DNA from: a virus
Direction: 5' to 3' (one strand)
UHGV virus genome: UHGV-0019417
Length of the DNA: 51,928 nucleotides
Part shown: positions 1 to 51,928 of the stretch, one piece after another
How the letters are laid out: every line of letters begins with the position of its first letter
Numbering within the stretch: position 1 is the first letter of the stretch
Translations under genes and position numbers: made by a program
Notes under the pieces: model-generated
What the model saw: only the letters and a program-made list of their open reading frames with translations
Told to the model about the DNA's origin: nothing
Databases searched by the model: none

Positions 1-79
1 TGTTCCCTATAGCAGATTCGAACTGCTCTACTTTCGTATCCACCCAACTGTGGCTAGGGATATAAGCCTTTATTTAGAC

Positions 80-565
80 TTATTCAATCACGATTTGTCC
101 CGTGGTCTTATCGATATAAAGTTGACTAATTTCTATCGAAGATACGGGCATACCATCCTCGTTAGTCTCTTTTGAGACCTTATGAATCGAGTAGCCGTAC
201 TCGTTCCAATGGTCCGATTCCACTGTTGCCCTAATTTCCATTAAGGCATCTATCGCGGCCTTTTCGGCGCAATAGTGTACATCGGACTTAGTCACAAAAT
301 CACCGTTGCAAGCGACCTCGAAAGTACACTTGCGCACAGGTCGGCTAGTAAAGCTTTTAGCCTTCTTGGCAGCCTCCTTGGCTTCTATAGCCGCCTTTTT
401 GGCTTCTATAGCCGCCTTTTTGGCTTTTTCCATCAATTCATTAGCCTCTTGCTCGGCTTTCTTGGCCATGATTTTGAGTTGTGAATTTTCGGCATTATTA
501 ACACTTTTGTTAACATTCTCGTTGGTCTTTTCGGCTGCCTTCTTTTCTGTTGTTTTAGTAGACAT
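80..565 (-). CDS. hypothetical early protein; Lys/Ala-rich low-complexity N-terminus (KKAAIEAK x2 from a 21-bp tandem duplication) and a globular C-terminal domain
   Basis: 161-aa ORF directly downstream (minus strand) of class-A structured leader repeat 566-680; stop codon abuts another class-A repeat copy. Confidence 0.5.
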   Translation of the reverse strand: MSTKTTEKKAAEKTNENVNKSVNNAENSQLKIMAKKAEQEANELMEKAKKAAIEAKKAAIEAKEAAKKAKSFTSRPVRKCTFEVACNGDFVTKSDVHYCAEKAAIDALMEIRATVESDHWNEYGYSIHKVSKETNEDGMPVSSIEISQLYIDKTTGQIVIE

Positions 566-608
566 AATTTTTAGGTTTTTTATGTTCTAGGCAAAATCGC
601 CTATTGTT

Positions 609-663
609 CCCTATAGTAGATTTGAACTACTCTACTTTCGTATCCATCCAATTATGGCTAGGG
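609..663 (-). ncRNA. class-A tRNA-like structured leader element, divergent copy (a)
   Basis: closing stem CCCTA/TAGGG encloses two hairpins, GTAG-ATTTGAA-CTAC and CCAT-CCAATT-ATGG; other copies have GCAG/CTGC and CCAC/GTGG, so both stems show compensatory changes. Confidence 0.55.
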
Positions 664-760
664 ATTTTGGCTTTATTGCTTTTTATCATTGGACCTTATC
701 CAATAATACAACTTGTGCATTATTTCAAATATCGTTGTGATTATTTTTTTAATCACATTG

Positions 761-792
761 CAAATGTATATGATATTTGCGCTCAAAAAAAA
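761..792 (-). promoter_or_regulatory. candidate Bacteroidota-type promoter (-7 box TACATTTG on minus strand) driving the leftward early operon
   Basis: reverse complement of 761-768 caaatgta = TACATTTG, with a T-rich/TTTG stretch about 15-20 nt upstream on the minus strand; about 190 nt upstream of ATG at 565. Confidence 0.35.
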
Positions 793-1123
793 TATTTCAC
801 TGATTATTTTTCGAGTTTAACCGTATTTTTTCCAATGTATTGATTTTCAATGATTTTGTAAATTGAGCTTTTAACGATTTTCACATAAATTTTATGCTAT
901 AGTACATAAATTTAAGCTTCACATTAACTTTTGCTTTTTTAACTTTTTTTTACACAATTCAAGTTTTGTAATATATCTATACTTTATATAAATTTGAGCA
1001 CTAAAGTGACTTAAAAACAATTCAAATTTAATATCTCACGTCGTCTCTATCGTATTATTTTATTAAAGCTTTAAGTGTATATATCTTATATATTAAAGTC
1101 GCTCAAAAGCGCTCAGAATCATT

Positions 1124-1208
1124 TCATTATTGTTATAAGTTCATTATTGTTATAAGTTCATTATTGTCATAAGTTCATTATTGTTATAAGTTCATTATTG
1201 TTATAAGC
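1124..1208. repeat. five tandem 17-bp iterons TCATTATTGTTATAAGT
   Basis: units at 1124, 1141, 1158, 1175, 1192 with 1-2 substitutions in total; intergenic between early operons. Confidence 0.8.
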
Positions 1209-1212
1209 TCAC

Positions 1213-1263
1213 GACACAAAGCCATAATCGCTGCTAGTTTAACAACAATTATGGCTTTGTGCC
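1213..1263. repeat. 14-bp inverted repeat CACAAAGCCATAAT(19 nt)ATTATGGCTTTGTG; second copy at 2141-2196
   Basis: near-identical element lies 3' of the paralogous minus-strand genes 1281..1493 and 2268..2582; not followed by a U-run, so not a classical terminator. Confidence 0.6.
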
Positions 1264-1280
1264 AAATATGTTAAATAGAT

Positions 1281-1493
1281 TTAGTTTCTATTGATGTAGT
1301 TTTTTATAACACTTTTTATGTTCTTTAGGATTCTATCATAGTTTTTGTTAAGGTCCTCTAAATCTAGTGTACAAATGTTATCATACACTAAACATTCGGC
1401 GATTTCGTGAGTAGTTGTTAGTTTATTTGGTTTATAGTTAGAAAGTGTTAAAAACTCAGCTACTTCGTTAATAAGTGTGTTTATAGTACGCAT
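1281..1493 (-). CDS. hypothetical small early protein; paralog of 2268..2582
   Basis: 70-aa ORF; N-terminus MRTINTLINEVAEFL and C-terminus NLxDLNKNYDxILKNIK shared with the 2268..2582 product. Confidence 0.5.
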   Translation of the reverse strand: MRTINTLINEVAEFLTLSNYKPNKLTTTHEIAECLVYDNICTLDLEDLNKNYDRILKNIKSVIKNYINRN

Positions 1494-1567
1494 AATGCTA
1501 ATATTTGTTAAAAGTTTAGCTACGAGGCTAAAAAGTATTAAAACCTCGTAGCTTTTGTTAATTTTTG

Positions 1568-1810
1568 TTAGTTTTCGTCGTAAATCGTTAAAGCGTCAAA
1601 AATATATTTGCCATTTGCAAAATATGCATAACAATTGTGAACGTCTTTTATGACTAATTCAACACTTTTAACGTTTTCTAGCCAATAAATGTCGATGTCA
1701 TAAAAATCTTTAAGTTTTTTAGCTAATTGTGAAAAATCGCTAAAATCTTCGTACCAATGCAAAAGTTTGTTAACGTCGCATTTTTTAATAATTTTAATTG
1801 TCTTAAGCAT
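1568..1810 (-). CDS. hypothetical small early protein
   Basis: 80-aa ORF preceded on the minus strand by a class-B promoter repeat (TATATTTGCAT). Confidence 0.5.
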   Translation of the reverse strand: MLKTIKIIKKCDVNKLLHWYEDFSDFSQLAKKLKDFYDIDIYWLENVKSVELVIKDVHNCYAYFANGKYIFDALTIYDEN

Positions 1811-1848
1811 AATTTTTAATTTTAGTTAGACTATATTTTTTATTAACT

Positions 1849-1944
1849 ATGCAAATATACTAATAAATATATAAGCATAAAAATTTTTAGGCATAATAAA
1901 CCAAAATAAATTTAAGATTTTTGTTAAATTGTATTCAAGCTAAA
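1849..1944 (-). promoter_or_regulatory. class-B early promoter repeat, copy 1; -7 box TATATTTG is the reverse complement of 1852-1859
   Basis: about 97-bp block roughly 90% identical to 2639-2735; contains TAnnTTTG about 40 nt upstream of ATG at 1810. Confidence 0.55.
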
Positions 1945-1946
1945 GT

Positions 1947-2064
1947 GTGTGAATAAAGCAAGTGATTATGTGAATAAAAGTTGATTTGATAGTAGATAGG
2001 TTAAATAAGCTTAACGCGTGCGTGGCTATGTGAATAAGAGTTGATTTGATAGTAGATAGGTTAA
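1947..2064. repeat. tandem duplication (60-bp period) of ATGTGAATAARAGTTGATTTGATAGTAGATAGGTTAA plus a third TGTGAATAA half-site
   Basis: 37-bp blocks at 1968-2004 and 2028-2064 nearly identical; intergenic. Confidence 0.7.
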
Positions 2065-2267
2065 TTGGTGTTAATAGTTAACAAGAATTATGGCTGAGAG
2101 CTAGGATTTAACCAAATTTAATGTATGGTAACGTTCATTCACGGCATAAAGCCATAATCGCTGCCAATTTAACAACAATTATGGCTTTATGCCAACTTAA
2201 ACTTATTTAACAATCATTATGGCACAAAACCATAACAATTGTTAAATAGGCTTAATGTTAAATAGGT

Positions 2268-2582
2268 TTAATATCCTTCACAATTATTTTCAATTTCAAT
2301 TTTTATGTTTTTTAGGACTTCATCATAATTTTCATTAAGATTTTCTAGACTATGTGAACGAAAGTAATCATTTATAAAAATTTCAGCAATTTCGTGAACG
2401 ACTTTTAATTCCTCTAAATTAAGTGAATAATTTTCGTCGTCATTTAATTTATCGAAAATTTCGTAAATAATTGTTTGATTCAATTTATGTTCTTCGACAA
2501 AAAAGTCAAATAACCATCCCGGAACGTTAAAAGTAATTAAATACTCTTGAACATCGTTAAAAAGTGTGTCTAAAGTGTGCAT
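2268..2582 (-). CDS. hypothetical small early protein; paralog of 1281..1493
   Basis: 104-aa ORF; shared N- and C-terminal motifs with 1281..1493; preceded by class-B promoter repeat copy 2. Confidence 0.5.
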   Translation of the reverse strand: MHTLDTLFNDVQEYLITFNVPGWLFDFFVEEHKLNQTIIYEIFDKLNDDENYSLNLEELKVVHEIAEIFINDYFRSHSLENLNENYDEVLKNIKIEIENNCEGY

Positions 2583-2638
2583 AATTTTTAATTTTTAATT
2601 TTTAATTTTGAACTTTAAGTTTTATTTTTTTATTTACA

Positions 2639-2735
2639 ATGCAAATATACTAATAAATATGTAAGCATAAAAATTTTTAGGCATAATAAATCAAAATAAA
2701 TTTAAGATTATTGTTAATAAGTATTTAAGCTAAAT
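2639..2735 (-). promoter_or_regulatory. class-B early promoter repeat, copy 2; -7 box is the reverse complement of 2642-2649
   Basis: ATGCAAATATACTAATAAATATGTAAGCATAAAAATTTTTAGGCATAATAAA... conserved with copy 1. Confidence 0.55.
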
Positions 2736-3058
2736 GCTGTTAAATTTTGGGCCCATTTGTGAAATAAGGTGTAGGGCCCTGTATATAAGTACTAGTACTC
2801 TGTCGCTCTCTTGCAAAAAAATTTTTAGACTATTCACCAAAATCGCTACAAATCTAAAAAAAATATAAATTTCTATTAAAGGTCAAAATATTTCTCAAAA
2901 ATAAAGCAGGCCCTTTCCAGGCTCGTTAATTTTTGTGAAATCTATCAAAATAAAAAATTAGATTGAATTTAGAATGGTTAAAAAATGTATAAAATAAAGC
3001 AGGCCCCCAGGCAAAAAAGTAGCTTTTGCTATTTACTCTTAGCAAAATTTATAGTTAC

Positions 3059-3525
3059 GAGAAACACAAACTTTTTTGAAAAGTACTGAATTTTTTTTAA
3101 ATTTCGCTCTAACTCATTGATTTTCAATACATTTCTTTTATATGAAAAAAATTCAGTAGAAACAATAATTTTCTTTGTTTCTCTTATTGTTTCTACGTAA
3201 CTCATTGAAAATCAACGACTTAGAGCGAGAGAAACAAAGGAAACAATACTCTCTAAACTTTCAGTGAGTCATTTGTTAAAAATAGAAAATAAATTTTAAC
3301 AATTACGCTCTAGAAAGTTTATAAAGTATTGTTTCCTTTGTTTCTCTTAAAATTTTCGCTCTAACTCATTGAAAATCAATGAGTTAGAGAGAAACAAAGG
3401 GAGAAACAAAGAAAATTCATTGTTTCTCTGAAATTTTTTATAGATTTGTAAAGCGTTGAAAATCAATGAGTTATGAGGCTTTATTGAAATTTTTTTTGTA
3501 CTTTTCAAAAAAGTTTGTGTTTCTC
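3059..3525. repeat. locus 1: about 467-bp imperfect palindrome bounded by 28-bp terminal inverted repeats (GAGAAACACAAACTTTTTTGAAAAGTAC); internal hairpins CTAACTCATTGAAAATCAATGAGTTAG and GAGAAACAAAG iterons
   Basis: 3059-3086 is the exact reverse complement of 3498-3525; multiple copies of CTCATTGATTTTCAA in both orientations; homologous to locus 2 at 28664-28940. Confidence 0.75.
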
Positions 3526-3629
3526 TGCTATACTGCTATTTTGTAAAAATGCTCTACAAATATATAAAATAATCTTAAAAATCTAAAATATATTAAAGCA
3601 ATGTAATTAAAGAAATTTAATATATTTTT

Positions 3630-3663
3630 ACTACAAATTTTAAAAAAAATATTGTATATTTGC
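3630..3663 (+). promoter_or_regulatory. Bacteroidota-type promoter (-7 TATATTTG at 3656-3663) for the packaging operon
   Basis: TGTATATTTGCAT about 25 nt upstream of ATG at 3688; the ATG at 3652 lies inside the box, so the ORF start is re-called to 3688. Confidence 0.5.
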
Positions 3664-3687
3664 ATTATCATTAAAAACAATAAAACT

Positions 3688-4425
3688 ATGAAACAAGAAG
3701 TAGTACACAGCCTAATTTCATCTTTGCTTCCAGAGCACGATGAATTAAATGAAAATTATAATTCTTCTGAAGATTTACAGAATGAAGTCCAACGAGTATC
3801 AGAAGAAAAAATACAAAAACAAAATGCAGCTACTCTGGCAAAATTAAAATTGCAAGAAAAGAAAAATATTGAAAAAATAAAAATGCAGGAAGCCAACCCT
3901 ACTTATGGCTTAAACAAAAAACAAAAAGAAAAACTCGAAAAAGAAAAGCAACAAACTTTACAAAATATAGCAGAACTTGAAGTAATAGAAGATTCACCTG
4001 AAGCACAGAATTTTTTATCAGGTGAAGGCCATTCTGATTTATCACCTTATGCAGGTACAACTAAAAGAGATGTTGTGAAGTTATTAGATTCATTAAATAT
4101 AAACCTTAATTTGTATTTAACTAGAACTGATACATATAATTTACTTTCATGCTTATTGACATGTAATGAAAATCAGTTAAATGCTTTATATAGTAATCCA
4201 CGTGTACCACTTGCAATAAAAACAGTAATAAAGCGATTAAAAGAAGATGCAAAACTCGGTAATGTAGAAACAATTGAAAGATTATGGGATAGAATTTTTG
4301 GTAAAACAAATGCAGCTATGCTTGAATTACCACAACAGAATCAATCATTACCTGGTATTATTCCAAATACAGTAGTTTCTCGTGAGGCTTATATGGTTAT
4401 TCGTGATACAATAATAGGTAAATAA
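3688..4425 (+). CDS. putative terminase small subunit
   Basis: 245-aa ORF immediately upstream of and abutting TerL; has a charged/coiled N-terminal half; assignment by position only. Confidence 0.35.
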   Translation: MKQEVVHSLISSLLPEHDELNENYNSSEDLQNEVQRVSEEKIQKQNAATLAKLKLQEKKNIEKIKMQEANPTYGLNKKQKEKLEKEKQQTLQNIAELEVIEDSPEAQNFLSGEGHSDLSPYAGTTKRDVVKLLDSLNINLNLYLTRTDTYNLLSCLLTCNENQLNALYSNPRVPLAIKTVIKRLKEDAKLGNVETIERLWDRIFGKTNAAMLELPQQNQSLPGIIPNTVVSREAYMVIRDTIIGK

Positions 4426-4427
4426 CT

Positions 4428-6017
4428 ATGGCACAATACAGTAAAACACAACAGAGGTCTTCTCTTGAAAAAATACAAAGCAGCGTTCATAATAAACTTG
4501 CAGGACAGCAGATAGACCCAAAAGAGCTTTTACGCCTAGATATGCTTTCATCACTTGAAAAATATACAAAAGCAATGTTTAAAGCCCAGTATCATCGTTC
4601 ATTTGCTGTCAATGAGCATCACAGGCATATATTTGAAGCATTACAGAATGTGGTTGATGGTAAATGTAAGCGATTAATCATTAACATGCCACCTCGATAT
4701 TCAAAAACTGAAACAGTAATTAAAATGTTTACTAGTTGGTGCTACGCTTTAAACCCAACATGCAAATTTCTTCATTTGTCGTATTCAGATACTCTTGTAA
4801 AAGATAATTCAGCTACGATAAGAAGTATCATGATGGAACCATTATATAAAGTACTTTTTCCAAATTCACAGCTTGAAAAAGAAAAAGGCTCATCAGAACG
4901 ATGGAAAACACTCGCTGGAGGTGAATTCTATGCAGTATCAACACAAGGACAGGTAACAGGTTTTGGTGCAGGTCAAGTTGATGAAGTCGATGAAAGCGAG
5001 CTTACTTATGATGACCTCACATTTGATAAAGGCTTGAATAAAATATTAGGATTGATAGATGCTAAAACCAATTTATTCAATGGTGCAATTCTGATTGATG
5101 ACCCTATGAAACCTGAAGATGCTGATTCTGATATTGTACGTGAACGTATTAACACACGATTTGAAAGTACTATACGAAACCGTGTGAATTCACGTGATAC
5201 TCCTATCATTATAATTATGCAGAGGCTTCATGAAAAAGATTTATGTGGATATTTGATGGAAAAAGAACCTGGTGAATGGACAGTATTATCTATGCCAGCA
5301 ATTCAAATTGATGAAAAAGGTAACAAAAAAGCATTATGGCCAATGAAGCATACAGTAGAGGAATTGGAACGAATGCGTGAAATTAATCCAGTTATCTTTG
5401 ACACACAGTATATGCAAGACCCTAAGCCTAAAGAAGGTCTTATGTATCCGAATGGATTTAATACATATACGCCAGACCAATTACCCAAAGGAGTACAAGC
5501 ATTAAAAAGATGGAATTATACAGATACTGCTGATACAGGCGCAGATTCACTCTGCTCCATTTGCTTTATTGATACACCAGAATTCTTATATATTACTGAT
5601 GTACTCTTCACTAATAAGCCTATGGAATATACTGAACCAAGAACAGCACAAATGTTGAATAAAAATAGAACTGTAAAGGCAAAAATTGAATCAAATAATG
5701 GTGGTAGAGGATTTGGTAGAAATATAAAAAGGATATTACGTGTAAGTCTTAAAAATTTTAGGTGTATAATTGAATTTTTCACACAAACAGAGAATAAATT
5801 TTCACGTATTTATAACTGGTCAGCCAATGTGCAATCAGAAATTCTCATGCCTGAAGGATGGGATAAAATGTGGCCAGGTTTTTATTCAGCAATTACAAGT
5901 TATCGTAAAGATAATAGACGACGGTCTATGCATGATGACGCTCCAGACTGCTTAACTGGATGTTATGAAATGCATATTGCTAGAGATAATAGAAAAGGAA
6001 TAATTCTCAGAAATTAG
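4428..6017 (+). CDS. terL: terminase large subunit
   Basis: 529 aa; N-terminal ATPase with Walker-A-like NMPPRYSKTE, Walker-B-like ILIDDP; C-terminal acidic nuclease motifs (DTADTGADS, HDDAPD); followed by a strong terminator. Confidence 0.85.
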   Translation: MAQYSKTQQRSSLEKIQSSVHNKLAGQQIDPKELLRLDMLSSLEKYTKAMFKAQYHRSFAVNEHHRHIFEALQNVVDGKCKRLIINMPPRYSKTETVIKMFTSWCYALNPTCKFLHLSYSDTLVKDNSATIRSIMMEPLYKVLFPNSQLEKEKGSSERWKTLAGGEFYAVSTQGQVTGFGAGQVDEVDESELTYDDLTFDKGLNKILGLIDAKTNLFNGAILIDDPMKPEDADSDIVRERINTRFESTIRNRVNSRDTPIIIIMQRLHEKDLCGYLMEKEPGEWTVLSMPAIQIDEKGNKKALWPMKHTVEELERMREINPVIFDTQYMQDPKPKEGLMYPNGFNTYTPDQLPKGVQALKRWNYTDTADTGADSLCSICFIDTPEFLYITDVLFTNKPMEYTEPRTAQMLNKNRTVKAKIESNNGGRGFGRNIKRILRVSLKNFRCIIEFFTQTENKFSRIYNWSANVQSEILMPEGWDKMWPGFYSAITSYRKDNRRRSMHDDAPDCLTGCYEMHIARDNRKGIILRN

Positions 6018-6041
6018 TATATAATAAATATATAAAAAAGT

Positions 6042-6081
6042 GTCTCCAGAGCTACTCTGAGCGCTCTGGAGACGCTTTTTT
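6042..6081 (+). terminator. rho-independent terminator after terL
   Basis: GTCTCCAGAGC ... GCTCTGGAGAC 11-bp stem followed by GCTTTTTT. Confidence 0.8.
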
Positions 6082-6164
6082 ATAAAAGTAATAAAAGTTA
6101 TCGTTAAAAATAAAAAGAGTTCTCAGAAATAAATTTTTGAAATTTTAATATTTTTTAAAACTTC

Positions 6165-6199
6165 AGATTTTTATTTTTCAAAACAAGCCTTTATATTTG
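6165..6199 (+). promoter_or_regulatory. promoter (-7 TATATTTG at 6192-6199)
   Basis: TTTATATTTGCGATA about 75 nt upstream of ATG at 6278. Confidence 0.45.
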
Positions 6200-6277
6200 C
6201 GATATACAGTAAACCTAAGCAGCTTTAATAAAAAAATGTTGCTTTTGTAGTATAATCACATTTAAAAATTAAAATTT

Positions 6278-6922
6278 ATGGGACTTAATTGTGGATGCCC
6301 TGCAGGAGCATGCTTAGCTGACCTTAAGATTGCTGAATGCAAAGAAAGTCTGGGGCAGATTCAAAAAATCATCATTCAACGCATTTACAAGTCTACAGGC
6401 GAAAAGAATTCGATTCCTGTTGCTAGTATTTCTAAAAAGACTACCATGTCTCCTTTCTTTGCTGCTAAAGATGGTACAAAAATGGTAGTATCACCCTATG
6501 TACAGAATCCTATTACGACACCTGGTGAAGAGCGTACATTTGGTGGTGGTAATCAAACACTTGGTGGTATTGAAATTGTAATTGGTCGTGAGCCGACTAC
6601 ATTTGAAGGAGTTATCTATCAGGAACAGCAGTCAACCATTAAAACATTGAAGGAGTATAGCTGCGAAAATATCGGAGTTTATCTTATTGATGAAAATGGT
6701 AACATAGGTTGTTTAGCTGATGCTGATACACCAACAGCTTACATGCCTATTCCTGTAGGTAAATTCTTTGTAGGTGATAAAAATCTTGGTGGATATGAAG
6801 AGCCTGATAGCAATACTATTAAATGGAGTTTCTTCCCTAACTGGTCAGATAATCTTGTAATCGTAAAAGCTGATAAGTTTGATTACAATCCTTTGACTGA
6901 CCTCGCAAATGCAACAGCTTAA
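6278..6922 (+). CDS. hypothetical protein (head module)
   Basis: 214-aa ORF between terL and the putative portal, with its own promoter; Cys-rich N-terminus CGCPAGAC; no recognisable motif. Confidence 0.5.
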   Translation: MGLNCGCPAGACLADLKIAECKESLGQIQKIIIQRIYKSTGEKNSIPVASISKKTTMSPFFAAKDGTKMVVSPYVQNPITTPGEERTFGGGNQTLGGIEIVIGREPTTFEGVIYQEQQSTIKTLKEYSCENIGVYLIDENGNIGCLADADTPTAYMPIPVGKFFVGDKNLGGYEEPDSNTIKWSFFPNWSDNLVIVKADKFDYNPLTDLANATA

Positions 6923-7134
6923 TGAGAAAGATTAAAAAAGAAAAAACTGTTATTCTGTGTACACCTGATGGAGAAACGCGTGAGTTTACATTATCACACG
7001 CAGAACGCCTATTAGATATGGGTGATGCTCTAAATGGTGGCTGGAAAATAGTTGAAAACAGTAATTATTATTACGACGAAGAAAATGGCATTAGACTTAA
7101 ATCAGATAAAGCAAATATTGCAGAAACCGAGTAA
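6922..7134 (+). CDS. hypothetical small protein
   Basis: 70-aa ORF; overlaps the start of the next ORF by about 80 nt in another frame. Confidence 0.3.
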   Translation: MRKIKKEKTVILCTPDGETREFTLSHAERLLDMGDALNGGWKIVENSNYYYDEENGIRLKSDKANIAETE

Positions 7135-8866
7135 GAAGCAAACAATCCAAAAGGCTTCACTTCTGCAAAAGCGTCTTAGATTTCATACTGAGACAAATAC
7201 AGCTGTGTCTGATATAAATTTGCCTACTTCAAATTTTATTGATTGGGTAAATCATCTTCTTCCAAAAGATAAGTTTAATACATTTTTACATCTCTTTAAA
7301 TTTCCATTACCAACACCTGCTATTGCTGAAGATGTTTATAGAGATTTAGAGCGAGTATTTAATAGCCGTAATAGCTCATCATCATATCAATTCTCAAACG
7401 GAGAAATGTATGATGATTGGCAAAATTATAAACGAGAAAATCTACATGAACCTGAAATTTGGAAAACCGTAGGTTGGAACAAAATGAAAGTTTCTCCAAA
7501 TTCAGTTCTCATTGTAGATTTGCCACAGTCACAAACATCTCTATATCCAGAGCCATATTTTTACTGGCTTGATATAGAAAATGTTATTGACTATGAAACA
7601 TCTGACGGAACAGAACTAAACTGGATTGTTTTTAAGCAACCAGGTAATATGGTAGCTGTTTTCGATGATACATTTATGAGAGTATACCAGTTAAATGAGA
7701 AGAATGAAATTTCAGGTCTTGTCGTTGAATCGGTTCATAACCTGTCATATTGTCCAGCTCGTTTTTTCTGGTCTACTCCCTTAAATGAAAAGTACAGAGA
7801 TATTAAAAAGAATCCAATAACAAAAGAGCTTTCTAATTTCGATTGGTATTTATTCTTTTCAATATCTAAAAAGCATCTTGATTTGTATGCTCCGTACCCT
7901 ATTTATAGTGCATATGCAGCAGATTGTAACTTTGAGAATAATGAAACAGGTGACTACTGTGATGGTGGATTCTTACGAAATAGCAAGGGAGAGTATAAAA
8001 TACTTGCTGATGGTTCCATTGAGAAATGCCCTTGCTGTAGTGAAAAGCGAATAGCTGGTCCTGGTTCATTTCTCGAAGTTCCAATTCCAAGTCAAGCTGA
8101 AGGTGTTGCTGATTTAAGTAATCCAGTAACAATTACAACAATTGATAAAGACTCATTGGATTACAATGTGAATGAGTGTGATAGATTAAAAAATGAAATC
8201 ATATTATCGATTGTTGGTTCTGATGGAAATGTCAGTGAAAAAGAGGCTATCAATGAAACACAAGTTGCAGCTAATTTTGAAAGTAAAACAAGTGTTCTCA
8301 ATTCATTGAAAACTAACTTTGAATCAGCACAAAAATTTGTAGAAGATACAATATGTAGATTAAGATATGGTGAAGCATTTATATCATCATCTATTAACTG
8401 GGGAACAGAATTTTACGTTTATACAGTAAAAGAGTTGTATGATAAAATGAATCAAGCAAAAAGTAATGGAGCTTCTGATGCTGAATTAGATGCAATTACT
8501 CAACAAATTATAGAAGTTGAGTATAAAAATAATCCATTATTAATGCAGCGAATGCTTTTATTAAAGCAGATTGAACCATATCCACATAAGACACAAGACC
8601 AAATTCTTTCTTTGTATGAAAAAGGATTAGCTGATAAGTATAAAATGCTTATTAAACTTAACTTTTCATCATATATTGATAAGTTTGAACGTGAGAACAT
8701 TAACATTATTGCATTTGGAATAAATATTCCAATTAAGCAAAAAATTGAAATTATATACAATAAATTATTAGAATATGCAAAAGCAGATGACTCAATTGCA
8801 AGCTCTCAAGGCACAGAAGGAGCAGCTGGAAGCCAAGAAGGCAGAGCTACTCAAACTGAAGAGTGA
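7052..8866 (+). CDS. putative portal protein
   Basis: 604-aa ORF downstream of the terminase; size and position fit; acidic low-complexity tail; no motif verified. Confidence 0.45.
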   Translation: MKTVIIITTKKMALDLNQIKQILQKPSKKQTIQKASLLQKRLRFHTETNTAVSDINLPTSNFIDWVNHLLPKDKFNTFLHLFKFPLPTPAIAEDVYRDLERVFNSRNSSSSYQFSNGEMYDDWQNYKRENLHEPEIWKTVGWNKMKVSPNSVLIVDLPQSQTSLYPEPYFYWLDIENVIDYETSDGTELNWIVFKQPGNMVAVFDDTFMRVYQLNEKNEISGLVVESVHNLSYCPARFFWSTPLNEKYRDIKKNPITKELSNFDWYLFFSISKKHLDLYAPYPIYSAYAADCNFENNETGDYCDGGFLRNSKGEYKILADGSIEKCPCCSEKRIAGPGSFLEVPIPSQAEGVADLSNPVTITTIDKDSLDYNVNECDRLKNEIILSIVGSDGNVSEKEAINETQVAANFESKTSVLNSLKTNFESAQKFVEDTICRLRYGEAFISSSINWGTEFYVYTVKELYDKMNQAKSNGASDAELDAITQQIIEVEYKNNPLLMQRMLLLKQIEPYPHKTQDQILSLYEKGLADKYKMLIKLNFSSYIDKFERENINIIAFGINIPIKQKIEIIYNKLLEYAKADDSIASSQGTEGAAGSQEGRATQTEE

Positions 8867-9200
8867 TGATAAGCTTACAGATAAGCAGCAAGAATTATTG
8901 AATGAAATTGCTGTTAAGCTTGTTGACCTTGATGAAGAAATCGAAAAAGCTTTAAGTAACGGCAGTAGTTATGAAGTGCCAAAAGGTACAGAGAACCACG
9001 TACATCTAAGTATTGTAAGAGGTAATAGATTCAGTGCAAAAACTGGTAAAGAAGTAAATCCTCCTTATGTACAGATTTTTTCACGAGGTGAATTTGAAGT
9101 ATTCAAGCAAAGCTTTAAAAATCTTGGATATACAGTTGTTTCTGTACTTCATGACCCTACTGGAGAAGCTAGTAGTTTAATTTCTAAAGATGAAGACTAA
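8775..9200 (+). CDS. hypothetical head protein, coiled-coil N-terminus
   Basis: 141-aa ORF; its first about 30 codons overlap the 3' end of the putative portal ORF in the +1 frame. Confidence 0.4.
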   Translation: MQKQMTQLQALKAQKEQLEAKKAELLKLKSDDKLTDKQQELLNEIAVKLVDLDEEIEKALSNGSSYEVPKGTENHVHLSIVRGNRFSAKTGKEVNPPYVQIFSRGEFEVFKQSFKNLGYTVVSVLHDPTGEASSLISKDED

Positions 9201-9218
9201 TAATAAAACCAAAGCTAT

Positions 9219-10160
9219 ATGTTAACAGTAGAAATTCTTAGACAAAATGCAGCTCTTTCTGGTTTGACAGATGAGCAATTTAATACAATTGCCACAATGT
9301 CACAGAATGATGAAAATACAGTAATCGGTACAAAAATTGGAGCATTGCATGGTGCATATGATGCTGATATTTTAAAAATTACTGGTATTACAAAAAATAA
9401 CGGTGAAAAGAGTTATGATTATGCTAAGCGTGTTCTTAACAATTATAAGGCACAGCTTGGTTCAGTTGATACATTAAAATCTCAGATCGAAACACAAAAA
9501 ACTGAGATTACTAGTTTGAAAGAAAAGCTTGCTAGTAATTCAACTGATGAAACTCTTAAGCAACAACTTTCTGATGCACAGAATAGAGTATCTGAATTGC
9601 AAAAACAGCTGAAAACAAAAGAGACTGAATTTCAAAATTCTAATGAAGCACATAAAAAAGAAGTAAAAGATATCCAAGTAAATTATGCCTTTGCCAATGC
9701 TACTTCTGGTTTGAAATTCAAAGCAGGTATTTCAGATGAGCTACAAAAAGTTTTACTTAATGCAGCTAAAACAGAAATTTTAGCAAAAGGGACACCCGAT
9801 TTTATAGATAATAATGGAACAAAAGTTCTTGTTTATCGTGATACAAATGGCAACATTCTTAACAATCCAGCAAACAGCTTAAATCCTTATACTACAAAAG
9901 AACTGCTTATGCAAACTTCGATTAAGGATGCTATTGATACTGGCATACAGCAAAATGGTAGTGGAACAAAAAATATTACTGGCAATAAAAACAATAATAG
10001 CCCTTTAGACTTATCATCTGCAAAAACACAAATTGAAGCTGATAAATCTATTGAAAGTTATTTGCTTTCACAAGGTATTACAAGAGATTCAGAGCAATTC
10101 TCAGAGCAATCATTACAATTAAGAAATGATAATAATGTTGCTCAATTGCCTATTAGATAA
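9219..10160 (+). CDS. putative scaffolding protein
   Basis: 313 aa, central coiled-coil-like Q/K/E-rich region, directly upstream of the putative capsid gene. Confidence 0.35.
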   Translation: MLTVEILRQNAALSGLTDEQFNTIATMSQNDENTVIGTKIGALHGAYDADILKITGITKNNGEKSYDYAKRVLNNYKAQLGSVDTLKSQIETQKTEITSLKEKLASNSTDETLKQQLSDAQNRVSELQKQLKTKETEFQNSNEAHKKEVKDIQVNYAFANATSGLKFKAGISDELQKVLLNAAKTEILAKGTPDFIDNNGTKVLVYRDTNGNILNNPANSLNPYTTKELLMQTSIKDAIDTGIQQNGSGTKNITGNKNNNSPLDLSSAKTQIEADKSIESYLLSQGITRDSEQFSEQSLQLRNDNNVAQLPIR

Positions 10161-10239
10161 AAATCCATGATGCCAAGATGTAAATGGGTAATGCATAAAG
10201 TGGCACCTTATTTAATAACACAACTTAAATTTTTAAATT

Positions 10240-11331
10240 ATGAGCTTAGTTTTAACTCGTATTCAAAACATTCGCGCTAATTCGAATCTTGATAGGTTTG
10301 AATACCGCCCGAGTCGGTATGGTGCACTTGATTGTTTTATGGAACAGTCTAATGACCCTACTGGCATTCTTACTCCTGAGATTAAAGAAAAAGCACGTGC
10401 TTCAATCGGTAATATCCTTGAAACACCTGTAATTGATTATGATGGAGCTATTAACATAGGTAATACTCGTGAATTAGTTATTGCTGATAGTGAGAATACT
10501 TCAAAGATGGTAACTATCAACTTTGCAACTTATGCATTTGGTTTTACTGTTACTCCTGCAATGTACATGAATAATGAAATCGGTATGCAGCGTGACTTTG
10601 AAACAAAGTTGATGAAGTATGTATATAAACTTGGTCAAAAGCTTGATACTGATGCATTAGCAGCAATTGCTGCAGCAAAAACAGCTGTTATCAATAATTC
10701 ATTGCTGTATGATAAAGCAGGTAATACTATCAATGCTAAGTGGTCAGAACGTGAAAATGTGCTTGGTGATTTAAATGTAATCATGGGCGCAAATGACTTT
10801 TATGGTCAGATTCACTTGATTGGTGATGCAGGCCTTGAAAGTATTGTAAAGAAGCTTGCTCAAAAGGATATTTATAACTCAGTAAATAAGCGAAATGAGT
10901 ATGGTGATAAGATTTTCCACTTCACAAATCATATTGCTGCAGCTGAGAATAAATATGCTCAAGGCTATGCTGTAATGGGTGGTTCACTCGGCATGCTCAC
11001 AAGATTTGAGCGTGACTGCTTGCTTGGTACTGTATCAGGTGATGGTCATGAATGGGGTATTGCAACTTTGCCACTACTTAATTTACCTTGTGGTACTTAC
11101 TTCTATGATAGCGTTGGTAACTATTCGGCTATTGCAGGTGATGCAACTGCTGATATGACACGTACTCGTAAGGAGCATTATGGTTTTGCTGTTGACATTG
11201 CGTTTGTAACTGCCTATAATAGTAAGCCTTCTGGAGTTGGTGCACTGCCCAGTCCTATCCTTGGATTTAATATTTCAAGTGAAGATGCTTCATATGCTAA
11301 GCCTGTATTTGTTGTAAATCAGAAGCCATAG
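10240..11331 (+). CDS. putative major capsid protein
   Basis: 363 aa; locally elevated GC and codon bias; followed by a strong intrinsic terminator, the usual major-capsid context. Confidence 0.45.
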   Translation: MSLVLTRIQNIRANSNLDRFEYRPSRYGALDCFMEQSNDPTGILTPEIKEKARASIGNILETPVIDYDGAINIGNTRELVIADSENTSKMVTINFATYAFGFTVTPAMYMNNEIGMQRDFETKLMKYVYKLGQKLDTDALAAIAAAKTAVINNSLLYDKAGNTINAKWSERENVLGDLNVIMGANDFYGQIHLIGDAGLESIVKKLAQKDIYNSVNKRNEYGDKIFHFTNHIAAAENKYAQGYAVMGGSLGMLTRFERDCLLGTVSGDGHEWGIATLPLLNLPCGTYFYDSVGNYSAIAGDATADMTRTRKEHYGFAVDIAFVTAYNSKPSGVGALPSPILGFNISSEDASYAKPVFVVNQKP

Positions 11332-11406
11332 ACTAAATTAGACTTAGGTAATTAAATGTATTGTAAATTCTAATAACATAATTCTTCTCTGTTATTAGCT
11401 TTGGGA

Positions 11407-11456
11407 CTGAGTGAGGTTTTAAGGTAAAGTGTTACTTTAAACTCACTCAGTTTTTA
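11407..11456 (+). terminator. rho-independent terminator after the capsid gene
   Basis: CTGAGTGAG ... CTCACTCAG 9-bp stem followed by TTTTT. Confidence 0.75.
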
Positions 11457-11472
11457 ATTTAAAATTTAAGTT

Positions 11473-12774
11473 ATGTTAAGAATACAAGAACTACAAAACA
11501 AGTTGCTTCATTTAATTGGATGGGAGCAATACTATAACACATCCGAATTATCTATATCTGATAATTTGACAAAAAGTGAAAGTGGTATATACTTTCAACA
11601 TATACATCCATTGCTTACATTAGATAATATTTCAAGTATTGCACCTGATTTTAGAAATGTAAGCTATGATGAATACAGCAGTGAAATTAACTATAAAAAA
11701 GGTAACATTGTAAAGTACAATGATAATATATATAAAGCTTTACAAGATAACATCAATGTAGAACCGAATGATATAGATAACTGGGTTTTAACAAATCCAT
11801 TTTCAGAATGGCTTGAACAAAAAACAAAAGCGAGCATTACAAAAGCTATTACTCGATTTTTGAATGAAAAATTGGGCAATGGAGCAACAAAAGATTTGGT
11901 TGAAAATAAAGTATTGTTTGATGGAACAGGCCGTATAGTTGATACAATTAAAAATAAAAATAATCTTGTAGGATTTGAAGTTATACCTGTTAGAGCTAAA
12001 GGAGTAGTTACAAAAATAAATAAAATAGGATTACAATTTACTGAGCCAGGTGAATATACAATATATATCATGCATTCAAGTAGTATGATTCCTATGTATA
12101 CATTAAAACTGACAAAACTAAAAAAGAATACATTTGAATGGTTTAATGTAGATGATATCTATTTAAACTATGAAAACAGCTCTGAATCTGGTGGTAGTTG
12201 GTATATATGCTATAAACAGTCAGAAATTCCAAAAGGAAGTCAAGCTATACAAAAAAATTATGATTGGTCTAAAGGACCTTGCAAAGATTGCTCAAGACTT
12301 AATATGATTTTATGGAAAGCTTGGTCTAAATATATAGAAATACATCCATTTTACACAAATGAAGAATTAATTCCAGAAAGTGATGATACGATAAATTTAT
12401 GGGATATTGAAGATAATCAATATACTTATGATACGAATTATGGATTAAACCTTGATATAAGTATAAGCTGTGATTTAACAGATTTTATTATAAATAATAA
12501 ATATGTATTTCAAGATGTAATAGCTAAACAACTAGCAGTTGATATGCTTAGAGAATTTGCTTATAACTCTAATGTAAGAACAAATAGGCATGCTATCAAT
12601 GCTGCTCGTGTTGATATACTATATGAAATTGATGGAGATTCATCATCTATGAAAAAATCAGGTTTAAGTTATCAATTAGATAATGCTTTTAAAGCATTAA
12701 ATATAAGTACAGAAGGTATTGATAGAGTATGCTTGCCTTGTGTAAACAATGGAATAAAATATAGAACTATATAA
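11473..12774 (+). CDS. hypothetical structural protein
   Basis: 433-aa ORF, first gene of the tail-side operon. Confidence 0.45.
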   Translation: MLRIQELQNKLLHLIGWEQYYNTSELSISDNLTKSESGIYFQHIHPLLTLDNISSIAPDFRNVSYDEYSSEINYKKGNIVKYNDNIYKALQDNINVEPNDIDNWVLTNPFSEWLEQKTKASITKAITRFLNEKLGNGATKDLVENKVLFDGTGRIVDTIKNKNNLVGFEVIPVRAKGVVTKINKIGLQFTEPGEYTIYIMHSSSMIPMYTLKLTKLKKNTFEWFNVDDIYLNYENSSESGGSWYICYKQSEIPKGSQAIQKNYDWSKGPCKDCSRLNMILWKAWSKYIEIHPFYTNEELIPESDDTINLWDIEDNQYTYDTNYGLNLDISISCDLTDFIINNKYVFQDVIAKQLAVDMLREFAYNSNVRTNRHAINAARVDILYEIDGDSSSMKKSGLSYQLDNAFKALNISTEGIDRVCLPCVNNGIKYRTI

Positions 12775-12778
12775 AAAA

Positions 12779-13246
12779 ATGCCTCAACAATATTTCAATG
12801 CTTCTTTTAAAAATTTAGCTTACAGATTACGTAAGTTTAAAGATATATTAAAAGAAGAGCTTCAACAAATAATTTTAAATCATGAGCATGAAATACTCAG
12901 CATGATTGCTGAAGACCAAATGTATAATAGAGGTATAACTGGTAAAAATACAGAAATTACACCTGGATATAAAATATCAACAATAAAAAGAAAAAAGAAA
13001 AAAGGGCAAAGAACAGACCATGTTACTTTAAAAGACACTGGATTATTTTATAATAAAATGTATGTTGAGTATGATGAAAATGGATTTTTTATTACATCTG
13101 ACACTCAATATACACAATATCTTATTAAAAAATATGGTTCAGCTATATTCAGATTAACAAATGAAAATTTAAACATCATTATTAAAGAATATATAAGACC
13201 AGATTTACAACAAAAATTAACAACTTTATTATCTTCTAATGATTGA
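12779..13246 (+). CDS. hypothetical structural protein
   Basis: 155-aa ORF, tightly packed. Confidence 0.4.
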   Translation: MPQQYFNASFKNLAYRLRKFKDILKEELQQIILNHEHEILSMIAEDQMYNRGITGKNTEITPGYKISTIKRKKKKGQRTDHVTLKDTGLFYNKMYVEYDENGFFITSDTQYTQYLIKKYGSAIFRLTNENLNIIIKEYIRPDLQQKLTTLLSSND

Positions 13247-13874
13247 TAAAAAATTTAAAATAGAGTTTAAAAAAGAACCTGTATTACTTGATAAGATTAT
13301 ACAAGATTTACAGAAAAGCCTAAAAGCCAAATTGCCTTGGCTAGATACAGCTTTCGGTAGAGCTTATAAATTAGTAGAGCACGGTTTAGAAGGAGATAAG
13401 TTTGTATATCCTGCTGCATATTTAAATAATGCAGAATATATATCATTATTACCAAATGATAATTACGGCAATTTTTCTTGGTTTGATATTTATGACCCGC
13501 AGGAGATTACAACTTTAATGCAATCATTACCACAGTTTAGTTTTTCTGGAGCTATTGTTTTCTGGTATGATTTATCATCTATTTATTCTGATTCACAGTT
13601 TATATATTCAGAAGAAATTAAGAATGAAGTAGTATCAGTTTTAACTACACCAGGAATAATTACATCATCAGGTAGATTAGAAATATCAAAAATTTATGAA
13701 AGATTCGAAAACATATATAAAGGATATTCATTAGAAAAAATATATAATAGTAATTTGTATAAAGGACAAAATATACAATCTATTGACAAACAGTTTTTTA
13801 TGTACCCATATTCTGGTTTAAGAATTGAATTTAAAATAACAACAAGAGAACTATGCCAACGCTATATCAAATAA
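13239..13874 (+). CDS. hypothetical structural protein (possible major tail protein by position)
   Basis: 211-aa ORF, overlaps neighbours by a few nt. Confidence 0.35.
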   Translation: MIDKKFKIEFKKEPVLLDKIIQDLQKSLKAKLPWLDTAFGRAYKLVEHGLEGDKFVYPAAYLNNAEYISLLPNDNYGNFSWFDIYDPQEITTLMQSLPQFSFSGAIVFWYDLSSIYSDSQFIYSEEIKNEVVSVLTTPGIITSSGRLEISKIYERFENIYKGYSLEKIYNSNLYKGQNIQSIDKQFFMYPYSGLRIEFKITTRELCQRYIK

Positions 13875-14131
13875 TTTTAATCTCACTGTTAACTGCTTTT
13901 TTAATTTTATATAGTAATAAAACAGGAATAAGATATAAAATACGTGATTATTTAGATTTACATTATAACAATAAATTTACAAATCTAGTTAGTCGAATGC
14001 TTGATTGTGATTTTTGTTTAAGCTTTTGGTTAAATCTAATAATTGTTATAATTGCTGTAATAATGCTGCAAAATCCAAGATTATTTTTTATTCCTATTTT
14101 TTCAACGCCAATAACTAGAATGCTAATATGA
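13853..14131 (+). CDS. small membrane protein
   Basis: 92 aa with two hydrophobic helices. Confidence 0.35.
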   Translation: MPTLYQIILISLLTAFLILYSNKTGIRYKIRDYLDLHYNNKFTNLVSRMLDCDFCLSFWLNLIIVIIAVIMLQNPRLFFIPIFSTPITRMLI

Positions 14132-14898
14132 AAACATTATATATAAATAATCATGAAATCAAAGTATATGATAGTATAGATGAGTTACCTATTATAAATT
14201 TTCAAAAGTATAATAAATATGTTTTAATAGATTCAGGATTAGGCTCTGATATTGATTCAGTTAATTCTCATATAGCTAATCTTATAGCTTTGTTAAATTC
14301 TGATTTGAAAAAAGCTCAACAGCAACTACAAAATTTACAGCAAAGTCTCTATTTATTAGTATCTGAAATATCACCAAAAAATCTAGCTTTTGCTGCTTTA
14401 ATTCATAGCTTCGATGGCGAAATTGTATCAGATATGTCAGATGAGAACTTGAAACGTATTTTATCATTGATAAATACTGAAAAACAATCAAGTATAGATA
14501 ATATGTTTTCAGAAATTAAAAAAAAACTCTCATCAGAGTTGGAAATCTATTTTCCAAAAGAGTTTTATAATGTTCGCGAAAAAGAGGTTTATGATTTGTT
14601 AAAAAAGCGTACGCTGTTAATTTTAAAAAGCATTATAGAAGATACAGATTATGATGATGAAATAATAGGCATTGATAAAATATTTTTTGATAAGCAAAAA
14701 ATAAATAGCTATAATGGCTCTATGTCAATTGAAGTTTTGAGTGATAAACAGTTTGAAACATCATGTTTATATATAAGCCAAAAATCAAATATAAATGCAA
14801 AAAAGCTTAATGTTTTAGAATATTATGCCGCTTTACATAATTTAAATGAACAAGCAGAAGCTGAAATGAAAGCTTACAGTAGAATCAAAAAACATTAA
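14128..14898 (+). CDS. hypothetical protein immediately upstream of the tape measure (chaperone position)
   Basis: 256-aa ORF; ATGA overlap with the previous ORF. Confidence 0.4.
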   Translation: MKTLYINNHEIKVYDSIDELPIINFQKYNKYVLIDSGLGSDIDSVNSHIANLIALLNSDLKKAQQQLQNLQQSLYLLVSEISPKNLAFAALIHSFDGEIVSDMSDENLKRILSLINTEKQSSIDNMFSEIKKKLSSELEIYFPKEFYNVREKEVYDLLKKRTLLILKSIIEDTDYDDEIIGIDKIFFDKQKINSYNGSMSIEVLSDKQFETSCLYISQKSNINAKKLNVLEYYAALHNLNEQAEAEMKAYSRIKKH

Positions 14899-14903
14899 AA
14901 AAT

Positions 14904-17900
14904 ATGGCTGACGAAGGAAAAATAAAATATAGTGATTTAATACAAGATGATGGTACTTTTGATAAATTGCTTACTTCTATTGAAAATATAAATAAAAGTA
15001 TGCTATCAATGAAAAGTACTATACAATCTATTGCTTCTGATATAGCAAAGAATTTTGGTACTATGACAACGTCTATGTCGCAGTCAAAAGAGGCTATTGA
15101 AAAAGCAACAATTTCTGCTTCCAATTTATCAAATGCCAATAAAGCATTAAATGAAGCACTCTCAAAATCAAATTCTACTTTTAATAATCTAAAAGCAAAA
15201 ATCAGTGATATAAATAGTTTATCTGATAATCAAAAAACTATAATATCATCAATTACTAGTAAATATAATGAAGCAAATGCTTCATTGACTAAATATATAG
15301 AAGATTATAGAAATTTAAGTGAAGCAGAACGTAATGAAGCTGGTGTAGGTAAAGCTATTTTAAATACTATAAATAATTTAAAATCTCAAATATCTCAACT
15401 GACTAGTCAAATGAAAACAGAAGTCAGCCAGATTACTGCTTTGCAAGCTGCACAACAAAAATTAAATTTCTTACGAAGCGAAGAAGGTCAAAAGTTACTT
15501 GCTGTTCGTAAAGAAATTAGTAATATCGTTAGTGGGCGTAGTTCAGAAACACAAAAAGTTGATGCTTTAACTGCTGCACAACAAAAATTGCAACAGGCTC
15601 AAAGCCAAGAATATCAAGAAATACAAAAGCTCAATCAACAAATTAAACAGGCTCAAAAAGAACAGAAATTATTAGCTACTATCAATTCAAGTGCTGAAGG
15701 TTCTTATACTAGACTTGCAGCGCAGTATGAGCTTAATAAAATTAAGCTTAATGCTATGTCAGCTGCTGAGCGCCAGAGTACTGAATCTGGTAAGGCTCTT
15801 GAAGCAGAAACAAAAAATATTTACAAGCAAATGATTGTGTTACAGGAAGCTACTGGTAATCATAGGCTTTCTGTAGGTAATTATGCCAGAACATGGAATG
15901 GACTTGGAAATGCAATGAACCAAGTTATTCGTGAAATGCCTTCAATGGCAGTAAGCATGAATACATTTTTCCTTGCTATTTCAAATAACTTACCTATTCT
16001 TGTTGATGAAATACAGAATTTAAAAGAAAAGAACAAAGCTCTCATTGCTCAAGGTAAACCTGCTCAGTCAGTTATGAAAACAATACTTAAAAGTATTTTT
16101 AGTTGGCAAACTGCAATGATTATAGGTATTACTATTTTGTCTGCTCATGGTAAAGAAATCATTAATTGGATTAGTCATATAGGCGATGCTGCTACAGAAG
16201 CTGGACGTATGTCTATTGCAATGGAGAATGTCAATGAAAAATTAAAAGATACAGATGGTGGATATGCACAAAATATAATTAAGCTAAAAGAATTATCACG
16301 TAAATGGAGTGAACTTCGTACTAATAAAGAAAAAAATCAATTTATTAGAGATAATGCTAATGAATTTAAGAATTTAGGAGTTGAGGTTAAAAATGTAGAA
16401 CAAGCAGAAAACATTTTAGTTAAAAATACTGGAATAGTAATAAAAGCTATGGAATTAAGAGCTAAAGCAGCAGCTGCTACTGCTTTAGCTCAAGAAGAAT
16501 ATAAAAAATCATTAGCAACACAAGCTGAATTTGATTTAATAGCCGATGACAAAAAGAAAGGTGGTCAAGGTGGTCAAGAAACACTTTGGCAACAAATCAA
16601 AGGTACTTTTAAAGCATTATTCCAAGGTGATGTTAAAAAGTTTTTAAAAGTATCAAAATATTCAAAATATGCAACTGGAAATAAAAATGCAACTGGCATA
16701 TATGCAACTAGTTTATTAACAGAAATTGCTGACCAGCGTGAATATGCAAATAGATATTTTGAAATTGCTGAAAAACTTGAAAAACAAGCTGCTGATTTAT
16801 TAAAAGGAATAGGAGCTGATTATCATAAAGACCCAAAGAAAACACCAAAAGGTAGAACCCCAACTGACCTTACAGATACTATTAACAAAAATGATATTGA
16901 TATACGAAAAAAATATGAGCAGAGTATAACTGCTATTACACAAAATGAATATCAAAAGCGTAGGCAAGAAATAGCTACTAATCTTACAGCAGAAATTGGA
17001 GCACTAAAAGAAAAATATCGTAAAAATGAAGAATATGTAAAGAATGTTGGAAAAAAATATAAAGCTTTAACAGCAGAGCAAAAAAAACAAATTGAAAATC
17101 AACAACAACTTATTAAAAAAACAATTGCTAATAATTTAAAGCAGTTATCAATTGAAACTGCTAAAATCAATGCTGAGCAAAAAGCAAATAATATAGCTTT
17201 GCAACGAGAGTTTTTACGTAATTTTCAATATAAAACATCAGTTAGATATGATAATACAGATTATTCAAATTTAAGTGAGCACCCTGATAAATATAATCTA
17301 AATCCAACAGATACATTTGCGTCAAATGAAAAAAACAAAAAAACATTTGATGAAAGGCTGCAGCTTATAAAAGATTCTTTAGGTGATGAACTTAAAACTT
17401 TACAAGATGCTCTTGATGCAGAAGAACAACTTGAATTAGATTTTCATAGACAACAGCAGCAGCAAGGTATTGATGATGGTAATACAGAATTAGATATCCA
17501 AGCAAAATACCAAAAAGAACGTACAGCACTAATTACTAAATATAACCAAATAATATTTAATCTTGATAAGAAAAATATTGATGCCTCACTTGAATTAACG
17601 AGAAAAGGTACAGATGAGCAGTTACGATTACAGTTAGAGCAAAATAAACTTGCTGAAAGTCTAGAGTTGTCTGCTAATAGAGCTCTCCCAGCTGAACAGC
17701 AAGTTGATGATGAAAAAATTAAAAAGAAGTATAAGAAAAATGAAGTCGTCATCAGAGCTAAATTTAATTTGTCTGGCTTTGAACAATTTCAAGAATTTGA
17801 AAAAAATTATTTTAATTTAGCTCAACACACCTCAATTGAAATTGAACGCTTTGAATTACAGCAAGAAAAAGATAGATGGGAACGTCAAATACAGCTTGCT

Positions 17901-18938
17901 AAGCAAGGCGGATTAGATTGGAGTGATGTGCAAATTGAATCTGCTGAATTAGCTGTAAAAGGTATAGATAAAAAACTTAAAAATTTAGGTAAACAAGGAA
18001 GTGTAACAGACATCATAAATAAAATTGGTAAATATGGACTTGGTGGTTCATTACTATCATTTTTAGGTTTTGATGATAACCAAATTTCTGCTTTTCTTGA
18101 TGCTACTGATACAGTAATTGAGCAGCTACAAAATATAGCCCAAGCTGAAGTTGATTTAGCTCAAACAGCTGTAGATAAAGCAAAAGAACGTGCTGATGCT
18201 GCAAAAGAAGCATATGATGCTGAAATTGAAGCTCGTAATAATGGCTATGCTAATAATGTTGCTACAGCTAAAAAAGAATTACAGCAAGAAAGATTAAACC
18301 AACAAAAGAAAGAACAGCTTCTTATAAAAGCACAAAAAAGGCAAGAAGCCATAAATACTGCAGTTCAAGCTTCAAATCTTGTTACAGCTTCAGCTATTCT
18401 TTGGAAAGAAATGTGTCAAGGTACTGGTATTCTTGGTCCTATATTAGCAGTAGCCGCAATTGCTGCTATGTGGGGTTCATTTACTGCTGCTAAAATTAAA
18501 GCAGCCCAAGTTACAAGAGCGCAAAGTCAAGAATATGGTGAGGGTGGTCTTGAGTTTCTTGATGGAGGTTCCCATGCTTCAGGTAATGATATAGATTTGC
18601 AAACAAAAAACAGCAAAGGTAAAAATATGCGTGCTGAAGGCGGTGAAGCTTTAGCTATTATAAATAAAAGACAAACAAGAAGATATAAACGAGAATTACC
18701 CTCTATTATTAAATCATTAAATGATGGTACATTTGAAGAAAAATTCTCAAAAGCTTTTGAACAAGGAGATAGCTTACAGCAATTGAGCATTAATAACACG
18801 AGTTGTAATATTACTGATTTATCGAAAATTGAAAAATTGATAAATGATATAAAAACTCAAAATGAAAATAAGTATATTCAAATGCCTGATGGTTCAATGC
18901 TTGAAATATCAAAAAATGTAAAACGTATAATAAGATGA
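14904..18938 (+). CDS. tail tape measure protein
   Basis: 1344 aa, largely alpha-helical/coiled-coil, Q/K/E/A-rich, with internal hydrophobic segments (IIGITILSAHG; ILGPILAVAAIAAMWGSF). Confidence 0.8.
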   Translation: MADEGKIKYSDLIQDDGTFDKLLTSIENINKSMLSMKSTIQSIASDIAKNFGTMTTSMSQSKEAIEKATISASNLSNANKALNEALSKSNSTFNNLKAKISDINSLSDNQKTIISSITSKYNEANASLTKYIEDYRNLSEAERNEAGVGKAILNTINNLKSQISQLTSQMKTEVSQITALQAAQQKLNFLRSEEGQKLLAVRKEISNIVSGRSSETQKVDALTAAQQKLQQAQSQEYQEIQKLNQQIKQAQKEQKLLATINSSAEGSYTRLAAQYELNKIKLNAMSAAERQSTESGKALEAETKNIYKQMIVLQEATGNHRLSVGNYARTWNGLGNAMNQVIREMPSMAVSMNTFFLAISNNLPILVDEIQNLKEKNKALIAQGKPAQSVMKTILKSIFSWQTAMIIGITILSAHGKEIINWISHIGDAATEAGRMSIAMENVNEKLKDTDGGYAQNIIKLKELSRKWSELRTNKEKNQFIRDNANEFKNLGVEVKNVEQAENILVKNTGIVIKAMELRAKAAAATALAQEEYKKSLATQAEFDLIADDKKKGGQGGQETLWQQIKGTFKALFQGDVKKFLKVSKYSKYATGNKNATGIYATSLLTEIADQREYANRYFEIAEKLEKQAADLLKGIGADYHKDPKKTPKGRTPTDLTDTINKNDIDIRKKYEQSITAITQNEYQKRRQEIATNLTAEIGALKEKYRKNEEYVKNVGKKYKALTAEQKKQIENQQQLIKKTIANNLKQLSIETAKINAEQKANNIALQREFLRNFQYKTSVRYDNTDYSNLSEHPDKYNLNPTDTFASNEKNKKTFDERLQLIKDSLGDELKTLQDALDAEEQLELDFHRQQQQQGIDDGNTELDIQAKYQKERTALITKYNQIIFNLDKKNIDASLELTRKGTDEQLRLQLEQNKLAESLELSANRALPAEQQVDDEKIKKKYKKNEVVIRAKFNLSGFEQFQEFEKNYFNLAQHTSIEIERFELQQEKDRWERQIQLAKQGGLDWSDVQIESAELAVKGIDKKLKNLGKQGSVTDIINKIGKYGLGGSLLSFLGFDDNQISAFLDATDTVIEQLQNIAQAEVDLAQTAVDKAKERADAAKEAYDAEIEARNNGYANNVATAKKELQQERLNQQKKEQLLIKAQKRQEAINTAVQASNLVTASAILWKEMCQGTGILGPILAVAAIAAMWGSFTAAKIKAAQVTRAQSQEYGEGGLEFLDGGSHASGNDIDLQTKNSKGKNMRAEGGEALAIINKRQTRRYKRELPSIIKSLNDGTFEEKFSKAFEQGDSLQQLSINNTSCNITDLSKIEKLINDIKTQNENKYIQMPDGSMLEISKNVKRIIR

Positions 18939-21637
18939 ATGATTTAAAATTTTATATTGGAGTTGAAAGTAATAATACCCTCTTAAATGATGGGTATTAT
19001 TACGATACAAATACTGGTGAATTTAAAGAAATTGATTCTACATATAAAGACGACGTTAGTGTTGTATATTGCAATTTAATAGAAATCAATCAAGCTAAAT
19101 TTATCAACTTCTTAATATCAGATAATACAATTAAATATTTTGATATAGAAGATATTCCTTCTTCAATTAAACCTTTTGGTGAAGGAAAGCTCATTTATAT
19201 GCTTGAATATGATAGTAATAATAAGTTTTTAAAGTGTACAAAGATTGATGAAAGTAAAATGTATAACATATTTATGCCTTTGGGTAATAATACGAAAAAA
19301 GTTGCTTTCCAATTTTGTAATTTTAAAACAAAATATAAAGCGAGTGAAAATTTAAATAAAATAATATTATATAAGCATGAAGCTACTCCACATTATAAGA
19401 ATCTAAAAAAAGAATCTAAAAAAGAATCTAACCAAGAATTTTTTAGAGACAGCATAAGTGGAAAAATAACATTATGGAAAAAAGATTATGATTTTATAAA
19501 TAACCAATCAATCAATAGCAATTTATATTTTTGCATAGTTAAGAATAATGAATTTTTAATCGATTCTGTTTTTAACAAAATTGATTGTAAATATGATGGC
19601 TTTAAAAAAAGTGTAGAATTAAAATTATCTTCACATGATAAGTATAAACAGATTTTAGATAATTATGAAAAAACATTTGATTTAATAAAGCTATCTACAA
19701 AAAAATCAAAAATAACGTTAACAAAAAGAGCTATAGTACAAATCTATATAAAAGGAGAAAGTGTTATATCAAGTTATGCTGGTGGAACATACTGGGAAGA
19801 TGATGTAAAAGATGTTATAACCGATGAAAATGCACTTTTAAAAAAATATTATTTTTCAAAAGGCCCAATGCAGTATGAATATTCAAATAAAAGTATAGGA
19901 TTTTCAGCTGTAATTCAAAAATCTGATACTTGGACTGATAGCAACGATAATACTATAAAATTTATCAAAGTAGCAAATAAAGGTGATGATATTGGTAGTA
20001 TTTTTTTACCTGGAGTAGGCACATATTATATTGAAGGATATGGACCTAGACTATATGATGATACAAATATACAAATTAGAAAAGGCCAACCACAATCAGG
20101 TTATACAAATTTATTTTATGATTTGTATCAAATACAACTTACAATAGGTGGCAAAAAATATTATTCAAGAAAAGCTTATGCTAAATATGATTCTGATGAT
20201 TTTATAATTACTAATCAGTCTAATACTGCTTATCCTATGACAGGTGGCATTTACTTAGGAGATGGCATAATTATAAATTCAATATGGGGAAGATTAATAT
20301 GTGATGTTGACACAGCTTATGGAACACAACTATATGATTTACCGTATGATGATTTTGCTATAAATAGGTCTAACTATAAAAAATGTATAGGTTTAAGATT
20401 TACTGAAAATGAAAACACATTAGTACACTTCGAATACAGCGCTGAATCTTCAGAGGATGCTACTTCCTATGGATTAAATGATTTTGGGACATACTTTGTT
20501 ATGCCTTATTCAATTGATAATAGAAATTACTATCCTGTATGTAAGAGTGCATGGGCTAACACCTCAATATGGGTTTATTTTGGAAATGATGCGATTGGGT
20601 ATACAGCTTTTGAAAATTTTATATCTAAATATTATAAAGAATATACTATAAAAGATGCTATGCATATTGCTGATATTATTTCATCATTATTAAAAGAAAT
20701 AAATCCAGCATTAAGGCATGAAGCTACTTCAGAATATAGCAATTTTCTATACAGTAATGCTAATAACCTAGCTTCATCTAACTATTTAGGTAATTGCCAA
20801 TTATATATAACACAGAAAACAAATATTTTAAAAGGAGAGTATGACCAAGCAGCTCAAAAATCTGAAATTACATTAAAAGCTATTCTTGAAATGCTCCGCG
20901 ATAGTTTCAAATGCTATTGGTTTATTGATAATAAAAACAGATTTAGAATTGAACATATTAGTTACTTTTTAAACGGTGGAAGTTATAACAACTCTAATAA
21001 CGTGCAGCTTGATTTAACAAGTAAAAAAGATATATTTAACAAGCAATTTCTGTTGTATTCTCAATATGAATTAGACTATAGTAAATCTGAATTAAATTCT
21101 CAATATAGCTTTAAATGGATGGATGATTCTACTGATTCAATGGCTAATTTAGTTGTTGACTTTAAGAATAATTATCTATTAGACACAAGTAGTGAAGAAA
21201 TTACTGTAAATAATTTTTCAGCGGATATTGATTATATGTTATTTAATCCAGATAACTTTTCTGACGATGGATATGCAATATTATTAGCAGATAAAAATAC
21301 TAAAAAAGTACCGATTATTAAAAATACACTTTTAAATAACTTATGGAAAAAATTTGAATATATTGTTTATACACAAAATTGGTATATGTCATGGAATAAT
21401 CTCATTCATCATTATTCTTATGATTTACCAGGTAATAGGCTATCTTTAAATAATATTGAGAGCTTACATGTTAATGGTATAAAACATATTTTAAATCATA
21501 ACATAAAAATTCAAATACAAAATTTCGTATTAGATAAATATAGATTAATAAAAACTAAAATAGGTAATGGGCAAATTGAAAGTATATCAACCGACATTGA
21601 TACGCAAATAAGTGAAATAAATCTCTCTTATGATTAA
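18935..21637 (+). CDS. large tail/baseplate protein
   Basis: 900-aa ORF directly after the tape measure (ATGA overlap). Confidence 0.5.
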   Translation: MNDLKFYIGVESNNTLLNDGYYYDTNTGEFKEIDSTYKDDVSVVYCNLIEINQAKFINFLISDNTIKYFDIEDIPSSIKPFGEGKLIYMLEYDSNNKFLKCTKIDESKMYNIFMPLGNNTKKVAFQFCNFKTKYKASENLNKIILYKHEATPHYKNLKKESKKESNQEFFRDSISGKITLWKKDYDFINNQSINSNLYFCIVKNNEFLIDSVFNKIDCKYDGFKKSVELKLSSHDKYKQILDNYEKTFDLIKLSTKKSKITLTKRAIVQIYIKGESVISSYAGGTYWEDDVKDVITDENALLKKYYFSKGPMQYEYSNKSIGFSAVIQKSDTWTDSNDNTIKFIKVANKGDDIGSIFLPGVGTYYIEGYGPRLYDDTNIQIRKGQPQSGYTNLFYDLYQIQLTIGGKKYYSRKAYAKYDSDDFIITNQSNTAYPMTGGIYLGDGIIINSIWGRLICDVDTAYGTQLYDLPYDDFAINRSNYKKCIGLRFTENENTLVHFEYSAESSEDATSYGLNDFGTYFVMPYSIDNRNYYPVCKSAWANTSIWVYFGNDAIGYTAFENFISKYYKEYTIKDAMHIADIISSLLKEINPALRHEATSEYSNFLYSNANNLASSNYLGNCQLYITQKTNILKGEYDQAAQKSEITLKAILEMLRDSFKCYWFIDNKNRFRIEHISYFLNGGSYNNSNNVQLDLTSKKDIFNKQFLLYSQYELDYSKSELNSQYSFKWMDDSTDSMANLVVDFKNNYLLDTSSEEITVNNFSADIDYMLFNPDNFSDDGYAILLADKNTKKVPIIKNTLLNNLWKKFEYIVYTQNWYMSWNNLIHHYSYDLPGNRLSLNNIESLHVNGIKHILNHNIKIQIQNFVLDKYRLIKTKIGNGQIESISTDIDTQISEINLSYD

Positions 21638-21676
21638 TTATTAAAATGCTATAAAAAATATGAATAAACTTTAAAA

Positions 21677-21710
21677 TATTTTTAAGTTATATTCATATTT
21701 TTTATATTTG
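21677..21710 (+). promoter_or_regulatory. promoter (-7 TATATTTG at 21703-21710)
   Basis: TTTATATTTGCAAATAT about 20 nt upstream of ATG at 21731. Confidence 0.45.
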
Positions 21711-21730
21711 CAAATATAAAAATTTTTAAT

Positions 21731-22582
21731 ATGGATAAAATAATTTGCTTATCACCATTGGCTTTTTATGATAATATAAATAAGCAAAGCCATAGAAAAA
21801 GTTATGCATATAACCATATATCTCCTTTGATAATGAATTTAGGTATAATTGATTCATTTCAAATTTGTATTGGTAAGTATGACAAAGCTGTAAAAATAAG
21901 CAACGTGTATTTAGTTAATTATAAAACTAATAAGCAAATAGATATAAAATCAAAGCTAGAAGAAAACGGATTAAAGCTTTATAATAATAATGATTATGCT
22001 TTGATTGAATATCCTGGTTTTTTAAATACGATAGTTGTAGAAGAAGGATTTTATTATTTAAAAATAGTATTAAGCAATAAAAATACATATTTTTCAGAAA
22101 TTTTTTGCTTTACTAATTCTACTGAAAGCCACTTAGAAATAAAATATAACAATCCAAATAGTAGATTTTATCTAAAAAATGGCATTATTGATTTGAGGCA
22201 ATTATCATTTGTAATACGATTACGAACAGAACTTGGTAAACCAGAATACTCATTTGAAGAAGAATCTACAAAAAGATTAGGGTATTCATTTATAGAAAGT
22301 CAAGTTAGTAAAAAAGTATATAAATTCAATGTAGTATTACCAGAATACCAATGTGATGCTTTGAGGCTTATTAGGCTTTGCTCTAATAAAAAATTATCAA
22401 CTTTTGATTCAGAATACGAGCTTATTACTTTTGAAATGGATGTAGATTGGCAAGAACAAGGAGATTTAGCTTCAGTTAATTGCCAATTTGATGTTGATAA
22501 TATTATTTATAATAGTGGCGATATAAGCATTATGAAAGGTGACTTTAATAATGACTTTAACATTGATTTTAAAAAAGATTAA
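21731..22582 (+). CDS. hypothetical tail protein
   Basis: 283-aa ORF. Confidence 0.4.
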   Translation: MDKIICLSPLAFYDNINKQSHRKSYAYNHISPLIMNLGIIDSFQICIGKYDKAVKISNVYLVNYKTNKQIDIKSKLEENGLKLYNNNDYALIEYPGFLNTIVVEEGFYYLKIVLSNKNTYFSEIFCFTNSTESHLEIKYNNPNSRFYLKNGIIDLRQLSFVIRLRTELGKPEYSFEEESTKRLGYSFIESQVSKKVYKFNVVLPEYQCDALRLIRLCSNKKLSTFDSEYELITFEMDVDWQEQGDLASVNCQFDVDNIIYNSGDISIMKGDFNNDFNIDFKKD

Positions 22583-22585
22583 AAT

Positions 22586-23677
22586 ATGACAACTGAAGAA
22601 TTAAAAAAATATATTGATAATAATGTATTCAAGCAAGGTTCAGCAAGTGCTAAAATCCTAGCGCCTTTATTAAATGCTATTACTGATAAATTAAATGAAA
22701 GTAATGATGGCTTAGTTGAAACAAGTCCTATTCTCATTGAAAAAGAGGCCGTTCAAACAGAAACAAATTCAACTATGTATAATGTTACTAATGAACAGCA
22801 AGAAATAAATTCTGTTATAAGAATTGTAAATGAAAATAACCATAATGCAAGAATTGTTGTTTCTGATAATAAGCTAACAATCTTATTTTCAATTATTGAA
22901 TATGCAAATGATAGTGTAACTGCAATTACTCCTGCACATGATGGCTATTATTATTTACATTTAAGTACTGAAAATAACAGCTCATATTTGAATCATTATT
23001 CTTTTATAGAAGCTATTTCTCCTGTTACTGAAGCTGAAATTGAAGTATATAGTAAGCTTTTCAATGCTACATATGATAAACAAAGTAATAAATTCCAAGT
23101 TTTGGTTGGTAGTACACTTTATAAATTGAGTCCTGCTGATATGTTACTAGCAGACCAAGAATATGATAAAGTAGCTAATACTACTAATTACACTGCTATG
23201 TGGGCCAATTCAAAATCAAAATACATAAAATGCCATGAATGGTTTAATGGTTTTTCAACTGACATTGATTTGCACAGCACTTTTTATGGATGTAAAGAAA
23301 CAGAAGCTATAGATTTAAATGTAGATGATGAATTGGTTGTATCAAATTTAACTAATGCTTTTGCTAATTGTGAAAGCTTACAAGAAGTAACTGGTATAAT
23401 TGCTTTACCAGAAAGTGGGTATTCTGTATTTGGAGCATTCAATAAATGCATTAAATTACACTCAATAAAGCTTAAAAATTTAGGATTAGATGTAAGCTTT
23501 ATGCATAGCCCGCAAATAACAGCTGAATCAATTAAATATATTATTGATAATGCTAAACCAAATACTGCATTTACAATCACTTTAAATCCTACAGTTTTAG
23601 AAAAATACAATTCATCACAAGATTGGGCTTATGTACGTTCTAGTGTTGAACAAAATGGTAAAATTAAAATAGCTTAA
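22586..23677 (+). CDS. tail-fibre-like protein
   Basis: 363 aa; N-terminal motif (ILAPLLNAITDKLN) resembles the N-terminus of the next, larger fibre ORF. Confidence 0.45.
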   Translation: MTTEELKKYIDNNVFKQGSASAKILAPLLNAITDKLNESNDGLVETSPILIEKEAVQTETNSTMYNVTNEQQEINSVIRIVNENNHNARIVVSDNKLTILFSIIEYANDSVTAITPAHDGYYYLHLSTENNSSYLNHYSFIEAISPVTEAEIEVYSKLFNATYDKQSNKFQVLVGSTLYKLSPADMLLADQEYDKVANTTNYTAMWANSKSKYIKCHEWFNGFSTDIDLHSTFYGCKETEAIDLNVDDELVVSNLTNAFANCESLQEVTGIIALPESGYSVFGAFNKCIKLHSIKLKNLGLDVSFMHSPQITAESIKYIIDNAKPNTAFTITLNPTVLEKYNSSQDWAYVRSSVEQNGKIKIA

Positions 23678-23678
23678 A

Positions 23679-25208
23679 ATGGGAAATTTTGATACAACAA
23701 AAATGGCTATTAAAAATGTTATCAAAAAAAATAATAACCAAGAAATTACTGGCGATATACTCCAAACTGTATTGATAAATATGCTAAATAATATAGGAGT
23801 AGGATTTATTTTTGGTGGAATAGCCGACCCAACTACTAAACCAGAATCTTTAACAGGCACAAATGCTCCTGTATTTTATATATCAAATAAAGTTGGTACT
23901 TATGTAAATTTTGATAGCATAGTTGTTAATGAAAATGAACTTGCATTTTTAGTTAATGGAAGTGATAAAAAATGGAAAAAATTTTCTATTAACATTCCAA
24001 TAGCAACTATATTAAATGATGGACTATTAGCAAAAAAAGATAAAGCATATATCGAAACTCTTAAGCCGTGGCTTATTGCACATGATAATGTGACGACCAT
24101 TGATGCACTTAATCAAGAGCTTGATGCATTTGGTACGAAAACTGCACAAGGTTTACATGAAATGAAGTGCTTTGGTATTCCTTTATTTGTGACATTCGCA
24201 AACCTTAATGTTGGTGACAGTATATTAATGCAAACGATACAAGGCAGTATTACTTTTAATTCAACAAAAACAAGTATTGCGTCAATCAACACAGTTGGCA
24301 ACTTGACTATTGCAGTTCGTTACTATCAAAGTGGCAAGTGGGGTACATGGAATACTCCATTGTCACAAATCAATCCTCCAACTGCGCAGACTGGCACATC
24401 TGGAACAAAGGTCAATTATGTATATTCGCAAGGTAAGAGCCAAGACACTAAGACTATTATCACATCAAAATTTTGGATATACAAGCACGGCGACTATAAC
24501 CTGTTTCTGCGCTTCAAGCATTGGGGCGCGAATAATGACGAGGCAGAGGAGAATTACAGCCAGGTGCAGCTGCCAAACGCATGGACGGGAAGTAATGGGC
24601 TGTTGCGCCGCGACATATACGCACGCCTTGATGCTTTTGAACTTCGCGAGCAGAACTCTTCTGCTACAGAGGTAAAAATAGTAACCCCGATTTTCACAAC
24701 TGGTGGCACAAGAGAGCTAACCATATCACAAGCTACTACTGCTAAAGCAGGTGTGATGACAGCAAAGGATAAGACAAAGCTTAATAATTTAAAATTTGCT
24801 AAGGTTGTTTATAATTTAGAGGATACTACTTTTCAAGAAGTGGCTGTTGATAAATATCCTTCTAACTCAGAGGACTATGTAGCTGGAAATCATTTTAAAA
24901 TGTATCATACAGCAGAAAAAGATTTACCTGTTGGCACTAACCCAAAAAAAATTGGAATATGGTTTGGTGAATATCTCGGCCCTACTGCTGGATATAGAAG
25001 ATATGATACTAAAAGTATATGTGGAATATCATCAGAAAAATTATACAGCATTACACCCGCTAATGAAAGTTTAAAAGATTATTTATTTGTTGATATTAAT
25101 AAAAACATTGTAACATTAACAAAAAATTCTAATGGCCTCTCTGTAGAAGTTAATAGAACTTTAGAAACATTACTAACAGTGAATGATATAATAAAATTAT
25201 CTAAATAA
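23679..25208 (+). CDS. tail fibre / receptor-binding protein with a GC-rich mosaic central block
   Basis: 509 aa; N-terminus ITGDILQTVLINMLNNIG similar to the previous ORF; 24290-24780 is about 50% GC against about 30% background. Confidence 0.5.
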   Translation: MGNFDTTKMAIKNVIKKNNNQEITGDILQTVLINMLNNIGVGFIFGGIADPTTKPESLTGTNAPVFYISNKVGTYVNFDSIVVNENELAFLVNGSDKKWKKFSINIPIATILNDGLLAKKDKAYIETLKPWLIAHDNVTTIDALNQELDAFGTKTAQGLHEMKCFGIPLFVTFANLNVGDSILMQTIQGSITFNSTKTSIASINTVGNLTIAVRYYQSGKWGTWNTPLSQINPPTAQTGTSGTKVNYVYSQGKSQDTKTIITSKFWIYKHGDYNLFLRFKHWGANNDEAEENYSQVQLPNAWTGSNGLLRRDIYARLDAFELREQNSSATEVKIVTPIFTTGGTRELTISQATTAKAGVMTAKDKTKLNNLKFAKVVYNLEDTTFQEVAVDKYPSNSEDYVAGNHFKMYHTAEKDLPVGTNPKKIGIWFGEYLGPTAGYRRYDTKSICGISSEKLYSITPANESLKDYLFVDINKNIVTLTKNSNGLSVEVNRTLETLLTVNDIIKLSK

Positions 25209-25262
25209 AGCCCTTCGAAGATGCAATATTTTAATTTACTAACTTTTTAAATTTAAACTATT

Positions 25263-26087
25263 ATGAGTGATTTTGAAAAAGTTTATTGCCTCGATGGTAA
25301 TAGAGGCAATGATGCTCTTGCTTATGCAGCAATGGCTAATAAAAACAATGACCCAATGGCTATGGCTGCTATGATGAATGGTGGTATGAATGGTCAATGG
25401 AATAATCCTTTTATTTACCTTGTATGGATGATGTTTGCTCAACGTATGTGGAATAACAACGGTTGTGGGCAGAATCTTCAGTCAGCTGAAATTCAAAGTC
25501 AAATTCAAGCTATGCGTTCACAGATGGCAGATAACCAGAATAGTAATCTTCTTATGGATGCTATTAAAGGTAATGCTTCCTCTATTAACCAGCTCGCTGC
25601 TAATTTGAATTGTGATTTTAATACACTTAACTCTGCAATTTGTGATGTTCGTGGTGGAATCGATAAGCTTTCTGGGCAAGTTGGATTCTCAGCTGAACGT
25701 ATTGTAAATGCAGTTCAGTCTGGCCAAGCTTCGATTGTATCAGCACTACAGAACTGTTGCTGCCAAACACAAAAAGAGATTCTTAATCTTAAAGGCGATA
25801 TGAATCTTGGAATGTGTCAGCAGACTAATACATTACAAAATGCAATTAACTTTGTAAATAATTCTGTAGAACGCGGATTCTCATCTACTGCTTTCCAAGC
25901 ACAGCAAGACAAATGTGATTTGATTCGAGCAGGTCAAGATAATACACAGAGGATTATTGATACTTTGAATCAGCATTGGCAGTCTGATTTGCAGCAGCGA
26001 TATAATGATGCTAGACTTGAGCTTTCACAGCAAAAGCAAAATGCAACTTTAATTGCAGCTCTTAGTAAAACTACAGCTACGGCTTAA
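25263..26087 (+). CDS. hypothetical Q/N/M- and Cys-rich protein
   Basis: 274-aa ORF, motifs NCCCQ and MCQQ. Confidence 0.4.
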   Translation: MSDFEKVYCLDGNRGNDALAYAAMANKNNDPMAMAAMMNGGMNGQWNNPFIYLVWMMFAQRMWNNNGCGQNLQSAEIQSQIQAMRSQMADNQNSNLLMDAIKGNASSINQLAANLNCDFNTLNSAICDVRGGIDKLSGQVGFSAERIVNAVQSGQASIVSALQNCCCQTQKEILNLKGDMNLGMCQQTNTLQNAINFVNNSVERGFSSTAFQAQQDKCDLIRAGQDNTQRIIDTLNQHWQSDLQQRYNDARLELSQQKQNATLIAALSKTTATA

Positions 26088-26099
26088 TTGTTAAAACAA

Positions 26100-26150
26100 A
26101 GTATGGCTAGTATTATATAATGCTAGCCATACTTATAAATTTATATTATT
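26100..26150 (+). terminator. candidate intrinsic terminator
   Basis: AGTATGGCTAG ... CTAGCCATACT 11-bp stem followed by an AT/T-rich tail. Confidence 0.45.
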
Positions 26151-26618
26151 ATGGCACTTCTATTTAAAGACCTACGAGCTAATTATCCATTACATATCTT
26201 GGATAAAAATGAATTAACAATAAAGCAAGGTAAAGTTACATCTGTATCTATTCCAAGAATTGAGCCTACTTGTCCTGGTCAAATGGTTATTGATTTAGGA
26301 ATTGAATTAGATGGTAAATCAGGTTCTTATGTTTTACCAGAAAATCAATCAGTTGCATATGCTAAGAACCTTATTTTGACTACAGAAAAACAAGCTTTGA
26401 TTGCTGAGGTAGAAGCTTTAAAAGCTAATGCAGAGCAGATATTAAATTCTGTAGAATCACAAAAAGAAATTTTAGCTAAATCAGAACAGCTACTTTCTGA
26501 ATTAAATCCGGCTTTTAAAGAAAAACGGGAAACTTCAGAAAGATTAAATCGTATGGAAGATGCAATTGCTAAACTTTCAGAATCAGTTACTAGCTTAATA
26601 AATGAATTTAAAAAGTAA
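26151..26618 (+). CDS. hypothetical protein with a C-terminal coiled coil
   Basis: 155-aa ORF. Confidence 0.4.
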   Translation: MALLFKDLRANYPLHILDKNELTIKQGKVTSVSIPRIEPTCPGQMVIDLGIELDGKSGSYVLPENQSVAYAKNLILTTEKQALIAEVEALKANAEQILNSVESQKEILAKSEQLLSELNPAFKEKRETSERLNRMEDAIAKLSESVTSLINEFKK

Positions 26619-26620
26619 AA

Positions 26621-27040
26621 TTGTATATGTTACATGCTTATATTTTAATAAAAAAGGAACAGCATAATAACTTTAAAGAGTATGTTAAAAAGCATGGATA
26701 TCATTTTACTGATGACCTTGCTGATTATGCTTCAAATTTAATGGAGCCTTATTCTAGTGCTATTCCAAAAATAAAATCATCAGAAATACCGAATTATATA
26801 AATGAAGATATAAGGTTAAAAGCTAAATTTCATAGCTCAAATGGAGATTTAGCATACCTTATAAATATGTATAATACAGATTTTGCTAATACAGGTTTAT
26901 TTTCATCTATCAAAGATTTTGTACATATGGCAGTATCAATTATTAATGATGAAGATGGATATGCTGGAATGATATTTGATAGATGGCTAACAGATATAAA
27001 AGCAAAAGAAATAGAAATTGATTGGAAGAAATACGTATAA
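26621..27040 (+). CDS. hypothetical protein
   Basis: 139-aa ORF. Confidence 0.4.
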   Translation: MYMLHAYILIKKEQHNNFKEYVKKHGYHFTDDLADYASNLMEPYSSAIPKIKSSEIPNYINEDIRLKAKFHSSNGDLAYLINMYNTDFANTGLFSSIKDFVHMAVSIINDEDGYAGMIFDRWLTDIKAKEIEIDWKKYV

Positions 27041-27043
27041 AAT

Positions 27044-27517
27044 ATGCTAGAATTAATCGAAGCACAAAACATAAATGCAATTATGTATTATATATTTATA
27101 AGAATTGCAGTAATACTTATTTGTTGGTTTTTTATGATTTGTGCAAGCCTTGTTGATTTTTGGAGTGGAACAGATGCAGCTAAAGCATGTGGAGAAAAAT
27201 TATTTTCACATGGATTTAGAAGAACAGTTAAAAAGATAGGTGATTATGCAAGAGTAATGCTTTTCTTTTTAATGTTTGATATTTTAGGATGTATGCTTTC
27301 ATTCTATATTTTACCTTTTGCAACTATGCTAGGTACAATAGCTGTTATACTAATAGAAGGAAAATCAGTTATAGAAAACAGTAAACGTAAAAAAGCAAAT
27401 GCAGCAAATATACCTGATGTTATAAACGGTATTGTAAATGCTGCTACTACAGATGAAGGAAAAAAAATTTTTAATCAAATATTACAGTTAGCTACTAAAA
27501 ATGAGAAAAATAAATGA
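27044..27517 (+). CDS. holin-like membrane protein
   Basis: 157 aa with at least 3 predicted TM helices; immediately upstream of and overlapping the endolysin gene. Confidence 0.45.
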   Translation: MLELIEAQNINAIMYYIFIRIAVILICWFFMICASLVDFWSGTDAAKACGEKLFSHGFRRTVKKIGDYARVMLFFLMFDILGCMLSFYILPFATMLGTIAVILIEGKSVIENSKRKKANAANIPDVINGIVNAATTDEGKKIFNQILQLATKNEKNK

Positions 27518-27929
27518 AATAATTTTGCATTGCTCTGCTACGCCAGAGAATAAAAATTTTACAGTTGAAGATATTACAAAATGGCACAATGCTAAAGGAT
27601 GGGATGGATGTGGTTATCATTATGTTATTCATTTAGATGGCACAATACATAATGGCAGGCCTTTACAAAAGATTGGTGCACACTGCTTAGGCCACAATAC
27701 TAATTCTATCGGCATTTGCTATATAGGTGGAGTAGATAAAAATGGAAAACCAAAAGATACTCGTACTGATGCACAGAAAAAAGCATTAATCATTTTAGTA
27801 CATGAGTTACTTGTAAAATATAATCTTAAGCTTTATCAAGTGCATTGCCATTATGAATATGCAGCAAAAGCTTGTCCAAGCTTTAAAATAGAAGATTTTA
27901 AAAAAGATTACCAAAAAATTTTTAAATAA
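27501..27929 (+). CDS. endolysin, N-acetylmuramoyl-L-alanine amidase (Amidase_2/PGRP, T7-lysozyme-like)
   Basis: motifs IILHCSAT, GYHYVIHLDGTIHNGRP, GAHCLGHN, CPSF; Zn ligands H/H/C in canonical positions. Confidence 0.85.
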   Translation: MRKINEIILHCSATPENKNFTVEDITKWHNAKGWDGCGYHYVIHLDGTIHNGRPLQKIGAHCLGHNTNSIGICYIGGVDKNGKPKDTRTDAQKKALIILVHELLVKYNLKLYQVHCHYEYAAKACPSFKIEDFKKDYQKIFK

Positions 27930-28008
27930 TTTAAAAAATTATTCTAGGCTATTCTGAGAGGCTTTATTTTATAAAACGATAGTTTATATTACTTTTATGT
28001 AAAAGCTT

Positions 28009-28047
28009 CCCAGAATAGCCTAGAGTAGCTCTGGGACTATTTTTTTT
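28009..28047 (+). terminator. terminator after the endolysin
   Basis: CCCAGA ... TCTGGG stem followed by TTTTTTTT; a longer 13-bp outer stem CTAGGCTATTCTG/CAGAATAGCCTAG also present. Confidence 0.6.
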
Positions 28048-28060
28048 ATATGTATTTAAT

Positions 28061-28651
28061 ATGAAAGAAAAAATTATATATCTTTGTATATTTGTAGTTA
28101 TCATGATAGCTGCGTTTTTACATGAAAAAAATTATTTAAATACAATACATGAATTAAAGCAAACAAAAATAAGCTTACTTGATTCATTAGAACACTTTAA
28201 AATAAATGATAGCCTAAATGCAGTTACTACCAAATCATTATATTTGACAATAAATGATTTGAAAAAGTATAGAGCTGATGATTATAATTTAATTAAATCA
28301 TTAAAATCTAAAATTGGCTCAAATGAAACAAAAACAATAATCAAACCTGTAATAGAAAATCATACTAGGTTTACAACTCTATATGATACTGTTTATTTAG
28401 ATTCTATTAAAAGCTTCAAGTATAATAATAAATGGACAGATTTAAAAGGAACTGTTTATAAAGATTCAATATATATAGATATTAAAAACAAAGAAGAGTT
28501 AATCATAACAGAAAATCTTATTAAGAAAAAATTCTTGTTTTTTAAATTGCCAGTTAAGTTATTTGGTTACAAATCTAAAAATATATCAGTGATTAGCAAA
28601 AATCCAAATACAAACGTCATAAAAGTTGAGTATGTTAATATATCAAAATAA
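28061..28651 (+). CDS. membrane-anchored protein (N-terminal TM)
   Basis: 196 aa, signal-anchor IIYLCIFVVIMIAAFL; could be a spanin-like lysis accessory. Confidence 0.4.
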   Translation: MKEKIIYLCIFVVIMIAAFLHEKNYLNTIHELKQTKISLLDSLEHFKINDSLNAVTTKSLYLTINDLKKYRADDYNLIKSLKSKIGSNETKTIIKPVIENHTRFTTLYDTVYLDSIKSFKYNNKWTDLKGTVYKDSIYIDIKNKEELIITENLIKKKFLFFKLPVKLFGYKSKNISVISKNPNTNVIKVEYVNISK

Positions 28652-28663
28652 AATTGCAAATAA

Positions 28664-28940
28664 GGAAACAAAGAGAAACAAAGAGAATTTTTATTGTTTC
28701 TCTCTAAAGTGTTGAAAATCAATGAGTTAGAGCAAGAGAAACAAAGGAAACAATAATTTCTTAACTTTCGTGAGATAATATTTTTATACAAATATTAACA
28801 TAGAGGCTACTCTAGAAAGTTTATAAAGAATTGTTTCCTTTGTTTCTCTTGCTCTAACTCATTGATTTTCAACGCTTTAGAGAGAAACAATAAAAATTCT
28901 CTTTGTTTCTCTTGCTCTAACTCATTGATTTTCAATGCTT
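28664..28940. repeat. locus 2: near-perfect inverted repeat (arms about 75 bp) plus an extra tandem half-copy, with GAGAAACAAAG iterons and CTCATTGATTTTCAA hairpins; homologous to locus 1
   Basis: 28672-28747 is about 97% the reverse complement of 28830-28905; 34-bp unit TCTCTTGCTCTAACTCATTGATTTTCAAYGCTTT repeated at 28840 and 28907. Confidence 0.8.
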
Positions 28941-29045
28941 TAACATACTTTAACAAAATAATTTATGTTTATTCACTAAAAAAATTTTATTATTTAATAT
29001 ATAGTCATTACTTTTGCAGTAACAAATTAAAAAAATAAAGCTTAT

Positions 29046-29471
29046 ATGACAACTAACAATTTTACAATCGATGTTAATAAAATCATTGAGCATTATAATC
29101 TAGATAAAGATAAAGTTGCTGAGGCACTTTTTCCTAACAATAGATATAAGAAAATTGCTCTTGATAGAATTTTAACTGGAAAAGCTGTAATAGATGCAAA
29201 TCAGATAAATGCTTTATCTGATATGATAGGAGTATTACCTCAAGAATTATATATGATAAATAATTGGAGAGGAGAATTTGAAGATAAAAGTATTATTCTT
29301 AAACAAAATGAATATACTGCAAAGCTAAATCATAATGGAGCATTTTTATCTTTATATAAAAATAATGATTTGGTATATCAAGAAATAAATGCTTCAAATA
29401 TATCATTAAATGATTTGATTATTTACTTAGATAACTTAATTAAAAAATTACAAAACAATGGAACCCTTTAA
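29046..29471 (+). CDS. hypothetical protein
   Basis: 141-aa ORF, first gene after locus 2. Confidence 0.4.
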   Translation: MTTNNFTIDVNKIIEHYNLDKDKVAEALFPNNRYKKIALDRILTGKAVIDANQINALSDMIGVLPQELYMINNWRGEFEDKSIILKQNEYTAKLNHNGAFLSLYKNNDLVYQEINASNISLNDLIIYLDNLIKKLQNNGTL

Positions 29472-29787
29472 ATTTTCAATTGATGTAAACATTAATCTAC
29501 AAAGTGAATTAGCAGAAGTACTTAAACAATTTATTAAAGCACAATCCACTGCTGCTCCTGCTGCTCCTGCTGCTCCTGCTGCTCCTGCTGCTCCTGCTGC
29601 TCCTGCTGCTCCTGCTGCTCCTGCTGCTGAAATAACTATAAATGATGTACGCAAAGAATTAGCTAAAAAAGTTAATGAGCACCGTACAGAAATTAAAGAT
29701 AAGCTTATAGAATTGGGTGCACCATCAGTAACAAAACTTGATAAATCTAAATATCAGGAAATGCTTAACTTTTTAAATGCACTATAA
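29458..29787 (+). CDS. hypothetical two-domain protein with an (AAP)8 linker
   Basis: 109-aa ORF; 9-bp tandem repeat GCTGCTCCT x8 at 29551-29622. Confidence 0.4.
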   Translation: MEPFKFSIDVNINLQSELAEVLKQFIKAQSTAAPAAPAAPAAPAAPAAPAAPAAPAAEITINDVRKELAKKVNEHRTEIKDKLIELGAPSVTKLDKSKYQEMLNFLNAL

Positions 29788-29916
29788 TTATGCCAAAATC
29801 AAAAATAAAATTGCTAAGAAAAGCTTCTTCAGACTTTAAAAGGTTTTATGAACCGATTATTTTTAGTAAAAAGCTAAATGAAGATATATATTTAATAAAA
29901 ATACAATATAACAGAT

Positions 29917-31146
29917 ATGCCAACTTTGAAAGTAAAGCCTTCATCAATAAAAGCAAAACAGCATTTGGAATTGCATGAAAATAGGCCTCACGCGTTATTA
30001 AGTGCTTCTGGTTCAAGCAGATGGATAAATTGTACACCTTCTGCAAAACTTGAAGAAAAATATGGCAAACAGACAACTTCAGTCTATGCACAAGAAGGAA
30101 CACTAGCACATGAAATTTCAGAGCTATATATTAAGCATGATATACTTCACAGCATTGATGCCGAAGAATTTTCACATCAGCTCGAAATGCTCATGGAAAA
30201 TGAGTTGTTTAACGAAGAAATGTTAAGCGTAATTCCAATATATGTGGATTACTGTGCTTCTGAATACAAATCAGCTAAATCACAGAATAGTGAAGCTATT
30301 ATGGAAATTGAACAAAAATTGGATTTAACTGAATATGTACCAGAATCATTTGGAACTGCCGACTGTATAATTATTAGCGATGGAACAATCGAAGTAATAG
30401 ACTTGAAATATGGAAAAGGAGTTCCTGTATATGCTGATGCAAATAGACAACTAATGCTTTATGGGTTAGGTGCATTAAGAAAGTTTGACGTGATGTATGA
30501 TATACAAAATATCAAACTGGCAATTGTTCAACCGAGAATAAATAATATATCAACTTGGCAAATAAGTGTAAAAGACTTAATGCATTGGGCTGAAACAGAA
30601 TTAAAGCCAGCAGCAAAATTAGCTTTTGAAGGAAAAGGTGAAATAAAAGCTGGTAGTTGGTGTAAGTTTTGCTCAGTTAAAAATCAATGTAAAGCATTAG
30701 CTGAACAGCAATTAGAAATTGCAAAATATGAATTTAAAAAGCCAGAGTTTTTAAGTGACGATGAAATATCAGATATATTAAAAAGAGCGCATAAATTCAT
30801 AGAATGGATTAACAGCATTGAAGAATATGCTCAAACTGAAGCCTACAATGGCAATAAAGTTTGGCCAGGATTTAAAGTAGTTGAAGGCATAAGTAGAAGA
30901 AAATGGGTTGATGAAGAAAAAGTAATTGATACATTATATTCTAGATTCCCTGAACTATCTGATGACCAAATCTTTGATACAAAACTTGTTTCTATATCTC
31001 AGATAGAAAAGTTATTGGGTAAAAAAACAGTTCAAGAAAAATTAGGTGATGTAATTATAAAGCCACAAGGTAAACCAACATTGGTGCCTGATACAGATAA
31101 AAGGCCATCTATCGGTATTGAAGATGCGATTAATGATTTTAAATAA
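29917..31146 (+). CDS. PD-(D/E)XK nuclease, DUF2800/Cas4-like phage exonuclease
   Basis: N-terminal LSASGSSRWINC motif; acidic/lysine catalytic core (DCIIISDG..IDLKYGKG); C-terminal Cys cluster CKFCSVKNQC. Confidence 0.75.
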   Translation: MPTLKVKPSSIKAKQHLELHENRPHALLSASGSSRWINCTPSAKLEEKYGKQTTSVYAQEGTLAHEISELYIKHDILHSIDAEEFSHQLEMLMENELFNEEMLSVIPIYVDYCASEYKSAKSQNSEAIMEIEQKLDLTEYVPESFGTADCIIISDGTIEVIDLKYGKGVPVYADANRQLMLYGLGALRKFDVMYDIQNIKLAIVQPRINNISTWQISVKDLMHWAETELKPAAKLAFEGKGEIKAGSWCKFCSVKNQCKALAEQQLEIAKYEFKKPEFLSDDEISDILKRAHKFIEWINSIEEYAQTEAYNGNKVWPGFKVVEGISRRKWVDEEKVIDTLYSRFPELSDDQIFDTKLVSISQIEKLLGKKTVQEKLGDVIIKPQGKPTLVPDTDKRPSIGIEDAINDFK

Positions 31147-31168
31147 ACTAATTAAAAATTAAAAAAAA

Positions 31169-31717
31169 ATGGAAAACTCAACAAAAGTTATTACAGGTAA
31201 AGTTCGTTTTTGCTATGCTCATGTTTTTGAGCCAGTTACAATGAATGATGGAGATAATCCTAAGTATAATATCAGTATTTTAATTCCTAAGAGTGATAAG
31301 AAAACACTCGACAAAATTAAAAAAGCAATTGAAGCTGCAAAGCAAGCAGGAAAAGCAAAGATTGCTGACAAAAATGGAAAAATTCCTTCAACTATTAAGC
31401 TTCCTTTGCGTGATGGTGATGAAGAACGTTCAGATGACCCTGTTTATGCTAATTGCTATTTTATCAATGCTTCATCAACACGAAAGCCTTCAATTGTAGA
31501 TGCAAATCTTGACCAGATTATTGATAAAGAAGAATTTTATTCTGGTTGTTATGGTCGTGCTTCGATTAACTTCTATGCTTTTAATGTACAATCAAAAGGA
31601 ATTGCAGCAGGTTTAAATAATTTGCAAAAGCTAGAAGATGGAGAACGCCTTGAAGGAGGTTCATCAGCTGAAGATGATTTCGGTGGAGAAAATGCATGGG
31701 ATGATGAATTGATGTAA
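31169..31717 (+). CDS. DUF2815-type ssDNA-binding protein
   Basis: 182 aa; N-terminus TGKVRFCYAHVFEP and acidic C-terminal tail (DDFGGENAWDDELM); conserved partner of DUF2800 nucleases. Confidence 0.55.
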   Translation: MENSTKVITGKVRFCYAHVFEPVTMNDGDNPKYNISILIPKSDKKTLDKIKKAIEAAKQAGKAKIADKNGKIPSTIKLPLRDGDEERSDDPVYANCYFINASSTRKPSIVDANLDQIIDKEEFYSGCYGRASINFYAFNVQSKGIAAGLNNLQKLEDGERLEGGSSAEDDFGGENAWDDELM

Positions 31718-31912
31718 AAAGTCCTTTTTTAATTCCTATATTCTCATTTATTAACCTTTAAAAAACGCATATTGCCGTATGCACTTAATAAGAGACAAGC
31801 CTAAATTTTAAACAACAATGATTGCTATTTTATAAAAAATAATGTTTTATAAATAACAAAAAAAAATAGTGAAGTGTTTCTTTTTTGCAATTATAAAATA
31901 GCAATCATATAT

Positions 31913-31998
31913 GCCTCAGTGGTGAAAGTGGTAGACACGAAAGACTTAAAATCTTTTAAACAGAAATGTTTGTGCAGGTTCGAATCCTGTCTGAGGTA
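31913..31998 (+). tRNA. tRNA-Leu (anticodon UAA), type II with a long variable arm
   Basis: acceptor GCCTCAG/CTGAGGT (G1-U72), D-arm GTG-AAAGTGGTAGA-CAC, anticodon arm AAAGA-CTTAAAA-TCTTT, 17-nt variable hairpin, T-arm GCAGG-TTCGAAT-CCTGT, discriminator A. Confidence 0.8.
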
Positions 31999-32020
31999 CA
32001 AAATTCTAAGATTAATTTAT

Positions 32021-34069
32021 ATGTATAAAGATTTATTTATTGATATTGAAACATATTCATCAGTTGATATTAAATCGTGTGGTGCTTATAAGTATATAGA
32101 ATCACCTGATTTTGAAATTTTGATTATTGGATATGCTTTTGACAATGAAGAAGTGCAATCTATTGATTTAGCTTCAGGTGATGAAATTCCAGAAGAATTT
32201 GAGGAAGCTTTATTTAATCCAAATATAAAAAAGCATGCACATAATGCTGTATTTGAAAGAAATGCTTTTAAAAGAATAGGATATGATATTCCTGTTGAAC
32301 AATGGTATTGTACACTTGTTAAATCAGCATATTGTGGATTACCATTAGGATTGGATGCTGTTTCAAAAGTTCTTGATTTACAAGATAAAAAATTAGATAC
32401 AGGTAAGGCTTTAATAAAATATTTTAGTTGCCCATGTAAGCCAACTAAAGTAAATGGAATGCGTACAAGAAATTATCCATGGGATGCTTCTGAAAAATGG
32501 GATATGTATATTGAGTATAATAAATATGATGTACTATCTGAAAGAGAAATATATAGGTTATTAGAAAAATACGACATTCCAGAATTTGAAAGAAGCCTAT
32601 ATATACTTGACCAAAATATTAATGATAGAGGAATCTTAATTGATACAGAATTAGCAGAATCTGCTATTTATGTCGATGAAAAATATACTGAAATGCTTAT
32701 GAATGAAAGTAAGCAAATCACAAATCTTGAAAATCCTAATTCTGTAGCTCAATTAAAAAAATGGTATGCTGAAAACTATGCTGATATCGTTGATAGTACA
32801 CTTACAGAAAATGATAAAAAGTTTTTAGCTACTGCTAATGGACAAACTTATGACCCAGCAAATCAATCCATGGCTGCTGAATCAATAAAAATGCTTTTAA
32901 AACTAGAAGCTGTACAATCTATTCAAGAATTAGTAACAGTTCTTGAAAATAGACAAAAGTTAGGTCGTTCATCAGTTAAAAAATATTATACAATGCTTAA
33001 CTGTAAAATGTCTGATGAACGTATAAGAGGCACATTTCAGTTTTATGGAGCTAATAGAACTGGTCGATGGGCAGGAAGGTTAGTGCAATTGCAAAACTTA
33101 TCAAAAAATCATACAGATGATATAGATACACCAAGAGAGTTAATACGAAAAAGAGATTGGGATACTGTAAATATGATGTATGGTGATGTTTCAGATATTT
33201 TATCACAATTAGTTAGAACAACATTTATTGCTCCTGATAATATGCTTTATTCAGTAGCTGACTTCTCTGCAATTGAAGCTAGAGTAGTATCATGGTTAGC
33301 TGATGAAGAATGGAGAATGAACGTCTTCAGAGGTGATGGAAAAATATATGAAGCAGCAGGTTCTCGTATGTTTAATGTACCTATTGAAGCAATTACAAAA
33401 GGTTCTGATTTAAGAGCAAAAGCTAAAAATGCAGAATTAGCACTCGGATATGGTGGCTCATTAGGTGCAATGAAACGTATGGGTGGTGATAAAATGGGTA
33501 TGAGTGATGCTGAAATGATGCACATTGTAAAGTTGTGGAGAAATGCAAATAAAAATATTGTAAATCTCTGGTCTGAAATAGAACGATGCGCACATGAAGC
33601 AGTAAGGTATAACAGAAAAGTTATTGGAACTCCACAAAATCTTGAATTTGATTGTAATGGAGATTATTTAATGATAACCTTGCCATCAAAAAGAGCATTG
33701 TATTATTATAAGCCTGTTTTTAAAGAAAAGAAAGTTGGACAAAGAACATCAAAACTTTTGTTTTACCAAGGTATGAACCAGGTAACAAAGCAGTGGGGAT
33801 TGATTGATACTTATGGTGGAAAATTAACAGAGAATATAGTACAAGCTATTTCAAGAGATTTAATTGGCTTTGCAATGAAGAATCTTGAAGAAAATGAATA
33901 TGCTATAACAATGCATGTACATGATGAAGCAATTGCAGAAATACCTGCTGATAATCCAACTGAAAAACTGAATAAAATGATAAAGATTATGTCTCAACCA
34001 CCAGAATGGGCAAAAGATTTACCATTAAATGCAGCAGGGTTTATCAGTAAATATTATATGAAAGATTAA
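32021..34069 (+). CDS. DNA polymerase, family A (3'-5' exo plus polymerase domains)
   Basis: Exo I FIDIETYS; motif A DFSAIEARV; motif B RAKAKNAELALGYGG; motif C HVHDE. The ORF-track start at 31874 overlaps the tRNA; start re-called to ATG 32021. Confidence 0.85.
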   Translation: MYKDLFIDIETYSSVDIKSCGAYKYIESPDFEILIIGYAFDNEEVQSIDLASGDEIPEEFEEALFNPNIKKHAHNAVFERNAFKRIGYDIPVEQWYCTLVKSAYCGLPLGLDAVSKVLDLQDKKLDTGKALIKYFSCPCKPTKVNGMRTRNYPWDASEKWDMYIEYNKYDVLSEREIYRLLEKYDIPEFERSLYILDQNINDRGILIDTELAESAIYVDEKYTEMLMNESKQITNLENPNSVAQLKKWYAENYADIVDSTLTENDKKFLATANGQTYDPANQSMAAESIKMLLKLEAVQSIQELVTVLENRQKLGRSSVKKYYTMLNCKMSDERIRGTFQFYGANRTGRWAGRLVQLQNLSKNHTDDIDTPRELIRKRDWDTVNMMYGDVSDILSQLVRTTFIAPDNMLYSVADFSAIEARVVSWLADEEWRMNVFRGDGKIYEAAGSRMFNVPIEAITKGSDLRAKAKNAELALGYGGSLGAMKRMGGDKMGMSDAEMMHIVKLWRNANKNIVNLWSEIERCAHEAVRYNRKVIGTPQNLEFDCNGDYLMITLPSKRALYYYKPVFKEKKVGQRTSKLLFYQGMNQVTKQWGLIDTYGGKLTENIVQAISRDLIGFAMKNLEENEYAITMHVHDEAIAEIPADNPTEKLNKMIKIMSQPPEWAKDLPLNAAGFISKYYMKD

Positions 34070-34074
34070 GTATT

Positions 34075-36456
34075 ATGAATGTTAAATATGATATAAATTT
34101 AGACATAGCGACTGCTCTTAGTGGTAATAGTAAAAAATGGAAAAATATAAAAACCAAATGGAGTAAGCTACTCGATAAATTATCAAATCCAGTAATTACA
34201 AATGAAACATATAAACAGTTTATTACAGCTACAAAAGCCGAGCAAGGAAAAATAAAAGATGTAGGTGGATACGTAGGAGGGTATTTATTAAATGGAAGCA
34301 GAAAAAAAGAAGCTGTATCATATAAGCAACTCATTACTCTTGATATTGATTTTTCTCACTGTGATTTTTGGGATGACTTTACTATCTTATACAGTTGTGC
34401 AGCATGTATACATTCAACCCATAAATCAACACCTTCTAAGCCTAGGCATAGATTAATAATACCACTAGATAGAGAAGTTTCAGTTGAAGAGTATGAACCA
34501 ATAGCTAGAAAAATAGCAGGAGACTTAAACATAGAGCTGTTTGACCAAACAACATTTGAAGTAAACAGATTAATGTTTTGGCCATCAGTTTCTAAAGATA
34601 CTAAATATTATTTTGAATATCAAGATGGTCCTATTTTAAGTGCTGATGATATTTTAAATTCTTATAATGATTGGCATAACATAAATGAATGGCCACATGC
34701 TAGCTCGATTGAGTCTTCTGTTTTATCAGAAATAAAAAAACAAGAAGACCCATCAGAGAAAAAAGGAATAATTGGTGCTTTTTGTAAAGCTTACAGCATA
34801 AATGAAGCAATAGAAACTTTTTTGAATGATGTTTATGAAGAAGCAGGAGAAGATAGGTATACATATACAAAAGGAACAACTGTAGCAGGCCTTATCGTTT
34901 ATGATGATAAGTTTGCTTATTCTCATCATAGTACTGACCCAGCTAGTAATAGGCTATGCAATGCTTTTGATTTAGTTCGTATACACTTATTTGGCCATTT
35001 AGATTCTGGAACAGAAAAAGATGACAGAAGTAAAAAGAGCTTTAAAAAAATGGAAGAGCTTATCATTAATGATAAGAAGACAAAAAAGCTCATAGCTGAA
35101 GAAAAACTTGTATTAGCTAAATCAGAATTTGGTGAACCAGTTGAGCAAGATAATATTGAATGGACAGAAAGCTTACAGATTAATTCAAAAGGAGATTACG
35201 AAAATTCTTCAATTAACTTAAATTTAATTCTTAAAAATGACAATATTCTTAAAAATGCTTTTGTAACAAACCAATTTGACCACATGCGCTATGTGCTAAA
35301 AGATTTACCTTGGCGTAAACTTGAAAGCTATCCTGATAATATGCTTGATGTTGATTATTCTGGTATAAGAAACTATATTGAGTGTGTATATGGTATTACA
35401 GCAAGTCAGAAAATTGATGATGCAATAGCAATTGAGTGTCAAAGAAAAAACTTTCATCCAGTAAGAGAATATTTAAATAATTTAAAATGGGATAAAGTAA
35501 ATAGAATTGATACACTGTTAATCGATTATTTTGGAGCTGACGACAATGCTTATACAAGAGCTGCTATTAGAAAAGCTTTATGTGCGGCTGTAGCTCGTAT
35601 AATAGAACCAGGGTGTAAATATGATATGGTTTTAATTCTTGTTGGTCCACAAGGAACATATAAAAGTACATTTGTAAAAAAACTTGGTAAAAATTGGTTT
35701 TCAGATACTTTTACGACAGTCCAAGGTAAAGAAGCTATTGAGCAATTATTAGGTTCATGGATTATTGAAATAGCTGAGTTATCAGCTTTTAAAAAATCTG
35801 AAGCTGAAGCTATTAAACAGTTTATTTCAAAACAACAGGATAAGTTTAGACCAGCTTATGCTCGTACTGTTGAAGTTTATAAAAGGCAATGTATATTTTT
35901 TGGTACAACAAATGATACAGATTTTTTAAGAGACCCGACAGGAAATAGACGTTTTAATCCTATTGATATTCACGTTGAAAGAATTAAAAAATCTGTAATT
36001 GATGATTTAACAGAAAACGAAATAGACCAAATATGGGCCGAAGCTTTTGAGCTTTATAAAGCTGGAGAAAAGCTTTATTTTGATGAAGAAGTTACTCAAT
36101 TAGCTAAAACTGAACAGTCAAAGCACTCTGCTACAGATGAACGAAAAGGCGTTATTGAAAATTATTTAAATAAATTATTACCAAAGGATTGGGATAAAAA
36201 AGATTTATATGAACGTAGAACATGGTTGGATGACCCATTGGCAAGTAATGGCGAAATAATACGTGACAGCGTTTGCATATCAGAAATCTGGTGTGAATGT
36301 TTAGGAAAAGAAAAAAATGATATGACGCGCTATAATACAAGAGAAATTAATGATATAATGCGCTCATTAGATGAATGGGAGTTTACATCTTCTACAAAGC
36401 AATTTAACTTTTATGGCAAACAAAAATATTACAAAAGAAAAACTGATTTATGGTAA
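34075..36456 (+). CDS. primase/helicase, VirE / D5-like P-loop NTPase
   Basis: 793 aa; Walker A LVGPQGTYKST; large N-terminal primase-like domain; typical partner of the DUF2800-PolA module. Confidence 0.65.
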   Translation: MNVKYDINLDIATALSGNSKKWKNIKTKWSKLLDKLSNPVITNETYKQFITATKAEQGKIKDVGGYVGGYLLNGSRKKEAVSYKQLITLDIDFSHCDFWDDFTILYSCAACIHSTHKSTPSKPRHRLIIPLDREVSVEEYEPIARKIAGDLNIELFDQTTFEVNRLMFWPSVSKDTKYYFEYQDGPILSADDILNSYNDWHNINEWPHASSIESSVLSEIKKQEDPSEKKGIIGAFCKAYSINEAIETFLNDVYEEAGEDRYTYTKGTTVAGLIVYDDKFAYSHHSTDPASNRLCNAFDLVRIHLFGHLDSGTEKDDRSKKSFKKMEELIINDKKTKKLIAEEKLVLAKSEFGEPVEQDNIEWTESLQINSKGDYENSSINLNLILKNDNILKNAFVTNQFDHMRYVLKDLPWRKLESYPDNMLDVDYSGIRNYIECVYGITASQKIDDAIAIECQRKNFHPVREYLNNLKWDKVNRIDTLLIDYFGADDNAYTRAAIRKALCAAVARIIEPGCKYDMVLILVGPQGTYKSTFVKKLGKNWFSDTFTTVQGKEAIEQLLGSWIIEIAELSAFKKSEAEAIKQFISKQQDKFRPAYARTVEVYKRQCIFFGTTNDTDFLRDPTGNRRFNPIDIHVERIKKSVIDDLTENEIDQIWAEAFELYKAGEKLYFDEEVTQLAKTEQSKHSATDERKGVIENYLNKLLPKDWDKKDLYERRTWLDDPLASNGEIIRDSVCISEIWCECLGKEKNDMTRYNTREINDIMRSLDEWEFTSSTKQFNFYGKQKYYKRKTDLW

Positions 36457-36743
36457 AAATAGAAAGCGAAAAGTTAATCGAAAGAAAATTAGTAGAATCA
36501 TGTAAATTAAATAATGGGCTGTGCATAAAATTATTAAGTAACTTTTTTATAGGATTACCAGATAGAATGTGCTTATTCCCTGGTGGAAAAATAATATTCG
36601 TAGAATTAAAAACAACAGGCCAAAAACCAAGAAAATCTCAAATACTTGTTCACAATCAATTACAAAAATTAGGATTTAAAGTATTTGTAGTCGATACGAC
36701 TGAGCAGATTATAGAACTGATTGATAAAATCATAAAATTATGA
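36450..36743 (+). CDS. VRR-NUC domain nuclease
   Basis: 97 aa; GLPDRMCLFPGGKIIFVELKTTGQKPRKSQ matches VRR-NUC core (PD..E.K). Confidence 0.65.
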   Translation: MVKIESEKLIERKLVESCKLNNGLCIKLLSNFFIGLPDRMCLFPGGKIIFVELKTTGQKPRKSQILVHNQLQKLGFKVFVVDTTEQIIELIDKIIKL

Positions 36744-38131
36744 ATGAAACAAATTTACATACTTACCAAAAAACTTGTATTCAACACATCATAAACCATA
36801 AATTTTGTGGTGTATTTCTTGAAATGGGATTAGGTAAAACAGTAACAACTTTAACAGCAATCAATTCATTAATGAATGATTATTGTGAAATAAATTCTGT
36901 TCTTATCATAGCTCCAAAACGAGTCGCTGAATCTGTATGGCAAGAAGAAGCAGAAAAATGGGACCATTTAAAAAATTTAAGGTTTTCTAAAATAATTGGC
37001 TCTCAACAACAACGAATGCAAGCATTGAGAATAAAAGCTGATATTTATATAATTTCAAGAGATAATGTAGCTTGGTTATGTGCTTTATTCGGAGGAACTA
37101 AACTTCCATTTGATATGATTGTAATCGATGAGTTGAGTAGTTTTAAAAGCTATAAATCACAACGATTTAAAGCATTAAAAATAATGCAACCATATTTTAA
37201 ACGCTTTGTAGGATTAACAGGTACACCAGCGCCAAATGGCTTAATTGATTTATGGCCCCAAATATACTTAATGGATAGAGGAGAACGATTAGGTAAAACA
37301 GTTACAGCTTATAGAAAAAATTTCTTTTCTCCTGGTATGACTAACGGAAATGTTGTTTATTCGTATAATCTTTTGCCAAATTCAGAATACATAATTCATG
37401 AAAGGATAAAAGACATATGCATTTCTATGAAATCAGCAGATTATTTACAAATGCCTATGAGGACTGATAATTTTATAAAGCTAAAAATGCCGGAAAGCAT
37501 AAAAAAGAAATATGATGAATTTGAAAAAGAAAAAGTATTAGAGCTGTTTCAGCATACTGATGAAGAAGTTGAAATAAATGTAGCAAATGCAGCAGCCTTG
37601 TCTAATAAATTATTACAGTTTGCAAATGGAGCTGTTTATGATGATGACAAAAGTGTATTTGAAATTCATCAATTGAAGTTAGAAGCTTTAAAAGAAATTG
37701 TTGAAAACTCAAATGGCAAATCAGTTTTAGTAGCTTGGACCTATCAATTTGATAGGGATAGGATTTTGGATTTTCTAAAAGCCTATAAACCAAGAGAGCT
37801 AAAAAAACCACAAGATATAATAGATTGGAATAATGGCAAAGTTCAAGTTATGTTAGCTCATCCAGCATCAGCTGGACATGGACTTAACCTTCAAGCAGGA
37901 GGTTCAATAATAGTCTGGTTTGGACTTACTTGGTCACTTGAATTATACCAACAGTTTAATGCTAGACTATATAGGCAAGGACAACAATGTCATGTTATAA
38001 TTCATCATTTAATTACTGAAAAAACATATGATGAAGATGTGATTAAAGCATTAAAACAAAAAGATAAAAAGCAAAGTGCTTTAATGGATTGTATAAAAGC
38101 AAGAATTGATAAATATAAAAAGTTATTATGA
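36740..38131 (+). CDS. SNF2-family helicase
   Basis: motif I LEMGLGKT, motif II VIDELS, motif III LTGTP, C-terminal helicase motifs (QFNARLYRQGQ). Confidence 0.8.
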   Translation: MNETNLHTYQKTCIQHIINHKFCGVFLEMGLGKTVTTLTAINSLMNDYCEINSVLIIAPKRVAESVWQEEAEKWDHLKNLRFSKIIGSQQQRMQALRIKADIYIISRDNVAWLCALFGGTKLPFDMIVIDELSSFKSYKSQRFKALKIMQPYFKRFVGLTGTPAPNGLIDLWPQIYLMDRGERLGKTVTAYRKNFFSPGMTNGNVVYSYNLLPNSEYIIHERIKDICISMKSADYLQMPMRTDNFIKLKMPESIKKKYDEFEKEKVLELFQHTDEEVEINVANAAALSNKLLQFANGAVYDDDKSVFEIHQLKLEALKEIVENSNGKSVLVAWTYQFDRDRILDFLKAYKPRELKKPQDIIDWNNGKVQVMLAHPASAGHGLNLQAGGSIIVWFGLTWSLELYQQFNARLYRQGQQCHVIIHHLITEKTYDEDVIKALKQKDKKQSALMDCIKARIDKYKKLL

Positions 38132-38179
38132 TTGAAAATTTAGAAAAAGGTTAATTATTAACTGGTCTTGCTATTGTAA

Positions 38180-38295
38180 AAAAATACAAAAAATCAAGAT
38201 TAATGCTATTTAACTGAATTATTACAAAAATTAACAGAAAAAATTTTATTGCTGAGTAAAAAATTATTATATTTGCAGTGTTAAAATAAAGCAAG
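38180..38295 (+). repeat. 115-bp direct repeat R1 (gene 3'-end fragment plus promoter), paired with R2 at 40010-40125
   Basis: AATACAAAAAATCAAGATTAATG...TTATTATATTTGCAG about 95% identical to R2; in R2 the first 24 nt are the real C-terminus (EYKNQD*) of the DUF3310 gene. Confidence 0.8.
38231..38275 (+). promoter_or_regulatory. promoter with upstream TTAACAG motif (-7 box TATATTTG at 38268-38275)
   Basis: TTAACAG at 38231-38237, exactly 30 nt upstream of the -7 box; same spacing at 40049/40086, 47154/47191, 49045/49082. Confidence 0.5.
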
Positions 38296-38319
38296 TAATA
38301 ATTTTAAAGTTAAGTAAAA

Positions 38320-39261
38320 ATGGAAAGAAAATATAAGCTAACTGATAAGCACATTCAATATAATAGGCACAAACTTTATCGAATACAGGCTCTTAAGTCT
38401 TTCGCTGATGTTAAAGAGGGAGATTTTGGTGGATACATAGAATCAGAGGATAATCTCTCGCATAATGGGACGTGTTGGGTCTATGATAATGCTGTGGTAT
38501 ACGACAATGCTAAAGTATTCGATAGTGCTAATGTATTTGGTAATGCTGTGGTATATGGCAATGCTGATGTACTTAATAATGCTGAGGTTTATAATACAGC
38601 TGAAGTATATGGCAATGCTAAAGTATATGGCAATGCTAAAGTGTATGGTTGTGCTGAGGTACATCGTAATGCTGAAGTGTATGGCTACGCCGAAGTGTAT
38701 GGTAATGCTGAAGTATATGATAATGCTGAAGTATGTGGCAATGCTAGAATCTGTGGTGATGCTAAGATATATGACTATGCTTGGGTCTATGGCAATGCTA
38801 AAATCAGTGGTGATGCTAATATCTATGATTATGCTAGAATCTGCGGTGATGCATATATTTTAGAAAATGCTAAAGCCTGTGACCACGTTAAGGTAAGTGG
38901 ATATGCTGAGATACGTGGCTATGCTAAGGTATACGGTATTGCTAAAGTACGTGGTGATGCTAAAGTATATGGTTATGCTGAAGTACATGGTAATGCTGAG
39001 GTATATGGCCATGCTGAAATGTACGGTAATGCTGCAGTCTGTGAAAATACTGATTACATAGTATTTAAAAACTGGTGGAGCAGCGGGCGATATTTCACAT
39101 GGACACGTAGTAATAATATGTGGAAGGTAGGATGTTTTTATGGTACAGGAGAAGAGCTAATAATGAAAGCATATAATGATAGTAAAGAAAGTGGAAGAGA
39201 ATACGAACGAGTTGTAAAATATGTTGAAAGCATACTTGCTGATGATAATTACGCAGAATAA
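38320..39261 (+). CDS. hexapeptide-repeat (predicted beta-helix) protein with C-terminal globular domain
   Basis: about 30 consecutive xVYGNA(E/K) hexads (aliphatic at i, small at i+4), encoded by 18-bp DNA tandem repeats 38480-39060; C-terminal 90 aa non-repetitive. Confidence 0.6.
   Translation: MERKYKLTDKHIQYNRHKLYRIQALKSFADVKEGDFGGYIESEDNLSHNGTCWVYDNAVVYDNAKVFDSANVFGNAVVYGNADVLNNAEVYNTAEVYGNAKVYGNAKVYGCAEVHRNAEVYGYAEVYGNAEVYDNAEVCGNARICGDAKIYDYAWVYGNAKISGDANIYDYARICGDAYILENAKACDHVKVSGYAEIRGYAKVYGIAKVRGDAKVYGYAEVHGNAEVYGHAEMYGNAAVCENTDYIVFKNWWSSGRYFTWTRSNNMWKVGCFYGTGEELIMKAYNDSKESGREYERVVKYVESILADDNYAE
38480..39060 (+). repeat. 18-bp coding tandem repeat array GTRTATGGYAATGCTRAR
   Basis: about 32 imperfect units in frame within the 38320..39261 CDS. 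Confidence 0.8.
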
Positions 39262-39263
39262 AT

Positions 39264-39641
39264 ATGATAAGAGAACAAGTAAAAGAGCTTCTGCCTATAA
39301 TAAAAGCTTACGCAGAAGGTAAAACAATACAATATTATTATGGAGATGCAGATTGGATAGATATTAATGGAGCTGTTGATTTTAGCGATAATCCTTCAAA
39401 ATATCGCATCAAGCCAGAATCAAAATATCGTCCATTTGCTAATAATGAAGAGTGTTGGAAAGAAATGCAAAAGCATCAACCTTTTGGATGGATAAAATCT
39501 AATGTGGATAAGCATCTTTATTCTATATTAGCAATCACAAACAATGGTTGTGTTCTTATAGATAGGAGTATAATTTCATTTCAACATTTTTATAAATACA
39601 ATACGTTTGCTGACGGTACGCCGTTTGGCTTTAAAGAATAA
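39264..39641 (+). CDS. hypothetical protein
   Basis: 125-aa ORF in the repeat-flanked cassette. Confidence 0.4.
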   Translation: MIREQVKELLPIIKAYAEGKTIQYYYGDADWIDINGAVDFSDNPSKYRIKPESKYRPFANNEECWKEMQKHQPFGWIKSNVDKHLYSILAITNNGCVLIDRSIISFQHFYKYNTFADGTPFGFKE

Positions 39642-39652
39642 AAACAATTACT

Positions 39653-40021
39653 ATGATTGAAGTATTAAACAAAGAAGTAGGAGGCGTGCATTATAAAAAC
39701 ATGAAAATGCAACCAATAGAATTGATTGTAAAAACAGATTTAAATTTTATACAAGGTTGCATAGTTAAATATATAACAAGATATAAAAATAAAAATGGTA
39801 AAGAAGATATTGAAAAAGCTATACACAATGCTCAATTAGCTATTGATTTACATTCAAATGGGCCAGATGATTGTATAAATGAAGGCTATGCGTATTGTAA
39901 AATAAATAAGCTTTCAAATTTACAAACAACAGTAATTATTTCTGCAATGCAAAATGATTATTACAAAGTAATAAAATATTGTTATAATATTTTAAAAAAT
40001 GAATACAAAAATCAAGATTAA
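39653..40021 (+). CDS. DUF3310-family protein
   Basis: 122 aa; N-terminal VHYKNMKMQPIELI matches the DUF3310 HY...QPIE signature common in phage nucleotide-metabolism regions. Confidence 0.45.
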   Translation: MIEVLNKEVGGVHYKNMKMQPIELIVKTDLNFIQGCIVKYITRYKNKNGKEDIEKAIHNAQLAIDLHSNGPDDCINEGYAYCKINKLSNLQTTVIISAMQNDYYKVIKYCYNILKNEYKNQD

Positions 40022-40048
40022 TGTTATCTAACTGAATTATTACAAAAA

Positions 40049-40093
40049 TTAACAGAAAAAATTTTATTGCTGAGTAAAAAATTATTATATTTG
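40049..40093 (+). promoter_or_regulatory. promoter with TTAACAG motif (-7 box at 40086-40093), inside repeat R2
   Basis: same architecture as 38231-38275. Confidence 0.5.
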
Positions 40094-40140
40094 CAGCATT
40101 AAAATAAAGCATTTATAACTTTTAAAATCAAAACAAAAAA

Positions 40141-41910
40141 ATGACTACAAACAACAATTATTTGCTAATTACACTAGGCCACAACTCATCTGCATTATTT
40201 ATTGATAACACAAACGGGTGTGACCAAAAAATTATTGGCTATGAACAAGAAAGACTTTCAAGAATTAAATCTGATAGCCAATTTCCATTTGATGCAATCA
40301 ATGAAATTAAAAAGCATGTACCATTTTCTAAATTAGAGGGATGCCAAATACGAATTTCTCACTGGTTTGATGACTTTCTTCCTTCTAGCAATAAGTATAT
40401 TGGTGAAAATGGATTCAGAATGCTAAAAGAAATTTCTACAAATATTGTAGATACTAATGGCAATGGCTTTACACACCATGACGCTCACGCTTATAGTGCA
40501 TATAATTTTATGCTAGAATCGAATACTGATTTGAAGTATTTTAACAAACCAATATATTGTATTGTAGCAGATGGTTTTGGTAATCAGCAAGAAGTTTTTT
40601 CAATTTACGCATTTACACCAAATATTGATACAAAACCAAAGTGTATTTTTAAATCCTACGGCTATTATCAATCTCTTGGTTTGATGTACCAATTTGCAAC
40701 ATCATTTGTTGGAATGAAAGAAAACCAAGATGAATATAAATTTTTAGGATATGAATCACATATCGCTGAAGTTTTAAGTGAGCAACAAATTGCAATGCTA
40801 ACATCTGTTGCTGAATTTGATTCTGACAAAATGATAAAAAGAATAAAAGAGTGCACAGAAAAAATTCAAATTTCAGATATTGATAAAAATATTGGAATCA
40901 GTATTTCTGATTTAGATAAAGCTCGAGATTTATTCAATCATTTATTCTCAAGAGTTTTTAAACATTTAGGCATTGATAAAGATAATAATATTCATATTTC
41001 AAGAGTTATAATGGGATATTATGTACAATGCATCATAGAATCTGTTATTACTAGCTTTATTGATGAATATGAAATGAATAATGTCTGCGTTGCTGGTGGA
41101 TGTTTCTACAATGTAAAATTAAACAATTCAATACTTGAAGCAATAGATGGTTATTTTAGTGCTATGCCTTTAGCAGGAGACCAAGGAGCAGCAATAGGAA
41201 TGTATGCAAAAGAAGTCGGATTTAATTCTAATATTTCTATTAAGTTTAATACGCTGAATTTTGGTAAAAGAAATTTCTATAATGCAGACAAACTAGTATC
41301 TAAAATAAACAATGCATATTATTTTACAAACAGTAAATATGCAGCTATGGCAATATCAGATTTTATTTCAAATGATTGTATTGTTAATATAATACATAAT
41401 GATATGGAATTTGGTCCAAGAGCATTGGGGCATACTTCAACTTTATTTTTGCCAACAGAAGAAAATGTGGCATTTGTAAATTATATAAATAACAGAAATG
41501 AAGTTATGCCATGTGCACCTATATGTACAATTGGAAGTGCTCATGATTTATTTGACATCTATGAATTATCAAGGACAGTCGGTTCTGATAGATTTATGAT
41601 TTGTACACATAAGTATATGAGAAAATATAATAAGCTTTATGGTGGTGTAATGCATAAAAAACCTTTGATTAAAGATTATACTGGAAGACCACAAATTGTA
41701 ACAAAAAATGAAAATTTCTTATATACAATTCTAGAATCTGTTAAAAAAGATACAGGCTATACATGCTTAGTTAATACTAGTTTTAATGTACATGGCCAAC
41801 CTATTGTATTTGATATACACAGTATTATTCAGAATTTTATGTATCAGCAAGCACAAACTTATACGCATAAATTCAATAAAAAAGTTGTATTGGTAATTAT
41901 TAATGATTAA
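40141..41910 (+). CDS. carbamoyltransferase, NodU/CmcH/TobZ family (Kae1-like N-domain plus YrdC-like C-domain)
   Basis: 589 aa; N-terminus LLITLGHNSSALFID....IIGYEQERLSRIKSDSQFPFDAI matches the carbamoyltransferase N-terminal signature (LG.HDS..AL...G....A..EER..R.K.D..FP). Confidence 0.65.
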   Translation: MTTNNNYLLITLGHNSSALFIDNTNGCDQKIIGYEQERLSRIKSDSQFPFDAINEIKKHVPFSKLEGCQIRISHWFDDFLPSSNKYIGENGFRMLKEISTNIVDTNGNGFTHHDAHAYSAYNFMLESNTDLKYFNKPIYCIVADGFGNQQEVFSIYAFTPNIDTKPKCIFKSYGYYQSLGLMYQFATSFVGMKENQDEYKFLGYESHIAEVLSEQQIAMLTSVAEFDSDKMIKRIKECTEKIQISDIDKNIGISISDLDKARDLFNHLFSRVFKHLGIDKDNNIHISRVIMGYYVQCIIESVITSFIDEYEMNNVCVAGGCFYNVKLNNSILEAIDGYFSAMPLAGDQGAAIGMYAKEVGFNSNISIKFNTLNFGKRNFYNADKLVSKINNAYYFTNSKYAAMAISDFISNDCIVNIIHNDMEFGPRALGHTSTLFLPTEENVAFVNYINNRNEVMPCAPICTIGSAHDLFDIYELSRTVGSDRFMICTHKYMRKYNKLYGGVMHKKPLIKDYTGRPQIVTKNENFLYTILESVKKDTGYTCLVNTSFNVHGQPIVFDIHSIIQNFMYQQAQTYTHKFNKKVVLVIIND

Positions 41911-41916
41911 GCAAAA

Positions 41917-42576
41917 ATGAAAAAGCTATATACTCCATACATTGTAGCTTTTTCTGGTGGTTGTTTTTCTGGTAAAACAACCACCATTAAAAAAATTGCT
42001 GAAAAATTAAGGCAACTTGGCTATACTGTATATGTTTTAAATGAAAATATAAGGGACAAAAATGTATTTAGAAAAGCAGGTAATATAGATAATATTAGGC
42101 AAGACCCGAATTCTTATTTGCTTTTACAAAATGAAATAATAAGAGAAAAAATAGAAAATGAAAATGAAATATTGGGAGTTAAATACACTACTAAAACTAT
42201 AATTTTAGTTGATAGGGCTTTAACTGATTCATTGTTTTATTTATCATGCTATGTTGACAAAGTTAATCTAACACTAGAAAATAAAAAAACATTTAAGCAT
42301 CTGTTTAGTTATATTTATATGATTCTTTTACTCAGTAAAAGGTATGATAAAGTATTAGAATTTAGGCCTATAAAAATTGAAAATATCGATAAATACAGGC
42401 CTAAAGATTTAGAGCATTTGCACTTTTTTGAGTATGAAATGATTCATTGCCTTAACAATAATTTTTTTGATAAAAGCATTATGGAAAAAAATATAAACAT
42501 AAAGCAAGAAAGCTGTATAGATAATTTAGTAAATAATATAATAAGAGATTATGCAATTAAACAACGAACAAATTAA
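41917..42576 (+). CDS. P-loop kinase, deoxynucleotide/deoxynucleoside-kinase-like; candidate modified-dNMP or 5-hmdU DNA kinase
   Basis: Walker A AFSGGCFSGKTTT; DRA lid-like motif (VDRALTD). Confidence 0.5.
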   Translation: MKKLYTPYIVAFSGGCFSGKTTTIKKIAEKLRQLGYTVYVLNENIRDKNVFRKAGNIDNIRQDPNSYLLLQNEIIREKIENENEILGVKYTTKTIILVDRALTDSLFYLSCYVDKVNLTLENKKTFKHLFSYIYMILLLSKRYDKVLEFRPIKIENIDKYRPKDLEHLHFFEYEMIHCLNNNFFDKSIMEKNINIKQESCIDNLVNNIIRDYAIKQRTN

Positions 42577-43333
42577 AAATTTAATAACATCTCCACATTG
42601 GCAAAAAATATTTAAGCAATTATATAATTCAAAAAATTCAGAAAATGATAGCTGTTTTGAGTTAATCGGATTTCAATATTCATTTAACCCACGAAAAAAT
42701 TATATAATATCAAGAAATAAATTAGTTTTTGATATAGAGAAAGCTGCAAAAATGTATTATTGGTATAAAAATAAAAACAGTAGTGATAAATCAATAATTG
42801 ATAGCTTTCCTGAATATGAAAATTGTTTTTATGGAGGAAAATTTTTAAGTAAACAAAAATGCAATTCTAATTATGGAATATATGCATATAATAAAAATGG
42901 ATTAGATTTTTGTATTGAAAAGTTAAAAGCAAATTATAAAACAAGGCAAGCTTGCTTTTGTATAAATAATAATAAAGCAATGTCTTCACCAGATAAACTT
43001 TGTACAAATACAATTCATTTTAATATAAAAAATGAGAGACTGATTATGGTTATACAAATGAGGTCATCAAATTTTTTAACTTTACTTCCTTATGATATTT
43101 TTAACTTTACAATTTTTTATGCTTATGTGTATGAAGCTTTAAGAGATTATTATTTTAATTTGAAAACGTGCGATATTGTAATGCAAATAAACTCATTGCA
43201 CTGTTATACAAAAGATTTAATAAAAGCTATTGGTATAAAAGATTTATCTTATCCAAATAATCTTTTAAGCTTTTCTGTTAAAAAAATAATAAATAATTTT
43301 GAAAATAATTTAAAAAGATGCAACGAACAATGA
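42551..43333 (+). CDS. divergent ThyA-family protein (thymidylate synthase / pyrimidine hydroxymethylase fold)
   Basis: IQMRSSNFLTLLPYDIFNFTIFYA aligns to ThyA QRSxDxFLGxPFNIASYALL; Cys in QACFC aligns to PCH; the residue at the ThyA Asn177 position is not Asn/Asp. Confidence 0.5.
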   Translation: MQLNNEQIKNLITSPHWQKIFKQLYNSKNSENDSCFELIGFQYSFNPRKNYIISRNKLVFDIEKAAKMYYWYKNKNSSDKSIIDSFPEYENCFYGGKFLSKQKCNSNYGIYAYNKNGLDFCIEKLKANYKTRQACFCINNNKAMSSPDKLCTNTIHFNIKNERLIMVIQMRSSNFLTLLPYDIFNFTIFYAYVYEALRDYYFNLKTCDIVMQINSLHCYTKDLIKAIGIKDLSYPNNLLSFSVKKIINNFENNLKRCNEQ

Positions 43334-43839
43334 CACCAGGAAAATTTAGATTTACAAAAGTACGTGATGTAAAATCACCAGTTAGAGGTACAAACTTATC
43401 TGCTGGTATTGATTTTTTTGTACCAAAAGATTTTAAGCCATTTGTTCTTTTGCCACATAAGGATGTGTTAATCCCGTCTGGTATTAAAGCCTCATTTGAA
43501 AAAGTTTGTATGCTAATGGCAGCAGAAAAATCAGGCGTAACAAGCTCAGCTGAAGCAAAAGCTATTTCTAATATGGATGCTAATAATTCATACCAATCAC
43601 CTACAGTTTTAGGAGCAAAGATTGTTGATGCAGATTATCAAGGAGAAATACACATCCACATTATAAATGTAGGTAATAAACCTATTCTTATTGAGCCAGA
43701 CAAGAAAATAGCTCAGTTTATTTTAGTGCCTGTTTTATATTGCGAAATTGAAGAGATAGATTCAGAAAAAGAATTGTTCGCAAATGAATGCTCTTCTCGT
43801 GGTAACAAAGGTTTTGGTAAAGGAACTGGTGAAAATTAA
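43318..43839 (+). CDS. dut: dUTPase (trimeric dUTPase/dCTP-deaminase superfamily)
   Basis: motif I SAGIDF, motif III GAKIVDADYQGE, motif IV IAQFILVPV. Confidence 0.8.
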   Translation: MQRTMTPGKFRFTKVRDVKSPVRGTNLSAGIDFFVPKDFKPFVLLPHKDVLIPSGIKASFEKVCMLMAAEKSGVTSSAEAKAISNMDANNSYQSPTVLGAKIVDADYQGEIHIHIINVGNKPILIEPDKKIAQFILVPVLYCEIEEIDSEKELFANECSSRGNKGFGKGTGEN

Positions 43840-43844
43840 ATGAT

Positions 43845-44297
43845 ATGACAATTGGAAAAGCTTTAGAGTTAGTAGACACTCCTGTATTTTTGCAGAATGT
43901 TGAAAAATACTTAAATAAATGGCTATATTTAGCTAAATTGCCCAATGGGCCGTTAGGAAGATGGCTTTGTGAATATCAGCAAATGGAAGATAAAGGATTA
44001 TTTAAGCCTGCTATCTTTAAAGCTTTTTATAAATTAGAATTGCAAAGCAAGTTAAATATAGGCTTTATAAAAAGTTGTCCAGTTCATTATGTTGGTGTAT
44101 ATGCTATGGATGATACATATTTATATTATAGCTTACGAGAGCATAGTTATAAAATATGTGTTATTACAGGAGAAATAGCATGTGATGATGATGGTGATGA
44201 TTTAATAGGTTTATCTTATGATGAAGCTAAAGAAATTTGTGATTCTATGAATATTGAAGCTGAAGAAAAATTATTTAAAATAATGGTAAATGATTAG
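43845..44297 (+). CDS. hypothetical protein
   Basis: 150-aa ORF inside the nucleotide-metabolism cluster; acidic C-terminus. Confidence 0.4.
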   Translation: MTIGKALELVDTPVFLQNVEKYLNKWLYLAKLPNGPLGRWLCEYQQMEDKGLFKPAIFKAFYKLELQSKLNIGFIKSCPVHYVGVYAMDDTYLYYSLREHSYKICVITGEIACDDDGDDLIGLSYDEAKEICDSMNIEAEEKLFKIMVND

Positions 44298-44949
44298 TCT
44301 AATATGTAAAAATGCTACAGAAGCTTTTGAGATATTGTATGAAACAATTTCAAGAGTTGGCCAATCTACTAATATAGATACAAAAGCTATTTATAATGTA
44401 AGTATTGAAATACAAAATCCAACCGATAGAAATATAACAACACATTGGAGAAAATGGAGTAAAAAATATGCTGAAAGAGAATGGAACTGGTATTTATCAG
44501 CAAATCCTTCTGTACAAGAAATTAAAAAGTTTGCTCCTATGTGGGATAAAATGCACAGCGGAAATAATATTGTAAATTCAAATTATGGCTTCCAATGGTC
44601 AAGAAACAAGCAACTACAAAAAGTAATTGAACAACTACAAAAAAATCCTAATTCTCGTCAAGCATGGATTACTATCTACGATGGAAAAGAAAAAGATAAT
44701 TATGATTTTGATACACCTTGCACATTAGCTGTAGGATTTGATATAAAGCCAAATAGCGAATCAGTTGATATGACAGTGTGTATGAGGTCAAATGATTTAA
44801 TATATGGATTTTGTAATGACCAGTATTGTTTTAGTAAATTACAAGAATATGTAGCTCATCTTTTAAACAGGCCAGTTGGAACATATACTCATTTTGCACA
44901 TGACATGCATATTTATAATAATAAACTTAACTTAAAAAATTATGAATAA
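44290..44949 (+). CDS. ThyA-family enzyme, uracil-type (thymidylate synthase or dUMP hydroxymethylase)
   Basis: YGFQWS, NPNSRQAWITIY, catalytic DTPCTL (PCH equivalent), MRSNDLIYGFCNDQYCF (QRSxD..G.PFN), HIYNN with Asn at the ThyA N177 position; short at 219 aa. Confidence 0.75.
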   Translation: MISLICKNATEAFEILYETISRVGQSTNIDTKAIYNVSIEIQNPTDRNITTHWRKWSKKYAEREWNWYLSANPSVQEIKKFAPMWDKMHSGNNIVNSNYGFQWSRNKQLQKVIEQLQKNPNSRQAWITIYDGKEKDNYDFDTPCTLAVGFDIKPNSESVDMTVCMRSNDLIYGFCNDQYCFSKLQEYVAHLLNRPVGTYTHFAHDMHIYNNKLNLKNYE

Positions 44950-45148
44950 AATAACAAACTCAACACTAGTATTTTGTCTTTGGACTTTAGTAGGTATTAT
45001 TTATTTTCCAATATTTCTTTTAGCATGGTTGCTAAAAATAGTAGCTAGAATATTATTAGCAATTGCTTATTTTGGAATGTTAAACAAACAAATGGGAAAA
45101 ATGGTATTTAAATCAATTTTCTTTAATCCTTATGAACGAACTTTCTGA
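44942..45148 (+). CDS. small membrane protein
   Basis: 68 aa, two hydrophobic helices. Confidence 0.35.
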   Translation: MNKITNSTLVFCLWTLVGIIYFPIFLLAWLLKIVARILLAIAYFGMLNKQMGKMVFKSIFFNPYERTF

Positions 45149-45881
45149 TAAAGAATTAAGTAGCTTCCTGCAAGAATTAAACAAGCAGGAAGCTTCTGAA
45201 CTTCCACAAGATTTGTTAAATGATGATGCTTGGGGATATAGTAGACAAGAAAATAAAACAGGCTTTGTAATATCTACAAAAGCTGAATTAAAAGAAAAAG
45301 CAAAAAAATTACAAAAACAAAAAACTGATTATAATTATAAAAAGAAACAACGTAAACAACAAATAATAAATGAAGCTATAAATTCTTTTGATATAGATTT
45401 ACATGCATTACTGCCTATTCAAGAAAAGAAAAAACTAATAAGCTTATTAACAAATAAGTATACCGAATTGATGGTTAAGCAAGAGCAATATATCAACAAT
45501 AGAGTTAATATGTATTTGCAAAAGCTTATTCCAAACGATGTAATGCGAATGTGGTCAAAAGATAAAGATTTAATGGTACCACTAATTGAGTTTGAGTATA
45601 TAGCTTCAGAAGAATTTGGTAATGGGCTACATTTCAAAATATCAGCTGATGTTCCAATGTATTTTAAGCAAGAAGATTGCATGAATTTACTCAATGAGCA
45701 TTTTGGTGATAGGTTATGGAATATTGATAAAGCTGTAGCTTTCTTTTATAAGTATAAGAATACAAGAACACAACAAGAAGTTAAAATAGCTCAAACCCTT
45801 GTTAGTATAAATACATATTATGATTTATTAAAGAAAAAGCCTTTTTGGTTTGAATTATTACAAAACAATATAGAAAAATAG
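45132..45881 (+). CDS. hypothetical protein
   Basis: 249-aa ORF. Confidence 0.4.
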   Translation: MNELSDKELSSFLQELNKQEASELPQDLLNDDAWGYSRQENKTGFVISTKAELKEKAKKLQKQKTDYNYKKKQRKQQIINEAINSFDIDLHALLPIQEKKKLISLLTNKYTELMVKQEQYINNRVNMYLQKLIPNDVMRMWSKDKDLMVPLIEFEYIASEEFGNGLHFKISADVPMYFKQEDCMNLLNEHFGDRLWNIDKAVAFFYKYKNTRTQQEVKIAQTLVSINTYYDLLKKKPFWFELLQNNIEK

Positions 45882-45884
45882 AAT

Positions 45885-46535
45885 ATGTTAGAAATTTCAA
45901 ATATTAAAGTTTACGATTTAAAAGAATCAATAATTGCTTGTAGAAATGCTATGAGACTAGATATGCCTTCGTACTCTGATGAAGAGTTTAATAAAGGTTT
46001 AGAAAGAGCAAAGAAACTATGCAAATCTGGTAGTGGGCATGCTAATTTTAGAAAAGGTATTCGTGTATCTTTTGATATGAAATATACACAGTATATAACA
46101 AAACAGTTTCAACGTTATCATTTTTTTGATTATGTATCAAGCAGTAGCTTAATGCATAGAATTACAAAAATGGACTTTACAAAATGCTGTAATAAATATG
46201 TCGATGATAGGGTTATTGCAATCATGCAAGAACTAATTTCTGATTATAATATTGGAAAAGAAAAATCAGAAATTATAATAAAGCAAAATTTAACAAAATA
46301 TACTGAAAAAGAAATTGAAAGCATTAAAAATCAGCTTTATACTTCTTGGATGAAAATTATATCTAATTGTCCTATGGGGTGTGAATTATTTACTAGAGTT
46401 TCAACAAACTATGAACAATTAGCTACTATATATAAACAACGTAAAAATCATAAATTAAAAGAAGATTGGGGAACATTTATTAAATTTATAGACAATTTAC
46501 CATACTCAGATGAATTGATAAAATGTACAAACTAG
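45885..46535 (+). CDS. hypothetical protein, possibly ThyX-like (flavin-dependent thymidylate synthase fold), weak
   Basis: GHANF..GIRVSF...TQYITKQFQRY loosely resembles ThyX HASF..GISRV...HQLVRHR...SQRY, but the RHR motif is not conserved. Confidence 0.25.
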   Translation: MLEISNIKVYDLKESIIACRNAMRLDMPSYSDEEFNKGLERAKKLCKSGSGHANFRKGIRVSFDMKYTQYITKQFQRYHFFDYVSSSSLMHRITKMDFTKCCNKYVDDRVIAIMQELISDYNIGKEKSEIIIKQNLTKYTEKEIESIKNQLYTSWMKIISNCPMGCELFTRVSTNYEQLATIYKQRKNHKLKEDWGTFIKFIDNLPYSDELIKCTN

Positions 46536-46966
46536 ATAAATCAAAAGCCGTAGAATTGGATATTTCAAATGATGCTTTTTATTTATTTACAGAAGATGAT
46601 GAACCGATAGATGAATCATGTTATGATGAAATAAATAATTTATATGCAAAATATGAATCATTTGAAATAGAAAAAATAAAAGAATTAAATAACGGCTTAA
46701 TTAAAGTACTGTTAATTCCTTATGTAGAAACAAATCAATCATGGGATTATTTTATTTCTATGTTTAATAACTGGATATTAAATATAAAAATATTATCTGA
46801 AACAGAAGTTTTAATACAGAGTGAACAAGTAAGTACAGGCAAAATCAGTTATTGTGTAAAAGGGCAAATTATAGAATTACATTGTAAAAAATGGATTAAA
46901 TATAAAATTACAGAAACACAAAAAGTTTATAACCAAATACCTTTATTTAAAGCCAATAAATATTAA
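46523..46966 (+). CDS. hypothetical protein
   Basis: 147-aa ORF, last gene before the bidirectional terminator. Confidence 0.4.
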   Translation: MYKLDKSKAVELDISNDAFYLFTEDDEPIDESCYDEINNLYAKYESFEIEKIKELNNGLIKVLLIPYVETNQSWDYFISMFNNWILNIKILSETEVLIQSEQVSTGKISYCVKGQIIELHCKKWIKYKITETQKVYNQIPLFKANKY

Positions 46967-47040
46967 GATTATTTTTGGAATTATTTTTAATTCTGTGATG
47001 ATTTTATTATAAAAACGTATTATAAATCGCCTTTATATTT

Positions 47041-47082
47041 AAAACGTCTCCAGAGCGCTCAGAATAGTCCTGGAGACGTTTT
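47041..47082. terminator. bidirectional intrinsic terminator
   Basis: AAAACGTCTCCAG ... CTGGAGACGTTTT: 9-bp stem flanked by an A-run and a T-run. Confidence 0.7.
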
Positions 47083-47153
47083 AAATCTTTTCATTAGCTA
47101 CTTTTCAATTAAAATTTAAAAATTAATGATTTTAAACAGTTAATTAATAATCA

Positions 47154-47198
47154 TTAACTGTAAAAACTTTTACTATTGCAATATTATTTATATATTTG
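47154..47198 (+). promoter_or_regulatory. promoter with CAGTTAAT/ATTAACTG palindrome (-7 box TATATTTG at 47191-47198)
   Basis: TTAACTG ends 30 nt before the -7 box; ATTAACTGTAAAAACTTTTA nearly identical to 49043-49062. Confidence 0.5.
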
Positions 47199-47233
47199 CA
47201 GTATTAAAAATAATCATTAAAACAGCTTTTAAA

Positions 47234-47566
47234 ATGAAAAATTTAGGACTTATTTTTATTGATTCTCTACAAAGTGTATCAATTGCTAGTATACAGTATG
47301 ACGATAAACAAACTGGAGAATTCAAATTGCAGGATGAATTTTCTGCACAAGGGTATTGGTTTAAAACATTAGACGACATACTCAATAACATTAAAGAAGT
47401 TGACTTTATAAGGCACCAGGTTGAAAGAAAAAATGGAAAAAATATTATAGTTTATTTACAAAGTTATGAACAAAGAATGTATTCACTTCCACCAAAAATT
47501 ATAAATATTGATTATACACCATTTTCATCAAAAATTTATCACATTGATTATAAAACTCTTATATAA
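47234..47566 (+). CDS. hypothetical protein
   Basis: 110-aa ORF. Confidence 0.4.
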   Translation: MKNLGLIFIDSLQSVSIASIQYDDKQTGEFKLQDEFSAQGYWFKTLDDILNNIKEVDFIRHQVERKNGKNIIVYLQSYEQRMYSLPPKIINIDYTPFSSKIYHIDYKTLI

Positions 47567-47577
47567 AAATTATAAAT

Positions 47578-47790
47578 ATGGAAAAGATAACAAGCTTAAA
47601 AAGTATGAAAGCTGAACTTGATTATATTACTGACAAAGTAGCTGATATGATAGTATATATTAACAGCGATGAGTTCGGCAAATTAAATTGTAATGAACAA
47701 GATTATATATTACAACAACAACTCTATATGAATCAATATAGAAGAATTTTAAAAATAAGGGTTGATAAATTGGCAAAAAGAAATGGATAA
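47578..47790 (+). CDS. hypothetical small protein
   Basis: 70 aa. Confidence 0.35.
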   Translation: MEKITSLKSMKAELDYITDKVADMIVYINSDEFGKLNCNEQDYILQQQLYMNQYRRILKIRVDKLAKRNG

Positions 47791-47962
47791 AACATATACA
47801 AGTGCAAATATATCAGAAGATATTTTATTCTGGCTATTTGGCGTAGAATTAGGTTATATTGATTGCAGCATAAATTCTATAGAGGATTTAGCTAATGCAG
47901 TTGATAGCCACCACACAAAAGAAGAAATTTTAGAAATAGCTAATCAACAAATGTATTATTAA
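47762..47962 (+). CDS. hypothetical small protein
   Basis: 66 aa. Confidence 0.3.
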   Translation: MINWQKEMDKTYTSANISEDILFWLFGVELGYIDCSINSIEDLANAVDSHHTKEEILEIANQQMYY

Positions 47963-47966
47963 AAAA

Positions 47967-48254
47967 ATGGAAAAGAATTATATTTTAACTAGAATAACCG
48001 ATATTTCAAGCAACAAAGAAAATAACCTATTGATACATATTTTTAATGAAAATGAAGTAAGGCTTATTTCAATATGCCCCATGTGTGGAGCATCTGTTGT
48101 TATTAAAGTTTCAATGAACTTACTAATGGTAATATTAAGAGCTATTATGTATGATGGGATAAATATAAACACATTACCTTTTCTTTCACCAGAGGAACGA
48201 GAAACATTAAGTTCAGGTATATGTGAATCTTGTTTTGATAAACTTTATAAATAA
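47967..48254 (+). CDS. zinc-ribbon protein
   Basis: CPMCG ... CESCF (CxxC...CxxC). Confidence 0.4.
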   Translation: MEKNYILTRITDISSNKENNLLIHIFNENEVRLISICPMCGASVVIKVSMNLLMVILRAIMYDGININTLPFLSPEERETLSSGICESCFDKLYK

Positions 48255-48507
48255 TAAAAAAATGGAAACAAATCAAATACAAAAACGTTGTAATTCATGT
48301 GAGCGTATTCTTCCTATCTCTGCTTTTGCAGAAGATAAAAGGTCAAAAGATGGTCATCGAGCTTATTGTATGGAATGCCAAAAGCTCAAAAAAGGTTGTA
48401 ATAAAAAGCTTTCAGCATTTACTCCGAGAGATTTAATTGAGGAACTTGCTGCGAGAGGTTATAGAGGCAAATTGACATATACAATAACTAAAACCATATT
48501 AGTATAA
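48223..48507 (+). CDS. zinc-ribbon protein (possible small DNA-binding regulator)
   Basis: CNSCE ... CMECQ four-Cys motif, basic residues. Confidence 0.4.
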   Translation: MNLVLINFINNKKMETNQIQKRCNSCERILPISAFAEDKRSKDGHRAYCMECQKLKKGCNKKLSAFTPRDLIEELAARGYRGKLTYTITKTILV

Positions 48508-48765
48508 ATGTATTTTCCAAAAAAGTATGACAATGAGCTAAATGGATTAGTTGCTCAACTGAATAAACTTTTAGGAGGGCAATTTTTTAAGCTAATTTTA
48601 CACCATTCACAATCTTGTATAATTTATGAATTGGTGCTAATAAAAACTGATAGCCTATTAAATTTATCAATTGATACAAGATATGAATATTCTTTTAAAG
48701 AAATGCGAACATATCTTAATGGTTTAATTCGAGGTATTAAATTAGCTTTAAAAAATAACCACTAG
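48508..48765 (+). CDS. hypothetical small protein
   Basis: 85 aa. Confidence 0.35.
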   Translation: MYFPKKYDNELNGLVAQLNKLLGGQFFKLILHHSQSCIIYELVLIKTDSLLNLSIDTRYEYSFKEMRTYLNGLIRGIKLALKNNH

Positions 48766-48789
48766 TAACAGCATAAAATCCAAAGAAAA

Positions 48790-49026
48790 ATGATACAAAA
48801 GAAATTTTTAATGATGTCCACTAAGAAACTCCAAGCTATCTTGGCAACAGCTAGTGATGAAGACAGAGTAGAAATTCAAGCTCTTATTGAAAAAAGATTA
48901 TTAAATTTATATGACCCAGAATATAAATATACATTTAGAAATATATGGAATATCAATAACATTAAAGGCCTACTAATTCGAGTTAAATTTGCTTTAAAAA
49001 AGTTAATAAAAAATGCACGATTTTAA
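48790..49026 (+). CDS. hypothetical protein; N-terminal 35 aa paralogous to 49143..50225
   Basis: MIQKKFLMMSTKKLQAILATASDEDRVEIQALIEKR against MTQKKFSQMPTKKLQALLATASDEDRVEIQAIIDKR; upstream about 25 nt also duplicated. Confidence 0.45.
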   Translation: MIQKKFLMMSTKKLQAILATASDEDRVEIQALIEKRLLNLYDPEYKYTFRNIWNINNIKGLLIRVKFALKKLIKNARF

Positions 49027-49044
49027 CAGTTTTATTAACATTTA

Positions 49045-49089
49045 TTAACAGTAAAAACTTTTATAGCTATAAAATAGCATGTATATTTG
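49045..49089 (+). promoter_or_regulatory. promoter with TTAACAG motif (-7 box TATATTTG at 49082-49089)
   Basis: TTATTAACA direct repeat x2; TTAACAG ends 30 nt before the -7 box. Confidence 0.5.
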
Positions 49090-49142
49090 CAGTATCAAAA
49101 ATAAATAATAACCGCTAGTAATAGCATAAATTCCAAAGAAAA

Positions 49143-50225
49143 ATGACACAGAAGAAATTTTCTCAAATGCCTACTAAGAAACTTCAAGCTCTTTTGGCAA
49201 CAGCTAGTGATGAAGACAGAGTAGAAATTCAGGCAATTATAGATAAGCGTAATGCTGTTTCAATGCCTGCTACAGTAGAGGCTTCTCTTTCAGAAGAGGA
49301 ACAAAAAGCTGTAGATGAAGCAGCAAGTGATTCTACTACAAAACCAAAGCCTTCACGTAAAAAGGCTCCTCAGCTTACAAATGAACAGCGCATAGCTCTT
49401 GCAGAATCAATGCGTGCAGAAGCACTTCATCATAAGTGTGAGGTTGTTCCTTTCAATACTTGTGAATGGGTTCCTGGTGTTGTTGTAGGAGTTATTGAAG
49501 AGAAGCGTAACAATAAATGCCTTTATGCAATTAAGACAGAAGATGGTCGTCGAGTAGTTAAAGCTTATGGCTCTGACCTTGTTAAAATTCTTGATGAAGT
49601 TGTTGAGCCTGTTAAGAAAGAACGTAAAAGCCGCGTAAAGCTTGATGAAAATGGTAATCCTATTCCTTCTATTGCTAAAGAGCCTCTTGGTGAATGGCTT
49701 CCTGAAGAAATTGAAGCTGCTATTAACGAAGTAATTGCAAACGTAGGTAAGACAATTACTTATCCTAAGGCAGGTGCAATGGGTGTTAAGCTTGAAGGAG
49801 AAGAATCAGGTCGTATTGTATCACTTGTTCCTAACAAGAGACAACATACAATTCTTTATAGAATTGAAGTTGACCAAGAAGATTCTGAAGCTCCCAAGAA
49901 GTATGCTCATAAGGTTACTTCAAATGAAGACCTTAAGATTGCAGATGAGCTTGATGAAGTAGGTGCTAAGATTAATGAAGCTTTTGTTAAGCGCCATAAT
50001 GGGGAGCATAAACCTCGTATAGCTAAAACTCCTGCTGAAGCCCTTGAGTACGCAAAGGTAATGCTTGAAAAAGCTAAAGAGCAACTGAAAAAAGCTGAAA
50101 TAAATGTAGGAAAACGAAATGAAGCTTTTAAGCTTGCTCAAGAAATGTTTGAAAAGTCACAGCAGAATGTTGAAAATACTGATGCTGAAAGTACTGAAGT
50201 TTCAACAGAAGATGATTTGATGTAG
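49143..50225 (+). CDS. hypothetical protein, acidic, in a locally GC-elevated segment
   Basis: 360-aa ORF; GC visibly higher (about 40%) than surroundings; N-terminus duplicated in 48790..49026. Confidence 0.5.
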   Translation: MTQKKFSQMPTKKLQALLATASDEDRVEIQAIIDKRNAVSMPATVEASLSEEEQKAVDEAASDSTTKPKPSRKKAPQLTNEQRIALAESMRAEALHHKCEVVPFNTCEWVPGVVVGVIEEKRNNKCLYAIKTEDGRRVVKAYGSDLVKILDEVVEPVKKERKSRVKLDENGNPIPSIAKEPLGEWLPEEIEAAINEVIANVGKTITYPKAGAMGVKLEGEESGRIVSLVPNKRQHTILYRIEVDQEDSEAPKKYAHKVTSNEDLKIADELDEVGAKINEAFVKRHNGEHKPRIAKTPAEALEYAKVMLEKAKEQLKKAEINVGKRNEAFKLAQEMFEKSQQNVENTDAESTEVSTEDDLM

Positions 50226-50380
50226 TAGTTAATCACAAACAATTGGATTAATTTGTTTTGCTAACATAATTTTAGGTTAAAGCTGACTGCCTGTGAAGGT
50301 CGTCAGCTTTTATTTTGTTTCTTTGTATATAAATTTGGTTTTTATTTATTTTATAATTAAAGAATATATAAAATGAGTTC

Positions 50381-50475
50381 TGTGAGCTACTCTGAGCGCT
50401 CTGGAGATGCTTTTTTATTTTTGACGATAACTTTTATTACTTTTATATAAAAACGTCTCCAGAGCGCTCAAAATA
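50381..50475. terminator. terminator region between the convergent rightward late and leftward early transcription units; contains degenerate copies of the GTCTCCAGAGCGCTC terminator family
   Basis: AGCTACTCTGAGCGCTCTGGAGATGCTTTTTT matches the 3' half of the terL terminator; 50448-50475 matches the left arm of the 47041 terminator. Confidence 0.45.
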
Positions 50476-50571
50476 GCTAATATTTCCAAATATATCTAAT
50501 GTTAAACGAGGTTTTTTATACAAACATAAAAATAAGCCAAGCAAACTATTTTCTAGTATGCTTGGCTTAAA

Positions 50572-50880
50572 TTATATATGCAAAGCAAGTATAAACTGCT
50601 TTGTATTTTTACCATAATTATTATGTGTTTCACTTATTAAACTAACAGGAAAATCATTAATAATTTTGGTAATAAAATTATTTATTTGTTTTTCAACATT
50701 TGGTTTTATAGCATTACTACTACAAAATGTAATAGTAATATCCATATAACCTCCTGGCCCAAATGCTCTAGACCCACAATGCCATGAAACCAAATCTAAT
50801 TTCAATTTTGTACAGAGCTTATCTGCTAAATCTCTAATTTGGTTGTAAGCATTGATTTCTTCTTGAGTTTCATTTATCAT
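50572..50880 (-). CDS. hypothetical small early protein
   Basis: 102-aa ORF overlapping the upstream gene by 11 nt (operon). Confidence 0.45.
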   Translation of the reverse strand: MINETQEEINAYNQIRDLADKLCTKLKLDLVSWHCGSRAFGPGGYMDITITFCSSNAIKPNVEKQINNFITKIINDFPVSLISETHNNYGKNTKQFILALHI

Positions 50881-51166
50881 TGAGCATTTTGTTTATGGCT
50901 AAGTTTGATTTGATTGTTTTCAATAAATCATTCAAATCAAATTTAACATAGTCAATTAAGCCTGGTTCTGTATCAAAGTGAGCTTCATACTTATCTATTA
51001 AAAACAAAGCGAAGTTATATATCGTAAACAAATCTCTAAAGCTTGTATTACTAATAGCCTCGTAAGTCTTAATAATCATATCAAGGTCTTCTTTGCTAAA
51101 CCAACACATCAAATCGACTTGCAAAAATATAGCCAACTTGTGTTTACTTTTCTCATCTAATTTCAT
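50870..51166 (-). CDS. hypothetical small early protein; paralog of 51274..51591
   Basis: 98 aa; shares WFSKEDL..I.K.YEA.S.T.F and INKMLN C-terminus with 51274..51591; preceded by class-A leader. Confidence 0.5.
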   Translation of the reverse strand: MKLDEKSKHKLAIFLQVDLMCWFSKEDLDMIIKTYEAISNTSFRDLFTIYNFALFLIDKYEAHFDTEPGLIDYVKFDLNDLLKTIKSNLAINKMLNDK

Positions 51167-51290
51167 AATTTTAGGGTTGTTTTATGTTCTAGGCAATGTC
51201 GCCTATTGTTCCCTATAGCAGATTCGAACTGCTCTACTTTCGTATCCACCCAACTGTGGCTAGGGATATAAGCCTAATTAGACTTATTAA
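51167..51290 (-). repeat. class-A leader repeat copy (d); tRNA-like core at 51211-51265
   Basis: CATAATTTTAGGGTTGTTTTATGTTCTAGGCAATGTCGCCTATTGTTCCCTATAGCAGATTCGAACTGCTCTACTTTCGTATCCACCCAACTGTGGCTAGGGATATAAGCCT, near-identical to copies b and c. Confidence 0.8.
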
Positions 51291-51591
51291 GCATTTTATT
51301 TATAACATAACTAGGTTTAGTTGCTCTTAACAACCTAGTTAGCTCAAATCTAATAAAATCAAATGCTTCTTGGCTTTCTACGTTAAAGCCCGCATTAACA
51401 TATTGATTTATCAAAAACCAAGCGAAATTACGTGTCTTAGTTTTCGTAGGTGCTTCAAATTTAGTAGAGCTAAGAGCCTCGTATACTTTCATAATAAAAG
51501 CGAGGTCTTCTTTGCTAAACCAAGACATCATATTGACCTCATACACTTTAGTGATAAAAACGAGGTCTTTACGTCCTTCAGTTGATTCCAT
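51274..51591 (-). CDS. hypothetical small early protein; paralog of 50870..51166
   Basis: 105-aa ORF preceded by class-A leader copy (c). Confidence 0.5.
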   Translation of the reverse strand: MESTEGRKDLVFITKVYEVNMMSWFSKEDLAFIMKVYEALSSTKFEAPTKTKTRNFAWFLINQYVNAGFNVESQEAFDFIRFELTRLLRATKPSYVINKMLNKSN

Positions 51592-51715
51592 AATTTTAGG
51601 GTTGTTTTATGTTCTAGGCAATGTCGCCTATTGTTCCCTATAGCAGATTCGAACTGCTCTACTTTCGTATCCACCCAACTGTGGCTAGGGATATAAGCCT
51701 TTATTTAGGCTTTTT
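51592..51715 (-). repeat. class-A leader repeat copy (c); tRNA-like core at 51646-51690
   Basis: identical core sequence to copy d. Confidence 0.8.
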
Positions 51716-51890
51716 TGGTTTTCGTAAAATTTAAGTTTACTTGCCACTTTGAGAATAGCAAGGCGAGTTCCATTTCTTTTTCGTGGTCTGTAAATCGCCA
51801 CTTGAGCCCAATTCCCATGGCTATTTTACATTCTGAATCAATGACTTCACACTTTGTTTCGTAGTAAGCCTTGTTTGTAATAATTTTCAT
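51705..51890 (-). CDS. hypothetical small early protein
   Basis: 61-aa ORF; its upstream class-A leader spans the window junction (51891-51928 plus 1-88). Confidence 0.45.
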   Translation of the reverse strand: MKIITNKAYYETKCEVIDSECKIAMGIGLKWRFTDHEKEMELALLFSKWQVNLNFTKTKKA

Positions 51891-51928
51891 AATTTTAGGT
51901 TTTTTATGTTCTAGGCAATGTCGCCTAT
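51891..51928 (-). repeat. class-A leader repeat copy (b), 5' part; continues seamlessly at window positions 1-88 (tRNA-like core at 5-59)
   Basis: ...GGCAATGTCGCCTAT | TGTTCCCTATAGCAGATTCGAAC... reproduces the copy c/d sequence across the end/start junction. Confidence 0.8.

What the first reader, a model, noticed from the sequence alone, without database searches (positions are those of the whole stretch)
566..680. Compensatory substitutions in the divergent copy support both hairpins of the tRNA-like leader
Seen: copy (a) differs from copies b-d at about 12 positions. In hairpin 1, GCAG...CTGC becomes GTAG...CTAC, with both strands changed and pairing preserved. In hairpin 2, CCAC...GTGG becomes CCAT...ATGG, again a double change that preserves pairing. 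The closing CCCTA/TAGGG stem is unchanged. Two independent compensatory pairs in a 55-nt element are unlikely by chance and argue for selection on secondary structure (RNA, or cruciform DNA) rather than on a protein-binding sequence. A minus-strand TAnnTTTG box (TACATTTG, reverse complement of 761-768) lies about 95 nt upstream of this copy and is a candidate promoter for the whole leftward array.
Basis: seen in the sequence. Interest (0 to 1): 0.65.

Follow-up and report, generated by a model that had tools for sequence, protein, structure and literature searches.

The report
tRNA-like punctuation elements between phage genes
The repeat is a miniature tRNA look-alike that sits in front of each small gene of a leftward operon in a Bacteroides-type phage. 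It belongs to a widespread phage RNA family that I could not find described, and it most likely tells the host's tRNA-trimming enzymes where to cut a long transcript into separate, hairpin-capped messages.

Summary
Copy a (608-664, minus strand) differs from identical copies b-d at 6 of 55 core positions. All six are transitions: four form two compensated pairs and two are loop purines that stay purines.

The functional strand is the minus (gene) strand. The RNA folds as a reduced cloverleaf: a 6-bp acceptor stem, a D-like arm showing GG, a 3-bp GAAA mini-arm, a T arm with loop UUCRAAU, and then A-CAA.

Relatives reached through the neighbouring protein carry 2-8 copies each, always just upstream of small genes. 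More distant phages carry a 46-nt short form. In 53 short-form elements chosen by loop motifs alone, 92% of predicted pair cells are paired, against 58% after shuffling. The acceptor and T stems together are always 12 bp, as in tRNA.

Hairpins abut both borders, and the next ATG lies about 41-43 nt downstream.

Neither Rfam nor the searchable literature describes the family.

Best explanation (inferred, not shown): the elements are tRNA-style punctuation. RNase P and RNase Z would excise the element and leave monocistronic mRNAs capped by hairpins.

The TAnnTTTG promoter box exists and matches promoter-like repeats of related Bacteroides fragilis phages, but no transcription start was mapped.

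The parts
752..768 (-). Promoter-like box TACATTTGCAATGTGAT (contains TAnnTTTG). Candidate start of the leftward operon.
   Evidence: Exact match to the 17-nt motif. The same motif type (TATATTTGTAATGTGATAA) is repeated upstream of small genes in B. fragilis phage BF486P2. Function is inferred, not mapped.
608..664 (-). tRNA-like element, copy a (divergent). Acceptor stem 659-664 with 608-613.
   Evidence: 111 bits with R1; 18.0 bits with R2, a model built without any window sequence.
604..607 (-). 3' tail A-CAA of copy a (discriminator-like A, then CAA in the place of CCA).
   Evidence: CAA in 80 and CCA in 10 of 95 family members.
588..603 (-). Downstream hairpin UAGGCG-AUUU-UGCCUA of copy a, starting 4 nt after the acceptor stem.
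   Evidence: helix 5: 99% paired, with one compensated pair and G.U/A-U alternation.
80..587 (-). A-rich leader (566-587) and gene A (161 aa; ATG 563-565, stop 80-82).
   Evidence: 76 homologs in metagenomic phage contigs.
64..81 (-). Hairpin at the end of gene A. It contains part of the stop codon. As read it ends 3 nt before copy b; as extended by the fold it ends 1 nt before copy b.
   Evidence: -7.1 kcal/mol, 0 of 200 shuffles as good.
4..60 (-). tRNA-like element, copy b. Its tail (3-1 plus 51928) and its hairpin run across the window junction.
51705..51927 (-). Hairpin of copy b (51912-51927), leader, and gene B (61 aa, 51705-51890).
51695..51712 (-). Hairpin between gene B and copy c, ending 3 nt before copy c.
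51635..51691 (-). tRNA-like element, copy c. Its tail is at 51631-51634.
   Evidence: 26.4 bits, E = 9e-6.
51274..51630 (-). Hairpin of copy c (51615-51630), leader, and gene C (105 aa, 51274-51591).
51270..51285 (-). Hairpin at the end of gene C. As read it ends 3 nt before copy d; as extended by the fold it ends 1 nt before copy d.
51210..51266 (-). tRNA-like element, copy d. Its tail is at 51206-51209.
   Evidence: (the minimum-energy fold is the four-arm cloverleaf).
50572..51205 (-). Hairpin of copy d (51190-51205), leader, gene D (98 aa, 50870-51166) and the overlapping gene E (102 aa, 50572-50880). Gene E has no element of its own.
50520..50568 (-). Strong hairpin followed by a U-rich tract. 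Likely terminator of the leftward operon.
   Evidence: -23.3 kcal/mol, z = -5.8. Read from the sequence.

Best explanation
Each copy is a cis-acting, tRNA-like RNA element on the minus-strand transcript of a leftward operon of small genes, in a phage related to Bacteroides fragilis phages.

Shown:
- It folds into a reduced cloverleaf whose acceptor and T stems form the 12-bp stack of a tRNA. A T loop (UUCRANU closed by G-C) and a GG-presenting loop can make the tRNA elbow. The 3' tail is N-C(A/C)A.
- It is one long-form member of a large family found almost only in phage sequence.
- It always lies between the stop codon of one small gene and about 40 nt before the ATG of the next.

Inferred:
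- Host tRNA-maturation endonucleases recognise it. RNase P would cut at its first base, and RNase Z (or an equivalent enzyme) would cut after the discriminator-like base.
- The polycistronic transcript would thus be cut into separate messages, as in mitochondrial tRNA punctuation and plant mitochondrial t-elements.
- The upstream message would be left ending in a hairpin 1-3 nt from the cut, which protects its 3' end.
- The downstream message would begin with CAA plus a hairpin (a 5' stem-loop that protects against 5'-end-dependent RNases), followed by a roughly 22-nt unstructured A-rich leader that fits a ribosome.
- The excised 57-nt (or 46-nt) RNA may be discarded or may have a role of its own.
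For: Structure and covariation:
- The minimum-energy fold of copies b-d is the four-arm cloverleaf.
- Long-form alignment: 97.7% paired, 5 doubly changed pairs, 0 of 500 shuffles.
- Short-form alignment, selected by unpaired motifs only: 91.9% paired against 58.2% shuffled and 34-49% for slid partners; covariation 0.85 against 0.23.

tRNA hallmarks:
- The G-C pair closing the T loop is invariant in 53 of 53, and UUCGA and UGG are invariant.
- The base after the T stem pairs with the linker in 81% of elements, with 4 Watson-Crick pair types, but with acceptor position 7 in only 49%. The result is 6+6 = 12 bp throughout.
- Tail is CAA in 80 and CCA in 10 of 95.
- The phage's genuine tRNA-Leu is also followed by A-CAA, and model R2 cross-hits it.

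Membership: R2, built from 44 short forms of other phages, finds all four window copies on the minus strand.

Context:
- 2-8 copies per related phage and at least 12 in L040, all co-oriented with the genes.
- The upstream stop codon ends -1 to about +10 nt from the first base of the element.
- A hairpin begins exactly 3-4 nt after the discriminator in 62 of 95. The ATG is 37-44 nt away in 62 of 95, and 19-29 nt away in most elements that lack the hairpin.
- Upstream hairpins ending 1-4 nt before the element are enriched: 37% have MFE <= -5, against 14% of shuffles.

Phage specificity: the same loop-only pattern gave 19 of 20 T-stem-paired hits in viral contigs but only about 6 of 54 well-paired hits in 596 Gb of bacterial genomes.
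Against: - There is no transcript-end or cleavage data, so the nucleases are inferred from mimicry alone.
- In about one fifth of junctions the last A of the UAA stop codon is the first base of the element. A cut by RNase P there would leave a message without a stop codon.
- The tail is usually CAA, not CCA. In L040 it is CCA, which in some bacteria blocks RNase Z, so one single 3' enzyme may not fit all members.
- 26 of 95 elements lack the downstream hairpin.
- The closest isolated relatives (BF486P2 and its group) have no such element and use repeated promoters instead. The element is therefore dispensable for this genome type.
- No tRNA-processing gene was found in the phage. That fits the use of host enzymes but does not prove it.
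Confidence: 0.6

Rival explanations
1. Translation element. The tRNA-like fold and hairpin stay on the mRNA and act as an insulator or standby platform. They keep the A-rich leader unpaired, or dock the ribosome through its tRNA- or elbow-binding sites, in a host that lacks Shine-Dalgarno pairing. No cleavage is involved.
For: Fixed spacing to the ATG (37-44 nt; 19-29 nt in most elements without the hairpin) and a conserved A-rich leader. Stop codons that overlap the first base of the element are harmless if nothing is cut.
Against: Insulation does not need a T loop, a GG loop, a 12-bp stack or an N-C(A/C)A tail, yet all of these are conserved. Hairpins abutting both borders are not explained.
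Confidence: 0.15
2. Trans-acting product. The released small tRNA mimic is the point. It could act as a decoy or inhibitor for host tRNA-directed enzymes or anti-phage tRNA nucleases, or as a sponge for RNase P, CCA-adding enzyme or elongation factors. Its position between genes would then simply be a way to express many copies.
For: High copy number per genome (up to 12 or more in L040). Strong conservation of elbow features. Location among small genes that are plausibly expressed early.
Against: There is no anticodon arm, so the element cannot decoy anticodon nucleases. Acceptor sequences vary freely between copies, which argues against mimicry of one specific tRNA. The tight coupling to stop codons, hairpins and ATG distance points to a role in cis.
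Confidence: 0.1
3. Binding site for a phage or host protein that regulates each cistron (a translational repressor or an RNA chaperone), with the tRNA resemblance being incidental.
For: A repeated operator-like position before each gene. Invariant loop bases (UGG, UUCGA) could be protein contacts.
Against: The full set of tRNA-specific features (G53-C61 equivalent, 7-nt T loop, 12-bp stack, C-N-A tail) is hard to explain as coincidence. The family spans unrelated phages with unrelated neighbouring proteins, so no shared phage protein partner is evident.
Confidence: 0.08
4. DNA-level element: a cruciform, a recombination site that shuffles gene cassettes, or a replication signal.
For: Copies b-d are identical over about 100 nt while the flanking genes differ. 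This suggests gene conversion, and such repeats can mediate cassette exchange, like the promoter stem-loop cassettes of T4-type phages (from my own knowledge).
Against: Strand asymmetry: only the gene strand gives a T loop and tail, and orientation always follows the genes. There are 6 G.U against 2 A.C pairs among members. Unpaired loop bases are conserved. Recombination is more likely a side effect.
Confidence: 0.04
5. Decayed tRNA genes, or chance similarity.
For: Phages carry tRNA genes, and one (tRNA-Leu) is in this genome.
Against: Covariation is pervasive, and the non-tRNA architecture is itself conserved across 95 distinct elements. Unpaired random hits in bacterial genomes show what chance looks like.
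Confidence: 0.01

Closest known systems
Plant mitochondrial t-elements (Hanic-Joyce et al. 1990; Forner et al. 2007, PMC1920247, read)
   Same: Non-canonical tRNA-like folds with a well-conserved T arm, embedded next to protein-coding genes. Their borders coincide with mRNA 5' and 3' ends, and they are cut by RNase P and RNase Z. Some cuts fall inside reading frames and give messages without a stop codon.
   Different: Those are organellar, sporadic, unrelated in sequence, and mostly full cloverleaf relics. Here the element is a regular, repeated, minimised module (46-57 nt) with flanking hairpins in phage operons. Processing is not demonstrated here.
Animal mitochondrial tRNA punctuation (Ojala, Montoya and Attardi 1981; from my own knowledge)
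   Same: tRNA-shaped units between cistrons define cleavage sites. UA or U stop codons that abut the tRNA resemble the UA|A junctions seen here.
   Different: The mitochondrial units are real, decoding tRNAs. Stop codons there are completed by polyadenylation, which is not known for Bacteroides or for phage messages.
Viral and cellular tRNA-like processing signals: MHV68 tRNA-miRNA units, MALAT1 mascRNA, engineered tRNA-gRNA arrays (from my own knowledge)
   Same: A tRNA-like unit followed directly by a hairpin or the next functional RNA, and separated from it by RNase Z and/or RNase P.
   Different: Those are eukaryotic systems with full cloverleaves. None sits in a bacterial or phage mRNA.
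tRNA-like domain of tmRNA
   Same: Acceptor stem plus T arm plus a reduced D-loop analogue, with no anticodon arm. A weak Rfam tmRNA T-arm hit was seen in L040.
   Different: The G3.U70 alanine identity pair is absent. There is no tag reading frame and there are no pseudoknots. ARAGORN finds no tmRNA.
RNase P cleavage in intergenic regions of E. coli polycistronic mRNAs (Li and Altman 2003; from my own knowledge)
   Same: The idea that RNase P separates bacterial cistrons and sets different message stabilities.
   Different: The E. coli sites have no recognisable, conserved tRNA-like module.
Catalogue of about 10,000 candidate structured RNAs in viruses and phages (PMC10690425)
   Same: It reports unnamed tRNA-like candidates and cis-elements upstream of phage genes from IMG/VR. 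This family may be among them.
   Different: No description of this architecture, its repeated arrangement between genes, or a processing model was found in the text I searched.

Membership tests
Canonical tRNA (Rfam RF00005 / ARAGORN) | 7-nt T loop UUCRANY closed by a G53-C61 pair on a 5-bp stem | tested here: met
   UUCGAAU/UUCAAAU in the window. The closing G-C is invariant in 53 of 53, and the T stem is 97% paired with 4 covarying pairs.
Canonical tRNA (Rfam RF00005 / ARAGORN) | D loop with GG able to meet the T loop | tested here: met
   Loop ARUUGG in the window's D-like arm. The UGG triloop is invariant in short forms. The tertiary contact itself is inferred.
Canonical tRNA (Rfam RF00005 / ARAGORN) | Acceptor and T stems forming a 12-bp stack | tested here: met
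   6+6 bp in short forms, shown by the covarying pair between columns 20 and 38. In the window: 6 bp, plus 5 bp, plus a G.A at the sixth T-stem position.
Canonical tRNA (Rfam RF00005 / ARAGORN) | Anticodon arm (5 bp with a 7-nt loop) | tested here: not met
   The window has only UAC-GAAA-GUA, which is 3 bp with a tetraloop. Short forms have no such arm at all.
Canonical tRNA (Rfam RF00005 / ARAGORN) | Detected by tRNA finders or the tRNA covariance model | tested here: not met
   ARAGORN reports only tRNA-Leu at 31913-31999. Rfam gives no tRNA hit at the element even at E <= 10.
Canonical tRNA (Rfam RF00005 / ARAGORN) | Discriminator base followed by CCA (encoded or added) | tested here: inconclusive
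   N-CAA in 80 and N-CCA in 10 of 95 elements. The window has A-CAA, the same as the trailer of its real tRNA-Leu.
tRNA-like processing signals (t-elements / tRNA punctuation; a functional class) | tRNA-like fold adjacent to protein-coding genes on the same transcript strand | tested here: met
   Always co-oriented with the genes and lying between stop codon and ATG.
tRNA-like processing signals (t-elements / tRNA punctuation; a functional class) | mRNA 5' and 3' ends coincide with the element's borders | not testable with these tools
   No transcript data are available. Indirect support only: hairpins abut both borders.
tRNA-like processing signals (t-elements / tRNA punctuation; a functional class) | Cleavage by RNase P and/or RNase Z | not testable with these tools
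   Needs in vitro or in vivo assays.
tmRNA tRNA-like domain | G3.U70 identity pair, tag reading frame, pseudoknots | tested here: not met
   The pair between columns 3 and 42 is C-G in 39 of 53 and never G.U. No tmRNA was called.
3'-terminal viral tRNA-like structures (TYMV/BMV type) | At the 3' end of the genome, aminoacylatable, with a pseudoknotted acceptor arm | tested here: not met
   The elements are internal and repeated in a dsDNA phage, and the acceptor is an ordinary 5'/3' helix. Aminoacylation is not testable here.
The phage tRNA-like family defined here (model R2) | Significant match to a covariance model built from independent members | tested here: met
   All four window copies match on the minus strand: 26.4, 26.4, 18.0 and 15.3 bits (E = 9e-6 to 0.03; the last copy is cut by the window end).
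Bacteroides-type promoter (TAnnTTTG box; consensus recalled from my own knowledge) | TAnnTTTG upstream of the transcription unit | tested here: met
   TACATTTG at 761-768 on the minus strand. The extended 17-mer is shared with BF486P2 repeats. As a loose pattern the motif is not rarer than chance in the window (25 matches against 26.7 expected at up to 3 mismatches).
Bacteroides-type promoter (TAnnTTTG box; consensus recalled from my own knowledge) | Upstream TTTG element at the proper spacing, and a mapped start site | not tested
   I did not evaluate the spacing against a verified consensus, and there are no start-site data.

The most novel reading that the evidence does not exclude
Phages of Bacteroidales and of other hosts use a bacterial counterpart of mitochondrial tRNA punctuation. 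A purpose-built minimal tRNA mimic of 46-57 nt (12-bp acceptor/T stack, T loop, UGG loop, C-N-A tail) is placed between cistrons. Host RNase P and RNase Z then dice early operons into individually stabilised, hairpin-capped messages. At some junctions the cut would fall inside the UAA stop codon. The excised mimics may accumulate as a new class of phage small RNA.
Probability: 0.45. Interest if true: 0.85.

Novelty: new variant of a known kind. Interest (0 to 1): 0.75.

Why it matters
If the processing model is right, it would be the first regular tRNA-punctuation system described for bacterial viruses. It would show that phages borrow the host's most conserved RNA-processing enzymes to control the stability and stoichiometry of their messages.

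It would also define about the smallest natural tRNA mimic that still keeps the elbow and the 12-bp ruler. That makes it useful for studying how RNase P, RNase Z and CCA-adding enzyme recognise substrates.

It would offer a compact natural part for multigene expression in Bacteroides, a host without Shine-Dalgarno-based design rules.

Practically, the covariance model marks gene starts and operon structure in otherwise unannotatable regions of small genes in gut phage genomes.

Tried and rejected
Searches that found nothing useful:
- Megablast of 1-3000 against GenBank phages: no match.
- tblastn of gene A's protein against GenBank phages: none.
- An exact-ish 30-nt pattern in IMG/VR: none.
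- A long-form loop pattern in IMG/VR: 7 hits, all unpaired chance matches.
- Gene C's protein as a query for related loci: none.
- A protein-profile scan of metagenome contigs: only 2 loci.
- Rfam at gathering and at permissive thresholds on the window, L040 and L021: no family. There were only weak hits such as Plastid-ycf2 on the antisense strand and a tmRNA T-arm fragment.
- Eight literature searches found no description in phages.

Relatives without the element:
- The closest isolated relatives (B. fragilis phages; TerL 69% identical) lack the element in the equivalent region.

Readings I rejected:
- A sigma-70-like TTGCCT-17-TAAAAT inside each unit. Its -10 box ends 1 nt before the ATG, and Bacteroides does not use that consensus.
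- A 7-bp acceptor stem with a pair between positions 7 and 66. It is paired in only 49% of elements, against 81-90% for the alternative pairs 7-13, 8-12 and 20-38.
- An attP-like partial tRNA. There are many different copies per genome, the 5' strand is present and covaries, and no integrase is in the context.
- A phage-encoded tRNA-processing enzyme. None was found among the ORFs I scanned.

Full report
**What is in the window**

The window is a circularly permuted complete phage genome; its end joins its start inside one of the repeats. Terminase, portal, primase-helicase and polymerase genes lie on the + strand. The nearest GenBank relatives are Bacteroides fragilis phages BF503P1 and BF486P2, with 69% identity in the large terminase.

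A run of small genes lies on the minus strand across the junction:
- Gene A: 80-565, 161 aa.
- Gene B: 51705-51890, 61 aa.
- Gene C: 51274-51591, 105 aa.
- Gene D: 50870-51166, 98 aa.
- Gene E: 50572-50880, overlapping gene D.

A repeat of about 100 nt precedes genes A to D. Its 55-nt cores lie at 609-663 (a), 5-59 (b), 51636-51690 (c) and 51211-51265 (d).

**Checking the observation**

Copies b, c and d are identical in the core. Copy a differs at six core positions, all of them transitions. Two hit the two sides of one pair in hairpin 2. Two lie in loops, where a purine stays a purine. All 17 core pairs are kept. Six random transitions would produce two or more compensated pairs with p = 0.006, or 0.003 if no pair may be broken.

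**Anatomy of the window element**

Read on the minus (gene) strand, the element is:

U-CCCUA / G / CCAC-AGUUGG-GUGG / A / UAC-GAAA-GUA / G / AGCAG-UUCGAAU-CUGCU / A / UAGGG-A / A-CAA

It is followed by the hairpin UAGGCG-ACAU-UGCCUA, an A-rich leader of about 22 nt, and the ATG.

The minimum-energy fold of copies b-d is a four-arm cloverleaf:
- a 6-bp acceptor stem;
- a D-like arm whose loop ends in GG;
- a 3-bp arm with a GAAA tetraloop where the anticodon arm would be;
- a 5-bp T arm with a canonical 7-nt T loop.

ARAGORN and Rfam do not call the element a tRNA or any known family.

**Homologs reached independently of the RNA**

Gene A's protein has 76 homologs in metagenomic data, many on contigs of 50-54 kb. 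I fetched the contigs that encode homologs of 40-86% identity.

A covariance model of the four window copies (R1) finds 2-8 elements per contig. They are always on the gene strand and always just upstream of small genes.

Sixteen distinct long-form copies give 97.7% paired cells, five pairs changed on both sides, and 0 of 500 shuffles as good. In detail:
- The T-stem change C-G to U-A recurs in another phage, and a second T-stem pair changes G-C to A-U.
- The mini-arm shows the series A-U, G.U, G-C.
- The downstream hairpin has one compensated pair.
- The D-like arm is invariant except in window copy a.
- Uncompensated cells are rare: one A.C, one C.C and one G.A.

**A short form, and a family far beyond this phage group**

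More distant relatives carry a 46-nt short form in which 11-14 nt replace both the D-like arm and the mini-arm.

A scan of IMG/VR with a pattern made only of unpaired motifs (TGGWAC..G, GTTCGANTC, CAA) returned 24 loci. Of 20 distinct hits, 19 have a perfect 5-bp T stem, although the pattern did not ask for pairing. One contig, L040, comes from an unrelated phage of higher GC content. It has at least 12 copies between consecutive small genes, most of them with the tail C-CCA.

I collected 53 distinct elements using loop motifs alone and aligned them with MAFFT. The counts are:
- 91.9% of pair cells paired, against 58.2% after shuffling and 34-49% with slid partners.
- Covariation score 0.85 against 0.23.

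The refined short form has these parts:
- a 6-bp acceptor stem;
- a 2-bp stem closing an invariant UGG triloop (pairs 7-13 and 8-12, each with two or three pair types);
- a 6-bp T stem.

The base after the T stem pairs with the last linker base in 81% of elements, with four Watson-Crick pair types. It pairs with acceptor position 7 in only 49%. The acceptor and T stems therefore always sum to 12 bp, the length of the tRNA minihelix.

A model built from 44 short forms, with no window sequence in it (R2), finds all four window copies on the minus strand. It also cross-hits the 3' half of the phage's real tRNA-Leu. The window elements are therefore long-form members of this family.

The same loop-only pattern in 596 Gb of bacterial genomes gave 54 hits, of which only about 6 are well paired. 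These lie on contigs assigned to MAGs from Bacteroidales, Prevotellaceae, Clostridia and a few other lineages. This shows what chance hits look like, and it shows that the family is essentially confined to phage sequence.

**Context rules**

Over 95 distinct well-paired elements:
- The three bases after the discriminator-like base are CAA in 80, CCA in 10 and CUA in 3.
- A hairpin begins exactly 3-4 nt after the discriminator in 62.
- The next ATG lies 37-44 nt after the acceptor stem in 62. It lies 19-29 nt after it in most elements that lack the hairpin. An unstructured leader of about 20-25 nt is therefore constant.
- The stop codon of the upstream gene ends between -1 and about +10 nt from the first base of the element. 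In about a fifth of cases the last A of UAA is that first base.
- Hairpins ending 1-4 nt before the element are enriched: 37% have MFE <= -5 kcal/mol, against 14% for shuffles.

In the window, all three internal junctions have such an upstream hairpin. Two of them include part of the stop codon. A strong hairpin followed by a U-rich tract lies after gene E.

**Strand, and RNA rather than DNA**

Only the gene strand reads as a T loop closed by G-C and followed by N-C(A/C)A. Orientation always follows the genes. Unpaired loop bases are invariant. G.U pairs outnumber A.C pairs 6 to 2 among members. This favours a transcript-level element over a cruciform.

**Mechanism**

This part is inference. 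The conserved features are exactly those read by enzymes that handle the top half of a tRNA: RNase P, RNase Z and the CCA-adding enzyme. Those features are the T loop, a GG loop to form the elbow, a 12-bp stack, and a C-N-A tail.

Hairpins at both borders fit excision of the element. The upstream message would end in a 3' hairpin. The downstream message would start with three unpaired bases and a 5' stem-loop, followed by a leader of ribosome-binding length. The phage's genuine tRNA-Leu has the same A-CAA trailer, so both could share a route of 3' processing.

The closest documented analogues are plant mitochondrial t-elements. There, tRNA-like folds with conserved T arms define mRNA ends through RNase P and RNase Z, and some cuts fall inside reading frames (PMC1920247). 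Animal mitochondrial tRNA punctuation is another analogue (from my own knowledge).

Weak points:
- There are no end-mapping data.
- Stop codons overlapping the first base would be cut.
- CCA tails in L040 could block RNase Z.
- A quarter of the elements lack the downstream hairpin.
- Related isolated phages do without the element and use repeated promoters instead.

**Promoter**

TACATTTGCAATGTGAT lies on the minus strand at 752-768, 97 nt upstream of copy a. Near-identical motifs are repeated upstream of small genes in BF486P2. A weaker copy lies at 2633-2649 in front of the upstream gene cluster. This fits the Bacteroides TAnnTTTG box (from my own knowledge). It makes copy a the first element of a transcription unit of about 2.2 kb that ends near 50520. 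The start site is not mapped.

**Novelty**

Rfam 15 has no matching family. Eight full-text searches found no description of such elements in phages. A 2023 catalogue of about 10,000 unnamed viral RNA candidates mentions tRNA-like structures in general and may contain this one.

I rate it a new variant of a known kind. tRNA-like processing signals are already known. What is new is the setting (phage operons) and the regular, minimised architecture.

Noticed in passing
window 1118-1211: Five tandem copies of a 17-bp unit (ATAAGTTCATTATTGTT), 93-100% identical, in the AT-rich gap between the two leftward gene clusters. They could be iterons of an origin or operator sites.
   Followed up: no
window 1209-1265 and 2139-2195: Two copies (91% identical) of a 57-nt sequence that forms a long hairpin with arms of about 21 nt. 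Each lies just downstream of a leftward small-gene cluster. They are probably terminators or processing hairpins, and they bound the unit that carries the tRNA-like elements.
   Followed up: no
window 31913-31999: A genuine tRNA-Leu (anticodon UAA). Its 3' trailer begins A-CAA, the same as the tail of the tRNA-like elements. The listed GTG start of the polymerase ORF (31874) overlaps the tRNA, so the real start is probably further downstream.
   Followed up: partly
window 40141-44949: A cluster of nucleotide-metabolism genes: carbamoyltransferase-like, kinase-like, dUTPase/dCTP-deaminase-like and thymidylate-synthase-like. In BF486P2 the last is annotated as deoxycytidylate 5-hydroxymethyltransferase. 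The cluster suggests hypermodified DNA bases.
   Followed up: no
window 51274-51591 and 50870-51166: Genes C and D look like paralogues (shared M.WFSKEDL..I.K.YEA.S motif and the ending INKMLN). They have no hits in Pfam or PHROGs.
   Followed up: no
window copies b-d (about 100 nt each): The three repeats are identical over the element, the hairpin and most of the leader, while the genes between them are unrelated or diverged. This points to gene conversion or recent duplication of the module.
   Followed up: no
L021 3897-3982, L054 about 3899-3957, L024 3647-3706: The first element of each array, just after the promoter region and before the homologue of gene A, is a distinct long form with an extra internal hairpin and an imperfect T stem. 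Window copy a is likewise the odd one out. A special role for the first element is possible.
   Followed up: partly
L040 2943-2985, 5332-5374, 5704-5745, 6127-6168: In this unrelated phage the linker after the UGG loop is complementary to 5-7 nt of the acceptor 5' strand. A long alternative hairpin could therefore compete with the acceptor stem, giving a possible two-state fold. Unexplained.
   Followed up: no
L015 3984-3986 and 4610-4612, and other junctions listed: The last A of the upstream UAA stop codon is the first base of the tRNA-like element. A cut at that base would leave UA, as at some mitochondrial gene ends.
   Followed up: partly
window 369-410: A 21-bp tandem duplication inside gene A. 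It encodes a repeated KAAIEAK segment of an alanine- and lysine-rich region.
   Followed up: no
L008 (BF486P2) 6893-6951 and 7247-7305: The related isolated phage has a repeated 59-nt promoter-like leader before its small genes, where this phage has tRNA-like elements. The two lineages seem to use different solutions for expressing the same kind of gene array.
   Followed up: partly

Follow-up and report, generated by a model that had tools for sequence, protein, structure and literature searches.

Two homologous palindromic loci lie about 25 kb apart in the viral genome analyzed here (51,928 nt, the whole of which is referred to as the window), and we favor, with moderate confidence, the reading that they are dual PriRep-type replication origins with interleaved operators for the XRE-like product of ORF1. 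Paired origins were among several explanations offered in a preliminary description of this DNA, and they proved to be the best supported of these, on the evidence of iteron arrays, AT-rich centers, and a helicase homologous to Rep1.

Locus 1 is an imperfect palindrome of 467 bp (positions 3059 to 3525, symmetry axis at ~3290; the loci, their centers, and the palindromes are treated as unstranded) that contains 12 iterons (six per strand) and four copies of a 27-bp palindrome in a mirror-image layout. It sits, as first described, in a noncoding gap of about 1 kb (positions 2583 to 3687; 1,105 bp), with small minus-strand open reading frames (ORFs) on one side and the TerS-like/TerL operon on the other; the ORFs listed within the locus itself (3029 to 3205 and 3347 to 3508, both on the minus strand) are by-products of the repeats. 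The outer arms are the terminal inverted repeats that the preliminary description had claimed: the 28 nt of GAGAAACACAAACTTTTTTGAAAAGTAC at 3059 to 3086 (plus strand), the first unit of which is the iteron variant GAGAAACACAA, are 100% complementary to their exact reverse complement at 3498 to 3525 (minus strand), and these are the only sites of the 28-mer in the window (0.01 expected from shuffles). The interior was likewise confirmed as an imperfect palindrome, since an alignment of the locus to its own reverse complement spans 3059 to 3525 at 76% identity (E = 5e-85). Folded as single-stranded DNA, locus 1 pairs along its whole length at -135 kcal/mol, compared with -45.6 ± 4.2 kcal/mol for shuffles (z = -21.5). 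The modules named earlier were all located: GAGAAACAAAGG, which at up to one mismatch has nine matches, every one of them inside the two loci (0.35 expected); the 25-nt hairpin core TAACTCATTGAAAATCAATGAGTTA at 3362 to 3386, for which a search allowing up to three mismatches matched the two loci only; and CTCTAGAAAGTTTATAAAGWATTGTTTCC, found at 3308 to 3336 in locus 1 and at 28811 to 28839 in locus 2.

The iterons of locus 1 are grouped around its center. An inner tandem pair (GAGAAACAAAG-GAAACAATA; 3229 to 3248, plus strand) lies on the left side and is directed toward the center, and its mirror image lies to the right (3327 to 3346, minus strand). Other plus-strand iterons start near 3059, 3157, 3389, and 3401, and other minus-strand iterons lie near 3173, 3185, 3418, and 3515. 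The one perfect copy of the 27-bp palindrome (CTAACTCATTGAAAATCAATGAGTTAG; 3361 to 3387) forms a full hairpin, and degenerate copies are found at approximately 3109 to 3135, 3197 to 3223, and 3448 to 3474. Between the inner pairs, the AT-rich spacer at 3263 to 3312 (GC content of ~0.20) is a local minimum of duplex stability and a candidate unwinding region. To the right of the locus, positions 3540 to 3680 form a very AT-rich tract (GC content of 0.07 to 0.15; 96th to 100th percentile of instability) that includes a -7 box (TATATTTG; 3655 to 3662) before the ATG at 3688.

Locus 2 (28665 to 28943) contains 9 iterons and three 27-bp palindromes (28704 to 28730, 28854 to 28880, and 28917 to 28943). 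Its arms (28671 to 28774 and 28810 to 28913) are 104 nt each and 93% complementary, forming a more perfect palindrome than that of locus 1 (fold z = -24.0), and they enclose an AT-rich spacer at 28775 to 28809 (GC content of ~0.20). Here, too, an AT-rich tract follows on the right (28945 to 29016, plus strand); it terminates in the conserved -7 promoter box TACTTTTG (29009 to 29016) before ORF1. The preliminary description had reported about 150 bp of direct homology between the loci; the homology held, but its length had been underestimated, as 3184 to 3397 aligns with 28691 to 28890 over ~215 bp at 75.6% identity. The loci also match in inverted orientation, at 74.7%, because both are palindromic. 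The 28-bp terminal repeat of locus 1 is absent from locus 2, as judged by a 28-mer search of the window.

Both loci are composed of two site types, an asymmetric iteron (AGAGAAACAAAG) and the 27-bp palindrome (CTAAnnnRTTGAAAATCAAYnnnTTAG), each of which is mirror-arranged about the AT-rich center. The loci hold 19 of the 37 GAAACAA heptamers in the 51.9-kb genome and 14 of its 15 GAGAAACA octamers. Tandem iterons are spaced 9 to 12 bp apart, with one converging tandem pair on each side of the center in both loci. The centers are local stability minima, yet their AT-richness is moderate (86th to 92nd percentile), and the DNA of greatest instability falls outside the palindromes. A stand-alone palindrome core (TGTATTGATTTTCAATGAT; 832 to 858) is located in a separate noncoding gap, away from any iterons. 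We considered the other intergenic repeat families as origins and rejected them; these are promoter/terminator cassettes that lack iterons. The GC skew of the window was monotonic and gave no origin signal, and it is uninformative here because nearly all genes are on one strand. Rfam at gathering thresholds returned one tRNA elsewhere in the window and nothing at the loci, and a permissive Rfam scan gave matches on both strands to generic plant microRNA hairpin models; these scored far below threshold, and we attribute them to the palindromes as an artefact.

The candidate iteron binder is a primase-helicase of 793 amino acids (aa) with a VapE-like domain (34075 to 36456, plus strand), the end of whose gene is overlapped by a VRR-NUC gene. 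Residues 375 to 722 match SaPI1 Rep1 (PDB 7pds_A; E = 1.6e-74), and the protein also matches the Pfam VapE-like family (PF05272; 2.2e-84) and PHROG primase/helicase families; by sequence comparison, it is a homologue of the self-loading initiator-helicase SaPI1 Rep1. Its C terminus is predicted to adopt a winged-helix fold (36172 to 36453, plus strand; approximately aa 700 to 793), with RYNTREINDIMRS as the recognition helix and FNFYGKQKYYKR as the wing. An AlphaFold model of aa 620 to 793 had a pLDDT of 83, exceeding 90 in the C-terminal domain, and an H-beta-H-H-beta-beta topology. When this model was used as a Foldseek query, the top six matches were the six chains of 7pds (E values of 4e-7 to 1e-5, probability of 1.0), in alignments of 170 to 190 columns that ran the full length of the query, C-terminal domain included; generic winged-helix DNA-binding domains came next. 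The C-terminal domain also gave weak Foldseek matches to forkhead domains bound to GTAAACA (E of ~0.4), a curiosity that we do not count as evidence.

Neither locus had a blastn match among 50,697 deposited phage genomes, and relatives were therefore reached through proteins; a search with a single exonuclease protein yielded 2 loci, and one with a two-sequence primase-helicase alignment yielded 7 loci. The two-locus design, with one locus before the terS-terL operon and the other before the replication operon, recurs in a large family of gut Bacteroidota-type phages that includes Bacteroides phage BF503P1, which can be cultured on B. fragilis DA503. A first impression that the element is absent from relatives was discarded; the exact motifs of the window are not conserved, and the architecture is kept with a different repeat unit. 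Locus 2 was present in essentially all of ~70 relatives, whereas a strong locus 1 cluster (>99th percentile) was present in 17 of 40. The orthologous placement of the loci in dozens of related phages, together with the divergence of the repeat unit, indicates vertical inheritance rather than insertion. In the genomes in which both loci could be examined, one iteron unit is common to the two loci of each genome, and the unit differs between lineages: it is TGGAAACA in relatives L039 and L068, GTGTAACAAA in L011, GTAAACA in L029, CATTTTRCYA in BF503P1 (with six of the seven sites in that genome falling in its two loci, at about 300 to 750 and about 28000 to 28300), and TGTCGGAACA in L151 and L152. 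A comparison with the close relative L167 showed 97% identity in the iterons, 100% in the -7 box, and 40% in the center of locus 2, a segment that is less conserved than any other among close relatives yet retains its AT-richness. This phage occurs in metagenomes such as ERZ27275898 and ERZ943828, contigs of ~52 kb recur across many samples, and the family is represented by more than 100 contigs of about 50 kb. We found no literature on BF503P1-type phages and no experimentally mapped origin for the phage group, and the annotation of the closest cultured isolates consists almost wholly of hypothetical proteins.

The recognition helix of the primase-helicase varies along with the iteron. The helix sequence RYNTREIN is conserved wherever the AAACA core of the iteron is conserved, and BF503P1 (RFNSRGIA) and L151/L152 have an altered helix together with an altered iteron; this covariation comprises few independent contrasts (BF503P1 and L151/L152), and overall divergence is a confounder.

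Iteron binding by SaPI Rep proteins is mediated by a C-terminal winged-helix domain, and in a SaPI origin 6 to 12 iterons surround an AT-rich central stretch, with two or more on each side in opposite directions; two hexamers self-load there (PMC9371898). Judged by this description, loci 1 and 2 have 12 and 9 iterons, respectively, converging pairs, and centers with a GC content of ~0.20. The phage further resembles the systems of SaPI1 Rep1 (PDB 7PDS) and SaPI5 PriRep5 in having a homologous helicase, which, like PriRep5, carries a fused primase; in the predicted C-terminal winged-helix domain of that helicase; and in the arrangement of short iterons of lineage-specific sequence in two opposed sets around an AT-rich region. 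It differs from them in having two loci instead of one, neither beside the rep gene; in repeat units of 7 to 11 nt, compared with 5 to 6 nt in SaPIs; in arms that are extended into palindromes of 240 to 470 bp with the 27-bp palindrome interleaved; and in the replicon itself, here a gut phage of ~52 kb related to Bacteroides fragilis phages rather than a Gram-positive satellite. An origin call of an equivalent kind, also made in silico, has been reported for the Enterococcus phage Abitsa (Efquatrovirus), a tailed phage that likewise has a PriRep5-like self-loading helicase; unlike the phage examined here, Abitsa has a single origin near a genome terminus, with no long palindrome, duplicated locus, or interleaved operator-type palindromes (PMC13517437).

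If the primase-helicase works as the SaPI Rep proteins do, its C-terminal winged-helix domain would read the iterons, and one helicase hexamer would assemble on each arm of a locus. Melting would follow, either in the AT-rich stretch between the arms or in the very AT-rich flanking tract to the right; the helicase would load itself, needing no loader, and its own N-terminal primase domain would do the priming. A dimer of ORF1 protein bound to the 27-bp palindromes may modulate origin firing, the promoters that follow each locus, or both. We infer which protein binds which site, that replication starts at the loci, and that both loci fire. Several observations count against an origin reading, among them the moderate AT-richness of the centers. 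Origins of the SaPI, SCCmec, and Abitsa types are single and adjacent to the rep gene, whereas here there are two loci that are distant from it (locus 2 is 5.1 kb upstream of the primase-helicase gene and locus 1 is ~30 kb away). In addition, both loci are always just upstream of operon promoters, a placement that a regulatory role fits equally well.

The protein that probably binds the 27-bp palindromes is encoded by ORF1 (29046 to 29471, plus strand; 141 aa), which opens the replication operon directly downstream of locus 2. ORF1 is predicted to carry an N-terminal XRE/Cro-type helix-turn-helix (HTH) domain of five helices, with a beta unit and then a long helix after it. The first ~60 residues of the model superpose at 2.2 to 2.7 Å on XRE, Cro, and CI HTH domains, including operator complexes, with weak E values of 0.1 to 0.4; a sequence profile search against the PDB gave nothing useful, and Pfam gave only HTH_19 (E = 0.19). 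The TTGAAAATCAAT palindrome co-occurs with ORF1 in the window, BF503P1, L068, and L124, and L151 has neither. The HTH of ORF1 is near-identical in BF503P1 and in phages with AAACAA-type iterons, and this constancy in the face of a changed iteron argues against ORF1 as the iteron reader. We consider it probable that the 27-bp palindromes serve as operators to which the XRE-like ORF1 protein binds as a dimer. The earlier suggestion of operator clusters for one regulator is partly right, in that it probably applies to the palindromes, which track the XRE-like ORF1 beside locus 2.

The most serious alternative is that the loci are purely regulatory, i.e., that they are operator or enhancer clusters that coordinate the packaging/structural and replication operons, with the iterons and palindromes bound by ORF1, another factor, or both (possibly the helicase, acting only as a repressor) and with no initiation. 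The two loci are 65 to 170 bp upstream of TAnnTTTG promoter boxes that head plus-strand operons, a placement retained even in the distant L151/L152 lineage; the predicted XRE-type HTH is encoded beside locus 2, the lone palindrome at 832 to 858 is in another regulatory gap, and the genome has other duplicated promoter cassettes. However, the -7 boxes lie well downstream of the iteron arrays and are overlapped neither by these nor by the 27-bp palindromes, and converging arrays of asymmetric 9- to 12-bp tandem units around an AT-rich spacer follow the grammar of origins and not that typical of HTH operators. Furthermore, L151 has an iteron array but no ORF1 homologue, and the replicative helicase is the sole protein in the genome with a relative demonstrated to bind iterons. 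Together with the constancy of the ORF1 HTH, these observations lead us to regard a purely regulatory role as unlikely.

A refinement of the dual-origin reading, to which we assign a small share of the confidence placed in that reading, is that one locus is the true origin and the other an auxiliary cis site, serving as a crr-like partner that the initiator loops to the origin or in handcuffing or copy control. Satellite phage P4 provides a precedent: its alpha protein, a primase-helicase whose C-terminal winged-helix domain binds the origin, requires both ori and crr, which are ~4.5 kb apart, share the same iteron, and are not long palindromes. The phage resembles P4 in having two separated cis sites with one iteron and, according to the structural prediction, a winged-helix primase-helicase as candidate initiator; it differs in that its sites are ~25 kb apart, are long palindromes, and each head an operon. 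An auxiliary role would be consistent with the sharing of one iteron by both loci in every genome examined and with the recovery of locus 2 in more relatives than the strong locus 1 cluster. Against it, each locus in the window has full two-armed symmetry and an AT-rich center and so looks competent alone.

A packaging role, in which the small terminase would recognize locus 1 as its pac site and locus 2 would be a decoy or a second such site, is very improbable. Repeated terminase-binding elements are frequent in pac and cos sites, and locus 1 is ~160 bp upstream of the TerS-like and TerL genes. However, locus 2 shares the site types of locus 1 but heads the replication operon, and it was recovered in essentially all relatives examined; a second, mid-genome pac site would be expected to give two packaging series; the TerS identity of the ORF at 3688 to 4425 is putative, its sole family match being a PHROG of unknown function; and the iteron grammar fits Rep origins. 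We found no positive evidence for the earlier proposal of an ori/pac pair, and because the loci share site types, two sites of one kind are likelier than one origin and one pac site. The suggestion that a MITE-like nonautonomous element inserted at two sites can be dismissed: despite perfect 28-bp terminal inverted repeats and a lack of coding capacity, the flanks of locus 1 (...TATAGTTAC| and |TGCTATACT...) contain no direct repeat, i.e., no target-site duplication, locus 2 lacks the 28-bp ends, relatives carry orthologous loci with diverged internal repeats, no transposase was evident among the ORFs scanned, and a search for a 20-mer common to both loci in 185,579 prokaryotic species genomes (among which the host species is perhaps absent) gave eight isolated chance matches, each sharing just 20 to 29 nt with the element and none its remainder.

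More tentatively, the proposed dual origins and operators may form a two-site switch in which the helicase and the XRE-like protein act on both loci, replication is coupled to operon timing, and both loci are required. In the herpes simplex virus oriL and oriS and in the simian virus 40 (SV40) core origin, initiator sites are inverted around an AT-rich spacer and the origins lie between promoters; the SV40 initiator regulates transcription as well. The phage loci, if they are origins, share with these the use of multiple homologous palindromic origins and of inverted sites about an AT-rich spacer, but these are eukaryotic viruses with unrelated or distantly related initiator families, so the likeness is one of design and not of membership. 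If the switch exists, it would combine a coupling like that of SV40 T antigen with a requirement for both loci like that of P4 ori/crr or herpes simplex virus oriL/oriS, and the design would be a family trait of abundant gut Bacteroidota-type phages that persists while the specificities of the iteron and the winged helix coevolve.

The long palindromes of the two loci are a potential source of assembly and cloning artefacts. As candidates, the loci offer minimal replicons or incompatibility determinants for the engineering of Bacteroides phages. The analysis provides a phage family that recurs in gut metagenomes with a concrete origin assignment, a candidate initiator, and a candidate regulator, and it would extend the SaPI type of self-loading-helicase origin to Bacteroidota-type phages. 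Duplicated loci with lineage-specific iterons would make this family a natural system in which to study the coevolution of initiator and origin and the coupling of replication to late genes.

Locus 1 (positions 3059 to 3525) and its homologous partner about 25 kb away, locus 2 (28665 to 28943), are both long palindromes. As the preliminary description had stated, locus 1 is bounded by 28-bp terminal inverted repeats (3498 to 3525 is the exact reverse complement of 3059 to 3086) and is imperfectly palindromic in its interior. Across the window, the 28-mer was confined to these two ends, and the full 467 bp proved 76% identical to its own reverse complement. Fold computation gave a single end-to-end hairpin for locus 1 DNA (-135 kcal/mol; z = -21.5) and a z of -24.0 for locus 2, whose 104-nt arms are 93% complementary. 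The homology proposed between the loci also held: about 215 bp are common to both at 75 to 76% identity, aligning in both orientations because each locus is a palindrome, and the modules listed in that description were found in these two loci only. Neither locus matched a known RNA family.

Both loci are built from two types of site. The first, an asymmetric iteron with the consensus AGAGAAACAAAG, is frequently arranged in tandem at a spacing of 9 to 12 bp; locus 1 has 12 copies (6 per strand, mirror-symmetric) and locus 2 has 9. Together the loci (0.8 kb) hold 19 of the genome's 37 GAAACAA heptamers and 14 of its 15 GAGAAACA octamers. The second is a 27-bp palindrome, CTAAnnnRTTGAAAATCAAYnnnTTAG, present four times in locus 1 and three times in locus 2. 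The order of the sites is the same in both loci: an inverted iteron, the palindrome, two tandem iterons facing the centre, and an AT-rich centre, followed by the mirror image. The AT-rich centres (3263 to 3312 and 28775 to 28809; GC of ~0.20 each) are local minima of duplex stability, and the lowest stability in each gap lies directly to the right of the locus (GC of 0.07 to 0.15), in a tract that continues up to a -7 box of the Bacteroidota type, which is TATATTTG (3655) for locus 1 and TACTTTTG (29009) for locus 2. Locus 1 is situated in a 1105-bp gap between small minus-strand open reading frames (ORFs) and the TerS-like/TerL/portal/head operon; locus 2 follows the last late gene (DUF6549) and precedes the replication operon (ORF1, DUF2800 exonuclease, Gp2.5-like SSB, PolA, primase-helicase, VRR-NUC, and SNF2 helicase).

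Relatives of TerL were plentiful in IMG/VR (63 loci), and the closest cultured phages were the Bacteroides fragilis phage BF503P1 and its relatives (TerL identity, 69%). Palindromes of 250 to 300 bp lie near the locus 1 offset from TerL in related phage loci L003, L011, L012, L020, L029, and L045, and the densest iteron cluster within the fetched DNA was 1.3 to 2.5 kb upstream of TerL in about 30 of 40 loci. At the locus 2 position, essentially all of ~70 exonuclease loci have a gap of ~350 bp that is enriched in (A/G)(G/T)AAACAA(T/A) and contains a palindrome of ~150 bp, both strands of which bear iterons. Across lineages, the architecture is kept and the repeat unit varies: it is TGGAAACA in L039 and L068, GTGTAACAAA in L011 (which also has ~55 tandem copies of the 9-bp CCA(T/G)AACAG at 680 to 1200), GTAAACA in L029, CATTTTRCYA in BF503P1 (6 of 7 genome-wide sites lie within its two homologous loci), and TGTCGGAACA in the distant L151/L152 lineage. 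Wherever a genome allowed both of its loci to be inspected, the two had the same unit. The L151 element heads the replication operon and the L152 element heads the TerS-like/TerL operon; the two are paralogues that align over 271 bp with 76% identity, and throughout the replication genes L151 and L152 are syntenic, with 93% identity. Since elements with a common unit, including this paralogous pair, head both operons, the two-locus design is a family trait, of which the window's loci are enlarged, more symmetrical versions.

Footprinting was done against close relatives (ORF1 69 to 91% identical). Compared with L167, the most diverged of these, the iterons were 97% and the -7 box 100% identical, whereas the locus 2 centre was just 40% identical, though still AT-rich. 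Where a flank of the palindrome has a substitution on one arm, the other arm has its mirror counterpart, and L163 lacks exactly one iteron-palindrome module (63 bp). We are highly confident that the loci are co-evolving protein-binding arrays.

The candidate iteron binder is the 793-aa primase-helicase (34075 to 36456, plus strand), which has a VapE-like domain and matches SaPI1 Rep1 (PDB 7PDS) with an E value of 1.6e-74. An AlphaFold model of residues 620 to 793 predicts a canonical winged helix (pLDDT of 83, and >90 in the C-terminal domain); its best six Foldseek matches were the six chains of 7PDS, with the whole query aligned, followed by generic winged-helix DNA-binding domains. RYNTREINDI and YGKQKYY, which would form the recognition helix and the wing, are kept wherever the AAACA iteron core is kept and are changed in BF503P1 and L151/L152, where the iteron has changed too; thus, variation in the C-terminal domain of the helicase goes with variation in the iteron. 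SaPI Reps are self-loading initiator-helicases whose C-terminal winged-helix domain recognises iterons, 6 to 12 of which flank a central AT-rich region, at least 2 per side and in opposite directions; two hexamers load (PMC9371898). The iteron grammar of loci 1 and 2 is that of these Reps.

The palindrome has a different candidate partner, ORF1 (29046 to 29471, plus strand), the first gene after locus 2. The predicted structure of this 141-aa protein (pLDDT of 88) begins with an XRE/Cro five-helix helix-turn-helix (HTH) that superposes at 2.2 to 2.7 A on structures of repressors and controller proteins, some of them in complex with operators, with E values of just 0.1 to 0.4. BF503P1 and the AAACAA-type phages have almost the same HTH, yet their iterons are unrelated; what these phages have in common is the TTGAAAATCAAT palindrome. 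L151 has neither ORF1 nor the palindrome, and ORF1 therefore tracks the palindrome. A stand-alone palindrome core (TGTATTGATTTTCAATGAT) at 832 to 858, in a non-coding early-region gap with no iterons near, fits a role for the palindrome as an operator in its own right.

We infer that loci 1 and 2 are PriRep-type origins. The helicase would bind the converging arrays of iterons through its winged-helix domains and form one hexamer on each arm; the AT-rich DNA would melt, and the primase-helicase would load itself and do its own priming. Bound as dimers to the palindromes interspersed among the iterons, ORF1 may modulate origin firing, neighbouring promoters, or both. Our confidence is moderate that the loci are bound by the helicase and serve as origins. 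Purely regulatory operator clusters would account for the constant position upstream of promoters but would leave unexplained both the Rep-type grammar and the persistence of iterons without ORF1, and we consider this unlikely. As a refinement within the origin model, one locus could be the origin and the other an auxiliary site resembling crr, the second cis site of P4, an arrangement to which we assign a distinctly low probability. Locus 2 speaks against a pac site, which is very improbable. A MITE-like insertion at two sites, as initially suggested, is effectively excluded: locus 1 has no flanking target-site duplication, locus 2 lacks the 28-bp ends, and a 20-mer common to both loci, searched against 185,579 species genomes, revealed no element copies, giving only 8 isolated matches in unrelated taxa (including archaea), each with just 20 to 29 nt of the element.

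Other features of the genome were recorded. The left part of the locus 1 gap (2740 to 3010) holds further small structured repeats, none shared with locus 2: a GGGCCC...GGGCCC hairpin (2750 to 2780) and two copies of AAAATAAAGCAGGCCC (2898 to 2913 and 2991 to 3006). A repeat family of ~85 to 240 bp lies upstream of the small minus-strand early ORFs (51051 to 51288, 51470 to 51715, 51885 to 51928 joined to 1 to 84, and 563 to 684); the further copy spanning the end/start junction shows the window to be a circular assembly, of a ~52-kb phage that recurs in gut metagenomes. On the minus strand, the unit of this repeat family includes a T-arm-like GCAGTTCGAATCTGC, but ARAGORN and Rfam called no tRNA at these repeats. 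A tRNA-Leu (anticodon TAA; 31913 to 31999) lies between the Gp2.5-like SSB and PolA; because a mechanically listed GTG ORF (31874 to 34069) overlaps it, the true polymerase start lies further downstream. The second gene after locus 2 (29458 to 29787) encodes 94 to 120 aa in otherwise near-identical strains from different metagenomes and contains a perfect 26-nt duplication (29549 to 29574 and 29603 to 29628); its length variation appears to stem from short internal tandem duplication. Direct repeats at 38172 to 38308 and 39988 to 40126 (90% identical), each with a terminal TATATTTG -7 box right before an ATG, look like duplicated promoter cassettes. ORF 38320 to 39261, a strong match to PHROGs of unknown function, has several internal repeats (38479 to 39053; ~126 bp apart; 65 to 75% identity). 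A terminator-like GC-rich hairpin with a T run follows TerL (6031 to 6084) and has related copies at other operon boundaries (50363 to 50478, 27913 to 28056, and 47032 to 47102). The cluster at 39653 to 44949 suggests DNA base hypermodification, with nucleotide kinases, a Nol-like carbamoyltransferase (40141 to 41910), two ThyA/dCMP-hydroxymethylase-like genes (42551 to 43333 and 44290 to 44949), and a dUTPase-like gene (43318 to 43839).

P4 ori/crr, HSV oriL/oriS, and SV40 are analogies in design to the two loci. The nearest known systems are SaPI Rep/PriRep origins and the in silico origin of Enterococcus phage Abitsa. One defining feature of SaPI origins is a position immediately downstream of rep; tested for this, the window's loci were found to lie elsewhere, and, unlike SaPI origins, they are duplicated and form palindromes of 240 to 470 bp in which sites of a second type are interspersed, so they do not belong to the SaPI origin family. 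The mechanism is a familiar one; the interest lies in a conserved two-locus design that heads both the packaging and the replication operons in a common family of gut phages.

Follow-up and report, generated by a model that had tools for sequence, protein, structure and literature searches.

To our knowledge, replication origins are essentially unmapped for Bacteroidota phages, and a literature search on origins in Bacteroides phages or in DUF2800/DUF2815 modules yielded nothing usable. The closest described systems come from other replicons. The alpha protein of P4 is a primase-helicase that binds the origin through its C-terminal domain; its iteron occurs in two non-coding loci, ori and crr, the latter consisting of direct repeats a few kb from ori. 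In SV40, papillomavirus (SF3 helicase) and HSV oriL/oriS, short inverted initiator repeats are arranged around a centre and two helicase rings are used; in HSV, moreover, the origin is present in more than one copy, oriL being a long palindrome. Origins of lactic-acid-bacterium phages, which were identified via 'Per' phage-resistance plasmids and functionally shown, are non-coding and repeat-rich. [quoted passage not shown]

The window analysed here is the whole 51,928-nt stretch of phage DNA (genome UHGV-0019417). An inverted repeat had originally been predicted between the lysis genes and the replication operon, and gene annotation confirmed this placement: a holin (27044), an amidase (27501) and a DUF6549 gene (28061-28651) are followed by the repeat-bearing module, designated Locus 2, and by a 141-aa ORF at 29046, 3′ of which lie genes for a DUF2800 exonuclease, a gp2.5-like SSB, PolA and a primase-helicase. 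Locus 2 begins 13 nt past the DUF6549 stop codon, and the flanking genes are all on the + strand. A repeat search, together with comparison of relatives, showed that the inverted repeat is real and larger than first described. The features are as follows.

3059-3525, no strand: twin module (Locus 1), same element order, 10 GAAACAA heptamers
28664-28945, no strand: whole dyad module (Locus 2), with the same order in the twin locus and in relatives
28665-28700, no strand: outer left iterons, direct GAAACAA at 28665 and 28675 (10-bp period) and inverted at 28694
28671-28774, no strand: left arm (104 nt) of the long inverted repeat, complementarity to 28810-28913 of 93%
28702-28732, no strand: P1, 31-bp imperfect palindrome CTCTAAAGTGTTGA-AAA-TCAATGAGTTAGAG, core TTGA-N3-TCAA
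28738-28753, + strand: inner left iteron pair GAAACAA-AG-GAAACAA, pointing to the centre
28755-28830, no strand: centre between the inner iterons, 76 nt, 22.4% GC versus 29.6% for the genome
28810-28913, no strand: right arm of the long inverted repeat, from repeat search, pairing in relatives and compensatory changes
28831-28846, - strand: inner right iteron pair TTGTTTC-CT-TTGTTTC, pointing to the centre
28838-28942, + strand: two 42-nt direct repeats (28838-28879 and 28901-28942), 98% identical, 63-bp period
28852-28882, no strand: P2, reverse complement of P1
28884-28909, no strand: outer right iteron hairpin, GAAACAA at 28884 (+) and 28903 (-)
28915-28945, no strand: P3, third P copy, in the second 42-nt direct repeat, beyond the long inverted repeat
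28940-29016, + strand: downstream flank, with TTAACA-N4-TTAACA at 28940-28955, a very AT-rich stretch and a -7 box
29046-29471, + strand: 141-aa protein with an N-terminal XRE-type helix-turn-helix (HTH), candidate regulator
34075-36456, + strand: primase-helicase of PriRep type, 793 aa, candidate iteron reader and initiator

From left to right, Locus 2 consists of an iteron hairpin, P1, two inward iterons, the centre, two inward iterons, P2, an iteron hairpin and P3. Its arms pair at 97 of 104 nt. The arms first proposed (28672-28747 and 28830-28905) are the outer part of this repeat, but pairing continues inward, leaving a gap of 35 nt and not about 80 nt; this unpaired spacer proper (28775-28809) lies inside the 76-nt centre. 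An extra 34-bp tandem unit had also been described; a repeat copy is indeed there, but it is the second copy of the 42-nt direct repeat with its 63-bp period. When Locus 2 was folded as a single strand, the energy was -108 kcal/mol, compared with -26.5 ± 3.3 for 200 shuffles (z = -25). More than 20 independently assembled metagenomes contain the repeat, so an assembly artefact is excluded. Contigs L148-L157 come from gut or wastewater samples. Contigs L143 and L155-L157 break within the repeat, and these breaks are attributed, putatively, to assembly at a palindrome and not to physical ends.

GAAACAA heptamers occur 37 times in the 51.9 kb, with 9 in Locus 2, 10 in Locus 1 and a density of 0.35 per kb elsewhere. 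The inner heptamers of Locus 2, two on each side of the 76-nt centre, are opposed and point inward, and at the inner left pair GAAACAAAGGAAACAA was unchanged in 14 of 14 aligned arms. The outer left iterons (two direct, one inverted) make a hairpin, AGAGAAACAA...TTGTTTCTCT. In agreement with the original prediction, the nested hairpin AGAGAAACAA-(12 nt)-TTGTTTCTCT was present at 28672-28703 and 28881-28912, and the direct iteron GAGAAACAAAG was found in exact form four times in Locus 2, five times at 3173-3411 and nowhere else. Locus 1 has an additional one-mismatch copy of GAGAAACAAAG at 3418, and when one mismatch was allowed, 11 matches were obtained versus 1.8 expected.

The 'half-hairpin' CTCTAACTCATTGATTTTCAA noted earlier is present as well, but it is really half of the 31-bp imperfect palindrome P, of which Locus 2 has three copies. 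The P half-site matches the IHF consensus WATCAANNNNTTR; by our reasoning, the dyad geometry of P does not fit a symmetric IHF site, and searching the full-text literature for P half-sites yielded nothing beyond primers and listings of predicted IHF sites. Among 82 classifiable copies of P in bacterial genomes, 41 were in divergent, 34 in tandem and 7 in convergent intergenic regions, and with those 7 as the only copies between convergent genes, P was rejected as a terminator. It was likewise rejected as the operator of a conserved neighbour gene, as 99 neighbouring ORFs had no shared family (5 integrases, 2 Rep3, the rest diverse). P-type palindromes were also seen at contig ends in one Saprospiraceae MAG.

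The centre of Locus 2 is a local minimum of duplex stability (94th percentile), and its sequence drifts freely among relatives while the arms are conserved. We propose 28755-28830 as a candidate melting region; its AT enrichment is modest (22% versus 30% GC). Relatives at 69% protein identity have retained the downstream flank; its 40-mer from 28963 onward ranks sixth among the least stable of the genome, and the AT-rich stretch just to the right of Locus 1 ranks first. A Bacteroidota-type -7 box, TACTTTTG, lies at 29009-29016, downstream of Locus 2; within 28664-28945, the 35-nt spacer included, no TAnnTTTG (-7) box was found.

The locus had been taken as singular, but a second module of the same build, Locus 1, lies upstream of the terminase/structural operon (structural genes from ~3688). 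Its centre is 84 nt long (3247-3330), and it contains four full-length P-type palindromes, among them a perfect one at 3359-3389; at 3107-3127 there is a P half site whose other half has degenerated. One iteron is common to these two separate cis sites of the same replicon, which are 25,504 bp apart on the 51,928-bp circle, or 49% of the circumference. A 104-aa ORF by Locus 1 gave a weak Pox_D5 match (E=0.04), but it was rejected as a DNA binder, being strongly acidic and having close homologues only. Elsewhere in the genome, a direct-repeat array (17 bp x 5.2) at 1123-1211 is an alternative origin candidate of the classical type. Because nearly all genes are on one strand, GC skew was uninformative.

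When the DNA from 28000 to 30000 was compared with 50,697 GenBank phages, no match was obtained, and a search for related loci with the 141-aa protein alone gave nothing; relatives were located via proteins and not DNA. In 13 IMG/VR loci with only 34-49% HTH identity, the HTH gene is preceded by the module layout. All 13 loci have a centre (70-100 nt) with at least two opposed iterons on each side, the iteron being GAAACAA, GAAACAG or TAAACAA according to lineage. Both modules occupy syntenic positions in relatives whose flanking proteins are only 43% identical, and the paired-iteron pattern was found in six IMG/VR contigs only, all of this phage group. The outer 84 nt of the arms are perfectly paired in L145 and L146/147. 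Across the relatives, six arm pairs have changed on both sides, compared with none in slid controls; each compensatory change is Watson-Crick on both strands, and L146/147 show five between P1 and P2. Pairs that never vary number 86 of 104, while the centre diverges. Moreover, P1 in L146 is the exact reverse complement of P2, yet P2 and P3 differ, and in L155 the left inner arm has been converted to the exact complement of the right. Because the 84-nt complementarity is kept by compensatory change, the outer arms may pair at some stage, and this pattern suggests either a cruciform or a hairpin on single-stranded DNA. The long near-perfect repeat, however, is not itself the conserved feature: natural variants (L141/L142/L144) lack one 63-bp unit, a deletion that shortens one arm, and distant relatives keep the inverted iteron pairs only, without the long pairing.

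The primase-helicase contains a VapE-like domain and matches PHROG primase and helicase families; its residues 375-722 match SaPI1 Rep1 with DNA (PDB 7PDS, E=1.6e-74). The C-terminal region, from about 735 to 793 (nt 36277-36453), is a predicted winged helix. When the last 110 residues were modelled (pLDDT 86), helix and beta-hairpin elements were obtained that we read as a winged helix, and six 7PDS chains were the sole significant PDB matches (E 5e-5 to 3.5e-4; query-normalised TM 0.65-0.74 over 109-123 aligned columns). The ratio of C-terminal identity to identity over the rest of PriRep was lowest for BF503P1 (0.61-0.81), which is without AAACAA iterons; it was 0.81-0.94 between GAAACAA and GAAACAG lineages and ~1.0-1.2 otherwise. 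The C-terminal domain thus appears to covary partially with the iteron, as judged from about five lineages in which the G-to-T change at iteron position 1 has no matching domain change and in L161 the domain is similar to that of TAAACAA lineages. Protein searches returned at least 7,994 PriRep homologues at E <= 1e-20, and the best 120 of these were 65-100% identical, many of them on ~50 kb contigs. The PriRep gene, whose end (36456) overlaps the next ORF (36450), starts 5.1 kb downstream of Locus 2.

Taken together, these results make it most likely, with moderate confidence, that Locus 2 and its twin would serve as origin modules for the phage's own self-loading primase-helicase. The suggestion of a candidate origin gains from the agreement of iteron number, iteron orientation and AT-rich centre with the SaPI Rep-type layout (PMC9371898), and from the presence of an encoded helicase with a predicted matching C-terminal winged helix; the iteron counts per module (9 and 10) fall in the 6-12 range, with two inward iterons on each side of the centre. 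The analyses above document how the module is built and conserved, what homology and fold the helicase shows, and that the layout agrees with the one published for origins. As to the binding partners, melting and replication start at Locus 2, we infer the following course of events. The C-terminal winged helix of PriRep would read the GAAACAA heptamers. Because two heptamers on each side of the centre face each other, a pair of helicase rings could load in opposite orientations, and these rings may melt either the 76-nt centre or the highly AT-rich DNA that follows the module. Bidirectional synthesis would then be started by the primase fused to the helicase, together with PolA and the gp2.5-like SSB (all encoded downstream). 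As accessory sites, the outer iteron hairpins and P could take up further initiator molecules or a protein that bends DNA or has a regulatory function. The position of Locus 2 at the head of the replication module counts for an origin; counting against it are the paired modules of each genome, not foreseen in the SaPI model, the 5-kb distance upstream of the PriRep gene (against a SaPI-type origin), the heptamer iterons in place of penta- or hexamers, and the modest AT-richness.

A regulatory role would be equally natural given that an XRE-like HTH gene follows and that the module holds three palindromes of the dimer-bound kind. Under this alternative, the main competitor of the origin reading, which on balance we regard as rather unlikely, both loci would be upstream transcriptional control arrays on which a phage regulator (an XRE-type HTH or early protein) binds P and/or the heptamers, timing or insulating the rightward operons (structural ~3688, replication 29046) by looping or as an upstream activating or silencing site. 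Consistent with this, the first gene downstream encodes an XRE/Cro-CI-like HTH domain; its AF2 model (pLDDT 85-94 for residues 10-70) gave as best fold matches 3op9, the Stl N-terminal domain, C.BclI, C.AhdI and the TP901-1 CI N-terminal domain (rmsd 2.1-2.7 Å), and Pfam HTH_19 scored E=0.19, although the E-values of the fold matches are weak (~0.1). Both modules lie upstream of host-type -7 boxes (29009 and 3655), bacterial P copies are enriched in divergent and depleted in convergent intergenic regions, and in BF503P1 a 131-bp segment is common to its two equivalent intergenic regions. However, the module itself contains no -7 box, and the spacing from P to the promoter is not conserved, since it is ~64 bp from P3 in Locus 2 and ~180 bp from the last P in Locus 1. 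Moreover, the recognition helix of the HTH hardly changes between lineages with different iterons, and it is identical in L161 (GAAACAG) and L162 (GAAACAA), a comparison made for iterons only; L158 keeps the HTH gene and iterons although P is absent. With only two sites per genome, replication and structural genes would also have to be co-regulated. An operator array of the Cro/CI type in particular is disfavoured, as 28664-28945 is free of -7 boxes and the recognition helix does not track the iteron.

Returning to the origin module, a broader reading joins several of these observations, and we consider it distinctly unlikely in its full form. It would hold that this abundant family of ~50-kb gut phages has two equal origins placed almost opposite each other on the circle, with a SaPI-type PriRep initiator; that these are cruciform-capable dyads whose arm pairing is under selection, inverted copies being kept identical more tightly than direct ones; and that P is one of a class of palindromes which recur in promoter regions across phyla (Fibrobacter, Saprospiraceae, Akkermansia, diverse phages) and to which a widely conserved, putative DNA-binding or DNA-bending protein binds.

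It is decidedly improbable that the modules are cis-acting replication or recombination sites other than the start point. As such they could enhance a distant origin in the manner of P4 crr, block forks or serve as a terminus, behave like a centromere, or form a cruciform hot spot on which the phage's recombination proteins work: the DUF2800 exonuclease, the gp2.5-like annealing protein and a Holliday-junction-resolvase-like nuclease (36450-36743). The spacing of the modules, at 49% of the circle, would suit such sites, as would the tighter complementarity of inverted arms than of direct repeats in L146, the conversion of the left inner arm in L155, and the encoding of a resolvase-like nuclease together with a recombination pair. 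Nevertheless, no Par, recombinase or protelomerase gene was found in the phage genome, no rearranged isomers were present among the contigs examined, and the iteron layout fits initiator loading more specifically. A protelomerase target (telRL) was rejected separately, as the 35-nt centre is not palindromic and the corresponding gene was not found.

An RNA element is highly improbable. Read-through from the lysis genes would fold into a ~240 nt hairpin that acts as an RNase III processing site, stabilises the 3′ end or insulates the replication operon from the late one; in favour of this one could cite the + strand orientation of all flanking genes, the start of the repeat 13 nt past the DUF6549 stop, the extremely stable predicted fold and the six compensatory pairs. 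Yet those changes are Watson-Crick on both strands throughout, the arm sequence is conserved well beyond pairing needs (86 of 104 pairs invariant), Locus 1 has no upstream + strand gene for read-through, and distant relatives keep the iterons without the long pairing. A terminator scan detected no T-run terminator in the repeat, and Rfam at gathering score reported tRNA only; a relaxed E-value added just sub-threshold matches to plant miRNA hairpins, as expected of any long hairpin, so that an intrinsic terminator and a known RNA family were both rejected.

A selfish MITE-like palindromic insertion or a Bacteroides-type invertible switch is scarcely credible, for although the genome has two copies with long terminal inverted symmetry and P-type palindromes sit at the contig ends of the Saprospiraceae MAG, the copies are at two syntenic sites only, also in relatives with 43% identity of flanking proteins, the paired iterons are confined to the six contigs of the phage group (against a host-derived element), the centre has the same orientation in 8 of 8 strain-level contigs spanning it, and neither a recombinase gene nor a promoter box in the 35-nt spacer was found.

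The phage belongs to a very large gut group, for which the module supplies a concrete candidate origin with a named initiator domain and a lineage-specific 7-nt word. If the origin reading is true, the SaPI paradigm of a self-loading helicase would extend from staphylococcal satellites to full-size phages in another phylum; the GAAACAA, GAAACAG and TAAACAA lineages would form a natural specificity series for iteron recognition by a winged helix; and the module would be a source of parts for engineering Bacteroides phages or for shuttle replicons.

Compared with known systems, the module resembles Cro/CI or C-protein operators in its adjacent XRE-type HTH gene and in palindromes with an odd central spacer, but its sites lie off the promoter and the recognition helix shows no iteron tracking. 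Like the 'Per' origins, it is intergenic, lies by replication genes and is packed with direct and inverted repeats, although repeat layout and initiators are unlike. With SV40, papillomavirus and HSV the likeness is one of layout; the initiator DNA-binding domains, hosts and iterons are unrelated, and no homology is claimed. As in P4, a primase-helicase is accompanied by one iteron in two separate non-coding loci, but in this phage the two loci are equally built dyads, separated by about half the genome. The SaPI origins are similar in more respects: the phage PriRep is homologous to Rep1 (E=1.6e-74) with a C-terminal winged helix predicted to match, its helicase is fused to a primase as in PriRep5, the 9-10 short iterons per module lie within the published 6-12 (PMC9371898), and the AT-rich centre (~76-84 nt) has at least two opposed iterons per side. 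On the other hand, the phage iterons are heptamers and not penta- or hexamers; the SaPI ori is immediately downstream of rep, whereas the phage helicase gene begins 5 kb downstream of the module; each genome carries two modules; and in place of a satellite island the replicon is a virulent-looking phage of 52 kb with a Bacteroidota-type host. The phage module also adds P palindromes, iteron hairpins and a long dyad kept by compensatory change. The unusual elements are the duplicated, opposed placement of the modules and the compensatory maintenance of their arms.

The inverted repeat of Locus 2 (the dyad module at 28664-28945) was confirmed and found to be bigger than the original prediction had stated. 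The 75-bp arms described there are real, but they are merely the outer portion of 104-nt arms (28671-28774 and 28810-28913), which in a repeat search were 93% complementary across a 35-nt gap. The reported extra 34-bp unit belongs to a 42-nt direct repeat (28838-28879 and 28901-28942; period 63 bp), of which it is the second copy, and the supposed half-hairpin is one half of a 31-bp imperfect palindrome, P, with the core TTGA-N3-TCAA. As a single strand, the repeat folds at -108 kcal/mol, compared with -26.5 +/- 3.3 for shuffles (z = -25). Because the same Locus 2 sequence recurs in over 20 independent assemblies of human gut and wastewater samples, the inverted repeat is not an artefact. When the iteron heptamer GAAACAA was mapped on both strands, the repeat proved to be an ordered array:

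Outer left hairpin, two direct heptamers and one inverted
28702-28732, palindrome P1
28738 and 28747, two rightward heptamers
28755-28830, 76-nt centre
28831 and 28840, two leftward heptamers
28852-28882, palindrome P2
Between P2 and P3, heptamer hairpin
28915-28945, palindrome P3

Nine of the genome's 37 GAAACAA heptamers lie in Locus 2 and ten in Locus 1, which leaves 18 across the other 51 kb (0.35 per kb). GC content is 22.4% in the centre of Locus 2, compared with 29.6% for the genome, and duplex stability has a local minimum there (94th percentile). Just to the right of Locus 2, the AT-rich 40-mer starting at 28963 is the sixth least stable in the genome.

The words of Locus 2 reappear in its twin, Locus 1 (3059-3525), which precedes the terminase and structural operon. 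Locus 1 is built as a nested palindrome, its elements follow the same order as those of Locus 2, and the 28-nt arms at its outer edges (3059-3086 and 3498-3525) are 100% complementary. Its centre measures 84 nt. Four of its P-type palindromes are full-length, and the one at 3359-3389 is a perfect 31-bp palindrome; in addition, 3107-3127 holds a degenerate half site. Centre to centre, the two loci are 25,504 bp apart, or 49% of the circle. Enclosed by the convergent ends of the rightward and leftward gene sets is a third sizeable inverted repeat (50357-50506; core GAGCGCTCTGGAGA), whose 62-nt arms are 71% complementary; it is flanked by two canonical terminator-like hairpins and has no words in common with Locus 1 or Locus 2.

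Several other elements were observed to the left of Locus 1. The adjoining first leftward gene (2268-2582, minus strand) encodes a strongly acidic 104-aa protein with close homologues only, which is suggestive of a DNA-mimic or anti-restriction early protein. GC-rich hairpins (for example GGGCCCATTTGTGAAATAAGGTGTAGGGCCC and AAAGCAGGCCC...GGC repeats) stand out in a region of 26% GC at 2740-3010, which separates the leftward operon from Locus 1. Copies of a conserved hairpin, AAAGCCATAATCGCTG...CAATTATGGCTTT, closely follow leftward ORFs at three places (1215-1261, 2143-2193, and 2197-2255), and a ~100-bp promoter region containing a TATATTTG box is found twice (1830-1930 and 2620-2720), upstream of two of those ORFs; within the early region, these hairpins and the duplicated promoter look like modular promoter and stem-loop cassettes.

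The genes around Locus 2, and a further set to their right, were as follows:

Upstream of Locus 2: holin, amidase, DUF6549 protein
Downstream, in order: 141-aa ORF (29046-29471, +), 109-aa ORF, DUF2800 PD-(D/E)XK exonuclease, gp2.5/Enc34-type SSB, tRNA-Leu, PolA
After PolA: 793-aa primase-helicase (PriRep; 34075-36456, +), small nuclease, SNF2 helicase
40141-41910, carbamoyltransferase
41917-42576, kinase-like P-loop protein
42551-43333 and 44290-44949, two thymidylate-synthase/dCMP-hydroxymethylase-like genes
43318-43839, dUTPase

The gene set at 40141-44949 suggests DNA base hypermodification. The PolA coding region is closely preceded by the tRNA-Leu (anticodon TAA; 31913-31999), and since the listed PolA ORF, starting at 31874, overlaps this tRNA, the true start of PolA is probably near 32020. 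The second gene of the replication operon (29458-29787) contains a perfect 9-bp repeat of 8.9 copies (29549-29628) encoding (PAA)n; the length of this protein varies among strains (94-120 aa), and relatives have (SK/ES)n in place. A long 18/54-bp periodic repeat (38482-39033) lies within ORF 38320-39261, whose Pfam matches are of beta-solenoid, bactofilin, and hexapeptide-like kinds.

Conservation was assessed among close relatives, namely contigs of ~52 kb reached through proteins 69-100% identical to the 141-aa ORF. In their alignment, the arms are highly conserved and the centre is freely divergent. Over the outer 84 arm positions, complementarity is perfect in the 87% and 69% relatives, and no change breaking an outer arm pair was found in this alignment. 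Both members of six pairs have changed, and five of these pairs lie within P1/P2 of the 69% lineage. In a formal count over 5 distinct sequences, these 6 compensatory pairs were matched by 2 of 500 shuffles, and all slid controls gave 0. Within the 69% lineage, P1 matches the reverse complement of P2 exactly, whereas the direct copies P2 and P3 differ; thus, similarity is kept more strictly between inverted copies than between direct copies. In the variant L155, the left inner arm has been converted so that it complements the right one. Moreover, a natural 63-bp deletion in three contigs takes out P2 and one hairpin, indicating that the full 104-nt symmetry is dispensable. Four independent metagenome contigs (L143, L155, L156, and L157) begin or stop within the inverted repeat, probably through an assembly break at the palindrome.

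The same layout was also found, at both syntenic loci, in IMG/VR contigs whose flanking proteins are just ~43% identical, and GAAACAAAGGAAACAA was unchanged in 14 of 14 aligned arms. An alignment-based search with the 141-aa protein yielded 15 loci, 13 of them analysable, and in all 13 the gene for the 141-aa homologue is preceded by two iterons, a centre of 70-100 nt, and two further iterons facing the other way. The iteron word is lineage-specific: GAAACAA, GAAACAG (L161), or TAAACAA (L160, L167-L171). P is not universal within the phage family, and L158 keeps iterons and hairpins without it. The nearest cultured relatives are the Bacteroides fragilis phage BF503P1 and its kin (PolA 67% identical); at the syntenic site of BF503P1 (L021), neither the long repeat nor AAACAA iterons were found. 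Its equivalent intergenic regions (325-501 and 28037-28223) share 131 bp in direct orientation (82% identity) and an inverted 40-mer (95%), with different repeat words (CATTTTRCYA-like) and no long palindrome.

Beyond this family, the P pattern TAA[CG]TC[AG]TTGA-N3-TCAA[CT]GA[CG]TTA was found in unrelated IMG/VR phage contigs (L003-L020) and in 119 stretches of species-representative bacterial genomes (L022-L140), many of them from Fibrobacter, Saprospiraceae, Microscillaceae, Lentisphaeria, and Akkermansia; the size of this enrichment is uncertain because the chance estimate (~0.5) ignores the genomes' general hairpin excess. By crude gene calls, the bacterial copies occupy 41 divergent, 34 tandem, and 7 convergent intergenic regions. 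The adjoining genes are diverse, and P arms are perfectly complementary in just 51 of 120 copies. P thus behaves like a candidate protein-binding dyad, not like a terminator. The P half-site fits the IHF consensus. Some copies lie directly 3' of tRNA genes, beside integrases, and two lie beside Rep3 initiators.

PriRep residues 375-722 matched PDB 7PDS (E=1.6e-74), which is Rep1, the initiator-helicase of the Staphylococcus aureus pathogenicity island SaPI1, bound to DNA (PMC9371898). SaPI Reps are initiator-helicases that load themselves and recognise short iterons through a C-terminal winged helix, and SaPI origins carry 6-12 iterons around an AT-rich centre, at least two per side, in opposite directions (PMC9371898). 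In an AlphaFold model, the last 110 residues of PriRep (pLDDT 86) form helix and beta-hairpin elements that may be read as a winged helix. The sole significant PDB matches of this model were six 7PDS chains (E 5e-5 to 3.5e-4; query-normalised TM 0.65-0.74), followed by generic winged-helix DNA binders with E above 0.03. From the 7PDS match and the published layout, Locus 2 has four of five sequence-testable features of a SaPI-type origin; it departs from that type in position, since a SaPI origin directly follows rep. Of the readings considered, the best supported, at about even odds, is that Locus 2 is an origin module serving the PriRep initiator-helicase and present in two copies in the genome.

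To compare PriRep across ten lineages, identity in the C-terminal domain was divided by that in the remaining protein. The ratio was 0.61-0.81 for pairs with BF503P1 (different repeats), 0.81-0.94 between GAAACAA and GAAACAG lineages, and about 1.0-1.2 for the remaining pairs. At the putative recognition helix, GAAACAA lineages have RYNTRE, L161 has NFNTKD, and BF503P1 has RFNSRG; no obvious counterpart of the G-to-T change at iteron position 1 was found in the domain. With few independent events, co-variation of the C-terminal domain with the iteron is suggestive only. The 141-aa protein has an XRE-type five-helix domain at weak E-values (Pfam HTH_19, E=0.19), and L161 and L162 have identical recognition helices in this protein despite their differing iterons. 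A TTAACA-N4-TTAACA pair (28940-28955), between the repeat and the replication-operon promoter, is kept at 10-11 bp spacing in several lineages (L146, L160, L168-L171), not all; this candidate operator may be a more natural target of the XRE-like protein than the iterons.

The main rival, that Locus 2 is an upstream control array for the two rightward operons, is a lesser possibility. The Bacteroidota -7 consensus is TAnnTTTG, and boxes of this type precede many start codons by 30-55 nt (those at 29009-29016 and 3655-3662 among them); the Locus 2 repeat itself contains none. It is unlikely that Locus 2 is a replication or recombination site without initiation. Elsewhere, a non-coding tandem array in the leftward early cluster (1123-1211; 5.2 copies of the 17-bp unit TTCATTATTGTTATAAG, 95% match) is classical iteron-like and a candidate alternative origin or regulator site; relatives have comparable arrays of unrelated sequence (L017, 1608-1674; L021, 47119-47222). 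The reading of Locus 2 as an RNA hairpin is quite improbable. A mobile or invertible element is hardly credible: the spacer orientation was identical in 8 of 8 strain-level contigs spanning it, and no integrase, recombinase, Par protein, or protelomerase was detected among the phage genes.

The window closes to a circle across a repeated cassette (136 nt, 93% identical) that stands upstream of each small leftward gene, contains TTTTATGTTCTAGGCAATGTCGCCTAT, and on its minus strand carries the tRNA T-arm-like GCAGTTCGAATCTGC; the ends meet within one cassette copy, consistent with circular assembly. Its copies are:

566-650
51140-51275
51565-51700
51885-51928 joined to 1-77

Relative to known systems, the candidate origin module at Locus 2 would be a variant of the SaPI-type iteron origin. 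Compared with that type, it belongs to a different phylum and replicon type, its iterons are heptamers, and its position differs; moreover, this phage has two opposed copies with added palindromes, and the complementarity of the arms is maintained by compensatory change.

Follow-up and report, generated by a model that had tools for sequence, protein, structure and literature searches.

Duplication of a predicted promoter junction around a hypervariable accessory gene slot in a gut phage genome

Introduction

Concerted evolution by gene conversion is known from dispersed repeats such as bacterial rRNA operons and tuf genes. Accessory genes that lie between resident genes and have their own promoters, termed morons, are reportedly found in lambdoid and other phages. 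Promoter-bearing modules have been described in T4-type phages as PeSL (promoter-early stem-loop) regulatory cassettes (Arbiol et al. 2010, PMC2839356; Comeau et al. 2014, PMC4122927), and the sigma-ABfr promoter consensus of Bacteroides consists of TTTG at -33 and TAnnTTTG at -7 (PMC7366714).

Here we describe a locus in UHGV-0019417, the genome of a gut phage of Bacteroides type (the 51,928 nt analysed are referred to below as the window) at which a gene end and its predicted promoter occur twice, as direct repeats around three genes, and we compare it with about 100 related contigs, including approximately 16 close relatives that span the interval. The locus is a real feature of an ordinary kind, a promoter-junction duplication in a hypervariable accessory slot, and it reveals no new kind of mobile element. 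The two repeats are probably paralogous copies of one junction, between which accessory genes turn over singly.

Results

Structure of the repeat pair and of the genes around it

The repeats span 132 nt each (38189-38320 and 40007-40138, 89% identity; these and all features below lie on the + strand) and align without gaps in a register of 1818 nt. Identity reaches 97.8% over the first 90 nt (38189-38278) and 94.4% over 38189-38295, and a 48-nt core (38231-38278 and 40049-40096) is 100% identical and occurs exactly twice in the window, against an expectation of zero from shuffles. An initial annotation had placed direct repeats of about 95% identity at 38180-38295 and 40010-40125; the repeats are real, but that pairing is out of register (offset 1830), the true partner of 40010-40113 being 38192-38295. 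Each copy consists of the last bases of a DUF3310 gene, the motif TTAACAG-N30-TAnnTTTGCAG and most of a 5′ UTR. The upstream copy comprises a relic gene end, a TTAACTG box (38213-38219), a TTAACAG box (38231-38237), a -7 box TATATTTG (38268-38275) and the 5′ UTR of a beta-helix gene, and the downstream copy the DUF3310 stop codon, a TTAACAG box (40049-40055), a -7 box TATATTTG (40086-40093) and the 5′ UTR of a carbamoyltransferase gene. The initial annotation was correct that both copies carry the same TTAACAG-N30-TATATTTG motif, for which a promoter role is predicted. A search of the repeat with Rfam returned no RNA family.

To the left the interval is anchored by an SNF2-family helicase gene (36740-38131; Pfam SNF2-rel_dom, E=3.6e-23) that is conserved in all relatives at 72-98% amino acid identity, and to the right by the carbamoyltransferase gene (40141-41910; Pfam Carbam_trans_N/C; PHROG 1601), the first gene of a nucleotide-metabolism operon. 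The three gene calls made earlier between these anchors were confirmed: the beta-helix gene (38320-39261), an ORF here named orf125 (39264-39641) and DUF3310 (39653-40021; Pfam DUF3310, E=3.9e-8). As also proposed, the first bases of the downstream copy lie within the genuine 3′ end of DUF3310 (..EYKNQD and a stop codon at 40019-40021), and the upstream copy carries a pseudo C-terminus (..KNTKNQD and a stop codon at 38201-38203) in non-coding DNA after the SNF2 gene.

The product of the beta-helix gene matches the YdcK structures PDB 2f9c/2pig over residues 19-132 (E=1.9e-18) and the Pfam model B_solenoid_ydck at 35.6 bits against a cut-off of 30, its gene contains an array of 18-nt (hexapeptide) repeats at 38473-39087, and it falls in PHROG 7964/5070 (function not annotated). 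On this sequence similarity and its hexapeptide-type solenoid repeats it is predicted to be a left-handed beta-helix protein of the YdcK family. Homologues were found in 80 unrelated viral contigs, and in other phages the gene stands without a TTAACAG-type module. The orf125 gene, which has no Pfam match, starts 2 nt past the beta-helix stop codon with no terminator predicted between them; tblastn located homologues adjoining beta-helix genes in six loci, and a peptide-pattern search of IMG/VR returned no orf125 relatives. PADLOC gave no match for the beta-helix protein, orf125 or DUF3310.

A family of promoter-like modules

Consensus match and positional conservation suggest that both repeat copies hold a Bacteroidota-type promoter, TTAACAG-N30-TAnnTTTGCAG. 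The window contains three matches to TTAACAG-N29-31-TAnnTTTG where 0.04 are expected, and the exact 30-nt spacing is found in four modules, all of them on the + strand and upstream of ORFs. Five modules could be recognised in total, with -7 boxes at 29009, 38268, 40086, 47191 and 49082, in the early/replication half of the genome. Those outside the repeat pair lie at 28971-29031 (upstream of gene 29046; repeat family D7), at 47118-47220 (TTAACTG-N30-TATATTTGCAG, upstream of gene 47234; family D4) and at 49009-49111 (TTAACAG-N30-TATATTTGCAG, upstream of gene 49143). Two module pairs bracket lineage-specific genes. A second lineage-specific ORF block (47234-48507) is also bounded by two module copies, and the pairs around both blocks are some 1.8-1.9 kb apart. 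The distance from -7 box to start codon is 45 nt for the beta-helix gene, 48 nt for the carbamoyltransferase gene and 54 nt for gene 49143. Neither repeat copy forms a significant stem-loop (folding z of 0.24 and 1.13), the only stem-loop being at the paralogous module 47191 (z=-4.1), and no terminator-like sites were found in 37900-40400. A scan for sigma-70 promoters returned 15 sites against 16.6 expected and is uninformative for this host.

The module at 49082 is adjoined by a further partial duplication.

The downstream copy and the resident DUF3310 gene

A megablast search of 36400-42600 against GenBank phages returned only a 48-nt match, to Bacteroides phage BF503P4. The phage has no close cultured relative; the nearest ones are Bacteroides fragilis phages. 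A tblastn search detected DUF3310 in 71 of the 80 relatives from IMG/VR; every close relative that covers the interval has it too, as does the B. fragilis phage BF503P1. The order DUF3310 end, promoter, carbamoyltransferase is conserved throughout the family, cultured B. fragilis phages included: the junction with TTAACAG-N30-TAnnTTTGCAG is found in L035, L043, L050, L052 and L237 and in a looser version in L240, and in BF503P1 the -7 box is retained at the corresponding position. Distant relatives that have the carbamoyltransferase gene are laid out as SNF2, zero or one small ORF, DUF3310, promoter and carbamoyltransferase; family members such as L035, L237 and BF503P1 commonly have small ORFs separating SNF2 from DUF3310, and in the nearest outgroups (L240, L001 and L004) DUF3310 adjoins SNF2 directly. 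Judged by this conserved order, the downstream copy is the one in the ancestral context. None of the 80 more distant relatives (L001-L080, IMG/VR) has the beta-helix gene or orf125, as expected if the three genes were a cassette of variable presence, but DUF3310 is resident there. On this distribution only the beta-helix gene and orf125 are accessory. No relative was found with the same three genes, without flanking repeats, downstream of an intact DUF3310 gene.

A DUF3310 3′ relic, a candidate 5′ relic and the proposed origin

The 3′ relic of DUF3310 covers 38158-38203. Its end (38184-38203) is near-identical to 40002-40021, with one indel, and in shuffle tests its upstream extension was significant against the DUF3310 alleles of L171 (8 of 3000 shuffles) and L180 (60 of 3000) and not significant against the window's own allele. 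A candidate 5′ relic of an older copy lies at 38128-38154, where an ATG overlapping the SNF2 stop codon is followed by 8 codons (MIENLEKG and a stop) and 18 of 27 nt match the 5′ end of DUF3310 in register (empirical p of 2.5e-4 among all 27-mers and 0.009 among those starting with ATRAT). The segment 38128-38150 had at first been dropped as a relic, the same spacer being present in L167, which has no repeat, and was partly reinstated because the outgroup L240 has its DUF3310 ATG at exactly this site and because of the 18/27 test. The evidence that 38128-38154 is a 5′ relic is thus weak; given the repeat-free L167 it could be just native spacer, which would favour insertion of a fragment consisting of the 3′ relic, the promoter and the beta-helix gene.

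Under the reading that we prefer, the downstream copy would be the ancestral promoter of the carbamoyltransferase/nucleotide-metabolism operon, and the upstream copy would have a single origin before the species-level clade split. The YdcK-like beta-helix gene, with orf125, would have come between two DUF3310-promoter units, most likely because relatives whose accessory genes lay on opposite sides of DUF3310 underwent homologous or unequal recombination. Internal deletion of the redundant upstream DUF3310 gene would then have left the clear 3′ relic and the weak 5′ relic after SNF2, and the upstream copy would now serve as promoter and 5′ UTR of the accessory genes, placing them under the same control as the downstream operon. 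We infer both this founding event and the present role of the upstream copy, the latter as a prediction from sequence. The initial annotation had proposed insertion or duplication by recombination between promoter modules; an origin through recombination between DUF3310-promoter units is indeed plausible, because the upstream copy sits where DUF3310 abuts SNF2 in L240, L001 and L004 and because of the weak 5′ relic, and the copies do recombine, but the three genes are not present or absent as one unit.

Gene-by-gene turnover among close relatives

Orthologous upstream copies precede the beta-helix gene in L163-165, L171-174, L180-183 and L186-187. Four relatives (L167-170) lack the equivalent of 38163-39242, that is, the upstream repeat and the beta-helix gene, and keep the SNF2 spacer and orf125. 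The latter gene is also present in L163-164, L174 and L183, is affected by an in-frame deletion in L171 (beta-helix protein of 223 aa), is disrupted in L172/173 and is absent from L180-182; an extra gene, orf80, occurs in L163-164 and L174, and beta-helix protein lengths of 223 to 331 aa are seen in the close relatives. What varies is accordingly the relic with repeat and beta-helix gene, orf125 alone, orf80 alone, and the repeat number within the beta-helix gene. Indel endpoints fall in the SNF2 spacer, at the beta-helix stop codon, in the gap between the beta-helix gene and orf125 and inside orf125, and no indel runs from module to module. As judged from these contigs the slot between the repeats is hypervariable, its genes being gained and lost singly and not as the single presence/absence unit of three genes that had been suggested, in which DUF3310, resident family-wide, would have been included.

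The state of L167-170 also bears on whether a full upstream DUF3310 gene ever existed. A promoter-carrying moron, combining the terminal ~46 nt of DUF3310 with the promoter and the beta-helix coding sequence and copied from a donor with the order DUF3310-promoter-beta-helix, could instead have entered the spacer between SNF2 and orf125 of an L167-like ancestor by illegitimate insertion. Exactly this segment is missing from L167-170, with spacer and orf125 retained, small ORFs between SNF2 and DUF3310 are frequent in the family (L035, L237 and BF503P1 among them), and the 5′ relic is weak. However, L167 nests in a clade whose most divergent member, L163 (86-87% nucleotide identity), carries the repeat and the beta-helix gene, so loss is favoured; divergence of the beta-helix gene follows that of its flanks, and the clade is visibly mosaic (window and L167 share 93% identity in SNF2 and 89% in the carbamoyltransferase gene). 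By parsimony in this mosaic clade, the L167-170 state probably reflects loss and not an empty ancestral site. Nor was the donor order found among the 80 beta-helix loci, where a local DUF3310 HMM matched only a fusion protein in L134, and the in-register 18/27 match at the L240 DUF3310 start site would be unexpected. We regard insertion of such a moron as possible but unlikely.

Still less probable is that the three genes and one repeat form a cassette that entered by promoter-module recombination and can be lost precisely, or as a circle, through its repeats. The repeat-cassette-repeat structure is the expected product of Campbell-type integration or unequal crossover, the upstream copy is at the ancestral DUF3310 position after SNF2, sequence exchange between the copies is demonstrated (see below), and the ORF block at 47234-48507 is likewise bounded by two module copies. 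Against this, none of the approximately 16 contigs spanning the interval has the SNF2-repeat-carbamoyltransferase arrangement that deletion from repeat to repeat would leave, so the ready route to precise loss that the repeats had been thought to offer is not seen in use, although rare variants of this type may have escaped so small a sample. The observed indels all end elsewhere, at the sites given above, and the beta-helix gene travels without this module in other phages; moreover, since DUF3310 is conserved family-wide, the deletion product would be without a resident gene.

Gene conversion between the copies

Within an 83-nt core, the upstream and downstream copies of one genome differ at 0-7 positions and orthologous upstream copies of different genomes at 10-14. 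Quartet sites in the core group by genome and not by position in ratios of 8:0, 6:0 and 3:0 (17:0 in total), whereas those in the 5′ UTR tail group by position (0:4). Cores grouping by genome and tails by position indicate that the promoter cores are kept alike by gene conversion between the two copies. Orthology between lineages holds for the relic, the 5′ UTR tail and the beta-helix gene, and the duplication is, on this comparison, older than the species-level clade. Purifying selection on a shared promoter could by itself be thought to explain the near identity, since the exact 48-nt core matches the position of the predicted functional boxes, and family members retain both these boxes and the distance between them. 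It is nevertheless a very improbable explanation, as it predicts neither paralogues closer than orthologues nor 17 derived informative sites common to both copies of a genome, least of all parallel identical substitutions at spacer positions.

Assembly of the repeat region

A mis-assembled repeat can be dismissed almost entirely as the source of the duplication: many short-read contigs do stop within the repeat (L161, L162, L166, L175-179, L184, L185), but other contigs, obtained from independent samples with different assemblers, run through both copies in the same order and carry lineage-specific variants (L163, L164, L171-174, L180-183, L186, L187). Its recurrence with such variants in at least 10 assemblies made independently from different samples shows that the duplication is not an artefact. 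Exact look-ups of the SNF2 and carbamoyltransferase proteins likewise retrieved nothing but short Logan contigs ending within the repeat. Short-read assemblies of this phage thus break predictably at the repeat, which is of practical relevance, and some configurations are therefore hidden. A scan of IMG/VR with the exact 48-nt core gave no matches (relatives there all have at most 78% SNF2 identity), and a scan of metagenome contigs with the relic 18-mer TTAACTGGTCTTGCTATT gave 45 matches, all in unrelated genes, and is therefore uninformative on deletion variants.

Discussion

The locus offers a natural series in which a newly acquired phage gene is given an existing promoter; it comprises a single ancestral layout, a single founding duplication and five or more derived layouts from gut metagenomes. 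Gene conversion homogenises the two promoter copies, which lie 1.8 kb apart, and the intervening genes turn over one at a time. As with rRNA operons and tuf genes, which evolve in concert, paralogous copies in one genome resemble each other more than orthologues do between genomes, and the homogenised tract has clear boundaries. The tract here differs in being about 90 nt of phage regulatory DNA, in direct orientation and with copies 1.8 kb apart, and a crossover between these copies would delete a resident gene.

The beta-helix gene resembles a moron in being absent from relatives (L001-L080, L167-170), in lying between conserved genes with its own promoter-like element and in having homologues scattered over unrelated phages. 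Unlike that of a moron, its promoter appears not to have been imported with the gene but to be a copy of the resident promoter of the same genome; no terminator is predicted after the gene, and no such module accompanies it in other phages.

Transcription signals of Bacteroides phages are poorly mapped, and TTAACAG-N30-TAnnTTTGCAG is a concrete, testable candidate promoter class. Its modules share with sigma-ABfr promoters an exact TAnnTTTG box, 45-54 nt before the start codon, and we count as a further likeness a T-rich TTTT 19-20 nt upstream of that box. They depart from the consensus in having TTTT/ATTG and not TTTG as the -33 element, and in the conservation of a TTAACAG box 30 nt before the -7 box and of GCAG after it. 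Both of these lie outside the host consensus and may therefore mark a phage-specific regulatory class.

The PeSL cassettes of T4-type phages provide a close parallel in organisation. In both systems short, repeated intergenic modules with a known or predicted promoter occur several times per genome, lie in regions where non-essential lineage-specific genes abound, flank such genes and interact via homologous recombination. The differences are that neither repeat copy here has a significant stem-loop or a terminator, that the predicted promoter is of the Bacteroidota TAnnTTTG type and not sigma-70, that only about five copies are present, a low number relative to T4-type phages, and that indels among relatives never have both endpoints in modules. 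One copy here also carries a gene relic, which points to duplication of a gene/promoter junction and not of a free-standing cassette. The sequence exchange between copies, the two module-bounded blocks and the partial duplication at 49082 nonetheless lead us to raise a speculative and rather doubtful reading, in which the TTAACAG-N30-TAnnTTTGCAG modules are a Bacteroides-phage counterpart of PeSLs, portable cassettes whose recombination with one another seeds duplications, captures promoterless accessory genes (the YdcK-like beta-helix gene being an example) and occasionally excises the genes that they flank as circles. If this were so, the modules would be the chief driver of accessory-gene turnover in this gut phage family, which is an abundant one.

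The repeat pair and its predicted promoter

The interval between the SNF2 helicase gene (36740-38131) and the carbamoyltransferase gene (40141-41910) contains a pair of direct repeats, at 38189-38320 and 40007-40138, of 132 nt and 89% identity, aligned without gaps at a register of 1818 nt. Identity reaches 97.8% over 38189-38278 and drops to 71% over the final 41 nt ahead of the two start codons; a 48-nt core (38231-38278 = 40049-40096) is 100% identical, with exactly two occurrences in the window and none in 100 shuffles. The initial annotation described this structure accurately, though about 12 nt out of register, and its gene calls were confirmed for both flanks and for the three genes between the repeats: a 313-aa beta-helix protein of the YdcK family (38320-39261; PDB 2f9c, E=1.9e-18) with an internal 18-nt repeat array, the small accessory orf125 (39264-39641) without family match, and DUF3310 (39653-40021). 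It was also right that the downstream copy begins within the genuine 3′ end of DUF3310 (stop codon 40019-40021), and that the upstream copy carries, in non-coding DNA, a pseudo C-terminus KNTKNQD with a stop codon at 38201-38203.

Both copies contain TTAACAG, exactly 30 nt, and then TATATTTGCAG. The -7 box of the Bacteroides primary sigma factor is TAnnTTTG (PMC7366714), and the cultured phages nearest to this virus infect Bacteroides fragilis and measure 52-54 kb (DNA polymerase 67% identical). The window has three occurrences of the bipartite motif, where 0.04 would be expected; with one mismatch allowed, the 30-nt spacing is common to four modules (-7 boxes at 38268, 40086, 47191 and 49082), with a fifth, looser one at 29009. 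All five are intergenic, on the + strand and upstream of ORFs. Motif, -7 box, host of the relatives, enrichment and placement together make a predicted promoter role for the repeat unit well motivated. Neither copy has a significant stem-loop (folding z 0.24 and 1.13) or a terminator-like site nearby.

Ancestral layout and relics of DUF3310

The interval was compared with 80 IMG/VR relatives (SNF2 72-78% identical), two nearer outgroups (80%) and the cultured phage BF503P1. Their genes run from SNF2 through at most a few small ORFs to DUF3310, followed, where the carbamoyltransferase gene is carried, by an intergenic promoter and that gene. TTAACAG-N30-TAnnTTTGCAG also follows the DUF3310 stop codon in relatives L035, L043, L050 and L052 and in outgroup L237, and neither the beta-helix gene nor orf125 was found in any of the 80 IMG/VR relatives. 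This common order and motif, with the 0/80 count, place the downstream copy in its ancestral context and mark DUF3310 as a resident gene, so that the accessory genes are just two, the beta-helix gene and orf125.

Upstream, the junction is a pseudo-copy. What is left there of the DUF3310 3′ end comprises a near-identical block at 38184-38203 and reaches back to approximately 38158; this extension is significant when compared with the DUF3310 alleles of close relatives L171 (8/3000 shuffles) and L180 (60/3000), and not when compared with the window's own, derived allele. A candidate 5′ relic at 38128-38154 consists of an ATG right at the SNF2 stop codon and eight further codons, matching the DUF3310 start in register at 18/27 nt (empirical p 2.5e-4; 0.009 when limited to similar-starting 27-mers). 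The DUF3310 ATG of outgroup L240 overlaps the SNF2 3′ end at the same position, and in relatives L001 and L004 the DUF3310 start is no more than a few bases away from the SNF2 stop. This 5′ relic is nevertheless a weak candidate, because L167, a close relative without the repeat, has the same spacer.

Single-gene turnover among close relatives

At 90% identity the SNF2 protein falls in a cluster of 39 gut-metagenome sequences, and contigs encoding its members show at least six layouts of the interval. With R for a repeat copy and P for a single promoter, the window, L186 and L187 read R - beta-helix(313) - orf125 - DUF3310 - R. The same layout has orf125 disrupted in L172 and L173 and replaced by a divergent 134-aa homologue in L183; L163, L164 and L174 carry an extra small ORF, orf80, behind the beta-helix gene (L165 ends after that gene); L171 has an in-frame deletion of orf125 (remnant ATGAACAGACAA / GAATAA) and a beta-helix protein of only 223 aa; and L180-182 lack orf125 and encode a beta-helix protein of 301 aa. 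L167-170 read SNF2 - spacer - orf128 - DUF3310 - P - carbamoyltransferase, without the relic, upstream repeat and beta-helix gene (window 38163-39242). The SNF2 - repeat - carbamoyltransferase layout predicted by precise loss between the repeats was present in none of the approximately 16 contigs spanning the interval. By this series and that absence, what varies is the single gene rather than the block of three. The available natural variants thus give no support to the mobile, precisely excisable three-gene cassette of the initial annotation; its expected absence from relatives extends to the beta-helix gene and orf125, and not to the resident DUF3310. Many short-read contigs (L161, L162, L166, L175-179, L184 and L185) end inside the repeat, which is expected since it exceeds the assembly k-mer and is no sign of heterogeneity.

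The 18-nt (hexapeptide) array of the beta-helix gene (window 38473-39087) differs in length among close relatives, and the range of protein lengths (223, 301, 313 and 331 aa; L171 9581-10252, L180 6571-7476, L163 9510-10505) suggests solenoid repeat expansion and contraction. An unrelated 59-kb viral contig, L134, encodes in one ORF (6001-6846) a beta-helix N-terminal region, a solenoid (B_solenoid_ydck, E=5e-11) and a DUF3310 domain (Pfam, E=1e-13), a fusion that hints at a functional link between these neighbours in the window. Homologues of orf125 (38-46% aa) lie directly upstream of beta-helix homologues, the reverse of the window's order, in several unrelated phage contigs (L107 4960-6214, L132 5080-6693, L136 5047-6600, L160 5631-6423); the two genes may travel or work together.

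Age and concerted evolution of the repeats

Within the clade L163 diverges most (86-87% nt in the SNF2, DUF3310 and carbamoyltransferase genes); it already has the upstream repeat and beta-helix gene, and divergence of the beta-helix gene parallels that of its flanks. The duplication is therefore older than the clade. L167-170 nest within the clade (93% in SNF2) and most parsimoniously lost the repeat and beta-helix unit.

Without exchange, the two copies of a genome would be expected to have diverged no less than orthologous copies of separate lineages, which is not so here. Over an 83-nt core (AAGATTAAT...TTTGCAG), upstream and downstream copies differ at 0-2 positions in the window subclade, 5-6 in L163/L164 and 7 in L180, against 10-14 between upstream-copy orthologues. 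Purifying selection alone does not account for identical derived changes at spacer positions. Quartet sites group the core by genome rather than by position (8:0, 6:0 and 3:0) and the 41-nt 5′UTR tail by position (0:4), and L171 has a private substitution, TTTGCAA for TTTGCAG, in both its copies: the signature of gene conversion between the copies, across a tract of about 90 nt.

Proposed origin

Relatives with accessory genes on opposite sides of DUF3310 probably recombined to give SNF2 - DUF3310 - P - beta-helix - orf125 - DUF3310 - P - carbamoyltransferase. The family contains both parent-type layouts, with an ORF separating P from the carbamoyltransferase gene in L004 and ORFs separating SNF2 from DUF3310 in L035, L237 and BF503P1. 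Campbell-type insertion via DUF3310-P homology would yield the same product. The main, less probable rival is insertion of a fragment (3′ relic, promoter, beta-helix gene) into an L167-like empty site; no donor with that order was found among 80 beta-helix loci, and in other phages the beta-helix gene sits tight behind the preceding gene, without a promoter module. Following recombination between relatives, an internal deletion would have removed the redundant upstream DUF3310, as the relics suggest. Conversion demonstrably homogenises the copies, and the genes between them turn over singly. The upstream copy would drive the accessory genes, regulated like the nucleotide-metabolism operon.

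Other features of the genome

The operon behind the downstream copy (40141-44949) encodes the carbamoyltransferase, a P-loop kinase, a thymidylate-synthase-like protein (BF503P1 counterpart annotated dCMP hydroxymethylase), a dUTPase and a second ThyA-like protein, a gene set pointing to hypermodification of a pyrimidine in the phage DNA.

Five small ORFs (47234-48507) between modules 47191 and 49082 have no homologues in the 72-80% relatives, where the flanks (46523-46966 and 49143-50225) are conserved; they form a second accessory block between two module copies 1891 nt apart. A GC-rich terminator-like hairpin, AAAACGTCTCCAG...CTGGAGACGTTTT, precedes module 47191 (hairpin/repeat sites 47041-47083 and 47136-47161), which contains a perfect 9-nt inverted repeat, ACAGTTAAT/ATTAACTGT (fold z=-4.1), that could be an operator. 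A second partial duplication, 48749-48893 / 49102-49246 (145 nt, 86%), adjoins module 49082; 353 nt upstream, the 5′UTR of gene 49143 and its first 36 codons recur, forming the start of orf78 (48790-49026), and the C-termini of orf85 and orf78 are alike. The homologue of gene 49143-50225 is opposite in strand to SNF2 in many of the 80 relatives (e.g. L003 19432-20394), among them L001 and most of the clade whose SNF2 is ~73% identical, and co-oriented in L035, L043, L050 and L052, which implies inversion of its module within the family.

An 84-nt repeat occurs at both window ends in four copies, 74-98% identical (1-84, 605-688, 51207-51290 and 51632-51715), each adjoining small minus-strand ORFs; its reverse complement contains GCAGTTCGAATCTGC, which resembles a tRNA T-arm, with no call by ARAGORN or Rfam. 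The DNA polymerase ORF listed mechanically with a GTG start (31874-34069) has tRNA-Leu(TAA) (31913-31999) inside its 5′ end, and since relatives' polymerases are 682-700 aa the true start is probably downstream of the tRNA. ORF 29458-29787 contains a near-perfect 9-nt tandem repeat, CTGCTGCTC, of about 10 units (29531-29647). Palindromic repeat clusters at 3086-3426 and 28681-28942, ~25.4 kb apart, comprise CTCTAACTCATTGAAAATCAATGAGTTAGAG with flanking GTTTCTCT motifs, and both lie at apparent module boundaries.

Comparison with known systems

The nearest counterpart described so far is the PeSL cassettes of T4-type phages. These are repeated promoter-plus-stem-loop modules located in hyperplastic regions, which bring about modular shuffling and give rise to mini-circles (PMC2839356, PMC4122927). 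Like PeSLs, the modules here are repeated, carry a predicted promoter, associate with accessory genes (including the 47234-48507 block) and are recombinationally active. Two defining PeSL features are absent, however, in that the two repeat copies have no stem-loop or terminator and none of the observed indels has both ends in modules; the locus may therefore act partly like a PeSL pair and is not classed as one. The beta-helix gene fits the moron concept, but its predicted promoter is a copy of a resident one. The locus adds one more case to a familiar type of phage genome plasticity, together with a well-documented instance in which a duplicated promoter junction evolves in concert and a candidate class of promoter in a family of Bacteroides phages.
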